Part shown: in pieces, positions 1-64,000 of the stretch
Layout: the number at the start of each line of letters is the position of its first letter
How positions within the stretch are numbered: the first letter of the stretch is position 1
Sequence record: NC_101835.1
Source: a phage
DNA: 64,000 bases
Direction: 5' to 3' (one strand)
The notes under the pieces: model-generated
Databases searched by the model: none
Seen by the model: the letters and a program-made list of their open reading frames with translations, nothing else
Told to the model about the DNA's origin: nothing
Program-made: the position numbers and the translations under genes

Positions 1-46
1 GGTGGTGCAGTTCTGATGTATAACTATCTTGAAAAAGGAGACAGCA

Positions 47-232
47 ATGGTAAAAAATAAATCTTTAGAGCAGGCTGAAAACCTTCTCCACGAGCTGGTA
101 AAGGAGTGGAAAGTTGAATACTCAGATTTTAATGCACGAGAGGGTGAAGATTATTGGCCTACGGAGCGCTCAGAGGGCGAATGGTATCAAGATTTTATAG
201 AGTGGTTATATCAGACGTGCGATGAGGGGTGA
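47..232 (+). CDS. hypothetical small protein
   Basis: ORF with ATG 7 nt after AAGGAG; track TTG start at 29 less likely. Confidence 0.5.
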   Translation: MVKNKSLEQAENLLHELVKEWKVEYSDFNAREGEDYWPTERSEGEWYQDFIEWLYQTCDEG

Positions 233-234
233 CG

Positions 235-699
235 ATGTTTGTTAAATATGTAAAAACGTGCCTCAACAGTCTTGGCAGAGAGCATTGGTACACCTTGCTT
301 GAAAAAGGGGAAATTTTAACAAAATCTGGAAAGATAACTTTGATACCTCTTGATAGTAAAGGTAAAGACCCGTCACGACTTGTTATAGATGATTACGTTA
401 CAGGTGTGACGTTCGAGGTCTCTGTGGAGAGGTTAATACGCAGAGCTGGCGGCCCTTATGACCGAAGAGAGTATGTTTTCGATTCCGTTACAGAGATGGG
501 GGAGCATCCGTCTTTAATGTTCAGGATGGTAATCAGAGATATGAGGTCATCTATAGATAGGATCGTAAAGGACATTAAGGAACCTTTTAGAGTAAAAGTT
601 AAGAAGTTTTTCGATTCTAAGATTAACATACTCGCCGTTGCACTAGGTGTAGTTCAACTTCTGTTAATTTTGCACTATTTTGAACTGCTATTTAAGTAG
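235..699 (+). CDS. hypothetical protein with C-terminal hydrophobic segment
   Basis: ORF overlapping previous stop; GAGGGG upstream of ATG; C-terminal ILAVALGVVQLLLILHYF membrane-anchor-like. Confidence 0.5.
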   Translation: MFVKYVKTCLNSLGREHWYTLLEKGEILTKSGKITLIPLDSKGKDPSRLVIDDYVTGVTFEVSVERLIRRAGGPYDRREYVFDSVTEMGEHPSLMFRMVIRDMRSSIDRIVKDIKEPFRVKVKKFFDSKINILAVALGVVQLLLILHYFELLFK

Positions 700-761
700 T
701 AGTTGAGATATGGCACAAAGGATGTGCCATAGTGAAATAAACTAAGAAAGAGGTAGAGAGA

Positions 762-1109
762 ATGCCAAAGATTAAAACGTTATTACTGTGGGTAGCTGTT
801 TTAGCTTTTATAGGGTACTGGACTTGGGAAACTGAATTAAAAGATATCGGATATACCAGTCTTGAGAGCAAGGCGTGCATTGGCATAACCGATGCGTTCA
901 GGCAAAATGCTATGGATCACGAATGTGTTGATGCAGATATAGATGAGAAACTGTCTAAGGACAAAGATTTTTACCATGGGCATGCTTTACTTGATAGTGG
1001 TGACACTGTAGAGTTCTGGTCGTGGTTTCGTGAAGATGGAACAATAAAAACAGCAGTAAAGATCTCTAACAAAGAGTTAATGCTGTTGCAGCAAAAGGAG
1101 GCTCAATGA
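762..1109 (+). CDS. hypothetical protein, N-terminal signal/TM segment
   Basis: AGAGGTAGAGAGA RBS before ATG; N-terminal LLLWVAVLAFIGYWTW hydrophobic. Confidence 0.55.
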   Translation: MPKIKTLLLWVAVLAFIGYWTWETELKDIGYTSLESKACIGITDAFRQNAMDHECVDADIDEKLSKDKDFYHGHALLDSGDTVEFWSWFREDGTIKTAVKISNKELMLLQQKEAQ

Positions 1110-1393
1110 TCTGGATATCCTATGCTGATGGCACCATGCTGTATACTGCAGGTACCAGATATGAAGTTCAGGAGAACGATAAAAAATTTATCGTAAAAAC
1201 ATTTGACAAGGACGACAACCTTTTGCTAGAATTGACTTACAAAGTTGGAGAGGTATCCAATATCCAGTTGGATTGTGGTCATAAAGATAATCCACTCAAA
1301 AAACCTGGAGTAGGTAAGGCTTCAGAAGAACGTCTGTCTCGTATTGCAGAAAGCGTTTCTCCCCAAAAATCTAAGAAGAGGACTAGAAAATGA
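1106..1393 (+). CDS. hypothetical protein
   Basis: AAGGAGG RBS; start overlaps upstream stop (ATGA). Confidence 0.5.
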   Translation: MIWISYADGTMLYTAGTRYEVQENDKKFIVKTFDKDDNLLLELTYKVGEVSNIQLDCGHKDNPLKKPGVGKASEERLSRIAESVSPQKSKKRTRK

Positions 1394-1584
1394 AAAACTT
1401 ACGTTTTAACACTTATTACTACAACACATTGAATGATTTGTATTATATTGTTCGAAGTAAAAGTCCTGAAACAGTCCTATTCTGCCGCGAACCTTTCAAA
1501 GGGGAGGAAGTAGAGTCTGAGATGAATGTTAGCCAGATCACCTCTTTGTTGCTCTCAGGCGCAATGGAAGAAGCAATATTCTAA
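1390..1584 (+). CDS. hypothetical protein
   Basis: ATGA-coupled ORF, AGAGGA upstream. Confidence 0.45.
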   Translation: MKNLRFNTYYYNTLNDLYYIVRSKSPETVLFCREPFKGEEVESEMNVSQITSLLLSGAMEEAIF

Positions 1585-1602
1585 ACCAGGCAGGAGGGTT
1601 TT

Positions 1603-1791
1603 ATGAAGCACTATTGCCTGTCTGGTAGAATGGGTGCAGATTGTGATTGGGTTTTCTTAAAACTTGTCAGCATTCGAGAGTTCATCCCAGAGGAAGAGCA
1701 AGAAAGCGAGCTGATGTCATGGATCAACCATTACGGTAACACTTTTCGGCATGTTAAGGTAGAAGAGTTGCCAAGCGAGGCTGAATTATGA
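1603..1791 (+). CDS. hypothetical protein
   Basis: GGAGGG RBS before ATG. Confidence 0.45.
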   Translation: MKHYCLSGRMGADCDWVFLKLVSIREFIPEEEQESELMSWINHYGNTFRHVKVEELPSEAEL

Positions 1792-2084
1792 AACTTTTTG
1801 AGTGGTTTAAAAAGTTTAAATATAAAGCTGTAGCCATCGTGCCGTGGTCCATTCAGTGGGTTGATGAAGGTGGTCTACCGATACCTGGTGACAAAGATAC
1901 TGGGTACTGGATTATGATGGAGAACGGGTTTGGAAAGCGAAAGTATACGTGCACAAACTCTACTCGATCTGCACTTAATAGAGTGCCTGGTTACAAACTT
2001 ATGGTTGTGTGGAAAATGTCAGGCGTGCCTCCAGCCAATGCTCAATTTCTTACTGACAATCCGACCACGGTAGAGGGAGATTGA
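1788..2084 (+). CDS. hypothetical protein
   Basis: ATGA overlap with upstream stop. Confidence 0.5.
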   Translation: MKLFEWFKKFKYKAVAIVPWSIQWVDEGGLPIPGDKDTGYWIMMENGFGKRKYTCTNSTRSALNRVPGYKLMVVWKMSGVPPANAQFLTDNPTTVEGD

Positions 2085-2086
2085 TA

Positions 2087-2368
2087 ATGAAAAAGATTAA
2101 CAGTAGTGAAGTAGAGTTTAAACTTGTCGGAAAAGGCACTTACTGGGAAGTTCGTCAAAAGGTATATTTGTTCGGTCTTATTCCCTACTGGTCTAAATTC
2201 TACTGGGGAGCTAACGAGTTGGGAAGATACGCCACCAAATCAATGGCACTTATTGGTATAGCAGAGTACATTGCAGCCCGAGACAGGGTTGGAACCACTT
2301 ATTACTACACTGCTGACGATATTCGTAACAGTGTTTACGTCCCACAACCACCTGATGGAGACCGTTGA
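2087..2368 (+). CDS. hypothetical protein
   Basis: ATG after GAGGGAGA; track TTG start 2081 less likely. Confidence 0.5.
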   Translation: MKKINSSEVEFKLVGKGTYWEVRQKVYLFGLIPYWSKFYWGANELGRYATKSMALIGIAEYIAARDRVGTTYYYTADDIRNSVYVPQPPDGDR

Positions 2369-2592
2369 TGAAAGTTAAAGTTTTAGATTCAAGCTTCTAT
2401 ATTGGTCAGGAGCCTTTAGTAGGAAAAGTGTTTACTGCTGTCCCTAACGAAGATTACCCTGACCTTTTAAAAATAAAAGGAGCAGATCTTATTGCCGCTG
2501 GTGCATCTCAAGAATGCTTTGACAGTCAGTGGACCTATAACTTTGCCCTAGGTGAGGATGTAGAGGTAGTGGAGGACGATCATGAAGGTTAA
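2368..2592 (+). CDS. small acidic protein, paralog family 1 (copy A)
   Basis: MKVKVLDSSFYIGQ..GKVFTAV..ADLIAAGAS..GEDVEVVE; clear paralog of 2582-2836. Confidence 0.55.
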   Translation: MKVKVLDSSFYIGQEPLVGKVFTAVPNEDYPDLLKIKGADLIAAGASQECFDSQWTYNFALGEDVEVVEDDHEG

Positions 2593-2836
2593 AATTCTTG
2601 ATTCTAACGTCTACTTGGGACAATCCTTCCTGAATGGAAAGGTCGTTCCTGCGGTATACTTTGAAGGGTTGCCGTGGGATGATCCTGTGCGGCAACATCA
2701 CAGTTATGTAGGCCACAACGTGGTGTTTATCTTGGGATCAGACCTGATCACCGCTGGTGCACCTGAATATTATTTCGGGGAAGAGTCCTACTATGCCTTT
2801 GGGGTAGGGTCAGATGCAGATATTGTAGAGCTGTGA
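2582..2836 (+). CDS. small acidic protein, paralog family 1 (copy B)
   Basis: MKVKILDSNVYLGQ..GKVVPAV..SDLITAGAP..GSDADIVE; GGAGGA RBS. Confidence 0.55.
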   Translation: MKVKILDSNVYLGQSFLNGKVVPAVYFEGLPWDDPVRQHHSYVGHNVVFILGSDLITAGAPEYYFGEESYYAFGVGSDADIVEL

Positions 2837-2848
2837 TGGGTAACCGTT

Positions 2849-3247
2849 GTGAAAAATAAACTGTTTAAAGTTACAATGAAAATTCGCGGGGCTTGGAGCG
2901 TAAAGCAAGGGCGTATTCCAGAATTTGAGAAAGACTTCTACGTAGTCTCCACCTCGGAGGAGGCTGCATGCTGGCAGGCTGGCTATGCCTATGCAAGAAC
3001 CTGGTACGAAGGATACCAGACTGGGGGCTATGACGGAGAAATTATCAGCAAGGGTGTAGAAGAAATTAATGTGTTGACAAGTGAAAAAGTTTTTGTTATA
3101 GTGCATCCAGATTCCAGAGTGAAGCATTACTGGAATGCCAGAACAAAAACTTGGACACCGTTTGCAGATTCTGCTACGCCACTTTTAAACCAGAAAGCTC
3201 TTGACTCTGCCCCAAGTTATGGGGTTGTTGAAGAAAAGCTAAACTGA
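2849..3247 (+). CDS. hypothetical protein, paralog family 2 (copy A)
   Basis: GTG start inferred; C-terminal HPDSRVKHYWNARTKTWTP matches HPHSNIAYYWDVLNNEWTP of 5059-5454. Confidence 0.5.
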   Translation: MKNKLFKVTMKIRGAWSVKQGRIPEFEKDFYVVSTSEEAACWQAGYAYARTWYEGYQTGGYDGEIISKGVEEINVLTSEKVFVIVHPDSRVKHYWNARTKTWTPFADSATPLLNQKALDSAPSYGVVEEKLN

Positions 3248-3264
3248 AACAGTGAGGTGTCACC

Positions 3265-3555
3265 ATGATGGATTTAATTCTAAATATTGATAACGCAGGA
3301 GAGTTTAAAGACGATGGTGTAACAAGCATGGACAAACCCTGCTCTGCTAAGGTTGACTCAAAATGGACCTACAAGTTTGACGGAGAGATCTTCGCAAATG
3401 ATGAGAAGGTTGTAGATGCTGCAGCCATTTTAAACGCTCTAGGGTACGACCCTGTGAATTCTTTGATCAAGGATCCTGTTGAGTTTGCAGAGTATGTTCG
3501 AAAAATGGCAGATCTTGCTGTGGATATTTTAAAAACTATCGACAACAAGCTGTAA
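3265..3555 (+). CDS. hypothetical protein
   Basis: GTGAGGTG RBS before ATG. Confidence 0.5.
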   Translation: MMDLILNIDNAGEFKDDGVTSMDKPCSAKVDSKWTYKFDGEIFANDEKVVDAAAILNALGYDPVNSLIKDPVEFAEYVRKMADLAVDILKTIDNKL

Positions 3556-3561
3556 AAACTG

Positions 3562-3590
3562 TTGACACAACGCTTCAGATTTAGTATCAT
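3562..3590 (+). promoter_or_regulatory. sigma70-like promoter (TTGACA-N17-TATCAT)
   Basis: TTGACA at 3562-3567, 17-nt spacer, TATCAT at 3585-3590, about 50 nt upstream of hpf-like ATG. Confidence 0.45.
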
Positions 3591-3639
3591 TGTTTTCAAA
3601 GAGAGATAGTTATTCCCTCTTCCTTAAAAGGAACACGTT

Positions 3640-3960
3640 ATGCAAATTGAAATCACTGGCAACAATGTAGAAATCACAGAAGGTATGGTATCTTTTATTT
3701 CCCGCAAAATGTCCAAGCTGGAGCGTTTACATCCCTCTGTTAACTATGCACGTGTGAGTGTAAAAGTTGAAAATGATCACCAGGAAGTTATGGCGTTCAT
3801 TTTTGACAATTCTGGAAAAGAAGTTATTGCCAAGGCTAAAGGCAGTGATGCTTACGAGGCAACTGACCGTATGGTAGATGTTGCAGCACGTCAGCTGGCT
3901 AAATGCGGTGGAAAGAAAGGTAAGGGGAAAGGCAAAGTAAAGATTGACTTTGGAGAATGA
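3640..3960 (+). CDS. hpf: ribosome hibernation promoting factor / RaiA (S30AE) family homolog
   Basis: N-terminus MQIEITGNNVEITEGM.. recalls bacterial HPF MQLNITGNNVEITEAL..; KLE and ARQLAK segments; lysine-rich tail. Confidence 0.7.
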   Translation: MQIEITGNNVEITEGMVSFISRKMSKLERLHPSVNYARVSVKVENDHQEVMAFIFDNSGKEVIAKAKGSDAYEATDRMVDVAARQLAKCGGKKGKGKGKVKIDFGE

Positions 3961-4097
3961 GGTGCTACAATGGGTGTGATTAAGAAATTAGTCCCAAATG
4001 TAGAGATTGCATGCTTTGAAATTATGTTTGCAATCGCAGTTGTAGTTAATGTGTTAGGTTACGGCTATTAATATCAAATAATTGAGGAGACCTCTAA

Positions 4098-4367
4098 ATG
4101 AAAATTAAATTATTCCAAACTGAGCTGGCAGACAAAAATTGTGGACTGGTTGAAGGCATGATTGTTGAAGCACAACCAGTGGACTATATGAAGGTGGTTC
4201 GTGATGCCCTAGGTGAAGGTTTTGATCTGATGGAGCCAGCTCTGCGAGAAGATGTTATCGAGATGGCTAAAAAGCACACACCTGAAGGTTTGGTGGTGTT
4301 TGTTGCACCGGGTAACGGAGAAGAGTTGATTGTAACTCCTGATGTGTATGAGATTGTAGAGGAATAA
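4098..4367 (+). CDS. small acidic protein, paralog family 3
   Basis: GAGGAG RBS; MKIKLFQ.. ending ..TPDVYEIVEE; shared architecture with 5534-5791 and 6471-6758. Confidence 0.55.
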   Translation: MKIKLFQTELADKNCGLVEGMIVEAQPVDYMKVVRDALGEGFDLMEPALREDVIEMAKKHTPEGLVVFVAPGNGEELIVTPDVYEIVEE

Positions 4368-4458
4368 TCCTGCTTGGATTAGCATACTTCCTCGCTAAGG
4401 AAGATTTGTAATTATTTGTGGGAAAGGAGTCCCAATCTCTTACCAGAGGTGATACTAT

Positions 4459-4722
4459 ATGATTGTTTATTTTAAAACTTCAGGTGGATACCCTGATTCT
4501 CAAAGCTTGATCGGAAAAACGTGCACAGCATACTCACCTCTTGATGAGGAGGTAAGCGATATTTTACGAAATATGTATCGGATTGACCCCCAAGAAGCCT
4601 TTGATCAAAACCTTGTATTTGTCAAGGGCTCAGATATGAAGTCTTTGGGAGCATTCCCTGAAGCAGATGATGATGCCGTTTATTCGTTCATGACTCCTTT
4701 TGAAGCTATGGTTGTTGGGTGA
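4459..4722 (+). CDS. small acidic protein, paralog family 1 (copy C)
   Basis: GAGGTG RBS; GKTCTAY / FVKGSDMKSLGAF resemble family 1. Confidence 0.5.
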   Translation: MIVYFKTSGGYPDSQSLIGKTCTAYSPLDEEVSDILRNMYRIDPQEAFDQNLVFVKGSDMKSLGAFPEADDDAVYSFMTPFEAMVVG

Positions 4723-4726
4723 TAAT

Positions 4727-5059
4727 ATGAAAGTACGCTTTATTGGTGAAACAATTCCTGTGCATCTCCGGTCGCCTGAGGATTCTGCAGATCTTGCATC
4801 TCAAAAGGCGAGAGGTTATGATAAGAAAGTAACCTCAACCGATGTAGTGCTTGAGGCTACTAGTCTACCTGACCCTGCTGCATTCTTTAATCATTATGGG
4901 TACTATTTCAGCAATCTGATGAATATCGGTGAGCTTGTGTTTATTAGTGGTGGAGAAATTGTTAGCAAGCTTGGCGGCGATCCGGATATCTTTCATGAAA
5001 CCTGTCCTTTTGCATTTGTGGTAGGTTCAGATGTGGAAGTTATTGAGGAGGTGCGGTAA
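4727..5059 (+). CDS. small acidic protein, paralog family 1 (copy D)
   Basis: ATG at 4727 (track TTG 4700 less likely); C-terminal FVVGSDVEVIEE matches family 1. Confidence 0.5.
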   Translation: MKVRFIGETIPVHLRSPEDSADLASQKARGYDKKVTSTDVVLEATSLPDPAAFFNHYGYYFSNLMNIGELVFISGGEIVSKLGGDPDIFHETCPFAFVVGSDVEVIEEVR

Positions 5060-5454
5060 TGGTAAGCCTATACCGTGTTGAGTATAGCTCAGATACTGTA
5101 TACAACGTAAGAAGCAAAGATCGCAGCGACAGAGTGCAAGAAATGTATGTTCTTGCCGACAGTCCGTTATCTGCAGCGTTCAAGGCAGGGGCTCTTGCAT
5201 CTCGTTGGAAATTTGAAGGTGGATCTTTCTATGAAGAAACCCTTGAAGATTCTGTTGTTATTTCTTCTGTAGAGGTTTCAGATGACTACGAAGGGAAAAA
5301 GTTCGTAATGCGGCACCCACACAGCAACATTGCGTACTACTGGGATGTTCTGAACAACGAGTGGACCCCAGATCTTCAGAAGGCTACTGTGCTAACACCG
5401 TTTTTGGCAGATAAGTTCCCACCAGAAGGTAATTTATCCGCACTGTTTCAGTAA
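5059..5454 (+). CDS. hypothetical protein, paralog family 2 (copy B)
   Basis: GGAGGTG RBS; paralog of 2849-3247. Confidence 0.55.
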   Translation: MVSLYRVEYSSDTVYNVRSKDRSDRVQEMYVLADSPLSAAFKAGALASRWKFEGGSFYEETLEDSVVISSVEVSDDYEGKKFVMRHPHSNIAYYWDVLNNEWTPDLQKATVLTPFLADKFPPEGNLSALFQ

Positions 5455-5533
5455 TTTTCTTGCACACAGGTGTTGACAACGCCAACCCTGTGTGAAATAA
5501 TACCTTCATCTTAATAAGACAGGGGACCGATTG

Positions 5534-5791
5534 ATGAAGATTAAATTGAAAAACCTTGAAACGGCAGAGATTCAGGACGGTGTTGATTTCCGTTCTAAAG
5601 ATGGTGACATCTTAGAGGTAAATATTCCAACCTACGAGCTGATTAAAGGTTTTGGCAACGTTCCGGAAGAGGATATTACAGAAATTCTTATGATGTTGAT
5701 TCTTGACGGAACTGTGTTTGTAGGTGAAGGTGAGAACGCTATTGCAATCCCAGGCCATTTTTATGAAGTAGTTGACGAAGAGGTGCTGTAA
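5534..5791 (+). CDS. small acidic protein, paralog family 3
   Basis: MKIKLKN..KDGDILEVNIPTYELIKG..HFYEVVDEEVL. Confidence 0.55.
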   Translation: MKIKLKNLETAEIQDGVDFRSKDGDILEVNIPTYELIKGFGNVPEEDITEILMMLILDGTVFVGEGENAIAIPGHFYEVVDEEVL

Positions 5792-6142
5792 ATGAAAGTA
5801 GAAATTACCGGTTTTGATGTGAATGTGGTTCCGGAAGATATTTTAGCTAAACTTCCAGAAGGTTTTGGTAACGGCGTTGTGGTGGATGCTGTTCCTCCTA
5901 CCAAAGACATTCTGCTGCAGTATGGTGTAGCAGAGGAAGATGTCGATAAAGTTCTTACAATGATGGCAATCGATCGTGTTGTCGTTGTTAAAGGTCTCGA
6001 TAATTTTGAGAGTGATCCCTTGATTATTCGTGGAGATGACTACAAAATCATCGATAATGAAGGCCAAGAGTTCTATGAACCTTGTGCAGAAGATATTCTT
6101 AACTTATTACTGGAAGCAGGTACCGAAGAGGAGGACGAATAA
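5792..6142 (+). CDS. small acidic protein
   Basis: ORF directly abutting upstream stop; acidic C-terminus EEEDE. Confidence 0.5.
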   Translation: MKVEITGFDVNVVPEDILAKLPEGFGNGVVVDAVPPTKDILLQYGVAEEDVDKVLTMMAIDRVVVVKGLDNFESDPLIIRGDDYKIIDNEGQEFYEPCAEDILNLLLEAGTEEEDE

Positions 6143-6471
6143 TGAAGATTGACCCGTTACTGAAGGCTCGTGCAGAAAAAGCGTACACCATTAAGCTGAC
6201 CAACCTGGTTCCTACTTGTCATCCAGATGTAGGTTGGCCTGAAGGTCTGGTAGAGGGGACTGTAACAGCTGCATACCTCCCTAACATCAAATACCTCATG
6301 GAAATCTTGGAGCTGGATGAGGAAACGGCAGAAGAGTTCCAGTTGGACATGAAACAAAGTGGGACTCTGGTTATTCACGGGTGGTACAATACTAGAGATG
6401 CAGAAGACCCTCTGGTAACTTCTAATCTGGCATATGAAATCTTAGGGCCTTTGAACCTGGAGGAAGACTAA
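6142..6471 (+). CDS. small acidic protein
   Basis: GAGGAGGA RBS; start overlaps upstream stop. Confidence 0.5.
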   Translation: MKIDPLLKARAEKAYTIKLTNLVPTCHPDVGWPEGLVEGTVTAAYLPNIKYLMEILELDEETAEEFQLDMKQSGTLVIHGWYNTRDAEDPLVTSNLAYEILGPLNLEED

Positions 6472-6758
6472 TGAAAGATCTGGTTAAGATTAAGATTAAA
6501 GATACCAATGGAGAACTCAGTCATTTTGGAATTAATGATGGTGACGAGCTGATCGCACACCTGCCTACCAAGGAGGTTGTAAGCAAAGCAGTTGCCGGAG
6601 AAGAAGCTGCAATGCAGGCTGCAGGTGTGGATGAAAACTATGTAGCTATGTGCATGTGCCGAGATCAGGTTGTTCTGTATAAAGCGTATCGACCAAACGG
6701 AGCCACGGAGTGGCTTGTATTCCGACCCGAAGGATATGAAATCTTAGAGGCACTATGA
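6471..6758 (+). CDS. small acidic protein, paralog family 3
   Basis: GGAGGAAGA RBS; NDGDELIAHLPTKEVV.. ending EGYEILEAL. Confidence 0.55.
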   Translation: MKDLVKIKIKDTNGELSHFGINDGDELIAHLPTKEVVSKAVAGEEAAMQAAGVDENYVAMCMCRDQVVLYKAYRPNGATEWLVFRPEGYEILEAL

Positions 6759-6847
6759 TAAATCTTGCCAAGGTTGCAACGGCACTGTTAGTTATTTGCT
6801 GGTCTGTAACCTTAACACTGTGTCTTGTATTTCAGTGAGGTGCTTGT

Positions 6848-7111
6848 ATGAACATCCTGATGTGGGTTATAGCAGTGGCGTTTGTTGCATGTTTTTGCTG
6901 CTGGGTTGCGGTGAGGATTTCTGTAGCTACCCTTCGGAAGTTGGGGTTCTCAGAATGGGATATTAATATCCTTTCTTTTCGCAATGAAACAATCTCAGCC
7001 GCCCTGCTTTGTAAGAAATTTAAGTGGGAACCTTGTGAGGTCATGAGCTATCTAAGAACAGGCGATATCCCTGAAAGATTTAAAAAAGTTCTTGACGGCA
7101 AGGATAAATGA
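6848..7111 (+). CDS. small membrane protein
   Basis: GTGAGGTG RBS; N-terminal MNILMWVIAVAFVACFCCWVAV hydrophobic. Confidence 0.5.
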   Translation: MNILMWVIAVAFVACFCCWVAVRISVATLRKLGFSEWDINILSFRNETISAALLCKKFKWEPCEVMSYLRTGDIPERFKKVLDGKDK

Positions 7112-7120
7112 CAGTATAGT
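7092..7120 (+). promoter_or_regulatory. sigma70-like promoter (TTGACG-N17-TATAGT)
   Basis: TTGACG 7092-7097, 17-nt spacer, TATAGT 7115-7120. Confidence 0.4.
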
Positions 7121-7139
7121 GACTAACAAGAGGTGAGGA

Positions 7140-7280
7140 ATGACTGATTTTACTGAAGCTTTAATGATGGCCTTGTCTGTTTTAGCGCTATCGGTGTGTT
7201 TTGGGGCGTTATTCACATCTCTGGTTAAAGTTTTACATACAGTATTATTACCCAAGGAGCGCAGTAATGACGAAGATTGA
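7140..7280 (+). CDS. small hydrophobic peptide (46 aa)
   Basis: ATG after AGAGGTGAGGA; below ORF-track size cut-off; hydrophobic core ALSVLALSVCFGALF. Confidence 0.3.
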   Translation: MTDFTEALMMALSVLALSVCFGALFTSLVKVLHTVLLPKERSNDED

Positions 7281-7518
7281 CTTAAATGCTGGAGACCATG
7301 TTGTTGTCAAATGCATCGGAGATTATCTTGGATTCACAATCGGCAATACTTACGAGGCGGTAGTGGCGAAGGTTTACCATGATAAAGTCCTCAGTCTTGT
7401 ATTTGACTGCGATGATGATGGGGATGACCGATACGTCTGTGAGGTGCTGGCACGAGACGATAGTGAAGACCAGAAATTCCTGGTTATTGAACTGAACGGT
7501 ATTTTTGTAGAACGTTAA
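7267..7518 (+). CDS. hypothetical acidic protein
   Basis: ATG after AAGGAGCG; track start 7201 less likely. Confidence 0.5.
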   Translation: MTKIDLNAGDHVVVKCIGDYLGFTIGNTYEAVVAKVYHDKVLSLVFDCDDDGDDRYVCEVLARDDSEDQKFLVIELNGIFVER

Positions 7519-7546
7519 TTTAAAACAACATAAGGAGACTCTTACT

Positions 7547-7852
7547 ATGGCTAAATCTAAAGTTGAACTGTTCACCTCTCTTCCTTCTGACACTGCAGAG
7601 CGTGATCGCCTTCGCAAAACAATCGAAGAACTGGTAGAACTCCAACTTCAGATTAAAGATCTGAAAGATGCCATTAAGGATATCATTCTCGTTGAGAAGC
7701 AGGATCACCTGTATTCTCCTAAATTCATCAAATCTCTGGTGGCTACCGAGTTCGATATTCGCTATGAGGCTGAAAAACGTCGCGCTAAAATCGAAGAAGA
7801 GGTTGAGCACATGTCTGAGGCAGACATTCTGTTCAAACGCTCTGTAGAATAA
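7547..7852 (+). CDS. hypothetical coiled-coil protein
   Basis: TAAGGAGA RBS; followed by strong intrinsic terminator. Confidence 0.6.
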   Translation: MAKSKVELFTSLPSDTAERDRLRKTIEELVELQLQIKDLKDAIKDIILVEKQDHLYSPKFIKSLVATEFDIRYEAEKRRAKIEEEVEHMSEADILFKRSVE

Positions 7853-7859
7853 TGACAAA

Positions 7860-7884
7860 GAGGGGGGCTTGGGCCCCTCTTTTT
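7860..7884 (+). terminator. rho-independent terminator
   Basis: GAGGGG/CCCCTC stem, 8-nt loop, then TTTTT. Confidence 0.65.
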
Positions 7885-7907
7885 ACTATCTATGAAGGAG
7901 ATTTGAG

Positions 7908-8234
7908 ATGGGTATACCGATTACTGTAAAAGAGCTAAATGAACGTGATGCAGGTGGTCTATGGCCTGCACGAAAAATCCGCTGCGTCTATATGAAAGAG
8001 AATCTTGAACATCTTGATCAACAGATAAAGGTCGGCGATATTTTCGAGGTCTTCTATTCCAATCGGCGCAACTGGGAAACCATTCAGCCTTCTGGTTTTG
8101 TTCTTGCCAAACTTGACACTGGAGAAGTGATTATCCCTGGGTTGGATATTGTCTTCGAAATTATCCAAGAGTGGGATCCGGATAAGATTAGATACGAAGA
8201 ATTATTCGGTAAAGGTATTATCAAACCTGTGTGA
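7908..8234 (+). CDS. hypothetical protein
   Basis: GAAGGAGA RBS. Confidence 0.55.
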   Translation: MGIPITVKELNERDAGGLWPARKIRCVYMKENLEHLDQQIKVGDIFEVFYSNRRNWETIQPSGFVLAKLDTGEVIIPGLDIVFEIIQEWDPDKIRYEELFGKGIIKPV

Positions 8235-8242
8235 GGTGGATT

Positions 8243-8542
8243 ATGTCTACAAAGGCGGCTAAATACTCCTATATGCCATCAACCTCTGCAGAGGTAGACT
8301 TTAGTTTCGATGTGTTTCCACTGTTTGAGGTGGTTCTGGCATACCCAACAATACTAACTACTCCTGAATCACTTGTGCCTGTTAAGTTGCAGAACGCTAT
8401 GCATTCTATGCACTACAACAATAAATGTAGGCACAGATGGTGTCAGGACGAGGAAAAAGATTTGGATAGTTTGAGAGATTTTGACAGTCACCTTTTGACA
8501 CCTTTTAGCTACTCCAACCTTGATAAGCCCTCATGGGTATAG
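8243..8542 (+). CDS. hypothetical protein
   Basis: ATG after GAGGTGG; track start 8231 less likely. Confidence 0.45.
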   Translation: MSTKAAKYSYMPSTSAEVDFSFDVFPLFEVVLAYPTILTTPESLVPVKLQNAMHSMHYNNKCRHRWCQDEEKDLDSLRDFDSHLLTPFSYSNLDKPSWV

Positions 8543-8566
8543 CAAAATATCAAATTTAAGACACCT

Positions 8567-8593
8567 AGGACGCTCTGTGGCGTCCTTTTCTTT
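8567..8593 (+). terminator. rho-independent terminator
   Basis: AGGACGC/GCGTCCT stem, loop TCTGTG, then TTTCTTT. Confidence 0.55.
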
Positions 8594-8755
8594 GTCTGGT
8601 GCACGATTGCATACCTTGGACAGATAATCTCGTTACAGAGCGTTTAAGAGCTTCCTACAAACAACTCCATATTTCGAGCGTAGCGAGAACGCACGTCCGT
8701 TTTGACCCAAATCACCATACGCTCGGATTTTAACCAAACCCTCGCGGCGTTTCTA

Positions 8756-8784
8756 TTGACACATTACAGCTCCAGTGATAATAT
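8756..8784 (+). promoter_or_regulatory. near-consensus sigma70 promoter (TTGACA-N17-TAATAT)
   Basis: TTGACA 8756-8761, 17-nt spacer, TAATAT 8779-8784. Confidence 0.55.
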
Positions 8785-8804
8785 CCACACATCATTTGGA
8801 GAAT

Positions 8805-8906
8805 ATGGAATACACTATGAGAACATTGTCCGAAGTTTTAGTGGTGATCCTGATGATCATTACGTCCATAGCGGCTGTTGCCGGAATACTCACAGGTGGA
8901 ACATGA
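8805..8906 (+). CDS. small hydrophobic peptide (about 30 aa)
   Basis: Just downstream of promoter; GGAG before ATG; ..LSEVLVVILMIITSIAAVAGIL..; stop overlaps next ATG (ATGA). Confidence 0.35.
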   Translation: MEYTMRTLSEVLVVILMIITSIAAVAGILTGGT

Positions 8907-9115
8907 TCAACACACATGCATCTGAAGAGACATCCGAAGGAGTGACCATATGTCCCTTGGATGAGCCAGTTAAAGAGGAAAACTTAGATTCTGAGGACTC
9001 TTCATCTTCGTCCCAGACAGATCCTGAGGCTGATGACCTGACGTGGGAGGACATCGTAGATATCTGGTTCTCTATTATGCCTGAGCACGAAGAGTTCAGA
9101 GGTGGTAGACTATGA
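8903..9115 (+). CDS. small acidic serine-rich protein
   Basis: ATG after AGGTGG, coupled to upstream peptide; replaces the longer track ORF 8702-9115 which reads through the promoter. Confidence 0.35.
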   Translation: MINTHASEETSEGVTICPLDEPVKEENLDSEDSSSSSQTDPEADDLTWEDIVDIWFSIMPEHEEFRGGRL

Positions 9116-9234
9116 AGCACCGAGCCCACACAGGTTCCTCATGCTAAAGCATGGCCTGAAGAGGCAAACGTGCATAATTCCTGCGCATTTGGACGTATAA
9201 TCCTGTTCACACTCTCATTTCCAGAGGAGATTTT

Positions 9235-9450
9235 ATGAAGATAGAGATATTTGGTGGAGCTGACAACACTCGTGGCCTGATTTACCTTGAATTCGATGAA
9301 TCATACCTGCCAGAGGTGTTAAATATAGACTCTGTTGCTGAGGCTTTGGGAGTAAACCCTAAAGAACTCCACTCTTGTGCTGAGATCGATGGTTGGGAAG
9401 AGACCATGAACATTGATTTCAGTGAAGTAGAGGATGAACCGCTGGACTGA
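9235..9450 (+). CDS. small acidic protein
   Basis: GAGGAG RBS; MKIEIFGG.. acidic; last rightward gene before the non-coding zone. Confidence 0.5.
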   Translation: MKIEIFGGADNTRGLIYLEFDESYLPEVLNIDSVAEALGVNPKELHSCAEIDGWEETMNIDFSEVEDEPLD

Positions 9451-9800
9451 CACACAATTAGCTGCCCGGCTAAAGTGCTGGAAGCACCTATAACACATCT
9501 TTCAACTAAATTTCCTACCACCACAATCACTTACCTCCCACACATGACTGTTTGCTTGTTTAGTGAGCAGTCATGCCTTGACATTCTTGCCTATCCTGAT
9601 AAAATTAAGTTCTTCTCTTTTCTTTTACCGAGTAATTCGGGTTTTCTGTTCTCTTCGGTTTGAAGGGGTATGGAGATACACCTGAGTGAACAGGGTGAAC
9701 AACCGAACCTTTGGCTATGGCATTAGCATGGCGAAGCGGACGGGTGACGAAAGAGGGGCCGGAGGACACCAGTCACTGCCATATGATATATGGGTGATAA

Positions 9801-10342
9801 CCTGAAGAGTCTGAATAAGTGTTTAAGTACCAGTCAGAGGAAAAGGTGAATGGTAGCCGAAGGGGGGAGGGGGGTTTCTTGTATCTTTAATTTGTATATT
9901 ATGTATACACTTGTAAACCAATCTAATCTGAATCTGTTTACCACACAAAGCGGATAGAGACAAATATTGCCTATTAAACTTGAATTATTTATAGAAAATA
10001 CCACAACACTACTTAAGTCTTTGATTTTACACACAAATCCTGCAGATATTCACCCTCCATATTTAACATACTTGTAACATATTCCATACTCTACCTGCCC
10101 GATCAATTCACCCAACTACATCCCCATATTTTCCCTGTCTGTACTACCCCTGCCCCGCCGGGAGTCCCATCATATCTGGCTTTCCAGCAAATATCACACC
10201 CACAAATATCATTGCCTGAAGAGGGTTTCATCCCATAATACCTGCCTTACCTGAAGAGCGCTTCATACACCACGTAAATTTTTTAATTGACCTCCCCCTG
10301 CCCCGCCGGAGAGGTTGGCTTTTCCCACACAGACCTGAAGAG
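9801..10342. repeat. dispersed direct repeats (CCTGAAGAG x4; CCCCTGCCCCGCCGG x2)
   Basis: CCTGAAGAG at 9801, 10215, 10250, 10334; CCCCTGCCCCGCCGG at 10148 and about 10295; GACCTACAGG x2 near 10390-10450. Confidence 0.5.
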
Positions 10343-10918
10343 TCAGCCAGAAATATCTGAATAGGCCCAATTCTACCACGATTTTGACCTGACCTACAGG
10401 GAGGCCCGAAGGGTCTAGCTTTCAGCTAGAGTCCTTGCAGGACCTACAGGAGCGCTGCCAGGCGGACGGAATGGGAATACTTCTCATTCTTATAACAATT
10501 CTCAAATATCGAGGCAGTGAGAGAAATTAATAGGCCAGGCCGTTCACACAGTGGCACAACATTTGCAACCTATTTTGTGTGGATGAATGAGAATACCTAT
10601 CATTATGAGAATAGTTATCATTACTGGCAATTTAACATAATACCCATTATGCGCACCACTGGCGATCCATACAGGGATTGATAACATGAGTTACTGTTTA
10701 CGCATATAACAATTATATTTATTACTATTTGTGTTGGGTATAGTTAGCAGCCGATAGATTAGATATTGACCTGCAGACTTCCAACTGTCTAGACGTCTAA
10801 ACGCCCACACAGCAAGGATTATACATACACAACTGAATGTAAACAGGGCCGCAAAAATGCTACCATACCAGATTGTAAATTTTTCATGCAGCACTTGACA
10901 AAGAGGAGGAAAACTTGT

Positions 10919-10960
10919 CTGACATACTGTGACATAATATGACATAATAGTGACACACTG
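10919..10960. repeat. tandem 10-11 bp iterons (TGACATA-type)
   Basis: tgacatactg / tgacataata / tgacataatag / tgacacactg in direct tandem. Confidence 0.5.
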
Positions 10961-11052
10961 GGCATACTCAACACTGGATACAATAACAATTGTTACTATT
11001 GCATGCCTCACTGTTCACGCATAGATGATAAGCCATGCCATTCGTTTGCATG

Positions 11053-11312
11053 ACAATAATTAACTTGTTTACAATCTTTCACTGGCTATGCCAGGTGACC
11101 TTTGGTCACCCCTTCGGGTGTTTCTATGACATAATATAAAAGCAGGGCAACTATTAGAAGATCTATAGTTGCCTTGCTTGTTATGTCATGATTAACTAAA
11201 TACAAGGCAACTATGATCTGATTAATAGATTGCAGACAAACTATCACGGGGGTGATGGTTACTGCTTTTATATTATGTCGCGACTCCGTCGCGCCATGCC
11301 ATTCGTTTGCAT
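11053..11312. repeat. inverted-repeat element bracketed by 19-bp direct repeats
   Basis: CCATGCCATTCGTTTGCAT at 11053-11071 and 11294-11312; inverted arms 11127-11146 and 11262-11279; palindrome 11147-11174; GGCAACTAT 9-mer x4 in alternating orientation. Confidence 0.5.
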
Positions 11313-11972
11313 AGTTGCCTTATTGTTACAGGTAAAATAATTACATTATTAATTATTTCTTATCTTTCTCTTAGTCATCTAATGATTCCAGTCAGTATAG
11401 TAATGTACAGTAAACATTAGACGACTAAATATTTCTCTGTTTATGATAACTCACCGTGACAATTTCGGACTGTTTACGAAAAATGTTGACACCTAAGCTG
11501 ATTTATGTTATGCAGTTTACACGAATAATTATTTTATGCAGGTATTGACTATTCCGTTATTCTGTGGTTGGAATAAATACTTTGCAGGCTATAGAATGGC
11601 GTGCGTACATGAATTCTGAGATCTGGCGGCTATAGTTATACTCGATTTTTCACGTAGAACACGCTTTTTAGTTTGTGTAAGTGTATGACTTATAAGAATT
11701 TTTACTTGTTGACAAGATATTGAAGATCTGCATCAGGTTAAAATTTGTGCAATAGCTGCATTACGTGCAATTTTGGAAGGGAAAACGGGTAAAAATAGCC
11801 CTGCTACCACACAATGAAAAGTTATGCAATAGTTATTTTACATGTATATTTGTACAGTGTGTGGGGTTGATGGCTCGTCAATTATTCCACTTGCCAGGTA
11901 GGGCCGTTTATGGTAGGAGAAGAGCAGACAAAAAGAAAGGGGCCTAAGCCCCTTGATAATTCAGTTAAAAAA

Positions 11973-12392
11973 TTATAATGATTCGTATATTTCAAAAATC
12001 CGATTTGCCAGGTCGTTACGGTAGCGGAATTTTTCCTCACGTTTGATCATAAGATCTTTATAGCCGTACTCTTTAAGCACTTCATTAACTTTATGGCGGC
12101 ATACTTTCATATTATCCTGCGCGTCACCAATAAATCTGTTGCTATGGTGCATGGCTTTAATTTCTTCTTCCAGGACCAGGGCAACTATGCGGACCGGATC
12201 AAGCTGATAGGCGGTAACATCCATGCGGCATTGTAAACGGCTTTTTACGTCTGCCACCGGATATACTGCAACCTCTTCCCCGTCAACATTGACAATAATT
12301 AGTTTACCATCGATTTCGAATCCTTTCGCCGCCGGACCGTGACAAAAAGCGTTATCAAAGCTATATGCCGGATTATTAGATTTAATGTTCAT
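11973..12392 (-). CDS. hypothetical protein
   Basis: AAGAGG RBS before ATG; last gene of the leftward array. Confidence 0.55.
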   Translation of the reverse strand: MNIKSNNPAYSFDNAFCHGPAAKGFEIDGKLIIVNVDGEEVAVYPVADVKSRLQCRMDVTAYQLDPVRIVALVLEEEIKAMHHSNRFIGDAQDNMKVCRHKVNEVLKEYGYKDLMIKREEKFRYRNDLANRIFEIYESL

Positions 12393-12536
12393 GGTGTTTT
12401 TACCTCTTAGTTAATTTTCTTACAACTTCCCTTCAAAAAAGAATATAGCAAAACTGCCGATCCCTGTCAACCAGGGATAGCATAATTTTTATGTGATCAA
12501 GGGGCTTTATTGCCCCTGACCATGTAACTTGTTGTA

Positions 12537-12800
12537 TTATTTGTTGCTCATCCAGTTTTCCCAAGCTGCCTGATAATCTGCCTCACTACGGCGGATCTCT
12601 TCTTGCTCTTCAAGGCGGATCTCTTCTTCCAGGTACCCCAAGATGTCAGCCTTTTTAGTCTGGCGCAGCATCCAGTCATCTTTTTTGCGAGTGAAGATCT
12701 TATAAGCTTTCTCGCAAACCTCTTTTTTGCTACCTTTCTGGACTTCAAGAACACGATAAGCCATATATTGAACTAATTTGAGCTGATCAAGACGTTTCAT
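12537..12800 (-). CDS. hypothetical protein
   Basis: AAGAGG RBS. Confidence 0.55.
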   Translation of the reverse strand: MKRLDQLKLVQYMAYRVLEVQKGSKKEVCEKAYKIFTRKKDDWMLRQTKKADILGYLEEEIRLEEQEEIRRSEADYQAAWENWMSNK

Positions 12801-12860
12801 GATGTTTACCTCTTTGTGCGGTTCTGATTAGTGGGCCTTTTGGCCCGTGTCATTATCTTA

Positions 12861-13133
12861 TTACTTATGGCGGCAGAATTCAAGCGTTTTTAATTGATAA
12901 TCTTCCTCAGCTTGGAGTACGACCGCCTCGATCATTTCGTTGGCATTGTTAAAGCCATAACCTTTAGCGAACTCATCCGCGCCACCTTCGTGATCATGTT
13001 CTGCGTTCATCGCTTCCACAAAATGGAATTCCAAATTGTTGAGGTAGGGGCTTGATGTTCCGTCCTCTTTTTCGATGAGATCCCAAATAGCATTAAAACG
13101 TGATTCGACTTCTTGATTAATCCAGCTTGACAT
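12861..13133 (-). CDS. hypothetical acidic protein
   Basis: GAGAGGAAAA RBS. Confidence 0.55.
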   Translation of the reverse strand: MSSWINQEVESRFNAIWDLIEKEDGTSSPYLNNLEFHFVEAMNAEHDHEGGADEFAKGYGFNNANEMIEAVVLQAEEDYQLKTLEFCRHK

Positions 13134-13344
13134 AGTGTTTTCCTCTCTCCTGGTTGTTGTGTGGGCACTTTTGCCCCTTCAAGATAAATGTTACCCCACC
13201 CCATGGCAGATGTCAACGGTTTTTATAGTTCTTATATGACAGGCAGGCCCGGTGATTGTCTCCCCCCGTCGCCAGGTGCCTGCCGTGAAACAAGTATAAC
13301 AAAAAACAGGACCATTGCAAGCCCTGTTTTGTAGTTTATAAATA

Positions 13345-13536
13345 TTATATTTTTTCGCCTATGTAGTCCGGTCGGTTTTTCTCTGTCATGCGCTTTAGCA
13401 ATTCTTGCATGTTGCTTATGGCTTGTAGTGTATCCCCTTCCAGGCTTGAATCGACATAATCAGGATCGTCTATGACCTTTCTATGATTATGATAACGCAG
13501 TACCGCCAATACCTTTCTGACTTGTTCGATATTCAT
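13345..13536 (-). CDS. hypothetical protein
   Basis: AAGAGCGG RBS. Confidence 0.5.
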   Translation of the reverse strand: MNIEQVRKVLAVLRYHNHRKVIDDPDYVDSSLEGDTLQAISNMQELLKRMTEKNRPDYIGEKI

Positions 13537-13685
13537 TTTTACCGCTCTTTAAAACAAGGTGCCAACCGTTTCCAATAGATCACTGACTGCCAGGACAATA
13601 CCGATCAGCACATATCTAACCATAAGGGGAAAGAGCGCCAATATTGCCACCACAATCCCCAAGGTGATAATTATCTTTCTCATGG

Positions 13686-13970
13686 TTAACGGTTCACGTA
13701 AGTTTTCCCGTTCACGGTTATGGGCAGATCCTCCAGGTCTGGATCTTCCTTAAGGTCGCGAGCAAGCTCACCGCACCGGATACCCTCGAATCCGTAGTAC
13801 TCTGTTGTGCCGTCCTTAAAAGTTTTAGCGGCAAGGCATAAGCGATAAGTAACCCCGATTTGATTGACGGCATGAATATCCGTTAGATTAACCTCTTTTG
13901 CCAGCTCTTTAGCCATTACAGGCGCATTAAGTCCAACAACCAGGGCAACCACTGCGATCATCTTTTTCAT
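13686..13970 (-). CDS. small secreted protein (signal peptide)
   Basis: MKKMIAVVALVVGLNAPVMA signal-like N-terminus; GAGGATGG upstream. Confidence 0.5.
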   Translation of the reverse strand: MKKMIAVVALVVGLNAPVMAKELAKEVNLTDIHAVNQIGVTYRLCLAAKTFKDGTTEYYGFEGIRCGELARDLKEDPDLEDLPITVNGKTYVNR

Positions 13971-14061
13971 TGTGTCCATCCTCTTTCTGCTACGTTTAAG
14001 GCGGCGGTAACCGCCTGTTTATGCTTTGTTGGTTAATTTTCGGGTATAGGTATAAATTAAA

Positions 14062-14277
14062 CTATGCTGTACGCTCAACTATAACAACGGCTTGAGGGAT
14101 CTCACCTTCAACCACTATCAAGGCTTTTTTCTGCGTGATAGATATCTTTACCCGCTTCAGCGTGGCGGTAAAATCTTTCATTTCGTCACGTGGTGTTTTA
14201 GTGCAATACCAGATCTCAGGCTTGCCGATCTGTAAGTTGCGTAAAAATTCTGTTTTGCCTGTTTTGTTAGTGATCAT
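14062..14277 (-). CDS. hypothetical protein
   Basis: GTGAGG RBS. Confidence 0.5.
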   Translation of the reverse strand: MITNKTGKTEFLRNLQIGKPEIWYCTKTPRDEMKDFTATLKRVKISITQKKALIVVEGEIPQAVVIVERTA

Positions 14278-14286
14278 TTGGCAACC

Positions 14287-14391
14287 TCACCCGATACCGT
14301 TGGAAGACAAGATCGCATTAGCCATGGTTGCAATCAGGCCAATACCCAGGGCAATAACCAAGATCACTGCATCGATTAATTTCTGTTTCAT
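14287..14391 (-). CDS. small hydrophobic peptide (34 aa)
   Basis: MKQKLIDAVILVIALGIGLIATMANAILSSNGIG; AGAAGAGAA upstream; below track cut-off. Confidence 0.3.
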   Translation of the reverse strand: MKQKLIDAVILVIALGIGLIATMANAILSSNGIG

Positions 14392-14468
14392 GGTGTTTAT
14401 TCTCTTCTGTTAGTAACCTTATTCATGGGGCCGCTACCACAGCCCCAAGGTAAGGCAGCTATGTGCTT

Positions 14469-14714
14469 TTAGTGTTTCATTCCAACCATCGCGGCACGGA
14501 TCGCCGTAGTGCTGTACTTGAAGCCGTCCGGGGTCTTATCTTGTCCGGTTAGCTCCAGAAAAAGCATCATATCCCGCGCCGCATCATTACGATTAGCATT
14601 GGCGTTAATAAAGCCTTGGGCCAACCGGTACAATGACTCATCGTTATTAATCCAAAGGCTTACATTCCAATGAGTTTTGTTTTTGTAACCGTTATAACCT
14701 TTATTGCTTTTCAT
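14469..14714 (-). CDS. hypothetical protein
   Basis: AGAAGAGG RBS. Confidence 0.5.
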   Translation of the reverse strand: MKSNKGYNGYKNKTHWNVSLWINNDESLYRLAQGFINANANRNDAARDMMLFLELTGQDKTPDGFKYSTTAIRAAMVGMKH

Positions 14715-14805
14715 GGTGTTTACCTCTTCTTTGTTCCAGGTGGCGGATCATTCTACCACCTTATGTATTATGCTTTGTTAGATGGTTGTTTGTTGTCAAA
14801 CTATT

Positions 14806-14985
14806 TTACCGATAATCATCATATGCTTTATTTACCTGGCGAATATAACATTCAAAAGCCAAATCAATAGATTTATATTCACGGATATACTCACCATAGG
14901 AAACCACATACATTTCTATAGCTTCCTCATATGCGAGGAGAATAGAATCTAAGCCTACGATCTCAGTCTTTGCAATAATAGCCAT
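14806..14985 (-). CDS. hypothetical small protein (59 aa)
   Basis: MAIIAKTEIVGLDSILLAYEEAIEMY..; AAAGAGGATAAAAAATC before ATG; below track cut-off. Confidence 0.35.
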   Translation of the reverse strand: MAIIAKTEIVGLDSILLAYEEAIEMYVVSYGEYIREYKSIDLAFECYIRQVNKAYDDYR

Positions 14986-15060
14986 GATTTTTTATCCTCT
15001 TTGTGGTTGGTGGGGTTCGTTGCCCCTTTGATTTATATATTACAGTCTTATATGGTCATG

Positions 15061-15294
15061 TCAACTATTTTCAAAAAATTTTTCTGCTGTGATATTCTTC
15101 CCGGTAGGGTTCGCTACTTTCAAAATTTTATCATGCACTGGACGCCCAAAAGAATAAGCGCCGTACACAGTAAACCAATAATCGCCGTCAGGTTGTACTA
15201 TTACTGCCGCATATGGTACGCCTTTTTCGTTTTTGCTGACAAAATAGATCACGTTGCCATTAATAGCCTCGGCGCGTTTAATTTGTTCCATCAT
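15061..15294 (-). CDS. hypothetical protein
   Basis: AGAGAGG RBS. Confidence 0.5.
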   Translation of the reverse strand: MMEQIKRAEAINGNVIYFVSKNEKGVPYAAVIVQPDGDYWFTVYGAYSFGRPVHDKILKVANPTGKNITAEKFFENS

Positions 15295-15350
15295 GATGAT
15301 TTGCCTCTCTTTATTTTCATAATTGGGGGGCCTTTTCGGCCCCGCCAGGT

Positions 15351-15635
15351 TTATTTATTGATAGCGTGCAGCGGGAAAGGTACGCCAGGTTGATAGATAA
15401 CCTTTACAACCTCATCAGGACAAAAGAAGTTGCAGAACTCACCGCAATAGGCCTCATCCTCTTTCAACTCTTCATCAACATACTCAAAAAAGTAGTCGAT
15501 GCTTGGATAATCTTGACCAGGGTTATAATCAACCATAGTGAGGACCAGTTCAAGATCATTGCGGATGATATGCATACCAGCTTTTAAATACTTCGCTTCC
15601 ATTTTTACTACATCGCCAGCGGTAACAATAGCCAT
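15351..15635 (-). CDS. hypothetical acidic protein
   Basis: Start moved to MAIVTAG (AGGAG RBS); track start 15701 lies upstream of the RBS. Confidence 0.5.
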   Translation of the reverse strand: MAIVTAGDVVKMEAKYLKAGMHIIRNDLELVLTMVDYNPGQDYPSIDYFFEYVDEELKEDEAYCGEFCNFFCPDEVVKVIYQPGVPFPLHAINK

Positions 15636-15866
15636 GGTTTTAACTCCTGTTTCTGTTAATGATTGGAGGCATAACCCCCCTCGACAACTCTTATTATCCA
15701 TATTGTAGGGCTTGATGCAAGTACTTCTTTAAAAAAAAAAATTTTTTAAGTGCCTTGGAGGCCGCTGTAACGCCAAAATAATAAAGGCCATGCAACCGCA
15801 TAGCCTTTATGTGATTATATCGCTGCAGGCCCTGCTAGGGGCCTTATTTTGCATCATTTGCCGGAA

Positions 15867-16175
15867 CTATACAGAGAAAACATCGTTCACAATAGCGATC
15901 ACAATGCCGCCCACCTTGTCACGGTCAACAATGCACAAATCACCATAGATCATGTGGTAGTCTGGATGATCTTTCACGGAATAGTCAATGAGCGTTTTCT
16001 TGTCGTCCAGCTTTGTAACTTCCATTCTCATAACGATATGAGAATCATCAAAGGCATTATTCCGAAAAGTCATAGCCTGACCACCAGGGCACCCAGTGAT
16101 CTCCACTTCCACACCGTCTACGATCTGACCATCAAAGAAATAAAGATTATTAGCCAGGATAAACATGTTTATCAC
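15867..16175 (-). CDS. hypothetical protein
   Basis: AAGGAGTG RBS. Confidence 0.5.
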   Translation of the reverse strand: MINMFILANNLYFFDGQIVDGVEVEITGCPGGQAMTFRNNAFDDSHIVMRMEVTKLDDKKTLIDYSVKDHPDYHMIYGDLCIVDRDKVGGIVIAIVNDVFSV

Positions 16176-16214
16176 TCCTTGTTAACTGCGTGTTATTTTA
16201 CCACGATTAAAATT

Positions 16215-16258
16215 TACTTTACTGATGGCCCTGGCGTCAAGGCCATCTAAAAATAAAT
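16215..16258. repeat. 44-bp conserved hairpin element, copy 1
   Basis: TTTACTTTACTGATGGCCCTGGCGTCAAGGCCATCTAAAAATAA; hairpin GATGGCC/GGCCATC; directly follows the stop of 16259-16459. Confidence 0.55.
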
Positions 16259-16459
16259 TTACAGGCCTACAATCTCTTTGATTCGTTTAACTGCTGCCTC
16301 AGCGCCTTGGGGGTAGAAATTATGGTAACCGATCACGCGAGTGATACTAATCGCAGTTTGATGATCTTCATAATAGCCCTTGAAGATTTCTTGACCGTCA
16401 ATCAGCACGGCAATTTTTTCTTCTTTTTTGAAGTTAATAACGCGGATATTGTTGCTCAT
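16259..16459 (-). CDS. hypothetical protein
   Basis: AAAGGAGAAA RBS. Confidence 0.5.
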   Translation of the reverse strand: MSNNIRVINFKKEEKIAVLIDGQEIFKGYYEDHQTAISITRVIGYHNFYPQGAEAAVKRIKEIVGL

Positions 16460-16716
16460 TTTGTTTCTCCTTTCTGGTTTTTGTGTTGGTGGGGATTAGC
16501 TCCCCGTTGATTATTATTATCCATATTTCGGACCGGATTGCAACACCCCGGAAGAAAAATTTTTTGAAAAAGTTAGGCCCCCAGGGATCGGGGGCCGTTA
16601 TCAGTTACTTACAGCGATAAAATACATCCCTACGCCTAACAATATTTCAAGGGCGATGATCTCAAGCCATACCATAACCCGGCGCACCTTATCGGTGCGG
16701 GGCTTATCCTTGGTTG

Positions 16717-16964
16717 TCATCGTCTCCCCCTTTCATCCTGGTAGTAGTGACGTGGTTTACAATGGCCCCCAGGAGTACCATCACCACGCACATCACAAGA
16801 AAAATTATCTCTGTCGTTGTTCGATCCATTGTTATAAAATTCCTTAAGATCAGGCCTGAAAATAAAGCGTTCGTTATTGAATCCATCACGCCAGGCGGCT
16901 GGCTTCAAATCTTCATCAAAGGGATTAATTAACGTGGTATTATTTAAACGGCTGGCCCACATAT
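16717..16964 (-). CDS. hypothetical protein
   Basis: ATG after GAGAGGAATAGAAAAT; an alternative overlapping frame (16704-16889) also exists, so the call is uncertain. Confidence 0.3.
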
Positions 16965-17310
16965 TTTCTATTCCTCTCAAATAGGCGATCCGCCTCAGTT
17001 AAACAAATCTCATGGGCGTGATCTCTGGTTTTAGCTTCATCGAAAACCTGTTGTGCAAGGCTGCAGCGTAGGGAGACTGGAAGATCACTATAATAGGCGT
17101 TGACAAATGTTTGCGCGTCATACAGGTCGGAAAATACTTTACCCTTTCTATTATCGCCTTTGTCAACAATTGCAAGGATAACAAGTACAATAGTTGCAAC
17201 CACCCCCAGGAAAATAGATATAATAAACCATAAAAAGGCGGATCTACCCATCTTGCCAGCGATCCAGGCGTTAAACAAGGCAACTAATACGGCCAAAATA
17301 ATAAATTCCA
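16940..17310 (-). CDS. membrane protein (two predicted TM segments)
   Basis: AAAAGAGGTACATAGA before ATG (MEFIIL); hydrophobic ILAVLVALFNAWIAG and FLWFIISIFLGVVATIVLVILAIV. Confidence 0.5.
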
Positions 17311-17375
17311 TTCTATGTACCTCTTTTGCAGTTCTGTTTAACAATAAGGCGGCAAATATGCCGCCTGTTACCTGA

Positions 17376-17755
17376 TTAAAAATTATCGCCGTAAATCTTT
17401 CCGCTTTCTGCCCACACCACCACGCGGGGCATACTATCCCACACGTCTTGTTTTAGATTGAGCGCGTGCAATTCTTCGGTGGTGCCCATACCAGGCACGG
17501 GCTGATTGTATACTGCAAAACGACCACCCGCATAGTCATAGGCCAGAGTTAAATCACACTGGATCATCTTTTTGATCATGGCATTAAGCATGGCGTTAGC
17601 CGCATACTGATCACGTTTTAAAGGCAACTCTTTGATTAGTTTGCGATAGTTTTCAATGTGATCGCACACTGTTTCACGTGGAAGATCTTTCATATCCTCG
17701 CGAAAGGTAACCAGGTTAAACATGACGGTGTCAATAGCTTTAGTAGTGTTTTTCA
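17376..17755 (-). CDS. hypothetical protein
   Basis: AAAGAGGAAAACATC before ATG (MKNTTKAID). Confidence 0.5.
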
Positions 17756-17810
17756 TGATGTTTTCCTCTTTGTTTTGTGTGGGGGGCAAACGTCTTGCCC
17801 CTTGAGTTTT

Positions 17811-17838
17811 AATATAGCAGGTTTTTAGATTATTGCAA
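17811..17838 (-). promoter_or_regulatory. sigma70-like promoter (TTGCAA-N16-TATATT)
   Basis: On minus strand, followed by a GC hairpin (17781-17801) and RBS of 17376-17755. Confidence 0.4.
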
Positions 17839-17846
17839 CACTTTAT

Positions 17847-18470
17847 TTATGAAAAACTCATCTCTCCATATTCATCCACATCAAACCGCCAATCATTGGC
17901 CTCGATAAGGCCGATCAGGTTTTCGGTAGTAAATTGTTCAAGATAAGCTTGCTCCAGGTCTACGTAAACCTTGCGGGATAGTTCCCGTACGTTCTCGGTG
18001 ATCAACTCTTCCAGCTCTTCAACCTTACTTTCTTGCTTGGCTGTCAGGTCTAGCCATGTAGTATCGATGTACCCGCTTACAGTGTTTTCGTGACTATAGC
18101 GGCTATATGGATCACGCTCAACACTTGCGGATAGCTCGCCATCGTGCATTGTGCCGAACAAGTGACGAATTGAGCGGAATTTAGTCAGAGACTTGACTTT
18201 ACGCAAGAATTTTTCTAAATCCACGTTTTCCGCACTGATTGACGCGCCGTCGCCCTGGCACCAAAAGCCGGACCAATGTACCTTGGTATCTTCAAGGCCA
18301 TACTCTGGAAAGATATGTTCTTTATAGTCTTCAATTACACTTTCTGCAAAAAAGTTATCCCCGCTGTGTTCTTCTCTTTCGCGGACCATTTCAATAGCTT
18401 TTTCTTTTTGTTCATCGGTCAGCACGTCGAAAGATAAATTGTAACCTGTGGTAATGTTAACGGTGGTCAT
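17847..18470 (-). CDS. hypothetical acidic protein
   Basis: ATAGGAGAAAATATC before ATG. Confidence 0.55.
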   Translation of the reverse strand: MTTVNITTGYNLSFDVLTDEQKEKAIEMVREREEHSGDNFFAESVIEDYKEHIFPEYGLEDTKVHWSGFWCQGDGASISAENVDLEKFLRKVKSLTKFRSIRHLFGTMHDGELSASVERDPYSRYSHENTVSGYIDTTWLDLTAKQESKVEELEELITENVRELSRKVYVDLEQAYLEQFTTENLIGLIEANDWRFDVDEYGEMSFS

Positions 18471-18527
18471 GATATTTTCTCCTATTTTCTTTGTTAGTGG
18501 CGGGAAGTTTTCCCGCCTGTGTGTTTA

Positions 18528-18555
18528 AGTATACTTATCGAGATTTACTTGTCAA
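18528..18555 (-). promoter_or_regulatory. near-consensus sigma70 promoter (TTGACA-N16-TATACT)
   Basis: Minus strand TTGACA (18550-18555) and TATACT (18528-18533); then 5-prime UTR hairpin GGCGGGAAAACTTCCCGCC and RBS. Confidence 0.5.
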
Positions 18556-18805
18556 CACTATTTTTTAAATTATTGTGGCGCAAAATGCTTAAAATCTCTT
18601 CAACGTCATCAACACGGCGGCAATTTTTAAACGCTACCAATTGCCCCATGATTTTAATCACTGGACGGCCTTGCCAGTGCCCCTGGAGAAAGCGCGCCTT
18701 GACTTTATCGGTGGAACTATCACGCCACCAAATGGCCTTGTTATTGCAGTAGTAAAAATTATTCAGGACAACATCAACTTTATCAAAATTTTTTAATTTA
18801 CGCAT
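18545..18805 (-). CDS. hypothetical protein
   Basis: AAGGAGTAAACGCC before ATG. Confidence 0.5.
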   Translation of the reverse strand: MRKLKNFDKVDVVLNNFYYCNNKAIWWRDSSTDKVKARFLQGHWQGRPVIKIMGQLVAFKNCRRVDDVEEILSILRHNNLKNSVDK

Positions 18806-19051
18806 GGCGTTTACTCCTTCCTTCTTGCTTTGATGTGGTTAGTATATCCGGACTATTCCAAGGTGTCAAGCTTTAAATAAAATCACTGTCAATGATATTT
18901 TTTAACACCATAAAACGGCCCTGGGTGATGTTTTCAGGTTAATAAAGGGGATTGCATAGGTAGGGGCTTTTGTGGCGTTTGTGGGGCCAACCAGGGGCGC
19001 TATTCGTAGGATAGAAATAAAAAACCCCGCACAATGGCGGGGCGTTGGTTG

Positions 19052-19249
19052 CTATTTGTCTTTGTGGCGGTATCGTTCCGCTTGTCGTTCACGTTCCAAA
19101 AGCAGGCTGGGTAATTTGCGATCATAGTGATTTCGCCAGATCTTCCCAAATCTTTTCGGCTTATTCAGTTTATTGTTACGCTGGCGTCGTTCCGGCAGCT
19201 CTTCGGAATCATGAGATCGCTTTACAATCTTCTCAAAATTAATCTTCAT
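19052..19249 (-). CDS. small basic protein
   Basis: AGGGGGGAATAT before ATG (MKINFEKI); K/R-rich. Confidence 0.4.
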   Translation of the reverse strand: MKINFEKIVKRSHDSEELPERRQRNNKLNKPKRFGKIWRNHYDRKLPSLLLERERQAERYRHKDK

Positions 19250-19592
19250 ATATTCCCCCCTTGCTAACTTCAATATTGGCCTGAATAGCCCGGATACGGC
19301 GCTTTATAACCTCCTGATCCTTGCAATCATATCCCCAAAAGTCTACGATTTTTGCGCCTCCAGCCTTTAGGCGGTATAGTGTTTCTTGCATCTTGTAAGC
19401 CGGGATCGGTCGCGGTGTTACCTGGTCGCCCTTCTCATTCTTGTACTTGATAATGTAGTCTTCATTGTCGTTGAATACCCAAAATGGGTATTCTGTGAGC
19501 GCGTTGCTCTCTTTTTCGTTTTTAGATTGGATCTTGTTTACAATTAAAGCCGTAGCAATAGCGCCAATAATAAAACTTGCCCCGCTGATCAT
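19239..19592 (-). CDS. membrane-anchored protein
   Basis: AAAGGAGAAAGTAC before ATG (MISGASFIIGAIATALIV). Confidence 0.5.
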   Translation of the reverse strand: MISGASFIIGAIATALIVNKIQSKNEKESNALTEYPFWVFNDNEDYIIKYKNEKGDQVTPRPIPAYKMQETLYRLKAGGAKIVDFWGYDCKDQEVIKRRIRAIQANIEVSKGGIYED

Positions 19593-19667
19593 GTACTTTC
19601 TCCTTTCATTGTGTTGATAAACTATCTTTATAGATGGCCCTGCTACCAGGACCACCGAAAAAACAGC

Positions 19668-19913
19668 TTATTTGACGATACCGACAAAACAGATCCCGCC
19701 TTCCCCTATATAGGCAATATCGGTAATTTTATAATTTGTCAAGATCCGCGTGTTCAGATCATTAATAAAATCGGTCATCGCGTTGGTGTGGTTGTCTTCC
19801 GTGTCTAAGGCATAATCCCAGGTGTAAACCTTTTTACGTCCGAAGCCTTTTACCATGATACGGGCGCTTTTGGTGTTGGTAGGGGCATAATATTTGGTGA
19901 TTAGTGCTGCCAT
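19668..19913 (-). CDS. hypothetical protein
   Basis: AGAGGAG RBS. Confidence 0.5.
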   Translation of the reverse strand: MAALITKYYAPTNTKSARIMVKGFGRKKVYTWDYALDTEDNHTNAMTDFINDLNTRILTNYKITDIAYIGEGGICFVGIVK

Positions 19914-19956
19914 GGTTTTAACTCCTCTGAATTAGTTCAGTGTTAACAGTATAAAG

Positions 19957-20000
19957 TTTACTTTATTGATGGCCCTGAAGTCAAGGCCATCTAAAAATAA
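19957..20000. repeat. 44-bp conserved hairpin element, copy 2
   Basis: TTTACTTTATTGATGGCCCTGAAGTCAAGGCCATCTAAAAATAA; directly follows the stop of 20003-20344. Confidence 0.55.
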
Positions 20001-20002
20001 TC

Positions 20003-20344
20003 TTACTCGTTTTCTTCCAGCTCCGCAAGCTCTTCTTTTGCTTCTTCTAACTCTGTCTGTAGTTCCTGGTATTCTTCATCGTCCTCAATATCCAGGCTGT
20101 CGATGTAGTCGCTAAATCCGCAGCGGTAAGCGATAGGATCTAGCTCCTTGAGGATACGCGACGGAAGAAAAGAAATGTTTCCGATCATAATTTCGCCGTA
20201 GATCTCGTCTAACCATTCATCATAGTTTTCGTCGTACTTGTCCTCGTCGATTTCAAAGTTATCGATCTTGTTCTCAAGGTCTGCGATCTGTTTTTTCAGC
20301 GCGGCGATCTGCATAGCTTTTTCTGCGGCGGTCATAGTAGTCAT
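20003..20344 (-). CDS. acidic coiled-coil protein
   Basis: AAAGGAGAAAACACC before ATG; E/D-rich. Confidence 0.5.
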   Translation of the reverse strand: MTTMTAAEKAMQIAALKKQIADLENKIDNFEIDEDKYDENYDEWLDEIYGEIMIGNISFLPSRILKELDPIAYRCGFSDYIDSLDIEDDEEYQELQTELEEAKEELAELEENE

Positions 20345-20395
20345 GGTGTTTTCTCCTTTTGTGTGCTCTGGGAAGTTTTCCCGTTTACGTGTTTA

Positions 20396-20423
20396 AGTAT
20401 ATCGATCTAAGTTAGTTTGTCAA
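20396..20423 (-). promoter_or_regulatory. near-consensus sigma70 promoter (TTGACA-N16-TATACT)
   Basis: Same promoter-hairpin-RBS layout as 18528-18555; hairpin GGGAAAACTTCCC. Confidence 0.5.
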
Positions 20424-20577
20424 TTAAAAATTTAAGAAAAATTTTGCAAAACTGTTAGCGCTACTCATTAACATTTGCGCCAGGATGTAACCGACAACGC
20501 AAACGATAATAGTTACCTTTGTGTATTGGCGTGTAGTGCTCATCTTAAAGCCCCCTTTTTTCGCTTAGTTGAGATTA

Positions 20578-20622
20578 GTTTACTTTATTGATGGCCCTGA
20601 AGTCAAGGCCATCTAAAAATAA
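20578..20622. repeat. 44-bp conserved hairpin element, copy 3
   Basis: GTTTACTTTATTGATGGCCCTGAAGTCAAGGCCATCTAAAAATAA; directly follows the stop of 20625-21020. Confidence 0.55.
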
Positions 20623-20624
20623 AC

Positions 20625-21020
20625 TTAGTAAGTTTTCAGTACTTTACCGTCCAACCTGTCAAGCTGGATCTCGATAGCTGCAGAAAACCTATTGTAAACC
20701 ACATCGCCCATAGAATCCAACCAGTCTATGACATTATACACCTGCTCTTTATTCTTGCAAGTCCGGATCCGTTTCATTACGTAAGACGGATCAATATTAG
20801 TGCTCCCGTTGTTGTGGTCATGCGCCTGGCCTGCTGCACTGGTTATAGATTTTACAACCACCTGAAAGGGCTTTAAGGTGCCTTTTGCGTTCATCTCACG
20901 CGCTTTTGCGGCGCGGTTGTTATATGTTACACAACGGCGGCAAATGTTGACTAAATGCATGTCAATAATTTTTTCATCGTTTGCCAGTTCGTTCATGATG
21001 CGGCGTACGTTCTTATTCAT
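20625..21020 (-). CDS. hypothetical protein
   Basis: AAAGGAAAAAAGATC before ATG (MNKNVRR); track start 21119 lies upstream of promoter and RBS. Confidence 0.5.
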   Translation of the reverse strand: MNKNVRRIMNELANDEKIIDMHLVNICRRCVTYNNRAAKAREMNAKGTLKPFQVVVKSITSAAGQAHDHNNGSTNIDPSYVMKRIRTCKNKEQVYNVIDWLDSMGDVVYNRFSAAIEIQLDRLDGKVLKTY

Positions 21021-21069
21021 GATCTTTTTTCCTTTGTGCTGGCGGGAAACATTCCCGCCTTTTGTGTCT

Positions 21070-21097
21070 AGTTTACTTAAATTTTGCAGCGTGTCAA
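21070..21097 (-). promoter_or_regulatory. sigma70-like promoter (TTGACA-N16-TAAACT)
   Basis: Followed by 5-prime UTR hairpin GGCGGGAATGTTTCCCGCC (21043-21061). Confidence 0.45.
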
Positions 21098-21103
21098 TGA
21101 TTT

Positions 21104-21502
21104 TTATTCGTGGGCGCATGTCACAATGTGCTTTTTATAGCCCAGGTGGTCAGCAAGTGCCGACAAAAACTCTTCTTCGTAGATCCAGCCGTCGGCAGTG
21201 ATCCCCATAGCATTTAATGCGCTCTCAAGTGCTGCGTTAGCTTTATCGTAACCGTGACCGCTAGCCTTGCCGCCAGTATAACCGTACTTATTGTTCTTGT
21301 TGTCGTGAATCCAAAACACGCAGTAGTGAGTGTTACCACTGGCGGCGGCATAATACCGGATCTCAGCTACTTCGTGCAAATTATTGTCATCGTCCAGGCC
21401 CACCAGATTATAAGCCTTGTAAAATCCACGATCACGGCGGCAGTTCTTGACATCAGAAAAAGAAAAGTCGGCATTATCAAAATTAAAGGTTGTGGTTTTC
21501 AT
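21104..21502 (-). CDS. hypothetical protein
   Basis: TAAGAGGATAAAATC before ATG. Confidence 0.5.
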   Translation of the reverse strand: MKTTTFNFDNADFSFSDVKNCRRDRGFYKAYNLVGLDDDNNLHEVAEIRYYAAASGNTHYCVFWIHDNKNNKYGYTGGKASGHGYDKANAALESALNAMGITADGWIYEEEFLSALADHLGYKKHIVTCAHE

Positions 21503-21566
21503 GATTTTATCCTCTTAGTGTCTTTTGTGATTTCAGTATATTTTGTGTCAGACTACATGTCAATAT

Positions 21567-21768
21567 TTATTTTTTATTAAACCAGTGGTTGATCTGACCT
21601 TTTGTCAGGGCGCAACGATTAAGCTGTTGCAGGGTATAGCTATGACCGCGACGAAATTTATAAAGGCCTTGCCCGTTGTTGATGGTTACATCCACCCGGC
21701 AAATCACTTGATTGGTGACCACCTGGCGAGTGTTGCGACGTACTTTAATTCCGTAGGCGTTCATGATT
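21567..21768 (-). CDS. hypothetical basic protein
   Basis: AGAGGATAAAAAAATC before ATG (MNAYGIK). Confidence 0.4.
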
Positions 21769-21850
21769 TTTTTATCCTCTCTGTTAATTGGTGTGGTGTT
21801 GTTCACCTTGCGAGGATAAGAATAACAAGAACTGTCCGAGCTGTCAACCA

Positions 21851-22027
21851 TTAGTTAAAATTATTTTTTGGGTAGAATTCTCCAGCCGCCGCCCCTGCCA
21901 GGTTAACCATCATTTTTTCGTACTCTTCTTTATGTTCCAACGCTCCCGCCATAGCCTTTTCAACCAGGGCGATAGCCTCAGCGTCATTAATAGCTACATT
22001 TTCCAGGGGGATCATATTACCTTCCAT
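21851..22027 (-). CDS. hypothetical small protein (58 aa)
   Basis: AGGAGGTACAAAA before ATG (MEGNMIPLENVAIN..); below track cut-off. Confidence 0.4.
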   Translation of the reverse strand: MEGNMIPLENVAINDAEAIALVEKAMAGALEHKEEYEKMMVNLAGAAAGEFYPKNNFN

Positions 22028-22069
22028 TTTTGTACCTCCTCTTCAATTGTTACCTATCCTATAGCATAG

Positions 22070-23040
22070 GCCCACCAGGTTTACAAGCCTTCATTCTCCC
22101 CTACCTGGTCAGTTAGGTCCTGCCAGGCTGGCCCCGCCAGGTTGCAGCGGTTAGCGCATCAGGTTAGAAAAATTTTTTGAAAAGTGTTGACAGCGGCCCC
22201 GCCAGGTGGCACAATATACCTATCGAAAGGACGGCAGGCACTGGTGACGGGGGAGACAACCACCGGGGATGGGCGCTGCATAAAATGAGAACGATTATCA
22301 TTATCATTTAAAAATTTATGCAAAAAATCCTTGCTTTCTTTGTCCTGTGTGATACTATAATAACAAGCCGGGGCAACAGGGGCCGGGAGACAATCACCGG
22401 GCCTGCCCGTTATTCTGCAAACGAGAATGATTATCATTCAAAATTCTAAATGAGAACTCCTCGCATTTAATAAATTTAATTAGCACGCTAATTACCTACC
22501 GTGACAATTATATATAAAATAATACCTCCTAAAATATTTCCATATACAAATTTTAAAAATCCATTTCTGAAAACGAAAAATCGATTTCGTCCCCAAAAAT
22601 TTCAGGTCGAGATCCGGAACGATTTCCAGAAAATCCGATTTAGAAAACGAAAAACAGATCGAGTACTGAGAAATTTATCGAGAAAAATTTTCAGAAAATC
22701 CAAGCCATGAAATGAAAAGTAGATCGAGTACTGGAAAAATTGTACCGCAACCCACTGATAGTGATGGGTTTTCCGTCATAAATCACTAAGAGTGAGTGGA
22801 GAAAGGTATGGTGGAGAGGTGTGTATGTGTGGGAAATCTGTAATGGTGGCCTGAAATATGGTGCAAACGGCTAGATAGATTGGCACAATTTTCCGCGCCT
22901 GTGTTGAAAAAATCCATTTTAGTTTTCGATCCATTTTCTGATTTTCTAAGGATTTTAAAATATCCTGGTAGGTAAAATATCAAAAGGAGGAAATCCATTT
23001 TAGAAATCCCCCTTATACTTGATATGCCAGGAATTTTCAA
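22070..23040. repeat. non-coding repeat island (GC-rich motifs, tandem about 60-nt units, AT-rich iterons)
   Basis: GGCCCCGCCAGGT x2; two units GGGAGACAA(C/T)CACCGGG...GAGAA(C/T)GATTATCATT; 22500-23040 has repeated AAAATCCATTT(T/C) and AGATCGAGTACTG. Confidence 0.5.
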
Positions 23041-23043
23041 GTA

Positions 23044-23373
23044 TCAGTTGTCTTTGTTTTTAGGTTTGTACATGCGCAGAGGTATGGTCTTTGTAACATT
23101 CCATTTCCTCAACCCTTCCCAGCTCCAGTTGTGGGCGTGGTATCCGGTTATGCATGCACTACTGGAGTGATCGTAAGCATAAGAGAACGCTAAGCGCACC
23201 AGGTGGGGCCAGTCCTTCCATGGTTGTGGACCGTAAGCTTTTCTCCAACACCGACACAAACTAAATGTCTCAAGGATAGGAAGGATAACAAACCCATACA
23301 CTGTCACCAAAATAGTCAGTGCAATGATTGTCAGGAACACATACCCTGCAGTTGAAATGATGATCTCTGTCAT
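23044..23373 (-). CDS. membrane protein
   Basis: AAAGGGGA RBS; N-terminal TM YVFLTIIALTILVTVYGFVILPI. Confidence 0.5.
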   Translation of the reverse strand: MTEIIISTAGYVFLTIIALTILVTVYGFVILPILETFSLCRCWRKAYGPQPWKDWPHLVRLAFSYAYDHSSSACITGYHAHNWSWEGLRKWNVTKTIPLRMYKPKNKDN

Positions 23374-23573
23374 TTGTCGTCCCCTTTCTTACGGATATAA
23401 ATGTGAGAACCTGCCTGTATATAAATTTCTCGACCATCTTCTGCGAAGATGTGGAATACACGGTCACCTTCGTACTCAATACGAGATATCTTCATAGTGG
23501 TCTTCCCACCGGGGATACGGATCTCATCACCCACAGCAATGTTCCATGCGGATTTAAGCTTAAACATCAGCAC
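23370..23573 (-). CDS. hypothetical protein
   Basis: AAAGGAGGG RBS. Confidence 0.5.
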   Translation of the reverse strand: MLMFKLKSAWNIAVGDEIRIPGGKTTMKISRIEYEGDRVFHIFAEDGREIYIQAGSHIYIRKKGDDK

Positions 23574-23805
23574 CCTCCTTTGGGAACTTAAACTCTGGCA
23601 TAGCCATGTACGCTACAACAGGGTTGTGATCAAAGTAGAACTGACCGTTAATTATCCCGGTTTTGTCCACATAGTTACCAGATCCTGCAAGAACAACCTC
23701 GCAAGCTCCGAAATCCACATTGCCATCCTCATCAGCCATGGCTACGATATACTTTCCAAGAGGCATGTTTTTAACGCCGTCTACAAATGTCCACTCTGTG
23801 TTCAT
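23560..23805 (-). CDS. hypothetical protein
   Basis: AAGGGTAAAG before ATG. Confidence 0.5.
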   Translation of the reverse strand: MNTEWTFVDGVKNMPLGKYIVAMADEDGNVDFGACEVVLAGSGNYVDKTGIINGQFYFDHNPVVAYMAMPEFKFPKEGADV

Positions 23806-23814
23806 ACTTTACCC

Positions 23815-24147
23815 TTAAGGTAGCCAGTAAACAATCTCGCCTTTCAGCTTCATGTCGTTTCCAACATAAATTTCCCAGCCATCCATCTTAGCCACTGCAG
23901 GAGTGAAGTCCGTAGAACCACTAACCTCTTTCCAAGTCCCGTAGTCAGGTTGCCAGATATAGAATCCACCTTCCTTGTCCCATGCTCCATATACCACATC
24001 GAGCAGGTTGCCCATTGCAACAATAATAGGCCGTGGGAATAATACATCTACAGATGCGCCACAATTTCGGGTATCTTTTAAGTTGCAATCCCAAAAGATG
24101 TCTGCCAGTGTGGCGGCGATAGCTTTACGTCTTTCCAATGTTACCAT
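23815..24147 (-). CDS. hypothetical protein
   Basis: ORF with GTGAG upstream. Confidence 0.45.
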   Translation of the reverse strand: MVTLERRKAIAATLADIFWDCNLKDTRNCGASVDVLFPRPIIVAMGNLLDVVYGAWDKEGGFYIWQPDYGTWKEVSGSTDFTPAVAKMDGWEIYVGNDMKLKGEIVYWLP

Positions 24148-24154
24148 ATCATAC

Positions 24155-24346
24155 TCACTTGTTGTTAAGAAGTTCTAAAACTTTCTGTTTTACTTTATCA
24201 AGATCTGTTGATTCAAAAACTGTGCGATATCCCCAACTTTGCCCGTAGGAGTGACTGCAATCCCCGTAGCACCATTGCTCAATTTGATAGTATTCAAGGA
24301 ACGGGTGCTGTCTAACTATGATACCATCCCGGTTAAAAATTACCAT
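24155..24346 (-). CDS. hypothetical protein
   Basis: AGAGAGTGATG upstream. Confidence 0.45.
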   Translation of the reverse strand: MVIFNRDGIIVRQHPFLEYYQIEQWCYGDCSHSYGQSWGYRTVFESTDLDKVKQKVLELLNNK

Positions 24347-24409
24347 AATACATCACTCTCTGTTAGTTTATGCATATATTATACACTGCAGTTTTCAGAT
24401 GTCAATCTT

Positions 24410-24604
24410 TTACAGGTTACTCCAGTATAATCGGCATTTACATTTTGGGCAATGAGGTTCTTTTATGTAATAACCATCAGTCTTTGGAACACTTTTTGGT
24501 GCAGTTTTAAGATTGTACCTGGTAAAACATCGGAAGCAGGTTACCTCTCCCACCTGTTGATCGTTGATCCACTCACCAGAGTAAAGCTCTTTCTTGTTTC
24601 TCAT
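24410..24604 (-). CDS. zinc-ribbon-like small protein
   Basis: GGGAGAG before ATG (MRNKKELYS); CFRC ... CPKCKC cysteine pairs. Confidence 0.45.
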   Translation of the reverse strand: MRNKKELYSGEWINDQQVGEVTCFRCFTRYNLKTAPKSVPKTDGYYIKEPHCPKCKCRLYWSNL

Positions 24605-24855
24605 AATTCTCTCCCAAATCCTCTGCAATCTTATACCAAAATCTCCAGCCAGAAAGCACACGGGAACACTTTGAGGATTGAATCTTTACTTGGCTCGGAA
24701 GTTCTTTTTCCGTATGGTAGGTAGAAATACCCTCCTGCAGATTCGAATATAGCTCCTTCGGTTGTATCTACCACAGCAAGAATTAAGATTTTAGTCTCCA
24801 CAGTGCTCTCCTCTCTTAGTTGTTGTGGAGACTATATCACCTCAGAAGATGGTCG

Positions 24856-25254
24856 TCAACACTTTTTGTACTCTACTACAACCACATCAATATCTGTGGT
24901 TGCAAGATTAATTACATCTTCTACATGTTCCCACTTTAGACCGCCAATACCGCATCCGATTTTAGGAATGTAGAACGGCAATGACACACCTTTGAATACC
25001 TCGTTGACTCGCTCAAAACCTTTCATGATTGAGAAGTATTCAGCATTGGGCCCTGGGTAGAACTGGGTATACAGGTTGATTCCATATACGACCCTGTTCT
25101 TGGCAAAATGCTCCCAACAAGAAAACATACCCAGCTTGCCTAGATCACCATAAGCAGTCTCTTTGTCGGCTGCCAGTGCTTGAGGGAACTCACGGGCAAT
25201 ATCTTTCGCTATGCCTGCACCCATTGTGTGAAAGCAGTTACAACCGTGGATCAT
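24856..25254 (-). CDS. macro-domain protein (putative ADP-ribose hydrolase)
   Basis: N-terminal HGCNCFHTMGAGIAKDIAREFP and later IPKIGCGIGGL recall the glycine-rich phosphate-binding loops of TARG1/DarG-type macro domains. Confidence 0.55.
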   Translation of the reverse strand: MIHGCNCFHTMGAGIAKDIAREFPQALAADKETAYGDLGKLGMFSCWEHFAKNRVVYGINLYTQFYPGPNAEYFSIMKGFERVNEVFKGVSLPFYIPKIGCGIGGLKWEHVEDVINLATTDIDVVVVEYKKC

Positions 25255-25304
25255 GTGGCCCGACCCTTTCTTGAAAAGAGAGATTAGATCTCCCCCCTAT
25301 AGTA

Positions 25305-25730
25305 TCAATAATCACGGTATGCCAGCTCCTCTTCCGCAATTTCAAAAAACTCAGTCCAGCACTGTGGCATATTGGAGTTACCGAAGTGGCTTTCATAGTA
25401 AAGGTTCTCACCGCTCGGGAGGTAGAAATCTGTTACCTCGTAGAATCCACAATCGTCGCACTCACCTTCTTCAAACTTGGCCTCAACCTTAATACCGAGG
25501 AAGGTGAAAAGTTTATGGATATCTTCAGTTTCGAACTCCCAGCAAATATTGTTTTCCGCATCGGTATAGAACTGGATCAGCAGACCATTGTCCAGTTTAC
25601 CAAAATACTCTGTGAAGTAACTTCCTTCCCAGAAATCTTTATGACAAATAATATCCATGCGTTTGCCCATAATAATGGTGTGAGCGTTTTGGGCATCGTC
25701 ACGAATCAGTTTTGGCATTTCATAGATCAT
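25305..25730 (-). CDS. hypothetical acidic protein
   Basis: GGAGAA RBS. Confidence 0.5.
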   Translation of the reverse strand: MIYEMPKLIRDDAQNAHTIIMGKRMDIICHKDFWEGSYFTEYFGKLDNGLLIQFYTDAENNICWEFETEDIHKLFTFLGIKVEAKFEEGECDDCGFYEVTDFYLPSGENLYYESHFGNSNMPQCWTEFFEIAEEELAYRDY

Positions 25731-25798
25731 CTTAGTTCTCCGGGTTCAACAGGTGGTGGTGCTACAGGAAGATCATAAAACATGGCTATCACAGTCTC

Positions 25799-25996
25799 TT
25801 ACACAGGAATTGCTTCAAATAGACCGTTATCTATACCGTCCTTCAGATAGAGATTATATTCTATGTCGGTATCTGTATAAAGGGCAGCATCCAGCATTCT
25901 ATCTGTGAGTCCATCCATCGGGTGGAGAAACCACCACCCACGCCAGTCAAAGTAACAGCCTGGTGCATCTTCTCTTACACGGATTCGATAAATCAT
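25799..25996 (-). CDS. hypothetical protein
   Basis: AGGAGG RBS. Confidence 0.45.
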   Translation of the reverse strand: MIYRIRVREDAPGCYFDWRGWWFLHPMDGLTDRMLDAALYTDTDIEYNLYLKDGIDNGLFEAIPV

Positions 25997-26092
25997 GGGC
26001 AGTGGCCTCCTGTTAGTTATACATCCCAGTTTTCTTCGTTCATCACGTCCTCCCGTTTTATGAAGTTATAATTGCACACCTTTCAACCTGTG

Positions 26093-26509
26093 TCAACAGA
26101 AAACTTCAACAAATTCTTCCACAGTTTTAATGTCATGGGAAAAAGGTTTACGGCTATAACGGGCAATAGCACTATCAACCACCGCCCGATACTCAAGATC
26201 TTCAGAATATTTCATGAAGCATTGCAGCGTCTCTGGGCAGATAGCTAAATAGCTCCACCACCCTTCTTCAGATTGGTAGTCGAATCCCATACTCTCCAAC
26301 CATGAAGCATATACTCCAGCACCCTCAAGCCAGTGAGTATTTTCATCCAGAAACTTGTTAACAGACATGTGAGCTTCTAAGCACTTGTCCAGCTCTTTTC
26401 CGTTAACCAGCCACGCACTAACTGTGGCGCATCCAAGGTCTACAGATTGAGTTGACAGGTTGTATTGGTCATAGTTCTCAGGTTTAACAATGATATCTTC
26501 TAATGTCAT
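26093..26509 (-). CDS. hypothetical protein
   Basis: AAGGAGA RBS. Confidence 0.5.
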   Translation of the reverse strand: MTLEDIIVKPENYDQYNLSTQSVDLGCATVSAWLVNGKELDKCLEAHMSVNKFLDENTHWLEGAGVYASWLESMGFDYQSEEGWWSYLAICPETLQCFMKYSEDLEYRAVVDSAIARYSRKPFSHDIKTVEEFVEVFC

Positions 26510-26528
26510 TTTTCAGATCTCCTTATAC

Positions 26529-26556
26529 AAAAATGCCCCACCCTTTCGGGCAGGGC
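26529..26556 (-). terminator. rho-independent terminator
   Basis: Minus strand hairpin GCCCTGCCCGAAAGGGTGGGGC then TTTTT; identical copy at 38270-38296. Confidence 0.6.
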
Positions 26557-26571
26557 TATGTCAGTTAGGTG

Positions 26572-27150
26572 CTAAAAGTATTCATAGAGGTATCCATCGG
26601 GAGCTGGAATTTTTTCATGAATGTAGTAACCAACATATATTCCGGTTTCTCTGCTGCAAGAGTTGTGGGATACCCATTCTTTAAGAACGTTGCCATTCAT
26701 GTCCAACCTCCTTACATTTTTGCACCGTCTACCGCTGGTGCTTCTATGTAACAGAATATCCTCTGTCTGCTTGTCTTTATTTTCTCCCCAAGTCGTTAAA
26801 CGGATATTATCAAAAGAGTATCCTTTGAAATCGTCTATCCTGTCACAAGAAGGCTTTTTCCTTTTGTCGTATCCGCTGGCTACCCATTGGTCATACAACT
26901 CTTTGTAACCGTTTAGGTATAGCCACTCTTTAAACTCTTTTTTGGTGTAAGTCGGAGGAGGGTGACCTCTTTGCTTGCTGTTGCACTTTTGAGTCTTGTA
27001 CAACACACGTATTACACCTTTTTCTGAAGAGTCTTTAGCAAATTGGTCAGCCTCCCTGCTGGCCTTCTTACAGCACTCTTTGCACGTTGATTTGTTGCTG
27101 GTGTAGAAGTCGGAGGCCTCCTTGTCCTCCCCACAACGTTTGCATTTCAT
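26572..27150 (-). CDS. zinc-ribbon + HNH-like (DRID variant) endonuclease-like protein
   Basis: N-terminal CKRC..CKEC; C-terminal CDRIDDFKGYSFDNIRLTTWGENKDK resembles HNH_3 motif with R replacing the first His. Confidence 0.45.
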   Translation of the reverse strand: MKCKRCGEDKEASDFYTSNKSTCKECCKKASREADQFAKDSSEKGVIRVLYKTQKCNSKQRGHPPPTYTKKEFKEWLYLNGYKELYDQWVASGYDKRKKPSCDRIDDFKGYSFDNIRLTTWGENKDKQTEDILLHRSTSGRRCKNVRRLDMNGNVLKEWVSHNSCSRETGIYVGYYIHEKIPAPDGYLYEYF

Positions 27151-27158
27151 AACTGACC

Positions 27159-28385
27159 TCAGAAAGGGATCGAGTCATCAAAGGCGTACTGTGCTGGATT
27201 CTGATCCATCGGGTCATCTTCCTCATCATTTACAGGAGGAGCGTCTACAGTGTTTTGCTGTGGAGCTGCTTCCTGTTTGGCAGCCTGAGGTTCTTGATGG
27301 TCAGTTGACCCAGCACCGTTCTTGATCCAATCGTACAACGGCTCAGCCAGATTAGTCAAGACATCTTTTGCTTCTGCAGTAATTGCCACTGCAAAATCAT
27401 CAACTTTCGTTTTCTTGTCAATACGGCGACAAGCGTTCAACACCGCATTACCGACACTGGCACCTACTTCATCTTCAGTTCGGTTGGTGGCTTGAGCATA
27501 CTCTTTCTTAAGCTCAATAGTGACTACGTGTAGTGTTTTAGCCACTCCTAATGGGTCGTCTACCTTAAACCCGCGATCCAGGATGATCTGCAACGCATTG
27601 ATGCTATGCCCCGTTTCCACACCGATAGGGTCGTAAGAGGATTTACGCTTGCCACCGGAGCCTTGAGTGCCGTTCTCTGCCTTAGGAGGATAGGCCTTGA
27701 AACCACTGATAATGTTTCCAGTGTCTTTGTCAACAATGGCTGCAACACGACCACCTACCACCAGGTCTTTAAGCTGCTCATCAGTGACAACCATAGCACC
27801 TTCGCCAATCTTGTGGTCATTAACAGTAACCACGTTGCCAACAATCTGAGTCACATCACCATAGATGCGTAAAACGTCCTGATTGGCATTCTGCTGAGGT
27901 TTCTGCTTCTGGCCTTGTGATTGTGCACCTTGTTGCTGTTTTTGCTGCTGAGTCGCTGCTGGAGCCTCTCCTGCACCCAGCTTGACCATCTTAGCCAGTG
28001 AGCCTTTGTAATAGGTCTTACCGTTATGCTCGTTTGCCTTCAAAGGGATATTTACGATCCATCCTGGCGTTACGGTTTCCCACTTGTCATCAATTTTAAC
28101 AGAGACAGAGTCTTGATGACCCGGTTTAAGCAACTTATCGCCCATACTGATCCAAACTTCTTCACCACCTTGAAGCAGGTTATCAGAGGAATCCAGTTCA
28201 GAAATCAGTAAAGAGATGGTGTGGCTGGATTCAATTTTCTTACCTTGCCACACAGTGGTTTTAATACCTGTTGTAGGATCAGCACCTTTGATAGGCTTGA
28301 TGCTGACACGTTTAATCATGCCGTGAGCCAGTAAAACAGTTTCACGCGGATTCATCGGGTTAGCGAATTGTTGAATAACGCTCAT
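27159..28385 (-). CDS. putative ssDNA-binding protein with SSB-type acidic C-terminal tail
   Basis: C-terminus ..DDPMDQNPAQYAFDDSIPF resembles E. coli SSB tail DDDIPF; Q-rich linker; sits in the replication block. Confidence 0.5.
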   Translation of the reverse strand: MSVIQQFANPMNPRETVLLAHGMIKRVSIKPIKGADPTTGIKTTVWQGKKIESSHTISLLISELDSSDNLLQGGEEVWISMGDKLLKPGHQDSVSVKIDDKWETVTPGWIVNIPLKANEHNGKTYYKGSLAKMVKLGAGEAPAATQQQKQQQGAQSQGQKQKPQQNANQDVLRIYGDVTQIVGNVVTVNDHKIGEGAMVVTDEQLKDLVVGGRVAAIVDKDTGNIISGFKAYPPKAENGTQGSGGKRKSSYDPIGVETGHSINALQIILDRGFKVDDPLGVAKTLHVVTIELKKEYAQATNRTEDEVGASVGNAVLNACRRIDKKTKVDDFAVAITAEAKDVLTNLAEPLYDWIKNGAGSTDHQEPQAAKQEAAPQQNTVDAPPVNDEEDDPMDQNPAQYAFDDSIPF

Positions 28386-28750
28386 TATTTGTCTCCTTGT
28401 TCTTCGTTAGTGTTTGCCGTGTGTGCAAACCCTGCTTGAATTAATTTGTCCTGAACTTGAGCCAACAGGCCCATTGCAAAACTTGTAGTCCCAGAGAGGG
28501 CCATTAGCATATCTCGTTGTTGAGCTACCCAACCTAAGGCATAGTCCAAACGACGATATTTTTCTTCTTCACGCAGAGCCTGAAATAATTGTTCAGCCTC
28601 CGGTTGTTGTGTGAGCTCCTGAAGTCTTCCCATGAAAGAAGAAAGCACTAGCAGAAGAGACACTTGATCTTTACTTAACCCTAAGAAAAATTCTTGAGGT
28701 TGTTCTTGCTCGTTCATCGCAACCGACGCTTGATCGTTCATTTGTTCCAT
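28385..28750 (-). CDS. hypothetical protein
   Basis: GGAG RBS, ATGA coupling to SSB-like gene. Confidence 0.5.
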   Translation of the reverse strand: MEQMNDQASVAMNEQEQPQEFFLGLSKDQVSLLLVLSSFMGRLQELTQQPEAEQLFQALREEEKYRRLDYALGWVAQQRDMLMALSGTTSFAMGLLAQVQDKLIQAGFAHTANTNEEQGDK

Positions 28751-28833
28751 TATGGAATCTCCGATTTTATTTGAACAACATAGAAGGAGACACTATTTTA
28801 GCATCCCCTTCTGTAAATTACAATAGGTATTTG

Positions 28834-29079
28834 TTAGCCAATCACTTCGAAAGTTCCCCAATTCCCGTCCAGCAGGCAGGTGATCGGATCTCCATCGTCG
28901 TCAAAGATTTCAAAGTTTTCAGCATCCAGGATGTGGCCCTCGAACACAATACTCTCGTCGCCACCACCAGAAATAACAGCGTATTCCTTACCTTGAGTCA
29001 AGTTTTGACACCCTTTGCCACCAAAACCTACTTCCACACAACGTACTTTCTGTCCTGCGCGAGCAACTACTTCAGCCAT
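28834..29079 (-). CDS. hypothetical protein
   Basis: AGGAGA RBS. Confidence 0.5.
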   Translation of the reverse strand: MAEVVARAGQKVRCVEVGFGGKGCQNLTQGKEYAVISGGGDESIVFEGHILDAENFEIFDDDGDPITCLLDGNWGTFEVIG

Positions 29080-29096
29080 CTTAAGGTCTCCTGATA

Positions 29097-29398
29097 TTAA
29101 TCGTCAAGTTCAAAATAGATTTTAACAGCTTCATCAAAGATTGGAATCCCGACGTTGTTGATAAGCTGCCAAACTACCATATCTTTACCTGGATCTGGGA
29201 GAATGTCAACCTTTCTCCATGCGCTGTATATCCAGTTCGGACCACCTTCTGCACTAACTGGCAGATTTTCACCAGCTTCCTGTAGATACTTATACAGCAA
29301 AAGATATTCTGGATACTCTAGAACACTGTCCTCTGTAGTATATAGCAGTTCACGGTATACTTTTAAGAACCCTGCTGGGGTAATGTTTTCAGTCTTCA
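29097..29398 (-). CDS. hypothetical protein
   Basis: AGGAGAAGCGGCAA before ATG (MKTENI). Confidence 0.5.
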
Positions 29399-29778
29399 TT
29401 TGCCGCTTCTCCTGCATTCATCAGGTCTGCCATAGCGTCACCCACGAAGAGAACAACCACATCGTTGACAGCGTCAGCATCATCTTTGTTGACGTTGCTG
29501 AATTTAGGACACACAGCAATGATCATATAGACACCGTTACCAACCTGGACTGTCCGTGTGGTGCACATCATGGCGGTATTTGTGCCTTCTTTGAAGGCGA
29601 AGCCTTGAAGACGCTCCTCTAAAGTGTTACCGGTAGACTTCAGAAGCGCCAGCTCGTCCAAGGCATAGATGATATCTCCGGAAGTTAGTGTTGCCTTGCC
29701 ATCAGACACCATAATCACTCCATCAGTACCGTCAAGCTTAGAGGCTTCAAAGATATCAATATCCCAAATATTTTTCAT
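29389..29778 (-). CDS. hypothetical acidic protein
   Basis: GAGGAAGCG RBS. Confidence 0.5.
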   Translation of the reverse strand: MKNIWDIDIFEASKLDGTDGVIMVSDGKATLTSGDIIYALDELALLKSTGNTLEERLQGFAFKEGTNTAMMCTTRTVQVGNGVYMIIAVCPKFSNVNKDDADAVNDVVVLFVGDAMADLMNAGEAANED

Positions 29779-30050
29779 TACGCTTCCTCGTCGTCTAAGT
29801 AATCATCAAGAGAGGCGAAGATTTCACCGAAGTATTCTAAGATTTCTAGCTCACGTGTGGTGCAGCAAACATAATCGCCTTGGTCGTCCTTAATAGTGGC
29901 CTCTTTACCCAGAATATCTACTTCAAGTTCATCGTTCAACAGGACGGCCCCTGTGTAAACTTTGTCAGCTGTGCAGTCCCGAAAAGCAGAGTCCTTCTCC
30001 AGATAGTCTGGCTTAACCTTGGCTTTAATTCGTTGGTATTGTTTGGTCAT
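29778..30050 (-). CDS. hypothetical protein, tandem paralog pair (copy 2)
   Basis: AAAGGGGACCACAGCA before ATG (MTKQYQ); KPDYLEKDSAFRDCT / IKDDQGDYVCCTTRE matches 30114-30368. Confidence 0.5.
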   Translation of the reverse strand: MTKQYQRIKAKVKPDYLEKDSAFRDCTADKVYTGAVLLNDELEVDILGKEATIKDDQGDYVCCTTRELEILEYFGEIFASLDDYLDDEEA

Positions 30051-30071
30051 TGCTGTGGTCCCCTTTCGTTT

Positions 30072-30100
30072 TGATAGGGCCATTATATTAGGCCCTATCA
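30072..30100. repeat. perfect 10-bp-arm palindrome
   Basis: TGATAGGGCC-ATTATATTA-GGCCCTATCA between two paralogous genes; no flanking T-run. Confidence 0.5.
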
Positions 30101-30113
30101 CTGTTGTCAAGTA

Positions 30114-30368
30114 TTAATGTTCAGGTTTTACAAAAACGACTTCATTAACAGTGCACCAGACAGAGTCTCCTTCATCATCTTTAAAGGTAAGGCACTGTGC
30201 TGAGTTTTCCAGCTCATCGATCTCTTCTTGTGATAAAGGGGCCCCTTCTTCCAGAAGGGCTTTTACCAGAGGGTTCTCACAAAACTCTGCTTCATAAATT
30301 GCACCGACTGTGCAATCTTTAAAAGCTCGGTCATTTGCAACGCATTCTGGCTTCAAAGTAATTTTCAT
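30114..30368 (-). CDS. hypothetical protein, tandem paralog pair (copy 1)
   Basis: GAGGAGA RBS; KPECVANDRAFKDCT / FKDDEGDSVWCTVNE. Confidence 0.5.
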   Translation of the reverse strand: MKITLKPECVANDRAFKDCTVGAIYEAEFCENPLVKALLEEGAPLSQEEIDELENSAQCLTFKDDEGDSVWCTVNEVVFVKPEH

Positions 30369-30444
30369 CTTGGCAGTCTCCTCAGTTATTTAAAAATCAA
30401 CGCTCTGTTTGTGTGAAGCATCTTATATCTAATCTTACTTCTTG

Positions 30445-30816
30445 TCAATGGCTATTTTCAATCAGCCACACAGGGTCGAGGTAAATTTGTTGGCGTGTTG
30501 CCCAATGACAAACTTCATTGTACATCTGAATCTCTTTGTCTGTCAATTCACGAATAGGCTCATCTATACCCTCATTTTTGTGGTAATCCCAGTCGGCATC
30601 GATTTCCCACAGCCATGACTTGTTGTCACCACGCTTACGCACACAGAAGTCACCAGGACGGCCTGCCAATGCATTTAAGAACTCGTTCTCCGCTCGCTCT
30701 TGGAGAATACTAAGGAGCAAAACGTTAGAACATGACCGTAGAATATGCTTCAGCTCACAATCATCAATCTCAACTTCAATACGTTGTTTGACTGTGTGGG
30801 TACCTTTTACTAACAT
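30445..30816 (-). CDS. hypothetical protein
   Basis: GAGGAGGTAGG before ATG (MLVKGTH). Confidence 0.5.
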   Translation of the reverse strand: MLVKGTHTVKQRIEVEIDDCELKHILRSCSNVLLLSILQERAENEFLNALAGRPGDFCVRKRGDNKSWLWEIDADWDYHKNEGIDEPIRELTDKEIQMYNEVCHWATRQQIYLDPVWLIENSH

Positions 30817-30826
30817 CCTACCTCCT

Positions 30827-31021
30827 CTAAACGAACTCTGCAAGGGTTGTGTTGTTCACTGCACCGCAGTAAATGGAGTATCCCAGCCCATTAGAGTGCA
30901 GAAACCACGGCGTGCCGAAATTATCTTTCACGTAGACATCGCCGTTGCTTGTAAAGGGCCAATATTCTTCACCAAGGGTGAAATACCTACTCATACCCTC
31001 AGCCAGATACTTTACTTTCAT
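30827..31021 (-). CDS. hypothetical protein, tandem paralog trio
   Basis: GAAGAGGG RBS; shares ..KDNFGTPWFL.. motif with the next two genes. Confidence 0.5.
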   Translation of the reverse strand: MKVKYLAEGMSRYFTLGEEYWPFTSNGDVYVKDNFGTPWFLHSNGLGYSIYCGAVNNTTLAEFV

Positions 31022-31245
31022 AGGCCCTCTTCAACAGCTACAAACTTGGCAAGCAGGGTGGTTCCGTAGATATGATACTCACCGTTTGCCAGATGGGAGA
31101 TAAACCAGGAAATCCCTTCCTCGTCTTTAATCATCTTGTTTGCACGATTTTTATCGTAATAAACCTCGTAGGTCTTTCCTTCTTTAAAGAATGACAGGTC
31201 TGTCATCTTTTCTTCTACAAAAGTAGCTTTAACCAAAGTTGTCAT
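31018..31245 (-). CDS. hypothetical protein, tandem paralog trio
   Basis: AAGGAGA RBS; IKDEEGISWFISHLANGEYHIYGTTLLAKFV. Confidence 0.5.
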   Translation of the reverse strand: MTTLVKATFVEEKMTDLSFFKEGKTYEVYYDKNRANKMIKDEEGISWFISHLANGEYHIYGTTLLAKFVAVEEGL

Positions 31246-31526
31246 TGATCGGTCTCCTTCTTGTTAAGTCTGAATACTGCAATAATAGCATTCCCAAGGT
31301 GCAGTGTCAAATCATTTCCAAGATACCACAACATTCCACGGTCATCTTTAATGAAAGGGTAACAATCTGGTGCCTTCCAGACATTGTACACTTTCCCAAC
31401 CTGAAAGAAATCAGGCCCTGTTGGGATTTTGGTGCCAGGCCACACTTGGGATGCCTGAACACACTCCACCTGCATAATAACAGGGATAGTCATAGATGTA
31501 AATGTTTTTGTTGGTTCTACTACCAT
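31242..31526 (-). CDS. hypothetical protein, tandem paralog trio
   Basis: AGAGGAGAC before ATG (MVVEPTK); IKDDRGMLWYLGNDLTLHLGNAIIAVF. Confidence 0.45.
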   Translation of the reverse strand: MVVEPTKTFTSMTIPVIMQVECVQASQVWPGTKIPTGPDFFQVGKVYNVWKAPDCYPFIKDDRGMLWYLGNDLTLHLGNAIIAVFRLNKKETDQ

Positions 31527-31575
31527 AAAAGTCTCCTCTTTGCTCAACAACACTTCCATGTGTTGATAGTTTACA

Positions 31576-31929
31576 TTAGTGACAATCACCCCAATTACGA
31601 CCACACAAGTATTCACCTGTGATCTGGAACGGGACTCCCATCATTTTAGAAGCTTGCCAGAAGCAATGTACCACCATTTCGCCCACAGGACTCCAGATAA
31701 GTTCAAGCTTTCCGTCATCGTTCAAGATAGGATCGTACACCGTGTTTCCGTTTCTGTCAACCACTTCGTTTCCGTTTTCATCCTTGCGTGCCTTTTTGTA
31801 CTTATGACCGTCGAACACATGAAGTTTGGCCTCCTGCTCTGCCTTAAATGCTTCCAATTCTTCAATTGTGTCGAAGGTGTACACAGTCTTATACTTAGGT
31901 GTGTCAGGGACCTGAAGTTGGTACTCATC
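31576..31929 (-). CDS. DNA polymerase (family A), C-terminal segment / putative exon 2
   Basis: Begins DEYQLQV (completes HDE motif C with the upstream exon) and ends ..CGRNWGDCH, like the C-terminal His of T7 gp5 / Pol I; no SD before it. Confidence 0.6.
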   Translation of the reverse strand, partial: DEYQLQVPDTPKYKTVYTFDTIEELEAFKAEQEAKLHVFDGHKYKKARKDENGNEVVDRNGNTVYDPILNDDGKLELIWSPVGEMVVHCFWQASKMMGVPFQITGEYLCGRNWGDCH

Positions 31930-32205
31930 CAATAGTTCAGGTAGGTCGTTAAGCTACCCCGCACCATTACGTGCATAGCCATACGTTTTCACGTAGGATC
32001 GGACCATCTCATATTCCTATGATAAGCAACCACAGGAATCCTCCCATTTCGACCGCACTTGCTGGTCTACTTCCTTTCGGAATGGCCTCTGAGCGTTCGC
32101 TCTTTTGAGCGCTTCGTTGCGGATTACCTTGCCATAAGGTTTAGGCTTCCCGCAGTTAAAGAGGTTATTCGACATAGATTACTCTATGAAGCCACAATGT
32201 TATTT
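31930..32205 (-). other. putative group I self-splicing intron in DNA polymerase gene
   Basis: 276 nt between ..YYH and DE..; 5-prime exon ends in U, intron ends in G; GUGG near intron start can pair with exon CCAU; P-like AACUGCGGGAAGCC and Q-like AAUCCGCAACG; GAAA-capped hairpins. Confidence 0.5.
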
Positions 32206-34629
32206 ATGGTAATAAATAATACGACGAACACCTTCATCGTACCACCCACGCTTCACCATTTGGTGGTGCATAAGTATCCCAACCAAGTCACACAGCGATG
32301 CACCACCATTCTGTTGATATGCATTAAGTAAAGAGTGTTTAGATCGGGTCCAGATGGCATGACCATCAAAAGAGTAGATAAACTTCTTACCCGTTGCTTC
32401 CCAGAATTTCTCCAGATCCTCTTTACGGCCCTTAAGACCAGGGTTGGCATCCCAAAGCGCATCGATTACCCTTTGTCCCAACTCTGGAGAGATGTCCAGC
32501 ATATCTGCAACTTTATCTTTTTGTGCCCCGTACATAACCCCATACGTGATAGGTTTACCGTCGTTACGGGACACCTCTCTACCTGCTACTTTTGTATATG
32601 CCTCAGCATTGTTTTGGTGTGCGTCCCCGTTACTTACAACATCGTAATACAGGCCGTTGTCGAACTCAAAGGCACCCCAAGCCCCGATAAGCTGCTCTAA
32701 GTTGGACCCGTCAATACCGATCTCAAAGTATCCCGGAGGAACACCCCACAGACTACGCATCTCTTTACCCATAACCACTTTAGGAGATGGTTTAGGCATG
32801 TTTGCACAAATACTGTGTTTCTGTCTGGAAGTGTTTGTTAATCCAGAGCTTTTAGCAGGAAGCTTATGGTCAATCTTCAAACGTGGGTGATTAAGAAGAC
32901 CAGTGTCAACCTTATCCTCCTTGATTGGATCAAGTACCGATCTGCGGTTTCGCAATGATAACCATAAGACGATATCTTTAGCCATCTCTCCGTTCAATTT
33001 TTCAAGATTCGGACACAGGTGTCCAAACGTATCTTTCAGTTGCGGAGAAGTAATAAGTGCCCTAGCTTTTCTACGTATTTTCCCGAATACTTCCTTTTTA
33101 ATCCTTTCGGAGTTAGGAAAGCTTCGGAACTTGTGCACTGTTGTCTGAAACTTAGCATCAGTTTTGTTCCAGAAGTTGATAATTAGGTCACAATACTCTG
33201 ACTCTAAAAGCTCGTCCATGTATGCATATACTCGTGCATCAACATCTGCATCAGGTAGAGCTTTCTTCTTGCTGTCTTTAGTTACATCCTTAGTTCTCCA
33301 CATTGTCGGAAGCCAACCAGCACTGATCAGGTATCGCTTAATGTCGTCCTGATTGCTGATTTTCATAGGTATCTTGCAGTCAGGCATTCGCTTCTGCTGC
33401 AGATCGCTTATTGCCTGATCCATCAGCTCTTTAGGCAAAGGTTGTGGTGTGGAGGTGCCCTTAATATAACCTCTCAAGAAATCAGCCATCTTGTCGGGGT
33501 CTTTGCAGCCCATCTCTTCACACCATTTTATCCCCATCTTACTGACATCTCCTGTGGAGGTAAATGCTCTCTTAGGCGGGGCTTTGAACTCTAGAGCGCT
33601 CATGTCTACAGGATAGCCAAGCTTATCTTTTAACCATTTCCAACCATTATTAGAGATTGTCCCGTCTTGGTTAAACGGCTTTTCAGGGAACTTGGGCCGC
33701 TGAGACATTGACAGCTCTTTTAAAGGCAGTTGTGGTTCAACACGATCAGCGATTTCTTTCATCCACGCATCGCAACGGTCACGTAAAGCAATAGCTCCAT
33801 CTATGTCGAAGTATACACCCTGACGGGCCTGCAGCTCCATCAGGAAGTGCTGCAGCATGCCTCGACGTAATGCGTTCTTCCAGGTGATCTTCTTGAACCC
33901 TTTCGGCTTCTCTTTGGCAGGATCGTACATAAAGTTCTGCATGTCAGATTTGCCGTAGAATACACCTTTTGATTCCGCTACCAGTTCTTTCCAGAGCAGC
34001 TCCTGGATGATAACGTCCTCAAATACACGATCCACATACTTCCACAACGGAAGATCGCGCCAGTCATCAATTTGAACTTTCTGGTTACCAAGGGCATAGC
34101 CCCATGCCATAAGGCCGTGGGGACCAACAGGCTGCATTTTCTTAGTAACCGGGTTGAATACAGCGTCCGGACAACCTTTTGGTAAAGGGCGATCAGGCCA
34201 CAAGATTCGGCTCATCGCCAACGTATCAAACAGGTTAACCTGGTGGTCGTTGATAGTCCCCATGCATTTAGGATCACGGAACATATCAAAATGAATACCG
34301 GATAATCTTTCCATCAGCATAAAGTCATAACTGTAGCAGTTATGGCAGTTCAAAGCTGTTGGTGACCAGTCGGAATTGCCTGTAAGCCAACCTTCCAACT
34401 CCGAAAAATCTGCTATGCGAACTTCAAAACCTTTATAAAGAGTTTTCTTTGCCAGAATGAAGTTCTTAGCCTTTTCTATATCCTCCTCGGAGTAGTGTGT
34501 GCGGTCATTTAGAGGAAGGAACAGCATAAAACGGTTCTTATTCAGCTCTTTAAACAGGCCGCAGTGATAATAAAGATCTGGATCTTCCAAAAGCCCTGAG
34601 GCCTCCAGATCGAAGCACCAATTACTCAT
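32200..34629 (-). CDS. DNA polymerase (family A, T7 gp5-like), N-terminal 808 aa / putative exon 1
   Basis: N-terminal FDLEASGL..HCG exonuclease motif like T7 gp5; motif A region IGIDGSNLEQL; motif B KPITYGVMYGAQ; ORF stops at ..RIIYYHK, i.e. at motif C. Confidence 0.85.
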   Translation of the reverse strand: MSNWCFDLEASGLLEDPDLYYHCGLFKELNKNRFMLFLPLNDRTHYSEEDIEKAKNFILAKKTLYKGFEVRIADFSELEGWLTGNSDWSPTALNCHNCYSYDFMLMERLSGIHFDMFRDPKCMGTINDHQVNLFDTLAMSRILWPDRPLPKGCPDAVFNPVTKKMQPVGPHGLMAWGYALGNQKVQIDDWRDLPLWKYVDRVFEDVIIQELLWKELVAESKGVFYGKSDMQNFMYDPAKEKPKGFKKITWKNALRRGMLQHFLMELQARQGVYFDIDGAIALRDRCDAWMKEIADRVEPQLPLKELSMSQRPKFPEKPFNQDGTISNNGWKWLKDKLGYPVDMSALEFKAPPKRAFTSTGDVSKMGIKWCEEMGCKDPDKMADFLRGYIKGTSTPQPLPKELMDQAISDLQQKRMPDCKIPMKISNQDDIKRYLISAGWLPTMWRTKDVTKDSKKKALPDADVDARVYAYMDELLESEYCDLIINFWNKTDAKFQTTVHKFRSFPNSERIKKEVFGKIRRKARALITSPQLKDTFGHLCPNLEKLNGEMAKDIVLWLSLRNRRSVLDPIKEDKVDTGLLNHPRLKIDHKLPAKSSGLTNTSRQKHSICANMPKPSPKVVMGKEMRSLWGVPPGYFEIGIDGSNLEQLIGAWGAFEFDNGLYYDVVSNGDAHQNNAEAYTKVAGREVSRNDGKPITYGVMYGAQKDKVADMLDISPELGQRVIDALWDANPGLKGRKEDLEKFWEATGKKFIYSFDGHAIWTRSKHSLLNAYQQNGGASLCDLVGILMHHQMVKRGWYDEGVRRIIYYHK

Positions 34630-35360
34630 ACTGTCTCCTCCTGTGTCTTCTCAGCATTCTTTCTTGCAGCTATTGCATCGTCCCTGTTCTTGAAATACCC
34701 AAGGCATTTCCTTTTACCATCTACATAAATTCTGGCTACCCATCTTTCATGGGTTTTATCCCAATTCACCCCTGAGCAACCGCTGGTGTTATTATACTGC
34801 ACGGCTCTTCCACTCTTGTGCGAAAAACCATTATCTTCGAAGAACTTTCTTGCCCACTCTGCCTCTTCAAAAGTTCTGTACTGGCCTAGCCAGACCCTTT
34901 CACCTACAGAGTCTGTGCCTTGAGCTACCCATGCCCCTCTTTCTTCAGAATAGTGCACCCCGACCCTGCCAGATTTGTTGTTGCTACGAGGTATCTTGCA
35001 ACTTTTCTTTTTGTTATCTGTAGGTTCGAGTAGTTGCAAATTTTGAATACTGTTGTCAGCCACACCACCTGTTTCCCTTATCTCCTTGATGTGGTCAACC
35101 TCATACCCTTCCGGTACAGGACCGTTAAACATTTCCCAGATTATAACGTGGGCACCTTTAGTGCAATGCTTTCCTAGACTAACCACAGGCCTGCCATCAG
35201 CATCTTGCCCCTTGTCAGCTCTGGAGCCTGCTGAAGTTTTAACATATCCTACACCGCTGCCTGCCAGAATGTCTATCTTCCAAAAAAGATTTTGACCGTC
35301 ATACTCCAATATTTCTGACCACAAGTGATTAGCTACACAGTGATCTCTGAACTCGTTCAT
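34626..35360 (-). CDS. HNH homing endonuclease with two AP2 domains
   Basis: HNH core GYEVDHIKEIRETGGVADNSIQNLQLL..N; AP2-like repeats SGRVGVHYSEERGAWVAQ and SGCSGVNWDKTHERWVARIYVDGKRKCLGYF; stop overlaps polymerase start. Confidence 0.75.
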   Translation of the reverse strand: MNEFRDHCVANHLWSEILEYDGQNLFWKIDILAGSGVGYVKTSAGSRADKGQDADGRPVVSLGKHCTKGAHVIIWEMFNGPVPEGYEVDHIKEIRETGGVADNSIQNLQLLEPTDNKKKSCKIPRSNNKSGRVGVHYSEERGAWVAQGTDSVGERVWLGQYRTFEEAEWARKFFEDNGFSHKSGRAVQYNNTSGCSGVNWDKTHERWVARIYVDGKRKCLGYFKNRDDAIAARKNAEKTQEETV

Positions 35361-35418
35361 AAAGTGTTCTCCTTAAAGGGGAGGCGGTTGTACTACCCCT
35401 CCCACTCTTTGTTAAACA

Positions 35419-37497
35419 TTAAAAAGGCGTTTCATCATCCTCAAAACCAGGGACCGGGTCAGAGGATGGATCATCGTACTGGAGGTCTTCCTGCGTGTCA
35501 ACAGGCTTAACAGTAGGAGTTACAACCTTATCAGCCACAACCTTGCCCATAGGTGTTTCTACAACTGCATGCTCCTGATCCTCAAACATAGCCTGAGGTC
35601 TCCAAACAACCTCCCCACCTTCTCCGTCTGTAAACATTTGCATTTCTTTGTCCCAGTACCAATTACTGGCATCATGGAACTTACCTGTATGTGGGTCCAT
35701 AACTAAAGTGTCAGCAATACCTAAAGTTTTTGCTGGACGGTTTTTAAGACCTACCAGACGGACACGCCCACGAGAACGATCCACCATTTCTTCGGCCTCG
35801 ACACCTATGACTACCCAACTCAACTGTTCAAGCCCAGCCGATCCTCGCAAATTCTCTTTTCGCACAGGATACCAGAAAGGTAATGGGTTACCATCCTTGT
35901 CCTTAGGGGGCACAATCTCTGTACGTTTGAGGTGAGCGATCACCAAGATAAACACGTTAAACTGCTTACAAAACGCAGCCAGCTGAGTCATAGCCATGTC
36001 CAGTTCTTTTCGCTCATCTTTAACATTAAGCCCTGAAATTACCATAGACAGGTGATCCAGCACAATATAGCGACAATGGTACAGGCAGACCATTTGCTTA
36101 AGCTTGGTAATCAACTCGTCCACTGGAATAGACCCGAAATGTTTGAACACTTTGATTTTTCCAGCTTTTGCCCATGATTGGTGAATCTCTGCATGTTCTT
36201 GATCAGTTAAAAACTGGCTAGGATCTTCAACAAACTCTTTAACATCAAACCCTAACTGGTTTGCATACAAGGAGTTAATTGCTTCCTCTGGGTCCTCCTC
36301 AAGATGAATCATGCATAGACGATCATCCTCTTCGTAGTCATCGGCCTTTGGACATGTCGGGTCCATTAGGTATCTTGCAATACAGTGTTCCAGTTTTTTG
36401 GCTACAGTTGTTTTACCACCTCCTGATGGACCTGTAAGCATTACGAGTGTCCCTTTGTGCAAGCCTTTTAGCATTTTTTGCAGTTTTGGAAACTCTGCGC
36501 TGATATCTACCCCGTTGGAAGTCTTTTTCCGCAAAGATTCGATAGAGAAGTCTTCTAAATCCGACACAGCATCAGGCACATACTTAACAGGATGCCGGAA
36601 CATGTTTACAATATCTTCCAGCTTTTTAGCCTTCAGCATGTCACGGATATCTTTTACACCATCAGGGTCGTTTACCTCGCCAGGATATTCCACGTGGTAA
36701 ACGTTGTCAGCCATCAAAAATGCTGCAATATTATGTGTGGCTTCAACACCTTTGATAACGTGTTTTTGCTTCTCTACCTCGTTAGCCGCATCGTTGTCCA
36801 TTGCAAGGACCACTGTTCCGTAGCTACGGATAAATTTCTCATTGTTTGCAAAAGTATCTACTGCGTTTGCACATCCACAGTTAATTCCAACAAAAGGTAG
36901 GCAGGGTTTTCCTGCCAGATCACCCCCGTTGATAACTGCATCGATCCCGTCCTGGACCTCTTTAGCCCACTGTTTCACCTTTGCCGGGGCTTTAGCGTTG
37001 GTGAGAATCCCTTTTACTTGTATCTGATATGCAGCCTGCCATGCTGCAATAACATCACCTTCCCCCTCACAAACGTTAATCTGCTTACGGTTGTTAGAAG
37101 ATGCACACAGCTTTTGCCCAAACATTTGGGAGTTAGCCTTTACGATCCCAACCGTCGTAAAGTGCCCACGTTGCTCTTTGGGGATCGTCCAGTCACGCTT
37201 TTTGAAACCGGACAGATTCCCGTAGCGGTCGTAATATGGGAAATATGTTGCAGTAACTGTCACACCGTCTTCTTGGGACAATGCTGATCGCACACCAAAA
37301 TATTGTGCAGCCATCAGACCGATATTTTGTTGTGGGACAGGGACGATTTTAGTATTTTCTAAAACAGTCTCTACAGTTTCAACTTCTTTTTCATCACGAT
37401 AGTCTCGTTTCACACTTCCCCCACTTTTATACTTAGTTGCTTTCGGGTTTGGCTCACCGAAACGGTTGTATGCAGATGCCATAAATTTACTTCCCAT
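35419..37497 (-). CDS. bifunctional DNA primase-helicase (T7 gp4-like)
   Basis: TOPRIM residues CEGEGD and VLAMDNDAANE; Walker A LTGPSGGGKTT; Walker B YIVLDHL; acidic C-terminal tail ..FEDDETPF. Confidence 0.85.
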   Translation of the reverse strand: MGSKFMASAYNRFGEPNPKATKYKSGGSVKRDYRDEKEVETVETVLENTKIVPVPQQNIGLMAAQYFGVRSALSQEDGVTVTATYFPYYDRYGNLSGFKKRDWTIPKEQRGHFTTVGIVKANSQMFGQKLCASSNNRKQINVCEGEGDVIAAWQAAYQIQVKGILTNAKAPAKVKQWAKEVQDGIDAVINGGDLAGKPCLPFVGINCGCANAVDTFANNEKFIRSYGTVVLAMDNDAANEVEKQKHVIKGVEATHNIAAFLMADNVYHVEYPGEVNDPDGVKDIRDMLKAKKLEDIVNMFRHPVKYVPDAVSDLEDFSIESLRKKTSNGVDISAEFPKLQKMLKGLHKGTLVMLTGPSGGGKTTVAKKLEHCIARYLMDPTCPKADDYEEDDRLCMIHLEEDPEEAINSLYANQLGFDVKEFVEDPSQFLTDQEHAEIHQSWAKAGKIKVFKHFGSIPVDELITKLKQMVCLYHCRYIVLDHLSMVISGLNVKDERKELDMAMTQLAAFCKQFNVFILVIAHLKRTEIVPPKDKDGNPLPFWYPVRKENLRGSAGLEQLSWVVIGVEAEEMVDRSRGRVRLVGLKNRPAKTLGIADTLVMDPHTGKFHDASNWYWDKEMQMFTDGEGGEVVWRPQAMFEDQEHAVVETPMGKVVADKVVTPTVKPVDTQEDLQYDDPSSDPVPGFEDDETPF

Positions 37498-38250
37498 TAA
37501 TTCTGCTCCTTACTACAGGCTCGTTTGCTAAGAATACGGCTTTTGCCCAGCCACGTGGTGTGAGGCTTCGGATCATCTTCGTTCTTGCACTCTTTCCACC
37601 CAGCTTGGCGTGTTGCATGGAATACCCGCTAACCGCGTCAACTATTTGCGGGACAGGTTTTGTGGCCGGGATTATAAATCCATTACCTATCCAGCCGCAA
37701 GTTATTTTTGGATAGGCATCACGTGGAGCTATAAATTCAGGAAACCAAGGGTTTACATCATCCTCCGGTAAATACCCTCCATAGTCAGAAGGATGAAAAC
37801 GGTAATCAGGTTTGCGCCACAGTGTGGACATAACACCAACAGGATTCTCTACATGCCACGGGCAATCGTAAATCTCTCCCAGCTCTTCCGCAACCCGAGC
37901 ATCCTTTACAGCATTAATTTGGATCATGGGGTCCTTAGCCAGCTTTTTCTTAAAATGTGCAGCACCTGATACCGCTAAATGCGTGCACGGAGGAAATGCA
38001 AGAATAAAGTCTGGGGCTGGGTACATGCAAAAAGTTTCCTGAGGGAACCATGGGTCAATCCAATAATCCACATAGTGGATGTTGGGATGATCGGTTATCA
38101 CCTCTGCATAACTGCCGTGATCAGCACCTTCTGCATTGAAGCATAGGCACAGGTACCCAGCTTTTGCCCAGTCAATGACTGCACCACCAGACCCGTCAAA
38201 TAGACTCCACACAACACCTTTGTGGTAGTGTTCTTTGTAGATAAATTTCA
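37487..38250 (-). CDS. C5-cytosine methyltransferase-like protein
   Basis: FDGSGG (motif I-like), FPPCTHLAVSG (PC motif), WHVENP (ENV-like) in canonical order; start placed at TTG after AGGAGA because the track GTG start sits inside the terminator. Confidence 0.45.
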
Positions 38251-38269
38251 ATTTGCTGTCTCCTAATGC

Positions 38270-38296
38270 AAAAAGCCCCACCCTTTCGGGCAGGGC
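38270..38296 (-). terminator. rho-independent terminator
   Basis: Second exact copy of GCCCTGCCCGAAAGGGTGGGGC + TTTTT (minus strand). Confidence 0.6.
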
Positions 38297-38302
38297 CTAG
38301 TG

Positions 38303-38785
38303 TTAAACCCGGATACCTATTGTATACTCGGTGGATACCAATGTCAAATCTAAATTTAAAATTTCTTGCATCTCATAGTATGCGTCCAGGGTGAGATACA
38401 TTTCCCCATCCTTTTCTACATACTTGTCCAAGTGCTTGAGGCATTTCGGATAACTATCGAGCGCAGCTTTCAGACACTCAAACTCTGTGCTGTTGATGAG
38501 TCCTTCCATCTTGGCTACCCGTTCTGGGGTAACGATAGCACTGTAGTGAGATTTAGCTTCCTGAATGCAATGGGTCCAAGCATCAACTTTCTCTTCGAAA
38601 AGTCCGAAGAATTTCTTTTTGGTGAGCTTCAGATTCTTTAAGTGCTTAAGCACTCGGTTGCCGATCACAGCCACATCACGAAACTTAAGGATCACTTTGT
38701 CGATATCTTCGCGACCTATTTTCACAAAACAGGCCTTACACATTTCAGGGGAGGAATAACCAACTTTCCACATAAAATCTGACAT
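38303..38785 (-). CDS. hypothetical protein
   Basis: AAGGAGAGGGTGGT before ATG. Confidence 0.5.
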   Translation of the reverse strand: MSDFMWKVGYSSPEMCKACFVKIGREDIDKVILKFRDVAVIGNRVLKHLKNLKLTKKKFFGLFEEKVDAWTHCIQEAKSHYSAIVTPERVAKMEGLINSTEFECLKAALDSYPKCLKHLDKYVEKDGEMYLTLDAYYEMQEILNLDLTLVSTEYTIGIRV

Positions 38786-38797
38786 ACCACCCTCTCC

Positions 38798-39193
38798 TTA
38801 TTCCTGAAAAGCAACGATATCATATGAACTTGCAGACGATCCTAGTGAAGAATGACTCCAGTCCAGGTTATCAGAGTAGTCAGCGTACTGTGCACCACTA
38901 CGTAGTTTATATTTTACCCACTTACCTGGTGCAGGGTTTTCACCACCTTCCCATACTTCCCAGTCTTCTGGCAGGCCGTCCTGAGGGTAGTCATCCACCT
39001 CACTAATAATCTTAGGGTTTGGCACCAAGACCCATGCAGGCTCTTCCTTCCGGGTAAGTGTCCACACAGCGTAGGTATCTGAGCAGGCGCATGATAGCAA
39101 AGTATATCCACTATTCAGAACTTCTGCAAGCTCTTTTTCAGCATCTCCCAATTTGGTTAAGTGGTATTGGATAATCTTCACACCTGTAATCAT
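38798..39193 (-). CDS. hypothetical protein
   Basis: GGGAGG RBS. Confidence 0.5.
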   Translation of the reverse strand: MITGVKIIQYHLTKLGDAEKELAEVLNSGYTLLSCACSDTYAVWTLTRKEEPAWVLVPNPKIISEVDDYPQDGLPEDWEVWEGGENPAPGKWVKYKLRSGAQYADYSDNLDWSHSSLGSSASSYDIVAFQE

Positions 39194-39495
39194 CAGAAAC
39201 CTCCCACTTCTTCAGCAAATGCAGCTGCTGTCGTCGCTGCATCCAGATAGGACTCTAGTTCACGGGCTGCACGTTTGTAAATTGAGTGGCGCATATCGTT
39301 TGGCAGTTGGTGGAAGTCCACCTCTTCACCGTTGTGGTAAACACGCACATCGGTAATTTGTCTAAATCCGTAATAGTCAACATCAGAGTCACGGCACTCC
39401 GAGTCTGGCAGCTGGACAACTGCTTGAGCTTCCACAGTAAACATATCGTCAAGTTCGAAATCGATTTCAAAAGTGTATGGTTTATAACGTTTCAT
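39193..39495 (-). CDS. hypothetical protein
   Basis: AAGGAAG RBS. Confidence 0.5.
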   Translation of the reverse strand: MKRYKPYTFEIDFELDDMFTVEAQAVVQLPDSECRDSDVDYYGFRQITDVRVYHNGEEVDFHQLPNDMRHSIYKRAARELESYLDAATTAAAFAEEVGGF

Positions 39496-39555
39496 CGTTT
39501 AGTGCTTCCTTAGTTTTTGTGGGGAGGAGTGCCTCCCCTTTAGACTAACATCTTA

Positions 39556-39897
39556 CTACTGAAGGTCTTCAGAGTCAAGCTCAAAAAGAATCAAACTGTG
39601 CATGCCTGCAGAGAGATCAACGCACCCTGCAATAATAAGGGTCTGATAGTAAGGTTCAGCACCATCAATGTCTTCGTTAAAATCTACAACAAGATAGTCA
39701 CCTTTGTTAAAGGTGTATTTGTCCGATGTAAACGCAAAACCTACCCAGTCCCCTACTGCAGGATCTTTATCAGTCACCTTTGTTAGCAGTAGATCTTTTT
39801 CACGAGATCTTTTAGTAAAATCGTGAATCACAACATCCTTCTCTTCAGGAGTTGGATTGCCGCACACGTAGTTAACTATATTTCTCCACAAACTCAT
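39556..39897 (-). CDS. hypothetical protein
   Basis: AGAGGGGGA RBS; coupled to helicase gene. Confidence 0.5.
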   Translation of the reverse strand: MSLWRNIVNYVCGNPTPEEKDVVIHDFTKRSREKDLLLTKVTDKDPAVGDWVGFAFTSDKYTFNKGDYLVVDFNEDIDGAEPYYQTLIIAGCVDLSAGMHSLILFELDSEDLQ

Positions 39898-41264
39898 ACG
39901 TCCCCCTCTTCGGCTCTGGTTTCAAAATCTTTCCTGACAATTTTGTCTAAGTCAGGGAATGTTGTATTGTAAAACTCTACGACTCGCGGGTCAACAATAA
40001 TGTCAACTTCTCTTAGTGGACGCAACAAGTTTATTCCTTGTATTGTCTTAACTCGACTCAAAGCAACATACGTCATCCCCGGAGAGAAAGCTCCGTTCTT
40101 TCCAAGGTCTAGGTTGTAACAATCTAGCGTAAGTCCTTGACTTTTATGAGATGTTACGGCGTACCCAGATTTCAGAGGAAGTTGCTTGTATGACCCAATC
40201 ACTACCCTCTCTATAAACTTCTCCATCTTCCTTTCTGCAATATTGTATCTCTGAGAGGGCTTATACTCGTTATTCTCCCACAACCTCTGCTCTATGTCAA
40301 CCTGTGTTCCATCTTCAAGCTCTACCACCACCGCCTTGTTCTTAAATTTAACAATTGTGGCACGTGTTCCGTTAACATAATAAGGTACTTTGTGCGTCGG
40401 GTCAACATCGTTGGCGGTTATCATAACTTTCATGCCAATTTTCAACTTCATCTCCTGCTCAACTGGCAGGGTGGAGGGAAACTTACCCTTCATTTCACCA
40501 GTGTATACCTTCTCTGGGGCGTTGATGGCATCATAGAACCTTCTGTTTACTTCCTCTGCTTGTTTGTTGGTGGCGCAAATTGTGAGAGCATCTGTTGGTA
40601 CACCACCTTTGTAACAGCGAGCATTAAGTTCTGCTACAACCTCTTTTATGCGACGACCCTCACGAACACAGTTGAGCATTGTGGCAAATCGAATAGACTC
40701 CTGTCGGAACTGATCTATTAGGGCTATGTTGTGGAGGTCAAGCTCTTTCCAAGATTCGGTATAGCAACACAGGTCCGTATGGTAGAAGTTGAAGTAGGCT
40801 TCCTTCTCCATAGAAGAGACAACAGGAGGTGCCTGGTAAAAATCGCCAAACAATATGACCTGTATGCCCCCGAAAGGTTTGTCATTTTTTCGAAGGAAGC
40901 GGAGTTTCCTATCCATCTCTATAAACTTATCAGCACGAATCATAGAGATTTCATCGATAATTAGGATGGTAAATGCCTTGCTTTTCAAAGGCTTTGCTGT
41001 TTTTGCCCTTATTGCGGTCCAGTCCGACTCCATGCTCACACCTGCTGCAAGATCGAAGGTTCGGTGTGCTGTTGCTCCATTAACGTTTAAAGCGGCTACC
41101 CCTGTCGGGGCAACCGTTATGCAAGAGTCTCCATACATTGACTGGATCATGTTGATGAGGTACGTCTTCCCACAACCTGCGGGTCCTGAAACGAAGACAT
41201 TCTCACCGCTCATGATTGCAACGAGGGCAGCATCTGTGCCTACATCATACTGCCCTTTTTCCAT
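39894..41264 (-). CDS. SF1B DNA helicase (Dda/Pif1/RecD-like)
   Basis: Walker A SGPAGCGKTY; Walker B LIIDEISM; C-terminal YAVTSHKSQGLTLD motif. Confidence 0.8.
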   Translation of the reverse strand: MEKGQYDVGTDAALVAIMSGENVFVSGPAGCGKTYLINMIQSMYGDSCITVAPTGVAALNVNGATAHRTFDLAAGVSMESDWTAIRAKTAKPLKSKAFTILIIDEISMIRADKFIEMDRKLRFLRKNDKPFGGIQVILFGDFYQAPPVVSSMEKEAYFNFYHTDLCCYTESWKELDLHNIALIDQFRQESIRFATMLNCVREGRRIKEVVAELNARCYKGGVPTDALTICATNKQAEEVNRRFYDAINAPEKVYTGEMKGKFPSTLPVEQEMKLKIGMKVMITANDVDPTHKVPYYVNGTRATIVKFKNKAVVVELEDGTQVDIEQRLWENNEYKPSQRYNIAERKMEKFIERVVIGSYKQLPLKSGYAVTSHKSQGLTLDCYNLDLGKNGAFSPGMTYVALSRVKTIQGINLLRPLREVDIIVDPRVVEFYNTTFPDLDKIVRKDFETRAEEGDV

Positions 41265-42469
41265 TACGCCTCCTCGTAAAGAATGTCGATAGTATTACCG
41301 TCACGATCAACTACATATTCAATAGGGTCTCCATCTTTGCGTGCTTCCGGAGCTACCACAATCTCATAGCGGCATGCACGGCACTTAGCGCTATTGTGTT
41401 GGTATGGCACACTAACCACATCTGCAGGATCAACCATAACAGTCATTACAGTGCCGTAGCTCTTTGCATACTCTTTGCTGGCGCAGTGTAAGCCATAGGA
41501 GCACGCAGCTTCCGGATCATCCTCTACAAAGTTACGAGGCATGGATACAAAAGCACCCTGGTATTGTGGAACTTTACCACTGTGCCAATCCACCCACTTG
41601 CTGCCGTTAAACTGAACCCCTTTGTAGCAAATGATTCGACCATCTTCTGCAATCTGGATATCGTTGGCCTGCATAAAATCGTAGAGCATGTTTACAGATT
41701 TTGCAGAAGGATTGCGTAGCAGGCGAACGAGGAATTTCACATAGCGGTCATCCAGCGTTCCGTCTGCATAATCTTTCTCAATTTTCTTTGCAATGGTGGA
41801 TCGCATCTCTACACCGTAGTAGTAGAGCTTACCATCTTTCATGATCAGGTTGTCTGCAAGTGTGGTGAACTCATTCTTGCGTTCCAGCCAGACAAGGATT
41901 TCACCAATTGCCTCATCATATTCCTGAACAGAGATATGGTCGAAGACTTTCTGGTAAACTTCCTCACTTTCGCTGCGGCGAATTTCAAAAATGCCTTCGT
42001 TGCAGGTGATCTGGAGGAGTTCACCACAAATAACTACCAAAGGCTCGATGCTTCGAGTCTGTTGCTGAGACACACTGCTCACCACCTCCAGCACCGGGTC
42101 TTTGACTTCTACTAAAGGTTCTTCTGACTTGATTGCCACCCCAGTGAACCCCACACCGTGAACAACACACAGTGGGTATACCACGCCCCAACGTTTAACG
42201 GAACCTTCGCCTAAGTCTAAGATCATGGCGTACTTACCATTATCTTCCAGCCCATATCGAAATAGACGGGCCTCTTCACGGGTTTCAAAATCCTCACGGG
42301 TGTAGCAGACGCTGTCACGGTCAGGATCGAACAATTCTGGGGCACCCACTGCCAGTGTCCAGGTTGTGTCACCTTTCTCAATGGCACATGTGAAACCCTT
42401 CTTCTCAAGTTCTGCACGGCGGTCGCGTGCTTCTTTACGAGTTTTGAAATGTTCGTAGATGAAAATCAT
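41264..42469 (-). CDS. rIIB: rIIB-like protein
   Basis: C-terminal AACSYGLHCASK..VMVDPADVVSVP..KCRACRYE resembles T4 rIIB (TCSYGLHVCSK..VHPRDVVSIP..KMRTCQYE); directly downstream of rIIA-like gene. Confidence 0.7.
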   Translation of the reverse strand: MIFIYEHFKTRKEARDRRAELEKKGFTCAIEKGDTTWTLAVGAPELFDPDRDSVCYTREDFETREEARLFRYGLEDNGKYAMILDLGEGSVKRWGVVYPLCVVHGVGFTGVAIKSEEPLVEVKDPVLEVVSSVSQQQTRSIEPLVVICGELLQITCNEGIFEIRRSESEEVYQKVFDHISVQEYDEAIGEILVWLERKNEFTTLADNLIMKDGKLYYYGVEMRSTIAKKIEKDYADGTLDDRYVKFLVRLLRNPSAKSVNMLYDFMQANDIQIAEDGRIICYKGVQFNGSKWVDWHSGKVPQYQGAFVSMPRNFVEDDPEAACSYGLHCASKEYAKSYGTVMTVMVDPADVVSVPYQHNSAKCRACRYEIVVAPEARKDGDPIEYVVDRDGNTIDILYEEA

Positions 42470-42479
42470 CTTGGTCTCC

Positions 42480-44462
42480 TTATTTGATGTTATTCTTTGT
42501 ATCGATCAGTTCACGGTATTCAATCATAGCAGGAGTGTCCCAATATTTCAAGCCTACATGCTTCAAAAGTGGGTATTTCTTTTCCAATCTTGCAATATAG
42601 GCCTTCCCGCATTTAACTCGGTTGGCGATTAAGATTTTGGCACGATGATTTAGCTCACTGTGCTTCCACGTGGTGTTACCTTCCCACTTGTGGAAATGTG
42701 GCCGATAATTTCCAAAATCTTGCATGGGAATAATTTTCCCTAATTGTCTATACAGGCTGTCATAAGAAGTCTCATTTGCTGCACGGGTCAGTAAGAATTT
42801 CCAAGCATCCTCTTTCAACAGGTGCTCCACATTCTTCTCTGTAACATACTGGCAATCAGGATCAGTCCAAAGCAGACGAGATTCAGATACCAGATACAGA
42901 TCTTCACCTTCAGGAATCTGAAGTGCCGCACGTACACGGTCATAATCTTGCTGGTAGATGTTACTCATCTGCCCCAGCCAACAACTTCCACGTTGGATAT
43001 CACCCTCATAAGGGATGCAGTGTTTAATCTTCCGGAACTCTGCCTTAGTAATACGCTCACGGCGGAAGTAACCATCCTTCTCAAGTTTTTTAACCCAATA
43101 GCCTGGCTCATAACGAGTTTTTGTTTCACCTTTCTTGGCAGGTCGGCGAGGGAGCTCCGATAACAATTTGACCGTATCTGCAAAGAACGGGTGGTGTGCC
43201 GCTTCTTTAAACTCTTCCACCAGATCCGTGGTACGGCAATAGAAAACGTTGCGTCCGGTGATCTCGCTTAAGTAGTTACACTTATTTCGGTTATATTTGC
43301 CGTCTCCGTCGTTAAATACTAAATAGACTCCCCGTAAGAACTCTGACTTTCCATAACGAGCATAGCCTATGCGGCCTTTATTTAAGCCGCCAGCGAAAAT
43401 TTCACAATCGCCTAAGTCTCCAAGTCCTGTTTCTTCCCAACGGTTCCACATAAAGTTTTTGCCGAAGATGTGTCCGAACACCCCACTATTCTTCATCATT
43501 TCACGTGCTTCTGAGGATGTTTTTGCTGTTTCCAATTCCGCAACAACTTCTGCCCCACGAAGACGGATACCTTCTTTGACAAAGGCCTCCAGGCGATCCT
43601 GGAATCCACCGTCGTCATGGCCCTCTATGGTCCATTCACGCCCAGGGTTAATATTGCAATCCCCAATAGGAATTTCCACGCAGATTGCAGGGTAATCGGT
43701 CAATGTCTCCAGGAACTTGGAGCGGTAAGGTTGGTGACCCATCACAACACGGCTCTCATCAGAACTGGTATAACCTTTCAGGATGGTCATTTTCCAGCCA
43801 TCCTTCTCGTAATGATACTGTGCCTCAACCTTGTCACCTTCTAACATCTTACTGGTCATAGGATCGGTGACGATGAACGGAAACTTCGCATAGCGTAAGC
43901 ACGATGCAATAGCAGTGCGATATTTCAGGACATGCTCTTTCTTAACATGGAACTGAACTTTTACCCCGTTGTGCTCTTCAGTCTTCCGCTCACGGATCTT
44001 GGTAACGTTTGGGATACCCTGATCCAAGAACAATAGATATGTGCTTTCAACACCATTGTGCACACTGATAACATCGAAAGTGTCCACCATACTGAACGGA
44101 GCCTTTGAACCAACACCTTTATTACCTACCAGAGCGTTGCTGTTGCGCTTGGTTGACTCCCCGAGATTCATGAAAGTGTTGCGGACCATCTCTTCTGACA
44201 TGCCCAATCCAACGTCCTGCACAAAGAAGTATGGTTCAAGGTCTGTAGGGGAGTGAATGATGATCGGTACATCACCCCGTCCAGACTCAACATGGGAGTC
44301 CACAGCATTGAAGATTGGTTCACGGCAGCTTGCCAGCACCTTATCTTCGTAAATCCCTTTAATGATTAGCCCAAAAGTCTCTTTGTTCAGAGAAATTGAG
44401 CCCCTGGTGACCTCCATATTTCCGGTTAGTACTGCTTTAGTTTCATTACTGTTTACAATCAT
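42480..44462 (-). CDS. rIIA: rIIA-like protein (GHKL ATPase fold)
   Basis: N-terminal FNAVDSH, FFVQDVGLGMSEE and GNKGVGSKAPFSMVDTF match the T4 rIIA N-terminal ATPase-like motifs. Confidence 0.75.
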   Translation of the reverse strand: MIVNSNETKAVLTGNMEVTRGSISLNKETFGLIIKGIYEDKVLASCREPIFNAVDSHVESGRGDVPIIIHSPTDLEPYFFVQDVGLGMSEEMVRNTFMNLGESTKRNSNALVGNKGVGSKAPFSMVDTFDVISVHNGVESTYLLFLDQGIPNVTKIRERKTEEHNGVKVQFHVKKEHVLKYRTAIASCLRYAKFPFIVTDPMTSKMLEGDKVEAQYHYEKDGWKMTILKGYTSSDESRVVMGHQPYRSKFLETLTDYPAICVEIPIGDCNINPGREWTIEGHDDGGFQDRLEAFVKEGIRLRGAEVVAELETAKTSSEAREMMKNSGVFGHIFGKNFMWNRWEETGLGDLGDCEIFAGGLNKGRIGYARYGKSEFLRGVYLVFNDGDGKYNRNKCNYLSEITGRNVFYCRTTDLVEEFKEAAHHPFFADTVKLLSELPRRPAKKGETKTRYEPGYWVKKLEKDGYFRRERITKAEFRKIKHCIPYEGDIQRGSCWLGQMSNIYQQDYDRVRAALQIPEGEDLYLVSESRLLWTDPDCQYVTEKNVEHLLKEDAWKFLLTRAANETSYDSLYRQLGKIIPMQDFGNYRPHFHKWEGNTTWKHSELNHRAKILIANRVKCGKAYIARLEKKYPLLKHVGLKYWDTPAMIEYRELIDTKNNIK

Positions 44463-44959
44463 TTATTGCGCTCCTTGTAGTAGATATGACTCCCGAATTG
44501 AGCTGTCCTCTGCATCTTTTTTGCCCATTTCGGTCGTACTTTGGTTGTATGGTAGTGTGTTGCTCCACCTGTTATATCCATAGCCATGTATGCAACATGG
44601 TTGTTATTATAGACCTTTAGAAGCATCTTTGCAAGACTTTTAGCGTGATCCCATGAATCTTTTTCTGTCACCTTAAAAGTTTTGCCGTGGTTTGTCCACG
44701 AAAACTGGTTGGGTTGGTAGACAATCTTTCTTATAGTGTCTGGGTATTTAGGGTGAGATTTCCTGTTTAATGTGGCAAACCCAGATGCCAGCATACCCAT
44801 CGTGCCATCCCCTCTAGCTTCCCTGTAGATATTACATGCCAAAATGTTTTCCTTAGTATCTGAGGGCTTGCAAGTATGATATACTTTTTGTTTTGGTGCT
44901 GCAACAACAGGCAGCGATAAAAATGCGCTCAAAATAATAGCAAAGATCTTAATTTTCAC
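44459..44959 (-). CDS. secreted cell-wall hydrolase (SleB/Hydrolase_2-like)
   Basis: GTG start after GGAG; signal peptide MKIKIFAIILSAFLSLPVVAA; NIYREARGDGTMG..LNR..YPDTIRKIVYQPNQFSW. Confidence 0.6.
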   Translation of the reverse strand: MKIKIFAIILSAFLSLPVVAAPKQKVYHTCKPSDTKENILACNIYREARGDGTMGMLASGFATLNRKSHPKYPDTIRKIVYQPNQFSWTNHGKTFKVTEKDSWDHAKSLAKMLLKVYNNNHVAYMAMDITGGATHYHTTKVRPKWAKKMQRTAQFGSHIYYKERNK

Positions 44960-45007
44960 AATAACTCCAAATAGAAAATCCCCGCCGAAGCGGGGTGGTA
45001 TTAGAAA

Positions 45008-45388
45008 TTAATCGTAGTGTGCCAAAATCTCTCCATCGTTGCAAGTTCCCTCTACAAAGTTATGAAGATTCATGCACTCATCTTGATAGAAGAATTTACC
45101 GCTTTTCAGCCGTAAGCCAAACAACTCCGCATCTCCACGATGGCAAGCCTCTACAAGTTCATAGATTTCATACGGCAACTCTCCGTCGTCATGGAAGAAC
45201 CCAGCCTTATCGTTGACATAGATGAAGAAATAATCACTGCTATCGCAAGCGTCCAATATTTTAAACCAGATTTCATCTACATCTTTTTCTCGGATATCGA
45301 TCACGCAAGTGGAGCTGCATTCGTACTCCTTCTCCGGCTCCTCGGTCAATACCACCAGGTAGTTTCCCCGCTTACCTACTTTAGCCAT
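45008..45388 (-). CDS. hypothetical acidic protein
   Basis: AAGGAGG RBS. Confidence 0.5.
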   Translation of the reverse strand: MAKVGKRGNYLVVLTEEPEKEYECSSTCVIDIREKDVDEIWFKILDACDSSDYFFIYVNDKAGFFHDDGELPYEIYELVEACHRGDAELFGLRLKSGKFFYQDECMNLHNFVEGTCNDGEILAHYD

Positions 45389-45397
45389 ACAACCTCC

Positions 45398-46582
45398 TTA
45401 AGCTTTAGCCAAAATGGCGCTAAACTCTTCACCAAACTCTTTTACAATCTTCATCAGGTTTGGGTATGCTTTGATCAGCTGAGCAACAATCTTGTCACGA
45501 CCTTTACCGATAAGCAAGGCATTTCCTAAGGCATTAGGTTTCATCATCGCCATAAAGACTGAGAATACAAAATCTCGGTTCTCGTCCTTGAAGTTTTCCC
45601 AAAGGAAATCGAGGAAGTTTGCCACACAGCTAACAAGATCTTCGTCGGAGATACTTGCATTTTCCATCATATTACGAATAGCGATACAACCTTCAGATCC
45701 AAGAATCCACAAGATGTCTGGCTGTTTAGGGCCTACGTATTCTTTGCAACCTCCTGCCATAATCCGACCTATTTCCGGTAAGTTGCGTTTCTTGGTGTGG
45801 TAAGTCCAGATCTCTACCGCTGCAGTGTGACCAATAGCACCTTGTAGAAGAACACGGGCCATAGCGTCAGAAATAATACCGCTGTCAAAATCGTGCAAGA
45901 TATCAGATGCAGCAACCCAAGATCGCGGTGTGGCAAAAGATGGACAATTAATCTCAGCCATGGCCTCATAATTATCAATAGCTGATGGAACTCTTTTCAG
46001 ATATCCAATTACAGAGGAGTGCACCCCATTAAGGAATGCGTAGTCCTCAATAAACACCTCTGCGTTGCTTGTAACTTCTACAATGATAAAGCGGTTAGCC
46101 AGAGGGGCTTCGAGCGCCGAAAGAACAGCACCATCTGTAGAACGGTTACCTGCAGCTACAAAAACAGAGCCCTTAGGGAATGCATAGGTGCCACACTTGT
46201 GGTCGAGCATAATCTGCATTGCAACCTTTTGCAGGTAGTTATCTGCATGAGTGAGCTCATCCAGAAAGACAATTCCGCTCCAGTCAGGATCCGCAGGCCA
46301 AAATTCTGGGATTGCAAACACTGTACGTGTAGTCCCATCCGCTTCTACAGGGATAGGTAGCCCAGATAAGTCGGCAGGATCTTTATCTGACAGCCGCACG
46401 TCAACCAGGTTGTCATCTCTCTCACCGAACATATTATCAGCGATCTGCTTCATCACCTGACTCTTTCCCACACCCATTGGTCCTAAAATCAGGACAGATC
46501 GGTTATGACGCTGGGCAAACTGAATGATAGCTGGCAACTCACGGACAGTGATTTGACCACTTTCAAATACGTTTCTTGACAT
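45398..46582 (-). CDS. AAA+ ATPase (MoxR/CobS-like, AAA_5-type)
   Basis: Walker A LILGPMGVGKSQV; Walker B IVFLDELTHA. Confidence 0.7.
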   Translation of the reverse strand: MSRNVFESGQITVRELPAIIQFAQRHNRSVLILGPMGVGKSQVMKQIADNMFGERDDNLVDVRLSDKDPADLSGLPIPVEADGTTRTVFAIPEFWPADPDWSGIVFLDELTHADNYLQKVAMQIMLDHKCGTYAFPKGSVFVAAGNRSTDGAVLSALEAPLANRFIIVEVTSNAEVFIEDYAFLNGVHSSVIGYLKRVPSAIDNYEAMAEINCPSFATPRSWVAASDILHDFDSGIISDAMARVLLQGAIGHTAAVEIWTYHTKKRNLPEIGRIMAGGCKEYVGPKQPDILWILGSEGCIAIRNMMENASISDEDLVSCVANFLDFLWENFKDENRDFVFSVFMAMMKPNALGNALLIGKGRDKIVAQLIKAYPNLMKIVKEFGEEFSAILAKA

Positions 46583-46884
46583 TAGTAAAAGTCCTCTACT
46601 TGTGTGTAAGTGTTTTCAAAGTTTTCCAAAACAGATATCACATCGGATCTGTCAATATCGTACACAACTTCCCAGTTGTATGCAACCCTTTCTGCTGTTG
46701 CCTCTTCTGGCGCTAGTCGTCTGCTGGCATAAAAGAGTGTTGGAGTACACTTTCTTGCTTGCCCTCTAACTTTCCCATAATAATATCTGTGAATATCTTT
46801 GTCAAAATTTAACTCTTTTTCTGCACGAAGTTCATATTGCTGGTATAACATGTTTATTACTCTTTTAAGTGGCATCCTTGCCAC
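46582..46884 (-). CDS. hypothetical protein
   Basis: ORF coupled to AAA+ gene; true start ambiguous (GTG/ATG candidates). Confidence 0.4.
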   Translation of the reverse strand: MARMPLKRVINMLYQQYELRAEKELNFDKDIHRYYYGKVRGQARKCTPTLFYASRRLAPEEATAERVAYNWEVVYDIDRSDVISVLENFENTYTQVEDFY

Positions 46885-46890
46885 TACCTG

Positions 46891-47271
46891 CTAGAATACG
46901 GTCCGAATCCAGACAAGGTTCTTATCTGCCCAATCATAGAGGCAAGTCATTGCACTGTTGAATTGCTCACACGGAGGATAATCTTCTTCCATCTGGCGCA
47001 TAGCAGAGCCTTGTGGGTAAAGCTCCTGTGCTGCAAACCACGCGTCGTAGTCATCAACGGTGTCGAAGTAGTATACAACATCCTCCAACTCAGGATCGAA
47101 CTTTGAACTATCAGGATCCAGTTGTTCAGGGAACTTGGAGCGTAACTTGCCAGCCACAATACTTGCCAACTCGCTAACATGCTTATTGTCCCACTCCACT
47201 AGCTTCCCGCCTTCAGTGATGCGTCCTAACCACTGATCATGAAGGTCAACTGTTGTCTTCCACTGGGCCAT
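46891..47271 (-). CDS. hypothetical protein
   Basis: AAGAGGTGG RBS. Confidence 0.5.
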   Translation of the reverse strand: MAQWKTTVDLHDQWLGRITEGGKLVEWDNKHVSELASIVAGKLRSKFPEQLDPDSSKFDPELEDVVYYFDTVDDYDAWFAAQELYPQGSAMRQMEEDYPPCEQFNSAMTCLYDWADKNLVWIRTVF

Positions 47272-47273
47272 TA

Positions 47274-47531
47274 TCAGTCCACCTCTTCTTCTCGTTGTAG
47301 TTCAAGATACCCGTAGGTCTGGACATCTTCAAGGGTGTGGAACTCCTCATCTGCCGCTAATGCACGAACAACTTGGCACAAAACCTTATGAGGAACTTCA
47401 TCCAGACCAAGATTCAGTGCAGGGAACACCTTATCTAAGTCAACAAAATAAATGAACTGTAGCTCACCAGCTTCAAAAGGTGTATCTTCAATAAACATCT
47501 TCTCGGCATTAGTCAAGATCTGCACTTTCAT
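47274..47531 (-). CDS. hypothetical protein
   Basis: GAGGAGG RBS. Confidence 0.5.
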   Translation of the reverse strand: MKVQILTNAEKMFIEDTPFEAGELQFIYFVDLDKVFPALNLGLDEVPHKVLCQVVRALAADEEFHTLEDVQTYGYLELQREEEVD

Positions 47532-47887
47532 TATTCTACCTCCTCTTCTTTTTCTTCGGCATTAGTTTCATGGCTACCCCACTCTGGAGTTTCCACCTCG
47601 ATAGTAAACTCACGCACTACACGGTAATTACCCATGAAGCGCTCCACTTCGTCAAGGCTTACGGAGAAGCCATTGGCAACCAGGTCTGCAGCACCCTCTT
47701 CTACCAGGTAGTCCAGATTGGCTTCCAGAGCTTCAGGCTCAAACCCTGTCAATGCAATCAGATAACCTTCCCCTTCATCAGGTAGGACAATACAGCCCAA
47801 CTGATTTTCTTTAAAAAGGCAGTGACCATCATTATTGATCGGGTGTTCATTGCAGTAAATAGCTGCACGATAAGTAACTTTAGACAT
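47531..47887 (-). CDS. hypothetical acidic protein
   Basis: AAGGAGACC before ATG (MSKVTYRA). Confidence 0.5.
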   Translation of the reverse strand: MSKVTYRAAIYCNEHPINNDGHCLFKENQLGCIVLPDEGEGYLIALTGFEPEALEANLDYLVEEGAADLVANGFSVSLDEVERFMGNYRVVREFTIEVETPEWGSHETNAEEKEEEVE

Positions 47888-47900
47888 AGGTAAGGTCTCC

Positions 47901-48173
47901 TTAGGCAATTGTCATTTTACATTCTTGAAATTTTAACACAAGACGGTGATTGTGCCTAGTGTCTAAAAAGATTTTCTCAACCATCAGGCACACGGTATAA
48001 CCGTCCATCTTGTTGATAACAAAATCTCCAGGGTGAGGGAGGATGTCTCCCGGATTGGGGAAACATAGTCCACTCAGAAAGGCATCGTCAGTGGTGGACT
48101 TAATAGATTTCCACACACTGTCTGCCTGAACATGTTCACCGACGTAATATACATTACCACATGCCTTCATCAT
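47901..48173 (-). CDS. hypothetical protein
   Basis: GAGGG upstream of ATG (MMKACG). Confidence 0.45.
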   Translation of the reverse strand: MMKACGNVYYVGEHVQADSVWKSIKSTTDDAFLSGLCFPNPGDILPHPGDFVINKMDGYTVCLMVEKIFLDTRHNHRLVLKFQECKMTIA

Positions 48174-48175
48174 AG

Positions 48176-49075
48176 TCAAACCCTCGCATAAATTAAACTT
48201 GTATCAGTATACTTCTTTAATGGGTAAATATCCTGTCCATAGATGCAATCATTAAACACCTCATCTACCCAAAGGCTACACTTATATCCCATCATTTCTA
48301 AAACACCCATCTCTTCTTCGGTAAACTTATCACCGCTCTTGCAAGATGTCAATACCTCATTCTGAACTCTTGCTACCTCGAAGCGGTTATTGGCAATATC
48401 GCTATTGGCGATCAAATACTCACCTAGAGGGTGTGCGGCATTAAAGATGCACAGTGGACGGCTGACGTAATAGTCTCCGGGTGTATAAAAATTGTTGAGG
48501 TCTTTCACTAGAACATTCTTATCAGTCACTTCATTTATAACATCATGCATATCGCACATCTTTATATGTTTGAGGATTCCATCCCCCATCACAAAATAAA
48601 AACTTGCTGAGACACTTTCGGCATAGATCTTACTAGATCCGTTGTAGTTGTATTTTACTCGGATGCTAACGGGGGTTTTTCCTGTCGCGTTAGCCATCAT
48701 CCAAAGAAATGGCAGCTCATACTTCTCCTCTGAGGAAACAAAAGGTGAGGTAGCCAGAGATCGAAAACCTCCAGAGAAGTTGAAAGTTACAGAACCGCTC
48801 CGGCGGTATGATACCGCGTATTCTACTTTTATATCGACATACCCATTGGAATAGGTGTGTCCTTCATTATCTAAATATGTCCACTTATCAGACCCAGATA
48901 CCAATCTACGCTCAATAACCTTCATCACTATAGGAATTAATGGGTTGGTACAAACCGCTTTTGAAGTAGCTTTATCATCTAAAGCCTCGTAAATTGCAGA
49001 AAGGATGTCTCCAGCTGAAAGATTGGTTGTTATATCCTGTTGCCACCGCGTACTAAAACTGTTAAGATTTGCCAT
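48176..49075 (-). CDS. hypothetical protein (299 aa)
   Basis: AGGAGC RBS; first gene of leftward operon from the divergent promoter. Confidence 0.55.
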   Translation of the reverse strand: MANLNSFSTRWQQDITTNLSAGDILSAIYEALDDKATSKAVCTNPLIPIVMKVIERRLVSGSDKWTYLDNEGHTYSNGYVDIKVEYAVSYRRSGSVTFNFSGGFRSLATSPFVSSEEKYELPFLWMMANATGKTPVSIRVKYNYNGSSKIYAESVSASFYFVMGDGILKHIKMCDMHDVINEVTDKNVLVKDLNNFYTPGDYYVSRPLCIFNAAHPLGEYLIANSDIANNRFEVARVQNEVLTSCKSGDKFTEEEMGVLEMMGYKCSLWVDEVFNDCIYGQDIYPLKKYTDTSLIYARV

Positions 49076-49115
49076 GAGTGAGTGCTCCTATGTTAGTTTT
49101 CTTTCGAATGGGTGC

Positions 49116-49144
49116 ACTATATCGGAGATTTAGAGTAAAGTCAA
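49116..49144 (-). promoter_or_regulatory. sigma70-like promoter (TTGACT-N17-TATAGT), leftward
   Basis: Minus strand TTGACT (49139-49144) and TATAGT (49116-49121). Confidence 0.5.
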
Positions 49145-49157
49145 CACGTTTTTGATG

Positions 49158-49186
49158 TTGACATCTGTTGAGACAATTGATAAGAT
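49158..49186 (+). promoter_or_regulatory. sigma70-like promoter (TTGACA-N17-TAAGAT), rightward
   Basis: TTGACA 49158-49163, TAAGAT 49181-49186; back-to-back with the leftward promoter. Confidence 0.5.
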
Positions 49187-49217
49187 TTCTTCACTTACAG
49201 AGCACGAGAGACAACTC

Positions 49218-50195
49218 ATGAATCTTGAAAAATATTATACACCAGAAGAGTTAGAGCGCCTGCTCAAAAAATATAGACGCAAACAGAATAATGCACGGAA
49301 ACGAGATATAGAGTTCGACCTGTCGTGGGAAGAATACCTACTATTTGGTAAAAAACTTTTAGGGGAAGGGGTATGCGACTACACCCTTATACCTTTCGAC
49401 ATGCACACAGATGAAAACGGACTGGGAAATCCTTTCTATCCATCTCTGGAGCGGATAGATGATGAAGGTCCTTACGCAATTGATAATTGTTGTGTGGTAG
49501 GGTTGAGGTGCAACGCTCTGAAGGACTGTCTGGTAGATAAAAAGACTGCAATATTGATAAAAGACAAAACTGATCGAAAAATTGTCCAGCAGATGATGCT
49601 CCACCTGAGCGAAGAGCGTATGGAGAAATTGAAAGGTGATTATACTTTCGAAGATTTCATCTTGCAATACGGGACAGAAGAAGATAAACTAGCACTTTTT
49701 GACGAAGAGGAAGAAGATATGTCACCAATGCAGGACTTTAAAAATTTCATGGCTGATCGTGCAGCCAACAAACACATTTCAGATATCGTAAACGAAACTG
49801 TGACAGAAGAAATTGAAGAACAGAACTCTGAAGAGGAAAAAGAGCCTCAGGAGGTCGAAGAGGAGATTGCAGAAGAGGTTCCTGCACTGCCTGATGATGT
49901 TGAGGTTGCTAAGGCTTACACTTTCTATTGTCAAACGTTCTACGATGCAGGTATGAAAGTTGATCTGTCGTTCAGCCAATTTAAGAGTTCATATATTCGC
50001 AAATGCTGTGCTTTAACTGGTGAACGTCTCGGAGCTGGACTTAAACCGCTGTTGGTGACCGACTGGAATAAAGGTTTCACTAAAGGAAACTTTATGGTAG
50101 TATCTCCAATTATGGAAAAAGCCATGACAGATCTTATGAAGACCACTCGCATGACAATGACTGAGTTGGCAGGTATTTTCAAACACGTTAAATAA
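49218..50195 (+). CDS. hypothetical protein with HNH-like DRID-type segment and acidic linker
   Basis: ATG after GAGAGA, downstream of promoter (track start 49152 would overlap it); PSLERIDDEGPYAIDNCCVVGLRCNALK; E-rich linker. Confidence 0.45.
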   Translation: MNLEKYYTPEELERLLKKYRRKQNNARKRDIEFDLSWEEYLLFGKKLLGEGVCDYTLIPFDMHTDENGLGNPFYPSLERIDDEGPYAIDNCCVVGLRCNALKDCLVDKKTAILIKDKTDRKIVQQMMLHLSEERMEKLKGDYTFEDFILQYGTEEDKLALFDEEEEDMSPMQDFKNFMADRAANKHISDIVNETVTEEIEEQNSEEEKEPQEVEEEIAEEVPALPDDVEVAKAYTFYCQTFYDAGMKVDLSFSQFKSSYIRKCCALTGERLGAGLKPLLVTDWNKGFTKGNFMVVSPIMEKAMTDLMKTTRMTMTELAGIFKHVK

Positions 50196-50207
50196 TGACA
50201 GGGGCCA

Positions 50208-51689
50208 ATGGCCCCTTCTGGAGTTTTAATGGATAGCAGAAGTTCAGAAATCGTTGCCTCACAGAAAGATGATGCCCTGAGAATGTTGCAGGCTGCACGT
50301 ATGTATCTCCTTGAAAAGCTGCCGTTTTATGGCACACTGCTGTCAGGGTTGCAGTTCGTAGAAAACCACACATGGTGCTCCACCATGGCAACCGACCATA
50401 AACGCATCTATTACAGCCCTGAGTTCATTATGGGATTGGCTGATGAACGCAAGGCTATTCTTAAGGCCTCTCTAACTGACAAGCAGTTTGAGATGGCTGA
50501 GGTTTTCTATTCCCCCAAATCTGTGAAAGAGGTGGCCTTTCTTCTGTCGCATGAGGTGGGGCATATTATCTGTGATCACCTGGTCCGTGGTAAAAGCTTT
50601 GAGCCGGAACTGTTCAATATTGCTTGTGATCACGTTATCAACACAGGCCTTGTGGTTGACTTTAGCAAACCTCCTTGTGTTTTCTTCTCGAAGGGGAAAA
50701 GCACTACGTTCGTGAAAGGTAAGCCTTTTGGCTTCTTAGCCAGCTGCTACTGCGACATGAAGTTTCATGGATGGATTGCTGAGAACGTTTATGCAGTTCT
50801 TGATAAGCAAAGAGATCAGAATAACGGTAAAAGTAAGAGCGGTAAAGGTGAGAACTCTCAAGAAGATAAGCGACAAACCGATGATCACATGAGTGGTAAC
50901 GGTGGCACCAGTGATGATCTTGGAAAGGCTATGGGGTATGATCAGCCACAACCTGTAATCAGTCAATCTGATAAAGATCAGGCCATGCAGGACTCTGGTG
51001 ACATGCTGGAGGCAGCAATGCAAGCTTCCGGAGGTCGTTGCCCTGAGGCGGTTCGTGAGTTTGTCAAGAATAGAGGTAAGCCTGTAATTAATTATATAGA
51101 CATCATCAAGCAACGCATGTTGTCTAAACGAAAGGCTGAACTGACCTACAGAAAACCTGGTCGCCGATCTGGGTCTTTGACCAGCACAATGCGAAAAGTT
51201 GGGGCTATAAACAAGAACCAGCACGTTATTGTTCCTGGTCGTAATCCGGAAAACACCATAGATATTGTGGTAGCTTTAGACGTTTCTGGCTCGATCTCTC
51301 AAAGAACTTTAAAGAAAATGTTCAATGAAATCACCGGATTGTGCAATCTGTATAAAGAGTTTAAGGTTACAATGTTCTGTTGGTCAACTGAAGTCGGAGA
51401 GGTTAAAGTATACACTCGCGGCAACATAGACGAGATGATCAACTATGAGGTACACTCAACATGGGGCACAACAGCTGCTTGCGTGTTCGAGTATCTGGAT
51501 GCCAACATACCGAATGCAAAAGATGTCATCGTCCTGACCGACCTATACTTTGAGCATAACTTTGAACAAAAGGCTGTTGACAACAAGTGGAAAAAGTACG
51601 ATACTTTATGGGTTCTCACCGAAGGGTATAATAAAAATTATATCCCTAGCTTTGGGAAAACTGTGGAATTAATCGAGTACGCTAAGTAA
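50208..51689 (+). CDS. VWA-domain protein with N-terminal HExxH metallopeptidase-like motif
   Basis: LSHEVGHIICDH zinc-peptidase motif; VWA MIDAS motif IVVALDVSGSIS; typical partner of MoxR-like AAA+. Confidence 0.65.
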   Translation: MAPSGVLMDSRSSEIVASQKDDALRMLQAARMYLLEKLPFYGTLLSGLQFVENHTWCSTMATDHKRIYYSPEFIMGLADERKAILKASLTDKQFEMAEVFYSPKSVKEVAFLLSHEVGHIICDHLVRGKSFEPELFNIACDHVINTGLVVDFSKPPCVFFSKGKSTTFVKGKPFGFLASCYCDMKFHGWIAENVYAVLDKQRDQNNGKSKSGKGENSQEDKRQTDDHMSGNGGTSDDLGKAMGYDQPQPVISQSDKDQAMQDSGDMLEAAMQASGGRCPEAVREFVKNRGKPVINYIDIIKQRMLSKRKAELTYRKPGRRSGSLTSTMRKVGAINKNQHVIVPGRNPENTIDIVVALDVSGSISQRTLKKMFNEITGLCNLYKEFKVTMFCWSTEVGEVKVYTRGNIDEMINYEVHSTWGTTAACVFEYLDANIPNAKDVIVLTDLYFEHNFEQKAVDNKWKKYDTLWVLTEGYNKNYIPSFGKTVELIEYAK

Positions 51690-51695
51690 GAGAGG

Positions 51696-51962
51696 ATGTT
51701 ATTTATGGCAACAGAGGTAGTAATTAAAGCTGAACGCCCAGTTAAAAAAGCTATCAACACGTTCCCTGTGGGAACCATTGTGAGCATGATCACAGAGTCA
51801 GGTCGTGTATCTACGCTGCTGATTGTGAAATCTGCATGTTCTTCTTGTGTGTGGGCTTACGATCTGGACAAGAAAGAACTAAAATATTTTGTTGGGGAGC
51901 TGAAAGCAACCGAGCTCGATGCTCGTATCGAAGTATTTGGTGAAACTATGGAGGAAGAGTAA
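51696..51962 (+). CDS. hypothetical protein
   Basis: ORF in rightward array. Confidence 0.5.
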   Translation: MLFMATEVVIKAERPVKKAINTFPVGTIVSMITESGRVSTLLIVKSACSSCVWAYDLDKKELKYFVGELKATELDARIEVFGETMEEE

Positions 51963-52225
51963 TGACCACGAAAATCACTATTGCAGAACCGAAAGCTAAC
52001 ACGCAACCTATCGAAAAATTTAAATGTGGTGAGGTGGTAACATTTACACCAGATAATGAAGATGCTAAGATTTTCGCCATGGTCACAGCTGAGTGGATGT
52101 GCGACAATACCACACAGGTTCTGCGTTTTGACACCTATCTTACCGATGAAATCAGGAACGACAAGATCGTGACTGGTGTTGATACTGAAATTATTTTCTA
52201 CAAGAGCTTTTTAGAGGGTTTCTGA
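51962..52225 (+). CDS. hypothetical protein
   Basis: ATGA-coupled ORF. Confidence 0.5.
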   Translation: MTTKITIAEPKANTQPIEKFKCGEVVTFTPDNEDAKIFAMVTAEWMCDNTTQVLRFDTYLTDEIRNDKIVTGVDTEIIFYKSFLEGF

Positions 52226-52226
52226 T

Positions 52227-52460
52227 ATGGAAAAAATTCGTAAATTATCCAGCAATCAGGTTGTGAAAGACTTTGAATCTGGAGAGATTCTGTATGTTCG
52301 TGATGCAGATGACGAAGGTGAAGATCTTGTTATGTTGGTGGGGCACGCTGAGGACGGATGCATCCAAGCTGTTTTTCTTGAAACAGCTATGGTGCACTGG
52401 ATAGAGCTGGACTTGAAAGCACGAAAACCTAAAGCAGAAATCCTGATTTACGAAGATTAA
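52227..52460 (+). CDS. hypothetical acidic protein
   Basis: Tightly packed ORF. Confidence 0.5.
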   Translation: MEKIRKLSSNQVVKDFESGEILYVRDADDEGEDLVMLVGHAEDGCIQAVFLETAMVHWIELDLKARKPKAEILIYED

Positions 52461-52476
52461 CAAAAAGGAGATAGCC

Positions 52477-52926
52477 GTGTTGAGCAAGCGTGAATGCGAC
52501 AGCATTAGCCTGAATTCTTATAAGAAACAATGGTTTGGGGTAGAAGTTTGCCGACTGCGGCTAGGCTCCTACCTGAACTTCGTTTATTATGAGAGCGATA
52601 GTCGTATCGTTTCTTATGAAGTGTTCTACACTAAGAACACCTTCGAACTGCGCCGTAAAGTGGATGGTGGGAGAACTACCACCCAGAATAATTGGGAAAC
52701 TATCCTACCTACAGATGTTATAGGAAGTCCCCTGAATGTATCTGAAGATGAAAATCTTATGGTTCATGCTATGATGGGACTTGACAGCTTAGAGCTGGCG
52801 ATCTATGATATGTCCATCGAAGCAGTTAAGCTGGACTACATCGAAAACACTTTAGAGGAAGGTATCAAGAAGTTTCTCAGTGAGAAATTAAAAGACCACT
52901 TTCATAAGGAGCTATATCTGTTATGA
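52477..52926 (+). CDS. hypothetical protein
   Basis: AAAGGAGA upstream. Confidence 0.5.
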   Translation: MLSKRECDSISLNSYKKQWFGVEVCRLRLGSYLNFVYYESDSRIVSYEVFYTKNTFELRRKVDGGRTTTQNNWETILPTDVIGSPLNVSEDENLMVHAMMGLDSLELAIYDMSIEAVKLDYIENTLEEGIKKFLSEKLKDHFHKELYLL

Positions 52927-53168
52927 AGACCCGTAAAGAACGTAACAAAATTTTACCTGGAGCTCTCGAACACCTGATGAAGTGCAGATCTATTTGGCAC
53001 TCTGCCAAGGAAGGGCAGAAGGTGGTTGTGGTTAGTGACAATACCAACCCGTTTGGAGATTATACCACCATGATGGCCCCATATGTCCGTGATGGCGTTG
53101 TAGAAGTGGTCCCTTACAACGGTTTGCATGAACGGCACTTTGAAAGCACTTTGCTAGTGGAGCTATAG
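52923..53168 (+). CDS. hypothetical protein
   Basis: ATGA-coupled ORF. Confidence 0.5.
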   Translation: MKTRKERNKILPGALEHLMKCRSIWHSAKEGQKVVVVSDNTNPFGDYTTMMAPYVRDGVVEVVPYNGLHERHFESTLLVEL

Positions 53169-53170
53169 TC

Positions 53171-53737
53171 ATGGCGGTCAATGTGGCTTACAACACAGGA
53201 AAGCTTGACAGAGACATTGGGTGTCTTGTCCTTTCAGATACAGAAGAGTATTGGGGCTATGGGTTGCTGTCAGACCCACACCCGAGCAACCTTGTATCAA
53301 CGGTGCTATACCGCTACGACCCCGTGCCAACTGTACACGACAAAGACATTCACGACCTTCGGATCAAGTGTCTGGAAGATCTGCTGAACAATGGTTGCAA
53401 TGATCTGCGGGTAGCCAAAGAGAAGCTTACAAACATTCACAAAGAGGAAGTGATGAGCACCCTCAGTAAGAGATCAGTGCACAAAAAGATGATGCTGAAC
53501 TTTGCAATGGGTATCTACATGGATGGGTATAAGGGCGGGGACCCGATTCTCAAGCTTCGCTGCCCAACACTGTGGGAAAGGGTGGTTGACAGTAAGGACG
53601 GCACTGCCCTGCTTGAGCTTCACACTGCAGGTTGGATATGGCGGTATGTTGATGGATACCCTCTATGGGCATGTGGGCCTGGGGAATTTGTTGACAGGCC
53701 TAGTGCGGTGGTGGACTTGCTATTGCAGTTTGAATAA
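53171..53737 (+). CDS. hypothetical protein (188 aa)
   Basis: Tightly packed ORF. Confidence 0.5.
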   Translation: MAVNVAYNTGKLDRDIGCLVLSDTEEYWGYGLLSDPHPSNLVSTVLYRYDPVPTVHDKDIHDLRIKCLEDLLNNGCNDLRVAKEKLTNIHKEEVMSTLSKRSVHKKMMLNFAMGIYMDGYKGGDPILKLRCPTLWERVVDSKDGTALLELHTAGWIWRYVDGYPLWACGPGEFVDRPSAVVDLLLQFE

Positions 53738-53792
53738 AAGTGAGATATAAGGTGTTCATGCACCTACCAACAATACAACAAGAGAGACTGAG

Positions 53793-54068
53793 ATGACGAA
53801 AGAAGAAGCTGACGTATTAGACTTTGCACTGGAGGCTACGCAAGAGGCTCTGGTGTTAGCTTGGAAAATGAACCAGCGTGCTGCAGAATGCAACCGCCGA
53901 ATCAATGAGATTCTGGGCATGTCTATGTATGATTTCACTATGCATGCCGGAGAGATTCCTGAATTAACTGCAGAGATGAATGATCTTGACAATAAGATTA
54001 ATATCATTCTGAAGACAGCAGAAACAACTCACCAAACCGCCCGTAAATTTATCAACGAGAAGGTGTGA
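53793..54068 (+). CDS. hypothetical protein
   Basis: ORF in rightward array. Confidence 0.5.
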   Translation: MTKEEADVLDFALEATQEALVLAWKMNQRAAECNRRINEILGMSMYDFTMHAGEIPELTAEMNDLDNKINIILKTAETTHQTARKFINEKV

Positions 54069-54544
54069 ATATGGACTACAGCTACTGCGGGGAAGAAGTT
54101 CCTTTTAACTACAGCAATCTTACCACAAGCAATCCATATGAGACTCGCCACGGCACGCACATCATTGCCATTGACTTTGATGGAACGTTTAATGCGAGCC
54201 CTTTCATCTTCTCCCGCCTGATCAGGGATCTGAAGAAGGAGGGGTGGACAGTCTACCTTGTGACTTTCCGATTCATTACTCAAGACAATGTAGACATTGA
54301 GTATTGGCGCAAGGAGCTTGATGTTGGTGTGTTTTATACTGGAGGTGTTCAGAAGGCAGCCTATCTGGCTCAGTTTGATATCTACCCAGATATCTGGATT
54401 GATGATTCTCCGGCATGTATTCCGGCTAAGAATCAATTAGAGTTTGCAATGAAGGAGATTAAGTATAAGTCTGAAGCAAAGCGTAATGGATGGCCTTTTA
54501 TTATTGAAGATTACCCAGATCCTGAACCGGAGAAAGAGCCATGA
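54065..54544 (+). CDS. HAD-superfamily phosphatase-like protein
   Basis: HIIAIDFDGTF matches HAD motif I (DxDGT); later WIDDSP acidic motif. Confidence 0.45.
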   Translation: MNMDYSYCGEEVPFNYSNLTTSNPYETRHGTHIIAIDFDGTFNASPFIFSRLIRDLKKEGWTVYLVTFRFITQDNVDIEYWRKELDVGVFYTGGVQKAAYLAQFDIYPDIWIDDSPACIPAKNQLEFAMKEIKYKSEAKRNGWPFIIEDYPDPEPEKEP

Positions 54545-54741
54545 GGCTAAGATATCATTACCTGATGTGGAAGTTATATCATGGTGCTGCTAAAGCTTAC
54601 CGCACCGTGTTTGGTAATGACAATCACTGCATTATGTTACACCTTACCGCCATTGAACATCACAATGAGTGGATTCGTGCAATCGTAATAGGTGACAAAG
54701 ATTTTAAGTAAAGTATTGCTTTCTAGATGGAGACTGATTAA

Positions 54742-55122
54742 ATGTGCAAGTGTAAATCCTATAATTGGAAAGTGAAAGGTGCCAAGCATCAAAATGTTAT
54801 CGTTGATGTGCCTAAAAAGCTCCGTGACGGCAAAAAACGTGTGTGCCTTGATAAGTGCATGGCTAAGCCTATCATGAGTCTATGGGCGGCAGGATTGAAA
54901 ACGCTAAACTGCTGCTGTGGTCATAACAAAGATGTTCCAAGCATCATTATCCCAGAAGATGCAGATCCTAAAGCTTATGCCAAAATACTGACCCGCTATC
55001 CCAGCACCTTCCTGATTGGAAAATGGTGTCACGATGAACTTCAATGGTGGATAGCCTATGGTAGTATAGGCACTACTTTTGGCTTCCCAGCTTTGTCAGA
55101 GCGCTATGTCAAAGTGTCATAA
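54742..55122 (+). CDS. cysteine-rich hypothetical protein
   Basis: MCKCKS..CLDKC..NCCCGH; possible metal-binding. Confidence 0.45.
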   Translation: MCKCKSYNWKVKGAKHQNVIVDVPKKLRDGKKRVCLDKCMAKPIMSLWAAGLKTLNCCCGHNKDVPSIIIPEDADPKAYAKILTRYPSTFLIGKWCHDELQWWIAYGSIGTTFGFPALSERYVKVS

Positions 55123-55285
55123 TAGAATTTAAGGCCTCAAACGAGGCCTGTGCCTTCATAAATTGCCCCACCCTGTGCGATTGCCTTCCTGAATAAAATA
55201 CCCTCTCAGATCTCTTAAAATTAATCTTGACACCAACAACAGATTTGTATAGGATTATCTCACCAACCAAACAGAGGAGACTGCC

Positions 55286-55693
55286 ATGGAGAATCTTGCA
55301 AGTGTGAATGTCGAAATTGTTAAACTAAAGTTCTTGGGCTTTCGAGACCCTTATTCTTTAACAGCTATACTAATGGATACCCACTTCACACCGGGTAAAG
55401 AGTACACAGCCTTCCGTTATATTTGTGGAGATCACGAATCAGCTTATAGTGTGAATACAAACCTAGGCGAGGGATATTTCATCAGAGATATCACAGATCA
55501 CTTATGGGGAATGTGGGAGTTGGTGGAAGAAGAGAATAAATCCCTTCCTAAAGAGATTTGGGTGCACACCTTCCACACAGGTAAGTTTGGAGGTACGGAA
55601 CATAAGTCTATTCACTATGATGAAGAAAGTGCCATCAAACAACAAGCTGTGCTTGGTGGATCTGTAGAAAAATTTGTTAAATGCGAGGACTGA
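55286..55693 (+). CDS. hypothetical protein
   Basis: AGAGGAGA RBS. Confidence 0.5.
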   Translation: MENLASVNVEIVKLKFLGFRDPYSLTAILMDTHFTPGKEYTAFRYICGDHESAYSVNTNLGEGYFIRDITDHLWGMWELVEEENKSLPKEIWVHTFHTGKFGGTEHKSIHYDEESAIKQQAVLGGSVEKFVKCED

Positions 55694-55696
55694 GAA

Positions 55697-55897
55697 ATGG
55701 CTGATTTTTGTAAAGATTGCTCTGAAGAGTTGTTTGGCTTTGACTGCAAAGATTTGGAAGGTCTGATCACTGAGGATCAGTGGAAGGAAGGCTATGCAGC
55801 ACCTGTTATTTGTGAAGGTTGTGGCTATACCTATGTTGACCATAAAGGTAAGCGCGTCAAGCCGTCTGAAGATGGTGCATGTTGGGAGTATTACTAA
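55697..55897 (+). CDS. zinc-ribbon small protein
   Basis: CKDC ... CEGC cysteine pairs. Confidence 0.5.
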   Translation: MADFCKDCSEELFGFDCKDLEGLITEDQWKEGYAAPVICEGCGYTYVDHKGKRVKPSEDGACWEYY

Positions 55898-55902
55898 CTA
55901 TA

Positions 55903-55934
55903 AAAAGAAAGGGGCCGTTTGGCCCCTTTTTATT
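55903..55934. terminator. bidirectional rho-independent terminator
   Basis: AAAAAGAAA-GGGGCC-GTTT-GGCCCC-TTTTT between convergent genes ending at 55897 (+) and 55947 (-). Confidence 0.7.
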
Positions 55935-55946
55935 TACCCCCTCTTG

Positions 55947-58900
55947 TTAACGAGAAAAGGTTGCGTAGGCTTCTAGACGATACTGCTGGTCACCAGGGAA
56001 CATAACACCTATAGAGGCTGTCCCTAGAATCCTGCCTTCCTTTCCAGGCTCCATTCTGAACCCTACCCATCCTGAACTCCTTGCAGCCTCGATGTTGTCG
56101 CTATACCCGAAAGTGGCAAGATCGTCAACACCAGCCCCAAACAGCAACTGAAGCTGACTTCTCGGAAGCCCTATAATTTCAGGAATATACGCACCAAAGT
56201 ACACCATCTGCCCTACCTTAGGACCGCTGCCGTACTCCATCGGTTTGCTTGTAGAGAAAGTCTTCATACCAGAAGTACCTGCCGGATTAGGGTATGCCCC
56301 GTTTGTTGCTGTACCTATCCACATTCTCCACTGTGGTGCCATCTGTTTGACAGTAAAAGATGTTGAAGACGTTTTGCGCCCTGCATCATCAGTAACTACA
56401 AACTTTATGGTGACATTCCCAGTAGCTTTAAATGTTACCAGCCCTGTGGCAGCATCCACTGTTGCAATGTTGGTATTACTACTTTCCCAAGTCTTTCTAA
56501 TACCGGATACGTTGGAAGGGGTAATAGAAGGTTCCTGCATCTGCAGTTTACCACCCACAATCCCTATGCCGTTACCTGGATTATACAGCACACCAACCTC
56601 GTCTACAATGTTCCCTGCTTTGAGACTATACTTCCTTGAGAAGTTGTAGGTTCCGTTATAAGTGTGTGTCCCTGAGAAGGTGACATCTGCCTTCCCGTAA
56701 GAGATGCAAACCAAAGCATACTTCCTGTCAGGCAACGTTTCTCCAGTCTCTGGGTGAGTTTTACCCACCTGGAACACGCTCGGGTCAGTAGAGTCGTGAC
56801 TATCGCTAATGGAGCTTGGACCGCCCATCAACTGTGACAAACAATTCCTTACCCATGTCCAGTTATTATCACTGGAGAAGTCCACAGTCAAATCAAACAC
56901 AACCCACTCATTCGGCTTCCACACAGGTGTTGCAATGGACTTGCCTGCACCGCCTCCTTGGAGTGTTGCCGACTGTTCGGTGATCAGGGCCGCATAGGCC
57001 AGAGTCCCTAAACTCAGAGTCTGGCTTGCTGTCCTTACTACCTTAGAATCAGCATCTGTGAAGTTGTTGATGATTTGGAATGTGCCATAAGTGTTTTTAC
57101 AGGTAATTCTGGCGTTCAGTGTGTCAATCTTCCTCACATCTGCCATAGCAGTGTTAGACACAGAGAAGTCAGAAGCTTTAGCTGAGTTTGCCGCAACAGC
57201 AGGATCAACGTTAAGAGTTGCGTTGAACTGACAGGCAGGGGTAACCAGCAGCTTGTTATCACCTATTTGCTTCCATGAAACACTTTGAACAGGGAGATTC
57301 CATTTAATACCTGAGAAAACCTTAGCAACCCTTGGCCCCAAAGCTCCAGTCCTGTTGTCTTTACAGCACATAGACATGGTGATCGTTGACGGAGTGGCCT
57401 GACCAAATAATTGCTGTGCTTTTGCAGAGGACATGGTGTAGAAATTGTCCTTAACAAACTCATCAGCGGCTAAAGATCCATCAGCCCTCCACCACTGGAC
57501 CTGATACCCTGTTTTATCCCAGCCTCCAACCTGCTTCAAGTCCTCCCAAGAGATTTCCAGATCCCCCGTGGTAGGGTTGATTGCAGCAGTTCCTGGTGTA
57601 CCGGATGACCACAATGGGATATCAAACCACGCAGGTTTAACAGATTGCACTGCATTAGGACCTATTGCAGCAGCAAGTTGTTGACCCATCAGCACGCGAG
57701 CATCTTTCACCAGGCCCCATTCTATCATAGACCCAGAGTAACCTTCTTTCTTGTAGGCAGAGGATCCGTTCAAATGGATGAGCCTGCTGCAGTCGAAGCC
57801 ATACGCTCCACCACCGTTAGGATCTGCAAAGTTGGTTATGATTCTATCCCTAATATTTTTCCATGCCCTACCTCCAATCTCGTAGTCATGGTCATAACAT
57901 CTTTGCAACGTTGTCCAGCAAATGATTGCCATTCTTCTGCCGCCTGTGAACCCGAAAGCGCCGTCATTCAGCTCTTTCCACAGGTAACAGTTGGTTGTCC
58001 ACATAGCCCTGTGGATATTGAACCAGTTTATAGATTTGGCTGAGTTGTTCCACTGAGTCCCAGGTAATTCAGGCCACACTGCATTGACTAGCATGTCCTC
58101 TGTACCGGCATCCATTAAGAAGCCTCTTACCTTCTTGCCCATACCTACCCTGTCTTTAGCAATCCAATTGCCAAACAGTCTCAGTTTTGGACCATAAACA
58201 ACATCCTCTGGGTGCTCAAAAGAGACATACTTTAAGTAGATTGTTGGGTCACCGTAGGTGCCATCACAAACACTTTTGTGCATGTTTTCGCCAAGGTCTA
58301 GACGAAGCCCCGTCACTACTTTAGACGTGTCGGTGAATTTGTCTGTTAAGTCAAATTCATACCACCACCACCCACCACCTAGCATAAATTTCTTGCATCG
58401 CACAGCGTCTGTGTCAGATATTCTCTTATCCCCTGCAAAAGGTGAATCAGCAAACTGATAGTGCAGAGCAGTCTCAAATAGGTGGGTGGAAGTTCCGTTC
58501 TCTGCAAGAACTTGCTTACCTATCAGATCGCACTTAATGATCATCACAACACGCTTGTATCCGTTTGTTACCGGAACTTGCATAGATATGGATGTTCCAT
58601 CCATGTTCGATCTTAGATCACTCATGATGATATAGGGGTCGACAGCGTTGCCTAAAGTTTCAGGCCCTGGAATTATCTTGTATTTCTTGACCTGGCCCAT
58701 AAATCTGTCACTGGCGTAAGTTGCAGCCTCAAAACAAGAGCCACCACCAGGTAATTCTCCAGGTCCCCAGAAAAATGCCCCATAGCAGTTATAGAACCAC
58801 TTATTAGGGTCGTATTTGTTCTTGAAGGTCTGGACCTCGTTGGCCTGTTTTGTCAAGAAAACCTGCGTATCTGTAAAGATTGCAGGATTTACCCTTGCCT

Positions 58901-61583
58901 GACGCGGAGGGTAACCTGTAGTTTGGTTAAACCACAAATTACAAGAGTAATCCCTCATATAGTCATAATCAGAGTATTTGTTTACATCTTCGTTCCAACA
59001 CATGTTTAGGTTGGTACCGCCCATGCATACAATATATTCTGCGACATACTTATCACTTCTGGTAGGAATACCTATGAACCATCTGTTAACAGGCTCATCC
59101 CAAGCTGTGCGCTCATCTTTAACGCAGATAGCAATCCAGTCATGTGTTCCTGTTTTCTTGCACACATCTCGCTTCATACCGTAGTAGAACTCTTTAGTAT
59201 TCGGCTCAGGTGCATTTATCAGATAACTCCATGCCTGATTTGCATAAGTCCCATTGGTGCGCGGATCATGATCAAAGGCATACATGATGATCCTTTCCCC
59301 ACCAAGATGTTCGCCAAGAGTAACTTTGACATTCACATCGCCGTAACCGTTGCGAACAACATCTATGTTGTCAATAGAGATGCCCCTAGGGGTGTAGGCA
59401 ATTTTCAGGGAGTTATCCTCACTAGTGCCACCAAGGGTGATCCCTATGTTGTTTGTTGTCCCGTCGGCATATCTTACTGTGGCTTCCCAGCGTATTCCGA
59501 AATATCCTGCATCATGGCTAACAATTTTCAGTGTACGAGCACCAGAGTTAGGTTTTCCAGGATCAGGCCAAGGATCTGGATGTTCATGGACAGTCAACGA
59601 TGTCCCGTTTTGCTCGTTGACCTGCAACATTTTACCGCCTCTGCCGTTAGGGTTGAACTCCCACAAGGCTTGTGTTTTCACAACATTGTCATACGTGGTA
59701 CGTCTCTGATCGTAGATCTCCTGAGTCACATCGTAGGTTACAGACCCGGCATCCATTCTATGGAGTCGTACTATATACGATGTATCGCCTTCTACAGCAG
59801 GTTGAGCTGCGTTAAGCCCGAAGTATACAGTATCGTTGACATGGAACTGTTTGTTTCTACCGACAGTATGCCACTTGCCGTTGGACGGATACGCAGGAAC
59901 TATGGTGTTCCAGTTCAAAGTCCTTGTCGTATGGGTTCTGCCTGTGCCATGCTTGTCATGATAGGTTATTTTTACAGAGTACAGGCCACGTCTGTTAACA
60001 TTTCTGTTATACTGGGTAACAACAACTTCGTTGGCCCCGCCGTGGTTCCAGTTGGTGGAGAATTGGTAATTTGCATCTGTAACAACCGTACCTGCAGCAT
60101 TTACCAGTTCAATCTTGTCAATAATGAACGTAGCCCCCTCTGGCTGAGGCTTCAACTTCATCTTGACCGTGTCACCAATGTAAATATTGCTAACGCTGCT
60201 AACACCGTTAACGTCGAAAATATCCTCAACACCCCAGCTGTCTACCGGGACATTTTTATACCAATTCTCAGGAACCTCTGTGAACCCCTGGCTATTAAGT
60301 CTGCCTCCAAACAGGTTGTTAGAGCCTGCAAAACTTCCCCTTGGGATGCCTGACCACCAAAGTTTACCATTAACAACAGTAAAGGTCCCTAAGAAACCTT
60401 CTCTATGGATGCCTTGGAAATAAACACTCTCTGTCCAGCTAACTGGCAGGCGTTGCTCAACATATTTAGCTGTAGCAAGAGCTTGATAGTGGATAAAATC
60501 AGACCTAGGACTATTGTTTGCAGATTGTGCACCAATATCATTACACAAGTTGCGAGAGAATCCACGATACTGCTTGGTGCCATTATTGAAGAAAATGCCA
60601 CTTGTGCCGTACCCACGAGCCATTATTACCTCATGGGTGTAGGTGATATTCAGTTCCCGCCATGTATCATCTCCCCAAATGTTTTGACCATAAAATACGT
60701 TAACAAGCTGCTGGTCATCGGGTCTATGCATCCTCTGTGTGGCAATTATTGCCCCGTTAGGACCGCACATAAACCCTTTCCACTCCTCATCTGCAGGAAT
60801 GCCCCTCAAATCGTTACGAGTAATCTGCACAGGAGGCCAAACAAGGTCGTTTCTACTGTTATTTCTCAGAAAGTCGTATCCAGCAATCCAGAAACCTCTA
60901 GGACCACCGAAAATAACAGAGTTGTCATGCACCTCGCAGTTGATGCTTGGGTTTTTCCAAGGACCTGTTTCAGGATTTTCCGATGTCTCACCAATCTTTA
61001 CAGGGGTTGCATGCTGATTTTTGTCAACATGAAGAGAGCCGTAAGTATTATTGCCAGAGCCGTACAGGTGAAGCATACCATCAGCCTCTGGTGCAGCAAT
61101 TACCCACACTGTATTGTTTACGCCACCCATTACTTCAACAAGTCTCTCAGGATGGGTGTCCAAATGCAACCCTGTTACGATCTGTTCCGGCAAAGGTGTC
61201 CACTCTCTGACACAAACATCGTTTCCACCTGCTGCCTCCGATCCGATAAGACCAGCTGTGCAACCAATATAGAAAAATTTATTATCGAATGTGCGGATTA
61301 CAAATGCACGGTCAGCTCTCCAAACATGGTCTACGTTCCAAGCTGCCTCATTAGGATAGTTTATTGTATCAAGATCTCCAGTCCGACACTCTCCGAACCT
61401 ATTATAGCCAGTAATATTAAGCTGACCATCATCAAAAAGTATAGCTAAGCTATTTACATAGGATACTGTGTTGCTTGTACCATCACTGTTGTCTATTGGG
61501 TATGACAGAACAGCAAGTTCCTTAATTCCACCCCTCTTATCGAGGAAATGACGACCAAGTTTTAGCAAAGGGATTGGAAGCAT
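55947..61583 (-). CDS. large tail fiber/tail protein (1878 aa) with Ig-like (Big_2-type) domain
   Basis: Single ORF with GGAGAA RBS; Gly/Asn/Thr-rich; ..ITPSNVSGIRKTWESSNTNIATVDAATGLVTFKATGNVTIKFVVTDDAGRK.. Confidence 0.7.
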   Translation of the reverse strand: MLPIPLLKLGRHFLDKRGGIKELAVLSYPIDNSDGTSNTVSYVNSLAILFDDGQLNITGYNRFGECRTGDLDTINYPNEAAWNVDHVWRADRAFVIRTFDNKFFYIGCTAGLIGSEAAGGNDVCVREWTPLPEQIVTGLHLDTHPERLVEVMGGVNNTVWVIAAPEADGMLHLYGSGNNTYGSLHVDKNQHATPVKIGETSENPETGPWKNPSINCEVHDNSVIFGGPRGFWIAGYDFLRNNSRNDLVWPPVQITRNDLRGIPADEEWKGFMCGPNGAIIATQRMHRPDDQQLVNVFYGQNIWGDDTWRELNITYTHEVIMARGYGTSGIFFNNGTKQYRGFSRNLCNDIGAQSANNSPRSDFIHYQALATAKYVEQRLPVSWTESVYFQGIHREGFLGTFTVVNGKLWWSGIPRGSFAGSNNLFGGRLNSQGFTEVPENWYKNVPVDSWGVEDIFDVNGVSSVSNIYIGDTVKMKLKPQPEGATFIIDKIELVNAAGTVVTDANYQFSTNWNHGGANEVVVTQYNRNVNRRGLYSVKITYHDKHGTGRTHTTRTLNWNTIVPAYPSNGKWHTVGRNKQFHVNDTVYFGLNAAQPAVEGDTSYIVRLHRMDAGSVTYDVTQEIYDQRRTTYDNVVKTQALWEFNPNGRGGKMLQVNEQNGTSLTVHEHPDPWPDPGKPNSGARTLKIVSHDAGYFGIRWEATVRYADGTTNNIGITLGGTSEDNSLKIAYTPRGISIDNIDVVRNGYGDVNVKVTLGEHLGGERIIMYAFDHDPRTNGTYANQAWSYLINAPEPNTKEFYYGMKRDVCKKTGTHDWIAICVKDERTAWDEPVNRWFIGIPTRSDKYVAEYIVCMGGTNLNMCWNEDVNKYSDYDYMRDYSCNLWFNQTTGYPPRQARVNPAIFTDTQVFLTKQANEVQTFKNKYDPNKWFYNCYGAFFWGPGELPGGGSCFEAATYASDRFMGQVKKYKIIPGPETLGNAVDPYIIMSDLRSNMDGTSISMQVPVTNGYKRVVMIIKCDLIGKQVLAENGTSTHLFETALHYQFADSPFAGDKRISDTDAVRCKKFMLGGGWWWYEFDLTDKFTDTSKVVTGLRLDLGENMHKSVCDGTYGDPTIYLKYVSFEHPEDVVYGPKLRLFGNWIAKDRVGMGKKVRGFLMDAGTEDMLVNAVWPELPGTQWNNSAKSINWFNIHRAMWTTNCYLWKELNDGAFGFTGGRRMAIICWTTLQRCYDHDYEIGGRAWKNIRDRIITNFADPNGGGAYGFDCSRLIHLNGSSAYKKEGYSGSMIEWGLVKDARVLMGQQLAAAIGPNAVQSVKPAWFDIPLWSSGTPGTAAINPTTGDLEISWEDLKQVGGWDKTGYQVQWWRADGSLAADEFVKDNFYTMSSAKAQQLFGQATPSTITMSMCCKDNRTGALGPRVAKVFSGIKWNLPVQSVSWKQIGDNKLLVTPACQFNATLNVDPAVAANSAKASDFSVSNTAMADVRKIDTLNARITCKNTYGTFQIINNFTDADSKVVRTASQTLSLGTLAYAALITEQSATLQGGGAGKSIATPVWKPNEWVVFDLTVDFSSDNNWTWVRNCLSQLMGGPSSISDSHDSTDPSVFQVGKTHPETGETLPDRKYALVCISYGKADVTFSGTHTYNGTYNFSRKYSLKAGNIVDEVGVLYNPGNGIGIVGGKLQMQEPSITPSNVSGIRKTWESSNTNIATVDAATGLVTFKATGNVTIKFVVTDDAGRKTSSTSFTVKQMAPQWRMWIGTATNGAYPNPAGTSGMKTFSTSKPMEYGSGPKVGQMVYFGAYIPEIIGLPRSQLQLLFGAGVDDLATFGYSDNIEAARSSGWVGFRMEPGKEGRILGTASIGVMFPGDQQYRLEAYATFSR

Positions 61584-61596
61584 TGTGTTCTCCAGA

Positions 61597-61624
61597 TAAG
61601 AAAACCGCCCCGTCAGGAGCGGTT
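61597..61624 (-). terminator. rho-independent terminator
   Basis: Minus strand hairpin AACCGC-loop-GCGGTT then TTTTCTT, after stop of 61634-63379. Confidence 0.5.
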
Positions 61625-61633
61625 AGATATATA

Positions 61634-63379
61634 TTAACGTTGTGCAATTACTACGTCTACGATATCACCAACACCACAATATGTTAATTGCAGCAAGGTA
61701 ACACTATTAGCCTTGTTATTAATAACAGGCGTTGCCGACAGGATAGCATACTTATCGTGCAAAGTCACGTTGTGACCTACAGCATCCTGAATGACATAGA
61801 TAACCGCAGTGAATGGATAAGGTTTATCTTCCGCTGATGTACCAGGCCATTGTCCTATTGTAAAATCCCCTTTCGCGTGGACAACATACATACTGGCCTG
61901 CCCGTTAGGTGTCCATGTCCCACTGGACGCGTCAACCTCCTCTAAATCAAAATCTACCTTTCCTGCGTGGAAAGTAGGGGCAGTAATGGTTTTACCCGCC
62001 TCAATTTCTTGAGAGGTGGTTATCTTGCCACTGGAGTTAATGCCATTACAAACAAAGTTGACATTAGAGAAGTCTGGCAGCCACCCAGTCACTGTGCCGG
62101 ATATTTCAAGGTTGTGAAGGTAGGTGGTGCCCGTCCCTGCTGCGTTTAAACTAACATCTCCATTTACCTGCAAGTTTCTGGTAACGTTGCAGTTTTCAGA
62201 GTTTGCAGTTGTTGCAGTTAAAGTAGTGGTTGTCAGCTCGGTAATTACACCTTTGTTGGCTGTAAGCCCTTCCCCTTCAAAAGTTGCACGCTCATTGACT
62301 CTTAGGGTATTCAGAGCTATGTTTTGGATAGAGGCTGTACCTCGAATAACTACAGATCCGCCAACTTCTAAATCACCATTTATTAATGCGTCCCCCGTGC
62401 TTTCAATATAGCTAGGGTAAATCATGGTGCCATCGACAGAGTAGGTTATCCCTGTAACAGTGCCTGTCACCTCAAGGTTCTTAACCCTGGTGGTTCCATC
62501 TACCTGCAATGTCGGTTCGGTTGCTGCCTTCATGGCATTACCACGAATGTACACGTAGTCAAAAAAGTTATTACCTAGACCATCAAAATGCACATCGTTA
62601 TTATTAGCCACTGGTTTCCCAGAAGTTATAGTGTCAGCTATAACCCTGTGGGTGGACACTTCATGAGGTTGCAGCTCTGTGCTTCTCCAGTCTGCATGCT
62701 TAGGATCACTCCACGCAAAAGTAAGTGTAGAAGTATTTGCCGTGAGGATTAGGTTCCTGAAGCGTGCAGTAGAATCTGCTCCATTAACAGGCCCATGTAA
62801 GGTGAGTGTGCCACCAACTATAGTGTTAGCAAGTTCTGTAAGACCTTTTACCACCAAAGACCCTACAGTAACTTTCATTCCCTCCATGGCTTCAAATATG
62901 CTATCCACATAGTCAACAACAAACTCTGTGTTTGCTATAGACTCGGATTTGTCGTCCATTGGAGGCGTAGGTACTCGCGGGTCACCTTCGAACCTCGGAC
63001 TGTTAAGTTTTGCGTAGTATTTTGCCATTACTGCAGAATCGGTATATAATCTCCAGTTTGGAGATTGTGAAGGATCTGCTGGCATTCTAACCGGGTTAGA
63101 TTTTGATGCTGCGGGAGCGTACCACCACTGAGGGCCTGTGTCCCCTTTAAACTCGTACAGCTGGTTAAAAACTGTTGTGGATGCACCATACGCCCAAGGG
63201 ATTGGTGGCGTTTTAAAATAAAGGGTGTCAAGCATGGCTTTTCGTACCGTAGGGATGGTGGTCCCATCCTCTACGACAACTTCATCCACAGCGTTACCGT
63301 TGACAATCAGGTGCAAACGTTCAGAATCAACAATTACTTGATCTACCGCCTGCTCAAAGCTTGTCATGTCTTGCGCCAT
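61634..63379 (-). CDS. tail fiber/tail spike-like protein (581 aa)
   Basis: AAGGAGAAATC RBS; repetitive G/T/N/V-rich beta-rich sequence next to the giant tail gene. Confidence 0.6.
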   Translation of the reverse strand: MAQDMTSFEQAVDQVIVDSERLHLIVNGNAVDEVVVEDGTTIPTVRKAMLDTLYFKTPPIPWAYGASTTVFNQLYEFKGDTGPQWWYAPAASKSNPVRMPADPSQSPNWRLYTDSAVMAKYYAKLNSPRFEGDPRVPTPPMDDKSESIANTEFVVDYVDSIFEAMEGMKVTVGSLVVKGLTELANTIVGGTLTLHGPVNGADSTARFRNLILTANTSTLTFAWSDPKHADWRSTELQPHEVSTHRVIADTITSGKPVANNNDVHFDGLGNNFFDYVYIRGNAMKAATEPTLQVDGTTRVKNLEVTGTVTGITYSVDGTMIYPSYIESTGDALINGDLEVGGSVVIRGTASIQNIALNTLRVNERATFEGEGLTANKGVITELTTTTLTATTANSENCNVTRNLQVNGDVSLNAAGTGTTYLHNLEISGTVTGWLPDFSNVNFVCNGINSSGKITTSQEIEAGKTITAPTFHAGKVDFDLEEVDASSGTWTPNGQASMYVVHAKGDFTIGQWPGTSAEDKPYPFTAVIYVIQDAVGHNVTLHDKYAILSATPVINNKANSVTLLQLTYCGVGDIVDVVIAQR

Positions 63380-63388
63380 GATTTCTCC

Positions 63389-63655
63389 TTAAGCTTTTTG
63401 CTCTTCGTTTTTAACGTGGTCAGGGTGCTGGCAACCCCACCGGAGCGAGATGAATTTGCTAATAAGCTGGGGGCAAGCTACTGAAGGCGCGTATATCCAC
63501 GCATACCATTCAGGAAGCGTATCATTATACCCCATATGAATAAACACCCCAGTCATCACCGCCATGCCTATGTTCGACCATAGCTTAGATTGGGACACTT
63601 TCGTAGGGTCATCAGATGCCGCAACCAGTCCCCATAAAAACTGAGTTAGTTTCAT
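63389..63655 (-). CDS. small membrane-associated protein
   Basis: AAAGAGGGTAA RBS; one hydrophobic segment IGMAVMTGVFIHMGY. Confidence 0.45.
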   Translation of the reverse strand: MKLTQFLWGLVAASDDPTKVSQSKLWSNIGMAVMTGVFIHMGYNDTLPEWYAWIYAPSVACPQLISKFISLRWGCQHPDHVKNEEQKA

Positions 63656-63666
63656 TTACCCTCTTT

Positions 63667-64000
63667 TTAAGCATAAGATATGGTGATCCATTGACCATTT
63701 ACAAGTTTTTGGATAGCACCTGTCCAGTAATCACCTTGATAAGGGTGTTTATAAGCGTAGTTACCAGAGCACATCACATGTCCGGGGTAGACCCTTGACT
63801 CTCTGTAGGTGGTTTTGAAACGGTTTGCTATCCTTACATCATCAACCCCTCTGCTGGGCATAGGGATAGTAAGGTTACCACTACCGTCTGCGCTGTTACC
63901 ATTTACCCTACGGACCACGTTTCTTCCACCAACTGTTGCATATTGGCCCCTGACGGTTTCATCGTTACAATCAACTCTTCCACCTATTTGAGCGCTTCCA
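63667..64000 (-). CDS. structural protein, partial (5-prime end beyond window)
   Basis: Reading frame stays open to the window edge on the minus strand; track Met at 63918 is internal. Confidence 0.45.
   Translation of the reverse strand, partial: GSAQIGGRVDCNDETVRGQYATVGGRNVVRRVNGNSADGSGNLTIPMPSRGVDDVRIANRFKTTYRESRVYPGHVMCSGNYAYKHPYQGDYWTGAIQKLVNGQWITISYA

Follow-up and report, generated by a model that had tools for sequence, protein, structure and literature searches.

The question raised by positions 22036 to 23043 of the window (the whole 64,000-nucleotide stretch of DNA analyzed here, from an rV5-like Vequintavirus, a coliphage) is what a kilobase lying among leftward genes does if it makes no protein. 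An earlier note had seen no credible open reading frame (ORF) in this island and had proposed a replication origin, a small-RNA locus, or a regulatory hub. A literature search returned no description of the region and no transcript maps, Fur-binding data, or replication data for these phages. Here, we show that the island is non-coding and under selection, and the evidence supports a regulatory role. ORFs are in fact present (92, 84, and 69 amino acids [aa]), some of them annotated in GenBank, and genes resembling ORF198 and ORF199 are annotated here in rV5 and other records, but the coding tests failed. If small proteins were encoded as in these annotations (rV5 ORF198 and ORF199; phrog_14993), the best witness would be the 92-aa ORF (22159 to 22437, minus strand), which is open in most Vequintavirus genomes and matches phrog_14993 (E 4e-64). 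However, its variable sites are split 12:12:12 across the three codon positions, with no third-position excess, and its frame is broken in relatives (a frameshift in rV5_ev156 [L194], shortening to 45 aa in L037, and C termini that vary). No Pfam domain was found in it, and no ORF like it is kept in other genera despite the conservation of the DNA there. The ORF199 area carries 1- to 2-nt indels among relatives and gave no family match, and the repeats farther along are spaced by 74 and 65 nt, which is out of frame and counts against coding. A conserved protein gene was looked for in homologues and none was found, the annotated ORFs notwithstanding. We consider protein coding highly improbable and flag phrog_14993 and several GenBank ORFs as probable misannotations.

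Selection on the DNA itself was evident at two depths of comparison. Among five Vequintavirus sequences (the window, L001, L002, L010, and L052), positions 22200 to 22700 contained 1 to 12 variable columns per 50 nt, versus 22 to 34 in the neighboring gene at 23044 to 23373. Farther out, a ~55-nt unit (unit 2) and the predicted binding site for the host repressor Fur (Fur box) next to it were 72 to 88% identical in Phapecoctavirus, Justusliebigvirus, Mydovirus, Seunavirus, Certrevirus, and Erwinia and Serratia phages, with no gene annotated under most of these matches. The layout was found again in six or more genera from the Vequintavirinae and Stephanstirmvirinae, and the order common to relatives is promoter, unit, one to five Fur boxes, and repeat array (Table 1). 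The plus strand of 22200 to 23043 is 55% purine, versus 54% for rightward genes and 45% for the flanking leftward genes. The first description of the island is borne out in part: the evidence supports a selected non-coding regulatory region whose two 60-nt units are elements behind predicted promoters, belonging to a family kept across genera.

Table 1. Features predicted in the island and the unit copy outside it, in window coordinates
Feature	Coordinates	Strand	Basis or remarks
Candidate leftward promoter for gene 21851-22027: TTGTAA, 17-nt spacer, TATAGG, with TG	22058..22086	-	Read from sequence; under scan threshold
Two overlapping GC-rich motif copies, GGTCCTGCCAGGC and GGCCCCGCCAGGT	22116..22146	+	Repeat/motif search
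Predicted promoter P1: UP-like AGAAAAATTTTTTGAAAA, TTGACA (22187), 17-nt spacer holding GGCCCCGCCAGGT, TGgCACAAT ending 22215	22166..22215	+	10/12 hexamer matches, with TG (extended -10)
Unit 1, diverged paralogue of leader element, core GGGGGAGACAACCACCGGGG	22222..22286	+	Repeat search; 5' half resembles copy at 13231-13287
Predicted Fur-box cluster 1: GAGAACGATTATCATTATC, 17/19 to Fur consensus	22281..22311		Overlapping sites at 22281, 22287, 22293, 6 bp apart
Predicted promoter P2: TTGCTT, 16-nt spacer, TGaTACTAT (extended -10)	22331..22361	+	Read from sequence
Unit 2, conserved ~55-nt leader element, core GAGACAATCACCGG and TGCCCGTTATTC	22364..22418	+	Covariance-model match, 34 bits, E 3e-8
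Predicted Fur-box cluster 2: GAGAATGATTATCATTCAA, 15/19, with perfect palindrome GAATGATTATCATTC (22425-22439)	22417..22469		Sites at 22417, 22423
Three 65-nt direct repeats, starts 22538, 22612, 22677, spaced 74 and 65 nt	22538..22741	+	Repeat search
Poorly conserved spacer	22742..22900		21-33 variable columns per 50 nt and 1-2-nt indels
Distal cluster of ATCCATTTT boxes at 22910, 22928, 22991	22904..23006	+	Repeat/motif search
AT-rich hairpin CTTATACTTGA/TCAAGTATCAG, then TTGTCTTTGTTTTT on + strand	23012..23062		Inverted repeat I10 (hairpin 23012-23047)
Third unit copy, outside island	13231..13330	-	Covariance model, 16.9 bits

The island would be read rightward, opposite to the surrounding leftward genes, from two predicted sigma-70 promoters, P1 and P2. 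Promoter-like sites are no commoner in the region than by chance (4 found versus 4.3 expected), so the real support for these promoters comes from conservation: ahead of the unit, the -35 element, the -10 element, and their spacing are kept in every lineage and genus, whereas the spacer sequence differs. The P1 area (22201 to 22250) has one variable column among the five Vequintavirus sequences, and its UP-like element and TTGACA are found again at 15059 to 15085. P2 has a weak -35 element and a perfect TATAAT 3 nt past its TGaTACTAT. The P1 spacer also gives a place to GGCCCCGCCAGGT, which had been listed as a repeat occurring twice here and once at 15331. The two copies are exact (22130 and 22195), but the third lies at 15338 (five matches at up to two mismatches versus 0.7 expected). 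This sequence is a promoter-spacer motif (in P1) and not an independent repeat, a point missed at first reading; GC-rich spacers like it are present in early promoters of relatives. A further copy of the GC-rich CCWGG motif, ACCTGGTGGGCC, is held in the spacer of the candidate leftward promoter, in an area that is poorly conserved and in part deleted in L052. The pair of overlapping copies between that promoter and P1 is possibly a promoter remnant; since 22097 to 22117 is deleted in L052, this stretch is dispensable.

The 5' end of each unit coincides with the start site predicted for a sigma-70 promoter. A 17-nt core is common to both units (94% identity; 22251 to 22267 and 22385 to 22401), as is GAGAAYGATTATCATT, whose exact copies at 22287 and 22423 lie 134 nt apart (eight matches at up to three mismatches versus 1.2 expected). 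The occurrence of their motif reported near 10600 is real (10589 to 10622), but only the GAGAAT..TATCATT half is there, not GGGAGACAA. The covariance model did not detect unit 1. The third copy, at 13.3 kb, is arranged as a terminator hairpin whose loop contains a -35 element, TTGCAA; TATACT comes next, ahead of the unit. This copy has a 23-nt exact match to unit 2, and a copy orthologous to it is present in other genera. Because it has no Fur box, unit and Fur are separable, and because it runs into protein genes, it looks like a leader. The unit with its Fur box had no blastn match in 5,426 complete E. coli genomes, and its 16-base core gave only scattered matches in unrelated bacterial taxa, as expected by chance for a short pattern. 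Rfam gave no match beyond chance in 21000 to 24000 or in three related loci, and scanning the entire window for tRNA and tmRNA genes gave nothing.

These properties bear on whether the island is a trans-acting small-RNA locus, in which the units would be early stand-alone regulatory or decoy RNAs acting through the conserved GAGACAAnCACCG on host or phage RNA or protein, with the Fur boxes and repeats as unrelated neighbors. All three copies in the window are preceded by a predicted promoter of their own, with the start site at the unit 5' end, and several genera keep the family at two distinct loci. A plausible fold, with long-range 5'/3' pairing and an inner hairpin, is possible for every copy: pairing covers 79.6% of cells in the model-fitted alignment versus about 44% (36 to 49%) when the partners are slid, the G-U pairs read from the alignment fit the plus strand, and the mean fold z-score is about -1.2. 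However, covariation gives this fold no backing. Its score (0.169) is equalled by slides of +2 and +3, only three pairs change on both sides, MAFFT alignment with RNAalifold recovers no consensus fold beyond a 3-bp stem, and the register of the inner helix varies by lineage. No intrinsic terminator was found 3' of any of the three copies, the leader-like copy at 13.3 kb continues into genes, and the unit has neither an Rfam match nor a complementary target within the window. The small-RNA proposal of the earlier note is weakened, and we regard a stand-alone RNA function as rather doubtful. More specific identities were rejected. The defining motifs of RyhB-like, SRP-like, CsrA-decoy, hammerhead, and retron elements are absent, and Rfam lends them no backing. 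A leaderless peptide fails in that an AUG stands at the start site in some lineages, but frames and stops differ and several have AUA.

Another non-coding repeat locus is found in the same subfamily: the pseudo-ToxI locus of phiTE, a related Certrevirus, which specifies a non-coding RNA with 36-nt tandem repeats that mimic an antitoxin (PMC3475682). We rejected a pseudo-ToxI or type III antitoxin-like identity for the island. The phiTE locus lies elsewhere, between tRNA genes and phiTE_203 and near the terminase gene; the repeats here are 65 to 74 nt rather than ~36 nt, and the two loci have no sequence relation.

Alternatively, the island may be a transcription-control hub with no role in replication. 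It would part two leftward operons, its units would be cis-acting, promoter-proximal RNA elements (5'-end stabilizing or acting in read-through, HK022 put-like), and its repeats would bind a phage transcription regulator. The position is suitable, between the end of a leftward operon (hairpin 23012-23047) and the candidate leftward promoter at 22058 to 22086. Folding energies of the hairpin are -8.1 kcal/mol on the plus strand and -10.3 kcal/mol on the minus strand, and it is possibly the end of both the rightward transcript and the leftward operon; the terminator scan did not pick it out. Units always come directly after promoters, often with a second promoter next, and a paired RNA 5' end is a known stabilizing arrangement. 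By analogy, the units resemble HK022 putL/putR and lambda nut as conserved, hairpin-capable elements of ~55 to 70 nt placed directly behind early promoters at two or more loci, but they differ in having no sequence similarity to those sites and a fold that covariation does not back. Against a hub of this kind, there is no rightward gene downstream of P1 and P2 to serve, nothing ties the repeats to any promoter, and no protein partner is known. We judge it doubtful.

On sequence grounds, the 3' half of each unit as first described is a predicted, near-consensus host Fur box, an identity that had been missed. Compared with the E. coli Fur consensus (19-bp GATAATGATAATCATTATC, or 7-1-7 TGATAATnATTATCA), 22287 to 22305 (17/19) and 22423 to 22441 (15/19) are the top two 19-mers in the 64 kb, and only 0.02 sites are expected in the window at up to three mismatches. 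A degenerate third box, AAATGAGAACTCCTCGCATTT, at 22449 to 22469 is part of cluster 2. Sites of at least 14/19 are placed 25 to 125 nt 3' of the unit core at 12 of 12 island loci, over a window background of 4 per 60.7 kb, and relatives carry one to five tandem boxes at the cluster 2 position. The predicted boxes resemble E. coli Fur operators (iucA, fepA, fhuF, ryhB, and others) in match quality, palindromic core, and tandem clusters phased by 6 bp. GAGAAT-type hexamers, too, are present in genuine Fur sites. In genuine Fur clusters, sites are described as overlapping at a spacing of 3 or 6 bp (PMC2189734), and the 6-bp spacing in the window agrees with this.

These boxes differ from the E. 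coli operators in occurring in a virulent phage and away from -35 and -10 elements. They do not lie over the -35/-10 elements of P1 or P2, so that the usual repressor geometry is absent, but between a start site and the next -35, ~55 to 85 nt downstream of one start site and 45 to 75 nt upstream of the next promoter or start. A Fur-repressed minus-strand promoter (TTGAAT-18-CAGAAT), yielding RNA antisense to the unit, was dropped because it fails at the second locus of PBES02, where the box is 35 nt further from the unit and YATTC is still attached to the unit. Some genes that temperate phages carry are known to be under Fur control; our literature search found no report of conserved Fur operators or boxes in virulent phages.

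High-copy Fur boxes titrate Fur, an effect on which the Fur titration assay relies, and the tandem boxes might likewise be a decoy, amplified with the genome, that titrates host Fur and de-represses the iron regulon to the benefit of the phage. The near-consensus sites, the presence of up to four to six tandem boxes in Phapecoctavirus and Justusliebigvirus, and further Fur-like boxes in the window at 10471 to 10622 would suit such a sink. However, there are only two or three boxes per site in the window, their fixed place after the unit and before the repeats would be needless, and no iron-dependent step of the phage is known to need de-repression; we think a decoy quite unlikely.

Downstream of the boxes, the AT-rich stretch with repeats that had been noted is borne out: AGATCGAGTACTG occurs at 22656 to 22668 and 22721 to 22733, within the three direct repeats. 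Each repeat combines an A/T tract with a GAAAATCC(A/G)ATTT box, and two contain AGATCGAGTACTG. The repeats vary little (1 to 5 variable columns per 50 nt over 22551 to 22700), AT content reaches 72 to 80% over 22501 to 22600, and the distal cluster is likewise conserved (only four variable columns over 22901 to 22950). As a 10-mer, AAATCCATTT (exact at 22557, 22910, and 22991) shows no enrichment across the window as a whole (11 matches versus 9.6 expected); what makes it significant is the constant position it takes within the repeat units. In PVP-SE1, KPP-1, and POP15, three to four copies of a 53- to 67-nt repeat lie downstream of the Fur boxes with other box sequences (ATACGATTT and CGATCGAGAAC versus ATCCATTT and GATCGAGTAC in the window); by eye, the corresponding boxes are ACTTTAAAT in Phapecoctavirus and CCTCAAGT in Hena1. 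Read this way, the AT-rich repeats, which the earlier note did not resolve, form three long (65- to 74-bp) composite units whose predicted layout, and not sequence, is kept in other genera. Such lineage-specific boxes would be the pattern expected for sites co-evolving with a phage protein.

Non-coding status, selection, promoter-like sites, Fur-box match quality, conserved layout, and strand composition were established directly for the island; from these we infer promoter activity, Fur binding, a roadblock logic, and origin function. The explanation we tentatively favor, judging from the letters of the DNA, is that the island forms a self-contained module for early control: its transcription, non-coding and gated by Fur, would run into an array of protein-binding repeats that is possibly a replication origin. 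P1 and P2, tandem sigma-70 promoters for host RNA polymerase, would each initiate transcripts whose 5' end is that of a ~55-nt leader unit, and polymerase would meet a cluster of operators for the iron-bound host repressor Fur ~55 to 85 nt on. When iron is plentiful, bound Fur would block or reduce read-through and may also lower firing of the next promoter, 45 to 75 nt further on. When iron is scarce, transcription would continue ~0.7 kb across the AT-rich array of three 65- to 74-bp repeats and more boxes. The array boxes would be binding sites for a fast-evolving phage protein, and transcription into the array could activate an origin or nucleoprotein switch, as in transcription-activated phage origins. 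The layout suggests that in these virulent phages an early non-coding function, perhaps replication, is coupled to the iron status of the host. More generally, it is conceivable, if far from assured, that Vequintavirinae and Stephanstirmvirinae share an undescribed module in which a promoter-proximal RNA element and Fur operators tune an early non-coding function, most plausibly origin firing, to host iron; the unit would then represent a new family of RNAs, with two conserved loci in each genome. Were Fur to bind here, phage development would hinge on how much iron is available, a matter of relevance in the gut and in infected tissue, settings in which iron is withheld. The unit itself would add a new conserved element, RNA or DNA, whose partner can be tested. 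Phages like rV5 are widely used in biocontrol and therapy (E. coli O157, Salmonella, Klebsiella, and plant pathogens), hence the interest of their origin and early regulation.

The last step of the favored explanation, that the repeat array is a replication origin or a comparable nucleoprotein switch, is possible and is put forward with reserve. Consistent with an origin, three direct repeats in one orientation lie beside AT-rich DNA, and this layout recurs in three other genera. The island contained no DnaA box (at up to one mismatch) and no IHF core, and GATC is at average density, not enriched. The seven neighboring ORFs belong to PHROG families of unknown function, with no Pfam domain, and no initiator gene could be recognized close by. 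Iteron origins (lambda ori, P1 oriR, pSC101, RK2, and RSF1010) are similar in having at least three direct repeats of the same orientation beside AT-rich DNA, and the repeat sequence here is lineage specific, as if co-evolved with a binding protein; unlike iteron origins, the island has composite repeats of 65 to 74 bp rather than 17 to 22 bp, lacks DnaA and IHF sites, and has no initiator gene alongside. In the primary origin of T7, an AT-rich stretch lies downstream of promoters 1.1A and 1.1B, and oriF and oriG of T4 each combine a promoter with an unwinding element. By analogy with these transcription-activated origins, a likeness that rests on established knowledge, predicted tandem promoters point into a non-coding AT-rich stretch and the initial transcript would carry G runs, but the promoters here are of the host sigma-70 type, and 65- to 74-bp composite repeats are present with Fur boxes in between. 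Skew analysis could not place the origin of rV5 (PMC3606486). A second, larger non-coding region of the window, at 9.8 to 12 kb, has its own repeats and Fur-like boxes and is an equally good origin candidate.

Nucleotides 21800-23400, which contain the island (the 1-kb gene-free stretch at 22036-23043), were 96% identical to coliphage rV5 (DQ832317, 116425-118023), and 121 phage records matched this interval, nearly all of them Vequintavirus. Sixteen MG0656xx records titled "Campylobacter phage" (host C. jejuni) also matched the region (6 tabulated at ~92% identity); these appear to be Vequintavirus genomes that were mislabelled or entered as contamination. Seven ORFs that flank the island, four on its left and three on its right, lay on the minus strand and belonged to phage protein families without known function. 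Every island element listed in the earlier note was found in the sequence: exact copies of GGCCCCGCCAGGT at 22130, 22195, and 15338 (5 matches at ≤2 mismatches versus 0.7 expected); two units (conserved ~55-nt leader elements) 134 nt apart, sharing a 17-nt core (22251-22267, 22385-22401) and GAGAAYGATTATCATT (22287, 22423); and AT-rich motifs, namely AGATCGAGTACTG (22656, 22721) and AAATCCATTT boxes, which proved to be components of three 65-nt direct repeats. The motif reported near 10600 was present there, but as the unit's 3′ half only.

Several GenBank records carry annotated genes in the island, and a minus-strand ORF of 92 aa (22159-22437), which overlaps promoters, units, and Fur boxes, matched phrog_14993. 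The earlier note had seen no credible ORF; ORFs of 92, 84, and 69 aa do exist, but all failed coding tests. Ten Vequintavirus sequences had 36 variable sites in the 92-aa ORF, distributed 12:12:12 by codon position. A 1-nt deletion in rV5_ev156 shifted the frame over its last third, one metagenomic relative had it shortened to 45 aa, and indels within an A/T run made its C-terminal ends vary. The ORF199 area carried indels of 1 and 2 nt and had no protein family match, and the three repeats are out of a common reading frame because their spacing is 74 and 65 nt. No corresponding ORF was present in other genera despite conserved DNA. The island is non-coding, protein coding is nearly excluded as an explanation, and phrog_14993 is probably a family built from spurious ORFs.

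The island is under selection, which we measured as variable columns per 50 nt in a five-genome alignment. Counts were 1 to 5 in 22200-22450 and 22551-22700 and 4 in 22901-22950; they were 22 to 34 in the adjoining protein gene (23044-23373) and 21 to 33 in the central spacer (22701-22900). In one relative, the left part (22051-22150), with two GC-rich motif copies, has lost 13 nt and 21 nt in separate deletions, so it is dispensable. In distant genera, sensitive blastn found the interval 22370-22480 alone conserved (72 to 88% identity), mostly without an annotated gene beneath; matches came from Phapecoctavirus, Justusliebigvirus, Mydovirus, Seunavirus, and Certrevirus and from Erwinia phage Hena1 and Serratia phage Kashira. 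The order of the relatives' loci was constant, running from a sigma-70 promoter through the unit to 1 to 5 tandem Fur-like palindromes (TGAGAATnATTmTCA), with an extra promoter after the palindromes in some lineages. An array of 3 to 4 direct repeats (53 to 67 nt) followed the palindromes in PVP-SE1, KPP-1, and POP15, and other repeat arrays were noted by eye in Phapecoctavirus and Hena1.

In its 3′ part, each unit matched the E. coli Fur box, and the boxes at 22287 and 22423 were the two best Fur 19-mers in the window (chance expectation, 0.02 sites at ≤3 mismatches). Weaker overlapping sites lay exactly 6 bp on either side; such 6-bp phasing of overlapping sites is characteristic of genuine Fur clusters (PMC2189734). 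Sites of at least 14/19 were located 25 to 125 nt 3′ of the unit core in 12 of 12 loci and were nearly absent elsewhere in these ~3-kb loci (background in the window, 4 per 60.7 kb). We read these boxes as putative operators; a rival reading makes the island a Fur decoy.

Each unit is preceded by a predicted promoter (P1 and P2), from which transcription would begin at the units' 5′ ends, ~22222 and ~22365. The P1 spacer is GGCCCCGCCAGGT; GC-rich spacers of this kind, with CC(N)GG, are found in the early promoters of relatives, and the spacer of a candidate leftward promoter (22058-22086) also contains CCWGG. Upstream of P1 lies an A/T-rich UP-like element, further copies of which accompany other TTGACA boxes of the window. 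This element, AGAAAAATTTTTTGAAAA, was also seen at 15059-15085 (minus strand), where TTGACA follows and suggests a common class of strong early promoters, and at 16553-16570 (plus strand); the related AGAAAAATTTTCAGAAAA lies within the third repeat (22681-22698). At 15320-15350, between two minus-strand ORFs and outside any promoter spacer, the third GGCCCCGCCAGGT copy supplies the 3′ arm and tail of a GC hairpin (GGGGCC-TTTTC-GGCCCC). Sense strands are usually purine loaded. Purine content was 55% on the plus strand of 22200-23043, 54% in the rightward genes of 1-9500, and 45% in the flanking leftward genes, and on this compositional basis the plus-strand excess supports transcription of the entire island in the rightward direction. 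The rightward transcript may end at an AT-rich hairpin followed by a U-rich tail (23012-23062).

Predicted features of the island, the second unit locus, and related phage loci (L-numbers, retrieved loci)
Feature	Position	Strand	Description
P1	22187-22215	+	Predicted; TTGACA, 17-nt spacer, TGgCACAAT
P2	22331-22361	+	Predicted; weak -35, extended -10, perfect TATAAT
Predicted Fur box	22287		GAGAACGATTATCATTATC; 17/19 to consensus
Predicted Fur box	22423		GAGAATGATTATCATTCAA; 15/19 to consensus; holds perfect 15-bp palindrome
Third Fur-like box	22449-22469		Degenerate
Three 65-nt direct repeats	22538, 22612, 22677
Third unit copy	13231-13330	-	Within intergenic gap 13134-13344
~90-nt element	L003 1330-1425		PVP-SE1; also L004, L005, L006, L008, L015, L046
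Small ORF	L003 1097-1279; L004 1075-1341; L005 1066-1257	+	L003, PVP-SE1 gp201
TTTGTAAAGAnTTGTAAAGA direct repeat	L003 1435-1460		Equivalents in L005, L046-L050

In every unit copy, a fold could be drawn in which the first 8 nt pair long-range with ..CCCGCUAU around an inner hairpin at GAGACAAnCA, and the variation (G-C to G-U, A-U to G-C) is compatible with the plus strand in our reading of the alignment. Single-sequence folds gave z-scores of -0.1 to -2.6, and MAFFT with RNAalifold yielded no consensus fold of the units. A covariance model built from six sequences and our own proposed structure found unit 2 (34 bits) and a third copy (16.9 bits) and did not recover unit 1. The earlier note had proposed a structure and covariation analysis of the units; in the model-fitted alignment, pairing stood above slid controls (79.6% of cells versus 36 to 49% with slid partners), but the covariation score was equalled by two of them, only 3 pairs had changed on both sides, and RNAalifold returned a 3-bp stem only. 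The register of the inner helix varies between lineages. The fold is plausible but unproven. A leaderless peptide encoded by the unit was excluded, since frames and stops differ and the AUG is missing in several lineages. A rival explanation is a locus of trans-acting small RNAs; no terminator followed any of the window's unit copies, a result that fits a leader better than a discrete small RNA.

When the island was compared with all other parts of the window, a 23-nt exact match appeared on the other strand (13242-13264), within a third unit copy. A terminator hairpin, with the -35 in its loop, incorporates the promoter of this copy (TTGCAA, 16-nt spacer, TATACT), and 3′ of the unit come a second promoter (TTGACA-17-TAACAT) and a protein gene (12861-13133). 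This second locus is conserved in other genera ~7 to 10 kb from the island in opposite orientation, and its terminator stem varies in sequence with pairing kept (CAGGG/CCTG, TAGGGC/GTCCTA, CCAGGGC/GTCCTGG, GGGG/CCCC). A Fur-like box (15/19) follows the unit in PBES02, weaker ones (<14/19) were noted by eye in SPLA5a and FKP3, and none follows it in the window or anhysbys. As judged from sequence, the unit therefore represents a family of promoter-proximal elements that frequently, though not invariably, come with Fur boxes, and at the second locus it would head a transcript running on into genes.

The unit, promoters, and Fur boxes (predicted host-factor sites) were kept in sequence across genera. 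The boxes within the repeats vary by lineage, being ATCCATTT and GATCGAGTAC in the window, ATACGATTT and CGATCGAGAAC in PVP-SE1 and in Klebsiella and Certrevirus phages, ACTTTAAAT in Phapecoctavirus, and CCTCAAGT in Hena1, a pattern that would be expected for sites co-evolving with a phage-encoded DNA-binding protein. In other genera, the unit-1 slot holds a small plus-strand ORF together with a conserved, RNA-like element that is unrelated to unit 1; therefore, unit 1 looks like a duplication particular to Vequintavirus. That ORF, at the island's left end, has its own promoter and is missing from the window. All genera except Vequintavirus carry a second promoter-driven conserved element of ~90 nt upstream of the unit, which includes ACGCCnCCnACGGCG ... 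GATCGCCGGTAGyTCG and a possible pseudoknot between a CCCC hairpin loop and a GGGG further downstream (CCAA/UUGG in another clade); the element showed no covariation in RNAalifold and had no Rfam match. Directly upstream of the -35 of the unit's promoter, Seunavirus, Mydovirus, and Certrevirus carry a direct repeat, TTTGTAAAGAnTTGTAAAGA, that is absent in the window.

The non-coding status, selection, motif quality, conservation of layout, and strand composition were observed, whereas promoter activity, Fur binding, gating by iron, and origin function are predictions. We infer that the island works as an early, non-coding transcription unit gated by Fur. In this model, host polymerase would initiate at P1 and P2, produce the leader element, and halt at or pass the Fur operators according to iron; beyond them, it would transcribe into the repeat array bound by a phage protein. 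By analogy with transcription-activated phage origins, the array would most plausibly be an origin or similar nucleoprotein switch; in a rival reading, the island would serve transcription alone, as a hub whose leader elements act in cis. Sigma-70 promoters, Fur boxes, and iteron-like repeats are each a known type of component, whereas their combination, its occurrence in virulent phages, and the unit family appear undescribed: no Rfam family matched the island, no E. coli homologue was found, and a literature search found no publication on it. Only one non-coding RNA has been described from this phage group, pseudo-ToxI of phiTE; it is unrelated and encoded at a different locus.

The rV5 genome paper could not place the replication origin because skew changes merely tracked gene orientation (PMC3606486). 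The island has direct repeats and AT-rich DNA (72 to 80% AT in 22501-22600); it has no DnaA box at ≤1 mismatch, no IHF core, average GATC density, and no recognisable initiator gene nearby. An origin is equally plausible in the 9.8-12 kb region, where a 2.2-kb non-coding stretch (9800-11970) separates converging rightward and leftward gene arrays and may be the "non-coding" box on the rV5 genome map. This stretch holds three Fur-like boxes (10471, 10587, 10605), two of which overlap a minus-strand promoter-like site (10630-10602), as well as four copies of CCTGAAGAG, two of CCCTGCCCCGCCGG, a 20-nt exact repeat (11032, 11293), and an 18-nt perfect inverted repeat (11128, 11262).

Follow-up and report, generated by a model that had tools for sequence, protein, structure and literature searches.

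The stretch of DNA analyzed (64,000 nucleotides, NC_101835.1, called the window here) belongs to a Vequintavirus, an rV5-like myophage of E. coli. In the region of interest the genes are on the minus strand, and a 3-kb stretch around the inverted repeat described below matches 118 phage records with 80%–99% identity. The genes and the elements of the repeat are as follows.

24856..25254, minus strand: macro-domain gene (Pfam Macro and phrog_335), homolog of rV5 gp209, T4-type Tk.4
24631..24801, minus strand: gene of 56 aa, function not assigned, homolog of rV5 gp208, with a GTG start
24824..24834, minus strand: 5′ arm of the repeat, TAGTCTCCACA; TAGT (the last 4 nt of a −10 hexamer), then CTCCACA
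24803..24823, minus strand: loop of 21 nt, ACAACTAAGAGAGGAGAGCAC, containing the Shine–Dalgarno run GAGAGGAGAG
24792..24802, minus strand: 3′ arm of the repeat, TGTGGAGACTA; one leader base, GTG GAG ACT, and the first A of AAA

The gene pair and the inverted repeat

The product of the upstream gene, gp209 in rV5, is called Tk.4-like in the rV5 paper (PMC3606486). In the window this gene is split. An extra G, compared with Murica and Gotham, is present in a run of Gs at about 25296–25301 (minus strand) and puts the first ~20 macro codons out of frame, giving two ORFs (25238–25411 and 24856–25254) where the relatives have a single gene of 152 aa. A sequencing error in the homopolymer would explain the split, as would a genuine frameshift.

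The downstream ORF, which the original prediction had listed as a possible ORF of 57 codons, corresponds to 24631–24801 (56 aa and a stop) and is, judged from its sequence, a real and conserved gene. It matches phrog_15268 over its full length (E = 3.5e-43), its rV5 homolog gp208 is listed in Table S3 of the rV5 paper (PMC3606486), and it is annotated in most relatives. The variable columns are distributed as 11/5/25 over the three codon positions, a third-position bias, and the N-terminus METKILIL is invariant among the aligned relatives. The start codon is GTG in the window and ATG in 47 relatives. In Murica (positions 1690–1806 of that sequence, L001), the gp208 ORF is cut to 38 aa by a frameshift in a G-run (CAGGGGGGG vs. 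CAGGAGGG), which points either to a dispensable gene or to another homopolymer error. A further ORF of 56 aa, on the plus strand (24803–24973), was rejected as spurious; it is antisense to the macro-domain gene and has no ribosome-binding site. Sixteen records (MG0656xx) named “Campylobacter phage,” with Campylobacter jejuni as host, are 86%–99% identical to this E. coli Vequintavirus locus. The label is unexpected for the genus and may reflect contamination or mislabelling.

The inverted repeat is perfect, with arms of 11 bp at 24792–24802 and 24824–24834 of the window sequence and a loop of 21 nt between them; the 11-mers TAGTCTCCACA (24792–24802) and TGTGGAGACTA (24824–24834) are fully complementary. 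Both 11-mers and their complementarity had been correctly recognized in the original prediction, but with coordinates that were slightly off (24787–24797 and 24822–24832). Its placement of the repeat just 3′ of the macro-domain gene is borne out on the minus strand. Across the junction, the gene strand reads ...AAG TGT TGA CGACCATCTTCTGAGGTGATATAGTCTCCACAACAACTAAGAGAGGAGAGCACT GTG GAG ACT AAA.... The CTCCACA of the 5′ arm runs up to the predicted transcription start (see below), and the 3′ arm encodes codons 1–4 (M-E-T-K) of the 56-aa ORF, with the GTG start at 24801–24799. The Shine–Dalgarno run GAGAGGAGAG occupies 24815–24806 (minus strand), with the GGAG core 6 nt before the start codon. 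The repeat overlaps the start of this ORF, with the GTG inside the 3′ arm; the ribosome-binding site is in the loop and not in the stem.

A predicted promoter at the end of the macro-domain gene

The 5′ arm also belongs to a conserved sigma-70 promoter of the extended −10 class, a point absent from the original prediction. The elements of this predicted promoter, called P208 here, and the nearest strong promoter upstream are listed below.

24831..24859, minus strand: predicted sigma-70 promoter P208, TTGACG-17-TGaTATAGT
24859–24854, minus strand: −35 hexamer of P208, TTGACG
24839–24838, minus strand: TG of the extended −10 of P208
24836–24831, minus strand: −10 hexamer of P208, TATAGT, separated from the −35 by a spacer of 17 nt
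A24824, minus strand: predicted transcription start, 7 nt past the −10 hexamer (alternative: A24826)
26068..26096, minus strand: nearest strong sigma-70-like promoter upstream, TTGACA-17-AATTAT with TG

P208 matches the consensus at 10 of the 12 hexamer positions, in addition to the extended −10 TG and the 17-nt spacer, and the stop codon TGA of the macro-domain gene (24858–24856) is inside its −35 hexamer. The start was placed at A24824 from the spacing that is standard in E. coli sigma-70 promoters. The 5′ arm ends with this residue, and an RNA made from P208 would carry at most 1–3 nt of that arm. Across 12 sequences (the window and 11 relatives), there is no variation in the −10 hexamer or in the 17-nt spacing, and in the −35 hexamer TTGAC(A/G) the sixth base alone varies; about half of the spacer positions (about 8 of 17) differ between the two main clades. 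Fixed hexamers and spacing around a diverging spacer are the usual signature of a working promoter, although coding constraint could account for part of the conservation of the −35 hexamer, which shares bases with the Cys and stop codons of the macro-domain gene. At the same site, the GenBank record of Gotham has an annotated PhagePromoter prediction.

In the rV5 paper, 33 promoters, including P205, and the terminator t213 are described, with none ahead of gene 208 (PMC3606486). In the window, rV5 P205 falls at 24405–24378 and t213 at 26556–26535. P208 resembles two of the promoters in rV5 Table S4, P010 and P156 (Kropinski et al. 2013, PMC3606486), with an A-rich stretch and GTG followed by TTGAC(T/G)-17-TATAGT; their counterparts in the window are at 49144 (minus strand) and 7092 (plus strand). 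Like the rV5 early promoters of the E. coli sigma-70 extended −10 type (TGnTATAAT), P208 precedes a small early gene and is on the gene strand. It differs from the published rV5 promoters by its absence from the list of 33 and by the overlap of its −35 hexamer with the stop codon of the upstream gene. A literature search found no transcript mapping or transcriptome for any Vequintavirus. The practical gain is one of annotation: rV5-like phages have a well-supported predicted sigma-70 extended −10 promoter within the final codons of their macro-domain gene. New with respect to the published rV5 list, it would give gp208 and the small genes downstream a transcription unit of their own.

Between 24000 and 32000, all 11 promoter-like sites scoring at least 10/12 are on the gene strand, and there are 30 sites at 9/12 or better, compared with 15.0 ± 3.8 in shuffles. 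For the promoter at 26068–26096, the scan gave no terminator-like site between it and the hairpin, and it likely feeds read-through RNA across genes 211–209 into the hairpin. At 24378–24405 (minus strand), the same position as rV5 P205, there is a perfect consensus sigma-70 promoter, TTGACA-16-TATAAT, ahead of a gene of 63 aa (24155–24346). The gene just before that promoter (24410–24604) contains a phage zinc-binding domain (PF23903).

The stem in the window and among relatives

The length of the repeat alone is no more than chance gives. In first-order Markov simulations of the window, with loops of 3–40 nt, perfect 11-bp inverted repeats occur 0.78 times per 64 kb and at least one is present in 44 of 100 simulations; the actual window has three distinct ones in the same range of loops. 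One of the three (32261–32308) is inside a gene of 809 aa and, for that reason, was taken as a chance occurrence; another (11165–11214) belongs to a separate cluster of non-coding repeats. The 91-nt region around the repeat folds no better than its shuffles (z = −0.83). The complementarity between the −10/+1 region and the start-codon region was also compared at the 24 promoter-to-gene junctions of the window, in a test designed post hoc with the repeat already known. Only the gp208 junction exceeds 7 nt; at the other 23, just 2–7 nt are complementary to the start-codon region of the gene, and the design does not recur. By our own post hoc estimate, 11 contiguous complementary bases at any of the 24 junctions have a probability of roughly 6e-4. 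Such a one-off is readable as an outlier or as a design that the phage does not generally use.

The exact 43-nt hairpin is found in 13 of the 118 relatives, and another 58 have 1–4 differences from it. The 47 relatives of the ATG clade give no match to it and have 2–3 mismatches in the stem, though they keep the same promoter and gene. In the group with a GTG start (rV5, Murica, FV3, and others), there is mostly a T for the C at position 5 of the arm, which gives a U·G wobble, and some members have a G at position 11, which gives a G·U wobble. In the group with an ATG start (FFH2, JES2013, Gotham, isim, and inoa), A·A and C·A mismatches occur, with a third mismatch in inoa. Over nine distinct sequences, seven of the 11 pairs are invariant, two vary on one side only, and two are unpaired in most sequences; no pair (0/11) has changed on both sides in a compensatory way. 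The energy of the hairpin alone, −15.1 kcal/mol in the window, is −12.5 in rV5 and Murica, −7.8 in relative L002, and −5.8 in FFH2. When seven relatives with an ATG start were folded, the hairpin was missing from the minimum-energy fold in five and present in a weakened version in L002 and L003.

No distant gp208 homologs that could serve as outgroups for polarizing the stem substitutions were found beyond the same 118 Vequintavirus records. By parsimony, given that L002 and L003 share ATG with the ATG clade, GTG at the start and C at 24830 in the window are derived states. The perfect repeat is accordingly of recent date and confined to a single sub-lineage. Since METKILIL is invariant, coding constraint alone accounts for the conservation of the 3′ arm. 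Among the relatives, conservation extends to the hexamers of the promoter, to their 17-nt distance, and to the gene itself, but not to the stem. The promoter, the ribosome-binding site, and the gene are almost certainly functional.

As the 5′ arm belongs to the predicted promoter P208, the RNA started there would be unable to form the stem. The computed energy for opening the start site (−18 to +12) is 12.0–12.7 kcal/mol in the read-through RNA and 6.2–6.5 kcal/mol in the promoter-initiated RNA. The read-through value ranks 55th among the 160 ORF starts of the window (mean 10.2, sd 4.0), and relatives of the ATG clade reach 9–11 kcal/mol through unrelated folds. By these calculations, the start of gp208 is predicted to be masked to a degree that is ordinary in this genome.

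Origin and possible roles of the repeat

We favor, with a probability of about 0.6, the view that the repeat is the overlap of two ordinary signals, each under its own constraint, and that a selected structure is improbable. The end of the macro-domain gene would contain a host-type (sigma-70) early promoter of the extended −10 class, from which the gp208 homolog is expressed. The 5′ arm would then be set by the end of the −10 hexamer and the bases leading to the transcription start, and the 3′ arm by the start codon and three further codons. The baseline throughout the genus would be complementarity at about 9 of the 11 positions, within reach of chance, and in the lineage of the window two or three single substitutions (ATG to GTG at 24801, A/T at 24829, and T to C at 24830) would have raised it to 11 of 11. 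The RNA started at about A24824 would lack the 5′ arm and have an open leader of 23 nt, and the read-through RNA from the macro-domain gene would form the 11-bp stem (−15 kcal/mol) covering the GUG, with the ribosome-binding site in the loop. Translation of gp208 from read-through RNA would be moderately reduced, in this sub-lineage only. At most, the stem would modestly reduce how much of an accessory protein is made from read-through RNA, and this only in some members of the genus.

Several observations weigh against such an incidental overlap. Eleven contiguous complementary bases are rare for a given junction (the post hoc value above, over the 24). Both arm substitutions of the GTG clade preserve pairing as wobbles (U·G at position 5 and G·U at position 11), the derived change from ATG to GTG weakens the start codon while it closes a C·A mismatch, and the T-to-C change in the window converts a wobble into a C–G pair. 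A run of changes that strengthen the stem is also expected under selection for the hairpin. The evidence for a selected function of the hairpin is nevertheless weak. The original prediction had proposed a regulatory structure controlling the small gene, and the geometry for it is right. The rest of that proposal fares less well: the stem is perfect in only 13 of the 118 relatives and broken in 47, compensatory changes are absent, the two arms are explained by the −10 hexamer and the invariant M-E-T-K, and the masking is ordinary for the genome.

If selected, the hairpin could be a translational gate like those of T4. In the T4 genes e (lysozyme), soc, 49, and I-TevI, an inhibitory RNA helix is present at the translation start (McPheeters et al. 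1986, reviewed in PMC3014915). In T4 the proximal promoter is a late one and the gate thereby provides temporal control, with lysozyme synthesis cut ~100-fold; similar inhibitory structures are predicted in close relatives of T4 (PMC3014915). By analogy, the read-through RNA would fold and mask the GUG, and gp208 would be translated only from the RNA of its own promoter, located within the 5′ arm, the gate having a recent origin in the GTG clade. We regard a selected gate of this type as possible but doubtful. Its geometry does match the T4 cases with a proximal promoter in the 5′ strand of the inhibitory helix (PMC3014915): the start codon is in the predicted helix, the 5′ strand is encoded at the proximal promoter (the predicted −10 ends at 24831 and RNA from A24824 would be without that strand), and the proximal-promoter RNA would stay open. 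The stability of the 11-bp stem is in its favor, as are the ~6 kcal/mol of additional cost for opening the start site in the read-through RNA, the co-occurrence of a weak GTG start with a strong stem, the outlying position among the 24 junctions, and the 71 relatives of 118 that retain the 11-position stem with at most wobbles or few differences. However, the stem is absent or weak in the 47 relatives with the same promoter and gene, exact copies are restricted to 13 of 118, and covariation is missing; the opening energy of the start site (rank 55 of 160) is not exceptional, and the gene itself seems dispensable (frameshifted in Murica, absent in two contigs described below).

The comparison with T4 also fails in the promoters. 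The one at 26096 and P208 both fit the sigma-70 consensus, so that distal and proximal promoters appear not to differ in temporal class and the early-versus-late logic of T4 is not evident here; in rV5, the late-type motif TggTAaAAtA is found only upstream of the late genes 27–66 (PMC3606486). Unlike in the T4 gates, the Shine–Dalgarno sequence is left in the loop and the stem, known here by prediction, is specific to one lineage. That a young gate is now evolving, the substitutions ATG to GTG and T to C at 24830 having turned a chance 9/11 complementarity into a switch like that of gene e, is an unlikely reading. If it were true, an accessory ORFan would be expressed only from transcripts of its own promoter, a natural example of how a gate originates. 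More generally, if the hairpin gates translation, the T4 logic of a promoter inside an inhibitory hairpin would extend to an unrelated phage genus, and the variants C/T at 24830, G/A at 24801, and T/A at 24829 would form a natural allelic series for the evolution of the gate. The interest would be modest and for specialists, with no major question opened.

The hairpin could instead act on the message of the macro-domain gene, as a terminator or attenuator (PeSL-like), a stabilizer of the 3′ end, or an RNase processing site. Its position directly 3′ of that gene, in a region that behaves like a hyperplastic early region, would fit such a role, and the stem-loops of T4-type PeSLs can overlap the −10 box (PMC2839356). 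But the stem is not rich in G/C tracts, is not conserved, and reaches into the codons of the next gene, and its 11 bp are too short for a typical RNase III site. A rho-independent terminator was rejected, given the 21-nt loop, the tail AAAAUCUUAAUUC without a U-tract, and the absence of a call in the terminator scan. No Rfam family was found in 24300–25300, even at E ≤ 1. A role at the 3′ end is, on these grounds, very improbable. Equally remote is an operator, in which a dimeric phage or host regulator would bind two 11-bp half-sites flanking the transcription start and the start codon and would repress P208. The dyad is perfect, one half-site covers the −10/+1 region (a classic operator position), and the centers are 32 bp apart, about three helical turns; yet the 21 bp between the half-sites are unlike typical operators, and the symmetry is broken at 2–3 of the 11 positions in the 47 relatives, which do retain the promoter. 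The arm is absent from every other promoter of the window. Near-copies of it in the 64 kb occur only at 2943 and 38201, with one mismatch each, and both are within coding ORFs, which eliminates a dispersed operator motif and leaves the protein-binding dyad suggested earlier without support.

The surroundings of the hairpin nevertheless share features with PeSL cassettes. In RB49 and phi1, these have terminator stem-loops with G/C tracts upstream of the Shine–Dalgarno sequence (Arbiol et al. 2010, PMC2839356). The stem-loop falls anywhere from upstream of the −35 up to the transcription start; the motif as a whole, ~100 bp long, is conserved and recurs at many sites (PMC2839356). As in a PeSL, a strong sigma-70-like promoter is found here between small non-essential early genes, a stem-loop touches the −10 box, and the content of neighboring genes varies with junctions at promoters. 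Unlike a PeSL, the gp208 stem has neither the G/C tracts of a terminator stem nor a U-run. It covers both the ribosome-binding site and the start codon and is present a single time, its arm not being repeated in regulatory positions.

The neighborhood behaves like a hyperplastic early region: a promoter precedes almost every small gene, and the gene content differs between relatives. The variation downstream of the macro-domain gene maps, in three relatives, as follows.

L014, 342–554; L008 and L009, 342–542 (coordinates of the relatives): variation in gene content downstream of the macro-domain gene

In two IMG/VR contigs (L004 and L005, at ~1890–1990), genes 206–208 are absent and the macro-domain gene abuts a P205-like promoter, which in L005 is followed by gene 205. 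In rV5 and typing phage 5, an additional gene of 70 aa (gp207) is present downstream of the macro-domain gene. In inoa and isim, the small ORF that corresponds to gp208 has 66 aa and overlaps the next gene. The location of these gene-content junctions at promoters recalls, by analogy, the modular shuffling of PeSL type.

A separate cluster of repeats is found in the non-coding segment 11080–11300 of the window, where several copies of GGCAACTAT and ATAGTTGCC occur in both orientations. The segment contains a perfect 12-bp inverted repeat (11165–11176 and 11203–11214, loop of 26). The copies are nested in a larger inverted repeat, CATAATATAAAAGCAG (11130) and CTGCTTTTATATTATG (11263). A cluster of iterons or operators is one possibility for this segment; another is an element resembling an origin, close to divergent promoters.

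Follow-up and report, generated by a model that had tools for sequence, protein, structure and literature searches.

A frameshifted Vequintavirus orthologue of the T4 macrodomain gene tk.4 (adfM)

In this study we analyzed an open reading frame (ORF) at 24856-25254 on the minus strand of a phage DNA of 64,000 nucleotides (sequence record NC_101835.1, hereafter the window). It proved to be the 3' part of a gene disrupted by a frameshift. A tblastn comparison of 129 ORFs of the related phage phita32 with the 64 kb revealed no second gene that is convincingly frame-split. Homology identifies the locus as the Vequintavirus orthologue of T4 tk.4 (adfM), a small stand-alone macrodomain gene in the early-gene region. 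With a probability of about 0.7 we favour the reading that the intact form of this orthologue is an orphan antitoxin directed against DarTG2, and that the copy in the window is frameshifted with a probably inactive truncated product. The gene family, its fold and the anti-DarTG2 role of its members in T4 and PhiKZ have already been described, and near-identical copies have long been annotated.

The reported ORF and its disrupted 5' end

The ATG-started ORF encodes 132 amino acids with the N-terminal sequence MIHGCNCFHTMGAGIAKDIAREFP and ends with a stop codon at 24856-24858. It carries HGCNCFHTMGAGIAKDIAREFP near its N-terminal end, also contains IPKIGCGIGGLKW, and reads IPKIGCGIGGL further on; three motifs of the family, loop 1 (HGCNCFHTMGAGIA), N-x-Y-T-Q and loop 2 (IPKIGCGIGG), thus lie within 24856-25254. 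The product scored 26.6 bits against the Pfam Macro family PF01661 (cut-off 22, E 6e-6), where full-length relatives reached 25.9 bits, and it matched PHROG 335, labelled 'phosphatase', with an E value of 5e-53. A search of a large protein collection returned 257 homologues (top E 5e-84), mostly 145-160 amino acids long. Because of these matches 24856-25254 is no chance ORF, and the macrodomain protein proposed there by the sequence-only reading is confirmed. That reading had also taken the ORF for the gene itself. It is indeed real coding sequence, but it comprises only the 3' 87% of the gene, since the first 20 codons were missed and one extra G is present.

The 2.5 kb surrounding the ORF share 97-98% identity with rV5-like myophages of E. 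coli (genus Vequintavirus), and the 118 matching records include phita32, PDX, RudolfGeigy, slur12/16, Murica and rV5. Among these relatives the gene is annotated as 'Macro domain protein', 'phosphatase' or 'Poa1p-like family protein', and as 'tk.4' in rV5, so that the gene is not novel. In at least one of them, phita32 (PQ758395.1, 48692-49090), it is annotated in the short 132-amino-acid form despite an intact 152-codon frame, an inconsistency which can mislead comparisons. The locus also shares 88-98% identity with sixteen GenBank records of the MG0656xx series that carry the name 'Campylobacter phage' and give C. jejuni as host, a label that looks doubtful. A tblastn search found the family in 2,818 of 50,697 phage records, in line with the 41% of myoviruses for which a survey reports macrodomains (PMC9503650).

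In slur12, Murica and rV5 the canonical coding sequence has 459 nt and 152 codons, starts with GTG about 60 nt upstream of the internal ATG and overlaps the preceding 141-amino-acid gene by 11 nt. The reported ORF therefore corresponds to residues 21-152 of the canonical protein. The 5' end of the canonical gene lies at 25255-25315 (minus strand) in the window; it has its GTG start at 25315-25313, contains one surplus G and encodes MIIDTIGGDLISLFKKGSGH, which comprises β1, α1 and the conserved G-D-L. A Shine-Dalgarno-like GAGGAG at 25326-25331 (minus strand) is located 10 nt upstream of the GTG, and the Murica record has a ribosome-binding site at the same place. The frameshift site is the G-run at 25292-25297 (minus strand; CCCCCC on the plus strand), which is one G longer than in the closest relatives: the window has GGGGGG where the aligned 5' regions read GGGGG in phita32, GGTGG in slur12, GCGGG in Murica and GAGGG in rV5. 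This extra G (G5 to G6) moves the reading frame after codon 8. A three-frame translation places '...VIIDTIGG' and 'GGDLISLFKKGSGHMIHGCNC...' in successive frames, 'GGDLISLFKKGSGHMIHGCNC...' being directly preceded by a stop codon. The first 20 codons are therefore out of frame with the remainder, and the listed ORF begins anew at the internal ATG. From the canonical start the shifted frame runs over 25238-25315 (minus strand) with 25 codons, MIIDTIGGRSNLSFQERVGPHDPRL, and ends at a TAA (25240-25238) 12 nt beyond the last base of the internal ATG. Removing one G in silico restored a 152-amino-acid protein that differs from phita32 by V6I, N57D and D59G only. Moreover, a 106-nt query over the frameshift site matched 118 phage records, and the full-length matches among those listed all span 105 nt; therefore none of them has the extra base. 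Programmed frameshifting as a conserved feature was rejected because no relative carries this base.

The comparison with 110 homologues points the same way. At least 21 residues precede the invariant Asn in every one of them, against five in the ORF of the window, and the intact frame of about 145-180 amino acids with an N-terminal strand and G-D-L is lost here by the +1 insertion in the G-run. As far as the alignment reaches, the internal ATG is no conserved alternative start: Met occupies this position in 10 of the 110 homologues, and Leu is found in Murica (CTG) and Phi1. Since the ORF is a 5'-truncated piece of a frameshifted gene, the copy as written is predicted to be unable to make the canonical 152-amino-acid enzyme, and the gene copy may not work.

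Neighbouring genes and other features of the window

The macrodomain gene, on the minus strand, belongs to an extended series of small early-type genes located downstream of those for DNA polymerase, primase/helicase and rII. The upstream gene (25305-25730, minus strand; 141 amino acids, phrog_8157) has no Pfam match and ends in an overlap of 11 nt with the start of the canonical macrodomain gene. Within the first 40 nt of the macrodomain gene a putative RNA hairpin, GGGGGGAGAU-CUA-AUCUCUCUUUU, can be drawn at 25274-25298 (minus strand), with the G-run as its 5' arm. A terminator is annotated there in Murica, and slur12 shows a paired change (GGT...ATT) preserving the stem. In the scan for terminators, however, the hairpin at 25274-25298 was not called, and its folding energy was no better than that of shuffled controls (z-scores not significant).

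Further along the strand, 24410-24604 (minus strand) encodes a 64-amino-acid protein with a phage zinc-binding domain (PF23903, E 8e-23). It is 78% identical to ORF090 of the Krischvirus Phi1, which overlaps tk.4 by 11 nt in that phage. The Krischvirus (RB49/Phi1) Tk.4 is itself the closest copy beyond the Vequintavirinae among those directly compared (68% identity); it is intact and occupies the canonical T-even tk.4 position. That both genes are common to Phi1 (68% and 78%) suggests that the macrodomain gene and the gene for the 64-amino-acid zinc-binding protein moved together between T-even-like and rV5-like phages. The 64-amino-acid gene was also considered as a counterpart of T4 Tk.3, but it has no similarity to Tk.3 and matches Krischvirus ORF090 instead. 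Just downstream of it, at 24378-24405 (minus strand), there is a perfect sigma-70 consensus (TTGACA-16 nt-TATAAT), and the rV5 record has promoter P205 in the corresponding intergenic spot.

Two more distant features were recorded. A group I catalytic intron (Rfam RF00028; 64.7 bits against a gathering score of 50, E 4e-14) is found at 31980-32215 (minus strand) in the DNA polymerase region, where rV5 annotates two separate 'DNA polymerase' coding sequences. Besides, about 2.2 kb at ~9,700-11,950 between divergently transcribed blocks hold no long ORFs and no tRNA genes; ATGAGAATAnnTATCATT occurs there three times (10471-10622), and several inverted repeats lie at ~11128-11328. This stretch appears to be the counterpart of the intergenic region of about 2 kb in the vequintavirus Bas54 from which no transposon insertions were recovered, and it may be an origin or control region.

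Macrodomain class, active site and proposed function

The sequence-only reading had placed the protein among TARG1/DarG-type macrodomains and had named profile searches and fold prediction as the means of checking this. Both bear the assignment out. For a full-length orthologue with 97% identity, AlphaFold2 with the 110-sequence alignment gave a confident model (pLDDT 94.9, pTM 0.90) in which β1 (residues 2-8), α1 (10-15) and β2 (20-25) are followed by the further elements of a predicted three-layer alpha/beta/alpha macro fold with two glycine-rich ADP-ribose-binding loops. The closest fold neighbours were BT1257 (score 18.4), the M. tuberculosis DarG macrodomain (17.9), Poa1p (17.4), TARG1 (16.8) and T. 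africanus DarG (16.6), while coronavirus, alphavirus, PARP and MacroD macrodomains scored 13.5 or less. Foldseek put the same BT1257/DarG/Poa1p/TARG1 set on top. Profile matches of the family were strongest to BT1257 (4e-15) and SCO6735 (1.6e-14), followed by M. tuberculosis DarG (2.6e-14), TARG1 (2e-12) and Poa1p (3e-12), and the DarG models of NCBIfam and PADLOC cover the macro part at E values of 1e-11 to 1e-12, far under their whole-protein cut-off. Because fold, profile and DarG-model matches agree, the TARG1/DarG-type call is correct, and alignments and models place the protein in the ALC1-like class (TARG1/DarG/SCO6735/Poa1p), clearly ahead of other macrodomains. Reversal of DarT thymidine ADP-ribosylation has been reported as the unifying activity of this class (PMC9411070).

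Twelve residues are invariant in the 110 homologues, namely G24, N26, C27, G34, A36, D50, N80, Y82, Q84, P117, G120 and G122. In HMMER alignments the catalytic Lys of DarG (FPTK, K80) and that of TARG1 (LITK, K84) align with the invariant Gln84 of N-x-Y-T-Q. SCO6735 and BT1257 read N-M-I-G-Q at the position of Gln84, and the N26/Q84 pair of the family aligns to N27/Q85 of SCO6735 and likewise to BT1257. In SCO6735 both Q85A and N27S abolish activity, and this enzyme reverses DarT thymidine ADP-ribosylation and rescues cells from DarT (PMC9411070). Because N26 and Q84 occur in 110 of 110 homologues and align to SCO6735/BT1257, the alignments assign to the phage family an Asn/Gln pair of the SCO6735 type and no DarG/TARG1 lysine. 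The expectation that the active-site residues would be recognizable in an alignment therefore held for N26 and the loops, but not for the DarG/TARG1 Lys, which is replaced by the invariant Gln seen in SCO6735. The Lys84/Asp125 dyad of human TARG1/OARD1 is also missing, with Gln in place of Lys84 and Gly (IGCGIGG) where TARG1 reads GCGLD. On the other hand, SCO6735 and BT1257, which are bacterial chromosomal proteins (ALC1-like; PMC9411070), have a mobile loop with Lys89/Lys94 that is five residues longer than in DarG and TARG1, whereas the phage profile shows a gap of 5-6 residues there in both alignments. The SCO6735-type loop with its lysines is missing, so the chemistry on DNA is assigned by analogy.

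The nearest relative with functional data is T4 Tk.4. According to a preprint of November 2025, depletion on a DarTG2 host affected tk.4 and no other T4 gene, and a clean knockout sensitises T4 to DarTG2, which is genetic evidence; the gene was renamed adfM (anti-DarT factor Macrodomain) because it protects T4 from DarTG2 defence (bioRxiv 10.1101/2025.11.20.689424). The vequintavirus protein is 39% identical to Tk.4 from end to end (E 2e-43; 152 versus 155 amino acids). HGCNCFHTMG(A/S)G, NLYTQF, IG(C/A)GIG and PHROG 335 are common to both, and both are stand-alone macrodomains in an early or accessory gene block. With N26, Y82-T83-Q84 and the loops conserved along this homology, the protein falls into the Tk.4/AdfM group of the Gln type. 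The contexts differ in that T4 has regB-vs.1-vs-tk.4-tk.3..tk, while the rV5-like gene lies among small early genes downstream of replication genes. A second relative, PhiKZ gp104, was named independently as the chimallivirus AdfM in a 2026 paper in Cell Reports and was biochemically shown to strip DNA of the ADP-ribose added by DarT2 and to give protection from DarTG2 (PMC13309987). Like the protein of the window and T4 Tk.4 it is assigned to PHROG 335, and it is also stand-alone and of the same structural class. However, it is only about 21% identical, retains a DarG-type Lys (FPTK, K78) where the present family has Gln, and is imported into the phage nucleus.

Other known macrodomain proteins are less close. 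DarG of T. aquaticus and M. tuberculosis (PDB 5M31, 5M3E, 5M3I) has a C-terminal DarT-binding domain which the phage protein lacks, and the catalytic K80 of the T. aquaticus protein is replaced by Gln. Against the DarG model NF048014 of NCBIfam the phage protein scored 44 bits with a cut-off of 250, matching positions 9-144 of 338, and is thus not a DarG by this measure. No darT gene stands beside the macrodomain gene, and its neighbours are small phage genes without a DarT match. ICP1 AdfB was discarded as a relative: it is no macrodomain but a mimic of the C-terminal, toxin-binding portion of DarG.

From homology, fold class, conserved residues and the location in the early region, which together with the frameshift form the direct basis of our reading, we infer the substrate, the anti-DarTG2 role in the phage of the window and the inactivity of the truncated form. 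The intact 152-amino-acid form would bind the ADP-ribose that host DarT2 attaches to thymidine in single-stranded phage DNA and would hydrolyse the ribose-base (N-glycosidic) bond, with the Asn/Gln site positioning the distal ribose in an SCO6735-like manner and with no Lys of the DarG type. Removal of the ADP-ribose would allow replication to continue in DarTG2-bearing hosts, the macrodomain thus acting as an orphan antitoxin. The earlier proposal that such an enzyme could reverse DNA ADP-ribosylation by DarT is, by analogy, in line with the genetics of T4 Tk.4/AdfM and with the class-wide thymidine-ADPr hydrolase activity (PMC9411070), while for its alternative, hydrolysis of ADP-ribose-derived signals, no support was found. 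A substrate other than DarT2-modified DNA would leave the DarTG2 phenotype of T4 as one facet of the function or as an indirect effect. Such a substrate might be an NAD-derived metabolite (ADP-ribose-1''-phosphate as for Poa1p, or O-acetyl-ADP-ribose) or an ADP-ribosylated protein or RNA. We regard this as unlikely. The 'phosphatase' label stems from the old A1pp domain name with no assay behind it, and the phosphatase role of yeast Poa1p is unsupported in phages. Functional data on the family are confined to the depletion of the T4 gene, which was specific to DarTG2, and its knockout phenotype; the reported unifying activity of the class is thymidine-ADPr reversal (PMC9411070). Moreover, no KptA/Tpt1, sirtuin or ART gene is annotated in the matching regions of rV5 and bov10K2.

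For the copy in the window, translation from the canonical start would give a peptide of 25 amino acids. The 132-amino-acid protein could arise by re-initiation at the ATG just upstream of the stop of this peptide and would lack β1, α1 and G-D-L. Modelled by AlphaFold2, it showed the rest of the macro fold (pLDDT 92.7), with the first block less confident, and its C-terminal strand was shortened from six residues in the full-length model to three. This shrinkage is only suggestive, but it would fit a normal pairing of β1 with that strand. AlphaFold is no judge of stability, and although it models the fragment confidently, we consider the fragment probably inactive or poorly folded.

Origin of the extra base and its implications

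Whether the extra G is a recent loss-of-function mutation or a homopolymer sequencing error stands at roughly even odds. In the case of a sequencing or assembly error, to which we give slightly less than an even chance, the phage has an intact 152-amino-acid tk.4/adfM and the 132-amino-acid ORF is an artefact; this bears only on the disruption of the copy and leaves the function assignment untouched. An error is suggested by the nature of the change, a single base in a G5 run of a gene that is otherwise undamaged once the G is removed. Of the three substitutions relative to phita32, N57D brings the protein closer to the family consensus 'GD', and D59G affects a variable position. The G6 allele was seen nowhere else, including the full-length matches listed among the 118 phage records. 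In IMG/VR neither the G6 nor the G5 pattern gave a match, and there were none in JGI metagenomes, in GTDB genomes (with a pattern allowing G5 or G6) or in E. coli RefSeq genomes; an exact-protein look-up of the 132-amino-acid product returned no record. As all these searches were empty, they neither confirm nor exclude a real variant. Nevertheless, the rest of the window is clean. This gene is the one convincingly frame-split case among the 129 phita32 ORFs, and the 61 homopolymer runs of at least 6 and 294 of at least 5 in the window are accompanied by no other split, which is a poor fit to an error-prone assembly. This count is based on a protein-level test of frame-splitting, as the list of indels between the window and phita32 with their homopolymer context was mostly alignment noise in divergent stretches. 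A possible second frameshift near 27,100-27,200, at the junction of the 408-amino-acid gene and the endonuclease VII-like gene, was dismissed as true divergence with both ORFs intact. The junction at ~27,080-27,200 (minus strand) differs from the relatives by gaps of 34 nt and 18 nt and by diverged sequence, and the endonuclease VII-like gene there has 192 amino acids in the window versus 207 in phita32 and rV5. A further point against an error is that the phage can presumably do without this gene on hosts that have no DarTG2: its T4 orthologue tk.4 stood out only when the host expressed DarTG2, and for the vequintavirus Bas54 a total of 146 genes count as non-essential in standard laboratory culture. 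This makes a genuine loss plausible.

The frameshift could also be real but bypassed, either by a +1 slip or because the re-initiated 132-amino-acid product is active enough, so that a working enzyme results either way. The shifted frame reads ATA GGG GGG AGA, in which a +1 slip of the Gly-tRNA from GGG to GGA just before the rare AGA codon would restore MIIDTIGGDL..., and the stop of the frameshifted ORF 12 nt past the internal ATG is a geometry permitting re-initiation. AlphaFold, too, retains the remaining fold in the 132-amino-acid form. We nevertheless consider a bypass improbable, since no such device is found in the related records examined and the internal ATG is unconserved. The missing segment holds G8 (conserved in 102 of 110 homologues), D/N9 (108 of 110) and L10 (99 of 110), of which the Asp is presumably the residue contacting the adenine, like Asp20 of Af1521, and the C-terminal strand is halved in the truncated model.

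For annotation, the locus should be read as a frameshifted gene of 152 codons and not as a protein of 132 amino acids. The finding has little discovery value as such, because the family is common and its T4 and PhiKZ members are already tied to DarTG2 counter-defence. What remains is the correction of the annotation, a natural null allele if the G6 allele is real, and the split between Gln and Lys among the phage proteins called 'AdfM'. As for the mechanism, Gln in the T4/rV5 lineage takes the place of the catalytic Lys of DarG and the PhiKZ AdfM, and from the alignments the two proteins that share the name 'AdfM' probably differ in their chemistry. A more far-reaching combination of claims is doubtful in our view: that the extra G is genuine and makes this phage naturally adfM-null, or adfM-leaky through +1 slippage before AGA, while every other sequenced isolate examined in the genus keeps the gene, and that the Tk.4 lineage moreover represents a third catalytic solution among DNA de-ADP-ribosylating macrodomains (the Asn/Gln pair of SCO6735 with a short DarG-type loop), its substrates possibly extending beyond DarT2-modified thymidine. 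Should the G6 allele be real, the prediction would be that this phage, unlike its relatives, is sensitive to DarTG2-carrying hosts, and it would offer a cheap natural test of the function of the vequintavirus gene.

Follow-up and report, generated by a model that had tools for sequence, protein, structure and literature searches.

A predicted PacI-type nuclease domain in a candidate homing endonuclease and an Srd-like core protein of an rV5-like coliphage

Does an HNH-like motif with arginine at the place of its first histidine mark a decayed nuclease, or an intact nuclease of another kind? Two genes of an rV5-like coliphage, genus Vequintavirus, raise this question. Both lie in the 64,000-nucleotide stretch of record NC_101835.1 that we analysed (the window), in regions that share 93–100% identity with about 116 phage records in GenBank. 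An original prediction, made from the letters of the window, described both genes as carrying degenerate, HNH_3-like motifs, and proposed that they might be inactivated homing-endonuclease relics or DNA-binding proteins recruited to a new role. The two genes, here called P1 and P2, are:

26572..27150, minus strand: P1, an open reading frame (ORF) of 192 aa, PacI-type His-Me finger protein and candidate free-standing homing endonuclease
49218..50195, plus strand: P2, an ORF of 325 aa, Srd-like core protein and homologue of rV5 gp11

The existence of two HNH-like loci at these coordinates, each with Arg for the first His, is borne out by the ORFs, the motifs and the alignment. P1 contains the exact string CDRIDDFKGYSFDNIRLTTWGEN, with its motif running from D103 to N124 (26779–26844, minus strand), and it also has the predicted CxxC..CxxC ribbon, formed by C3, C6, C23 and C26 (C3xxC6…C23xxC26). 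P2, read from its ATG, contains LERIDDEGPYAIDNCCVV, with the motif running from E78 to N99 (49449–49514, plus strand); an alternative TTG start upstream, at 49152, would add 22 codons. Both proteins share the pattern [D/E]-R-I-D…Y…N…N, in which Arg stands at the HNH catalytic His position. A six-frame search of the 64-kb window with the expression [DE]R[ILVFM][DNS]…[YF]…N…N returned the P1 and P2 sites only, both inside long ORFs.

Searches against family models were used to place the two motifs. No Pfam HNH model, HNH_3 and Endonuclease_7 included, matched P1 or P2 at E≤10, and Pfam gave nothing else meaningful for either; among 55 relatives of P1, none matched a Pfam HNH family at E≤0.01 (0/55). 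NCBIfam returned nothing for P1 or for the T4 protein Srd, and for P2 a single unrelated sub-threshold match (16.7 bits, where the cut-off is 110), while PADLOC returned nothing for P1, P2 or T4 Srd. These Pfam searches include the comparison with HNH_3 that had been suggested as a check. Membership of either protein in HNH_3 (PF13392) was rejected on the lack of a match at E≤10 and on the presence of Arg for His in all relatives. The 'endonuclease VII' identity (PF02945, Endonuclease_7) was dropped because no Pfam match to it was found in P1, P2 or the 55 P1 relatives, and that name, which reaches P1 from database labels only, is best regarded as a misnomer.

Phage-specific families link the two genes to each other. 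By PHROGs, P1 is assigned to phrog_1035 (labelled 'endonuclease VII', 6e-33) and P2 to phrog_3118 (labelled 'HNH endonuclease', 9e-111); P2 also cross-matches phrog_1035 and two Srd-type families, with phrog_1400 (Srd) at 3e-9, and T4 Srd matches phrog_3118 at 1.5e-16 and phrog_1035 at 9e-8. BLASTP aligns P2 with T4 Srd (NP_049634) at E 5e-7 over Srd residues 4–113, with 24% identity and within the shared domain only. Comparison of the P1 family and P2 family profiles with hhalign gave E 1.8e-5, at a probability of only 78%. Together, the PHROG cross-matches, the BLASTP alignment and the hhalign comparison indicate that one domain is common to P1, P2 and T4 Srd.

A profile of the 55 P1 relatives, searched against PDB sequences, matched PacI (3LDY/3M7K) at E 2e-3, by way of the zinc ribbon as well as the segment VDRSDSFEGYSPQNARLACFICN, and also matched the C-terminal half of I-HmuI (1U3E) at E 5e-4. 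The corresponding search with a profile of 11 close P2 homologues gave chance-level matches only. An exhaustive HMMER search with the N-terminal domain of P2 collected at least 2,748 cluster representatives (50% identity) at E≤1e-3, and a superfamily profile built from 42 sequences drawn from these representatives had PacI as its sole significant match in the PDB (E 6.7e-7, covering PacI residues 32–120). When P1, P2 and T4 Srd were left out of the profile, the PacI match persisted (28.8 bits, E 1e-5). The link between P2 and PacI is thus seen only with the diverse profile and not with the close-homologue profile; by fold, PacI is the top relative of both genes, and the structural models of P1 and P2 predict the beta-beta-alpha-metal fold for each. 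None of ten sampled members of the domain family has a Pfam domain over the PacI-type region (0/10); one of these ten proteins has a sub-threshold Stc1 Pfam match elsewhere.

The HNH relationship that the original prediction had left to profile searches was accordingly found by this route, via PacI (E 6.7e-7). Of the term 'HNH_3-like', the broader part stands, in that profile matches to PacI place both proteins in the HNH/His-Me superfamily, and the narrower part falls, HNH_3 itself having no match at E≤10. Judged by sequence, P1 and P2 carry an intact PacI-type variant of the His-Me (HNH, beta-beta-alpha-metal) nuclease domain. For P1, we place more confidence in this fold assignment than in enzymatic activity. 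Two Cys4 zinc sites per subunit are a further trait of PacI; P1 keeps the N-terminal ribbon only, and P2 has no ribbon. At the positions of PacI C63, C66, C109 and C112, which make up the second Cys4 site, P1 has aromatic residues and no Cys.

According to a passage in PMC5714182, PacI is an HNH enzyme without the catalytic His, whose part is taken over by a Tyr in the inter-strand loop. PacI is a restriction enzyme, and an excerpt of PMC4081073 describes a single metal ion whose side-chain ligands are one Asp and one Asn. Profile alignment with the P1 core identifies D92, R93, Y100, N104 and N113 as the PacI equivalents of the catalytic set, and the Arg of both phage genes falls at the catalytic His position, that is, in the D-H pair with which strand beta-1 ends. 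The D-R…N spacing is 20 residues both in P1 (D103-R104…N124) and in PacI (D92-R93…N113), and the D-H…N spacing in I-HmuI (D74-H75…N96) is 21 residues. By residue match, the metal ligands would be D103 and N124 in P1, and E78 (Glu for PacI's Asp) and N99 in P2.

These residues are strongly conserved. Among the 55 P1 relatives, which extend down to 33% identity, D103 is kept in 54 and R104, Y111 and N124 in all 55, with P100, S101, R104, Y111 and N124 invariant in the family; E78, R79, Y86, N90, N99 and K102 are all invariant in the P2 N-terminal domain. We also tallied 192 domain instances sampled from the exhaustive search of at least 2,748 clusters. Here, Tyr is present in 192/192, the first Asn in 191/192 and the second in 184/186; the Arg position holds Arg in 183, Lys in seven, Gln in two and His in none, and the acidic position holds Asp in 105 and Glu in 83. 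Only one Cys, C53, is conserved family-wide (184 of the 192 domains, the other eight being seven gaps and one Ile), and 35 sampled proteins contain two to four domains in tandem. Given this invariance, and given that the full catalytic set of an active enzyme, PacI, is kept, we read the Arg as a fixed state of the family and not as a recent loss of His. On this residue evidence 'degenerate' is the wrong word for the motif of P1 and of the P2 N-terminal domain: Arg is found in 55/55 P1 relatives, and His never takes its place in 192 domains.

In P1, the PacI-type core is embedded in the following architecture:

27073..27144, minus strand: N-terminal CxxC…CxxC zinc ribbon (C3, C6, C23, C26), with the Cys kept in 48–52 of 55 relatives
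26878..27024, minus strand: helical module, residues 43–91, ahead of the catalytic core (model, hhalign and profile)
26749..26853, minus strand: beta-beta-alpha-metal core, residues 100–134, with D103, R104, Y111, N115 and N124 (model and PacI alignment)
26575..26724, minus strand: C-terminal I-HmuI/NUMOD-like DNA-binding module, residues 143–192 (profile match to I-HmuI)

Alignment of the ribbon with PacI residues 2–42, which contain the first Cys4 site of PacI, is weak. The helical module, modelled as helices H43–60, H70–79 and H82–91, is common to P2, T4 Srd and PacI residues 32–60, as judged by hhalign and by the profile aligned to PacI 32–120. The core is modelled as strands E100–104 and E116–120 followed by helix H121–134. 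Among the 55 relatives, Pfam recognises PF22083 in the tail of 18 and NUMOD1 in that of 11, the tail of P1 itself being below Pfam thresholds. The joining of a nuclease domain to a sequence-tolerant DNA-binding module, a trait of homing enzymes, is therefore seen in P1 by profile and in its relatives by Pfam.

The surroundings of P1 show how the gene is distributed. Alignment with related phages that lack it defines a cassette between two conserved elements:

26575..27161, minus strand: 587-bp cassette consisting of a new stop codon, a Shine-Dalgarno sequence (TGAGG) and P1, from alignment with empty-site phages
27159..28385, minus strand: conserved 408-aa gene upstream of P1, phrog_4477, of unknown function (ORF and PHROGs)
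26535..26556, minus strand: intrinsic-terminator-like hairpin just downstream of P1, a 9-bp stem followed by a T-run

The cassette has clean boundaries, and its insertion point coincides exactly with the stop codon of the 408-aa gene. The new TGA overlaps the GAGG Shine-Dalgarno sequence, seven bases before the ATG of P1, and the cassette ends just ahead of the terminator-like hairpin, which is kept in 11/11 aligned loci and lies directly 3' of the 408-aa gene in empty-site phages. The locus spans 1914 bp at the empty site and 2501 bp here, a difference of exactly 587 bp. P1 is carried by 51 related phage records, 19 of them with the 192-aa type found here and 32 with a 207-aa type that has a different N-terminus, and an uninterrupted empty junction is present in 65/115 records. 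The cassette is thus a discrete, single-site presence/absence element among close relatives, as is typical of homing genes. This is the polymorphism for which the original prediction had proposed to look.

In a small sample of 11 loci from related genomes, the last codons of the 408-aa gene track the state of the cassette at 11/11 loci, reading DDSIPF next to the 192-aa type and DDDIPF in empty sites. Polymorphism of the left flank does not track the presence of the cassette in these loci; that of the right flank alone does. Such right-flank codon changes would look like the pattern expected of target-site protection or co-conversion, and they point to the 3' end of the 408-aa gene as the likely, putative homing target.

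Additionally, the six P1 alleles that we compared are all intact and have dN/dS values of 0.02–0.09 at dS 0.14–0.27. Relatives of P1 are patchily distributed across unrelated phages of Vibrio, Acinetobacter, Pseudoalteromonas and Pseudomonas and across N4-like coliphages. Taken together, the cassette polymorphism, the flank changes, the purifying selection, the patchy relatives and the NUMOD-like tail suggest that P1 most likely works as a free-standing homing endonuclease, an activity of which we are reasonably, though not fully, confident. The description of inactivated homing-endonuclease relics does not hold for P1, with its intact alleles, its low dN/dS (0.02–0.09) and its presence/absence cassette. 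P1 would belong to a kind already known, since free-standing 'PacI-like' HNH genes have been noted before in lactococcal phages, as described in an excerpt of PMC12724721.

P2 has a different distribution. The gene is carried by 117/117 related records, and it has homologues with 22–41% identity in Klebsiella, Salmonella, Cronobacter, Erwinia and Aeromonas phages. We therefore regard P2 as a core gene that is fixed, not mobile. The Srd homology of P2 is already published: the rV5 genome paper (PMC3606486) described gp11 as probably homologous to Srd, and restated an anti-sigma decoy role as postulated. For T4 Srd, an excerpt of PMC13232886 reports binding to RNase E and stimulation of host RNA decay. 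That function is not simply transferable to P2, because the homology is confined to the shared domain, at 24% identity. The elements of the P2 locus are:

49158..49186, plus strand: sigma-70-like promoter TTGACA-17 nt-TAAGAT with extended TG (consensus match only)
49263..49541, plus strand: N-terminal PacI-type domain, residues 16–108, with invariant E78, R79, Y86, N90, N99 and K102
49707..49889, plus strand: acidic linker, residues 164–224, probably disordered (pLDDT below 50; Glu/Asp-rich)
49950..50147, plus strand: degenerate C-terminal copy of the PacI-type domain, residues 245–310 (profile, BLASTP and topology)

Between the promoter and ATG 49218 lies a Shine-Dalgarno-like sequence, GAGAGA, which like the promoter is a consensus match only. 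These two matches favour ATG 49218 as the start of P2 and early expression by the host polymerase. Helices lie between the N-terminal domain and the acidic linker, whose length varies among homologues. In the C-terminal copy, S-[D/E]-R is lost, Phe replaces Tyr and Glu replaces the last Asn; this is the only truly degenerate copy, and the original prediction did not mention it. It scores 15.1 bits against the superfamily profile, with a maximum of 6.4 in 2000 shuffles, it aligns with T4 Srd residues 30–80 by BLASTP (E 1e-3), and the AF2 model predicts a helix followed by beta-beta-alpha, the same topology as in the N-terminal domain. Comparison of the N-terminal and C-terminal halves of P2 with hhalign found no match (probability 0.2%), so that the duplication rests solely on the superfamily profile with its shuffle control, the BLASTP alignment to T4 Srd and the predicted topology.

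Sigma-factor families in Pfam and NCBIfam had no match to P2 or T4 Srd. Our literature search turned up two incidental mentions and no paper that ties Srd to HNH or PacI, and the intact PacI-type site in Srd-type proteins seems to be the one novelty among these findings. A tentative extension of this observation is that Srd and its relatives, P2 among them, may act through this site as Tyr-dependent PacI-type nucleases or else as nucleic-acid clamps; we find this possible and would not lean on it. If it were true, the E/D-R-Y-N-N site of Srd relatives would be required for phage-induced host shut-off, and the stimulation of RNase E by Srd would be recast as a property of a nuclease-fold protein. 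That P2 was recruited to a new role, as the original prediction offered in its second alternative, is reasonable for a fixed core gene homologous to Srd.

The explanation that we favour for both genes together, with a probability of about 0.72, is that PacI-type domains are present in both, P1 being a homing endonuclease and P2 a fixed, Srd-like host-takeover protein. One divalent metal ion would be held by the acidic residue that precedes the Arg together with the Asn of the helix, and the loop Tyr between the strands would perform the job of the missing His, with the Arg as a fixed part of the site. During mixed infection, we infer, P1 would cut or nick cassette-free genomes close to the 3' end of their 408-aa gene, using one metal ion and the assistance of the Tyr; repair of the cut would copy the cassette into such a genome, and the altered codons beside the insertion would shield a cassette-carrying genome from P1. 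P2 is probably expressed early and would most likely act in host takeover, its conserved site binding or cutting nucleic acid, the rest of the protein making contacts with a putative cellular partner, and its second domain copy presumably being catalytically dead. Several observations run counter to this explanation: P1 is without the second Cys4 site of PacI, P2 has Glu for Asp and no ribbon, and the hhalign probability between P1 and P2 is only 78%.

The absence of the canonical His from both proteins and of any Pfam HNH match could also mean that both are inactivated HNH relics that have lost the His and are now DNA-binding only or functionless. Inactive His-Me domains turned DNA binders do exist, for example SMAD MH1 (PMC5714182), and the C-terminal copy of P2 is truly degenerate. 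However, Arg, Tyr and Asn are invariant or nearly so over deep divergence and match active PacI, the P1 alleles are intact with dN/dS of 0.02–0.09, and a relic would not preserve precisely the catalytic residues of an active relative across 180 or more divergent domains; we therefore consider this reading highly improbable. For P1, it might be supposed instead that the protein is a restriction-like or exclusion nuclease, directed against host or competitor phage DNA, that does not spread itself by homing. PacI itself is a restriction enzyme, and viral PacI homologues have been speculated to be viral restriction enzymes (PMC5714182), but a clean single-site cassette, co-varying flank codons, a patchy distribution and a NUMOD-type tail typical of homing enzymes make it rather improbable that P1 acts in this way alone. 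Exclusion and homing by P1 are not mutually exclusive.

For P2, database names such as 'anti-sigma factor', 'decoy of host sigma70' and 'anti-termination', together with the fixed gene and its early-looking promoter, would fit an anti-sigma factor or sigma-70 decoy that acts on RNA polymerase purely through protein contacts, its nuclease-like fold being a mere scaffold. This role is only 'postulated' in the T4 record and the rV5 paper (PMC3606486), no sigma-factor model of Pfam or NCBIfam matches P2 or T4 Srd, and the sole experimental role cited for T4 Srd, in the excerpt of PMC13232886, is binding and stimulation of RNase E. A pure scaffold would also leave the strict E/D-R-Y-N-N conservation unexplained, and we regard the decoy role as unlikely. 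A less doubtful, though still tentative, possibility is that P2 acts by analogy with T4 Srd, binding the N-terminal catalytic half of RNase E and speeding host mRNA decay, with a site that would hold RNA and not cut it. The reciprocal homology of P2 and T4 Srd, the Srd function reported in that same excerpt (PMC13232886) and the early-looking promoter of P2 are consistent with such a role; against it, what the two proteins share is only a domain that recurs in at least 2,748 clusters of diverse architecture, and their C-terminal parts are not related.

These assignments bear on public annotation, which is wrong or inconsistent for both genes. Hundreds of phage records name P1 'endonuclease VII', and the names of P2 vary between 'anti-sigma factor', 'anti-termination protein', 'HNH endonuclease' and 'type II restriction endonuclease'; the PacI-type domain family, with at least 2,748 clusters, is covered by no Pfam or NCBIfam model. 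P1 is a tractable natural system in which to ask whether Tyr-based PacI chemistry supports homing, as its alleles (51 occupied and 65 empty) are found in well-studied coliphages, the BASEL collection included. T4 Srd is a classic host-takeover protein with a fully conserved PacI-type site, which opens Srd-like mRNA decay to a direct mutational test.

Among known systems, HNH_3 (PF13392) and Endonuclease_7 (PF02945), the latter being the family of T4 endonuclease VII, a Holliday-junction resolvase with a D-H…N site, share the His-Me superfamily and a similar second-strand/Asn pattern with P1 and P2, but both depend on a catalytic His, and P1 and P2 have none at that position. I-HmuI (1U3E), an HNH homing endonuclease of phage origin, resembles P1 in the C-terminal tail. 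It differs in having the canonical D74-H75…N96 and in being intron-encoded, whereas P1 has D-R plus Tyr and is free-standing; it is also without the zinc ribbon and the helical module, both of which P1 has. The 'PacI-like' HNH genes of lactococcal Skunavirus, classed by HHpred, are phage-encoded, free-standing and presence-variable and have been read as homing endonucleases in the excerpt of PMC12724721, on whose description the likeness to P1 is based. They belong to another host and phage group and are rare there (2/268 genes in that excerpt); of the enzymes in the exclusion assay, the excerpted text reports reduced plaque numbers for two, and the lone PacI-like enzyme is neither of them (PMC12724721).

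T4 Srd resembles the P2 N-terminal domain in the motif SLER.D…GY..GN…N, with Srd residues E64, R65, Y72, N76 and N85; its C-terminal half is helical and its own, whereas P2 has the acidic linker and the degenerate second domain. The closest likeness by fold is to PacI (PDB 3LDY/3M7K), of the 'group 20' His-Me fingers (PMC5714182), which has the same D-R for D-H, the same loop Tyr and the same helix Asn. The preceding helical module of PacI is found in both phage genes, and its N-terminal CxxC…CxxC ribbon in P1 only.

The cassette that carries P1, the PacI-type candidate homing endonuclease, adjoins the following gene.

27159-28385, minus strand: conserved 408-aa protein of phrog_4477

The 408-aa protein has a low-complexity, Gln-rich centre; a Pfam search with it returned no match, and a single record (JLBYU08) names it a putative single-stranded DNA-binding protein. 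Three loci of related phages, rV5 (L005, 773-1396 and 1368-2639), L012 and L013, have at the P1 site a 207-aa homing endonuclease allele with a longer and different N-terminus, whose start overlaps the upstream gene, itself extended by 15 codons (423 aa versus 408 aa). Therefore, one site holds two distinct cassette variants.

An exhaustive HMMER search with the PacI-type N-terminal domain of P2, the Srd-like core protein, matched some family members with two to four tandem PacI-type domains, including P0168 (852 aa) and P0258 (541 aa), each with four such stretches. At both the P1 and the P2 locus, 16 GenBank records (MG0656xx) named 'Campylobacter phage', with Campylobacter jejuni given as host, share 86-100% identity with Vequintaviruses of E. 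coli, which suggests that the phages in this submission were mislabelled or are contaminants.

Immediately 3' of P2 lies a gene labelled 'HNH endonuclease' both in RefSeq (JES2013 ORF12) and in phrog_1314, listed here with a nearby ATPase gene.

50208-51689, plus strand: DUF2201-type gene (Pfam)
45398-46582, minus strand: AAA/MoxR-like ATPase

The domains that Pfam finds in the 50208-51689 product are instead a DUF2201_N putative metallopeptidase, containing an HExxH motif, fused to a DUF2201 domain that is VWA-like (8e-29 and 3e-11). The HNH name looks like an annotation error.

The rV5-like phages studied here carry multiple mobile endonuclease genes. In the close relative WalterGehring (L001, 9566-10501), the DNA polymerase gene is annotated as two joined pieces, with a 'putative homing endonuclease' annotated within it; the window has the following polymerase ORFs.

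32200-37497: polymerase ORFs

The rV5 genome paper (PMC3606486) describes a terminase gene divided into three segments, with a homing endonuclease.
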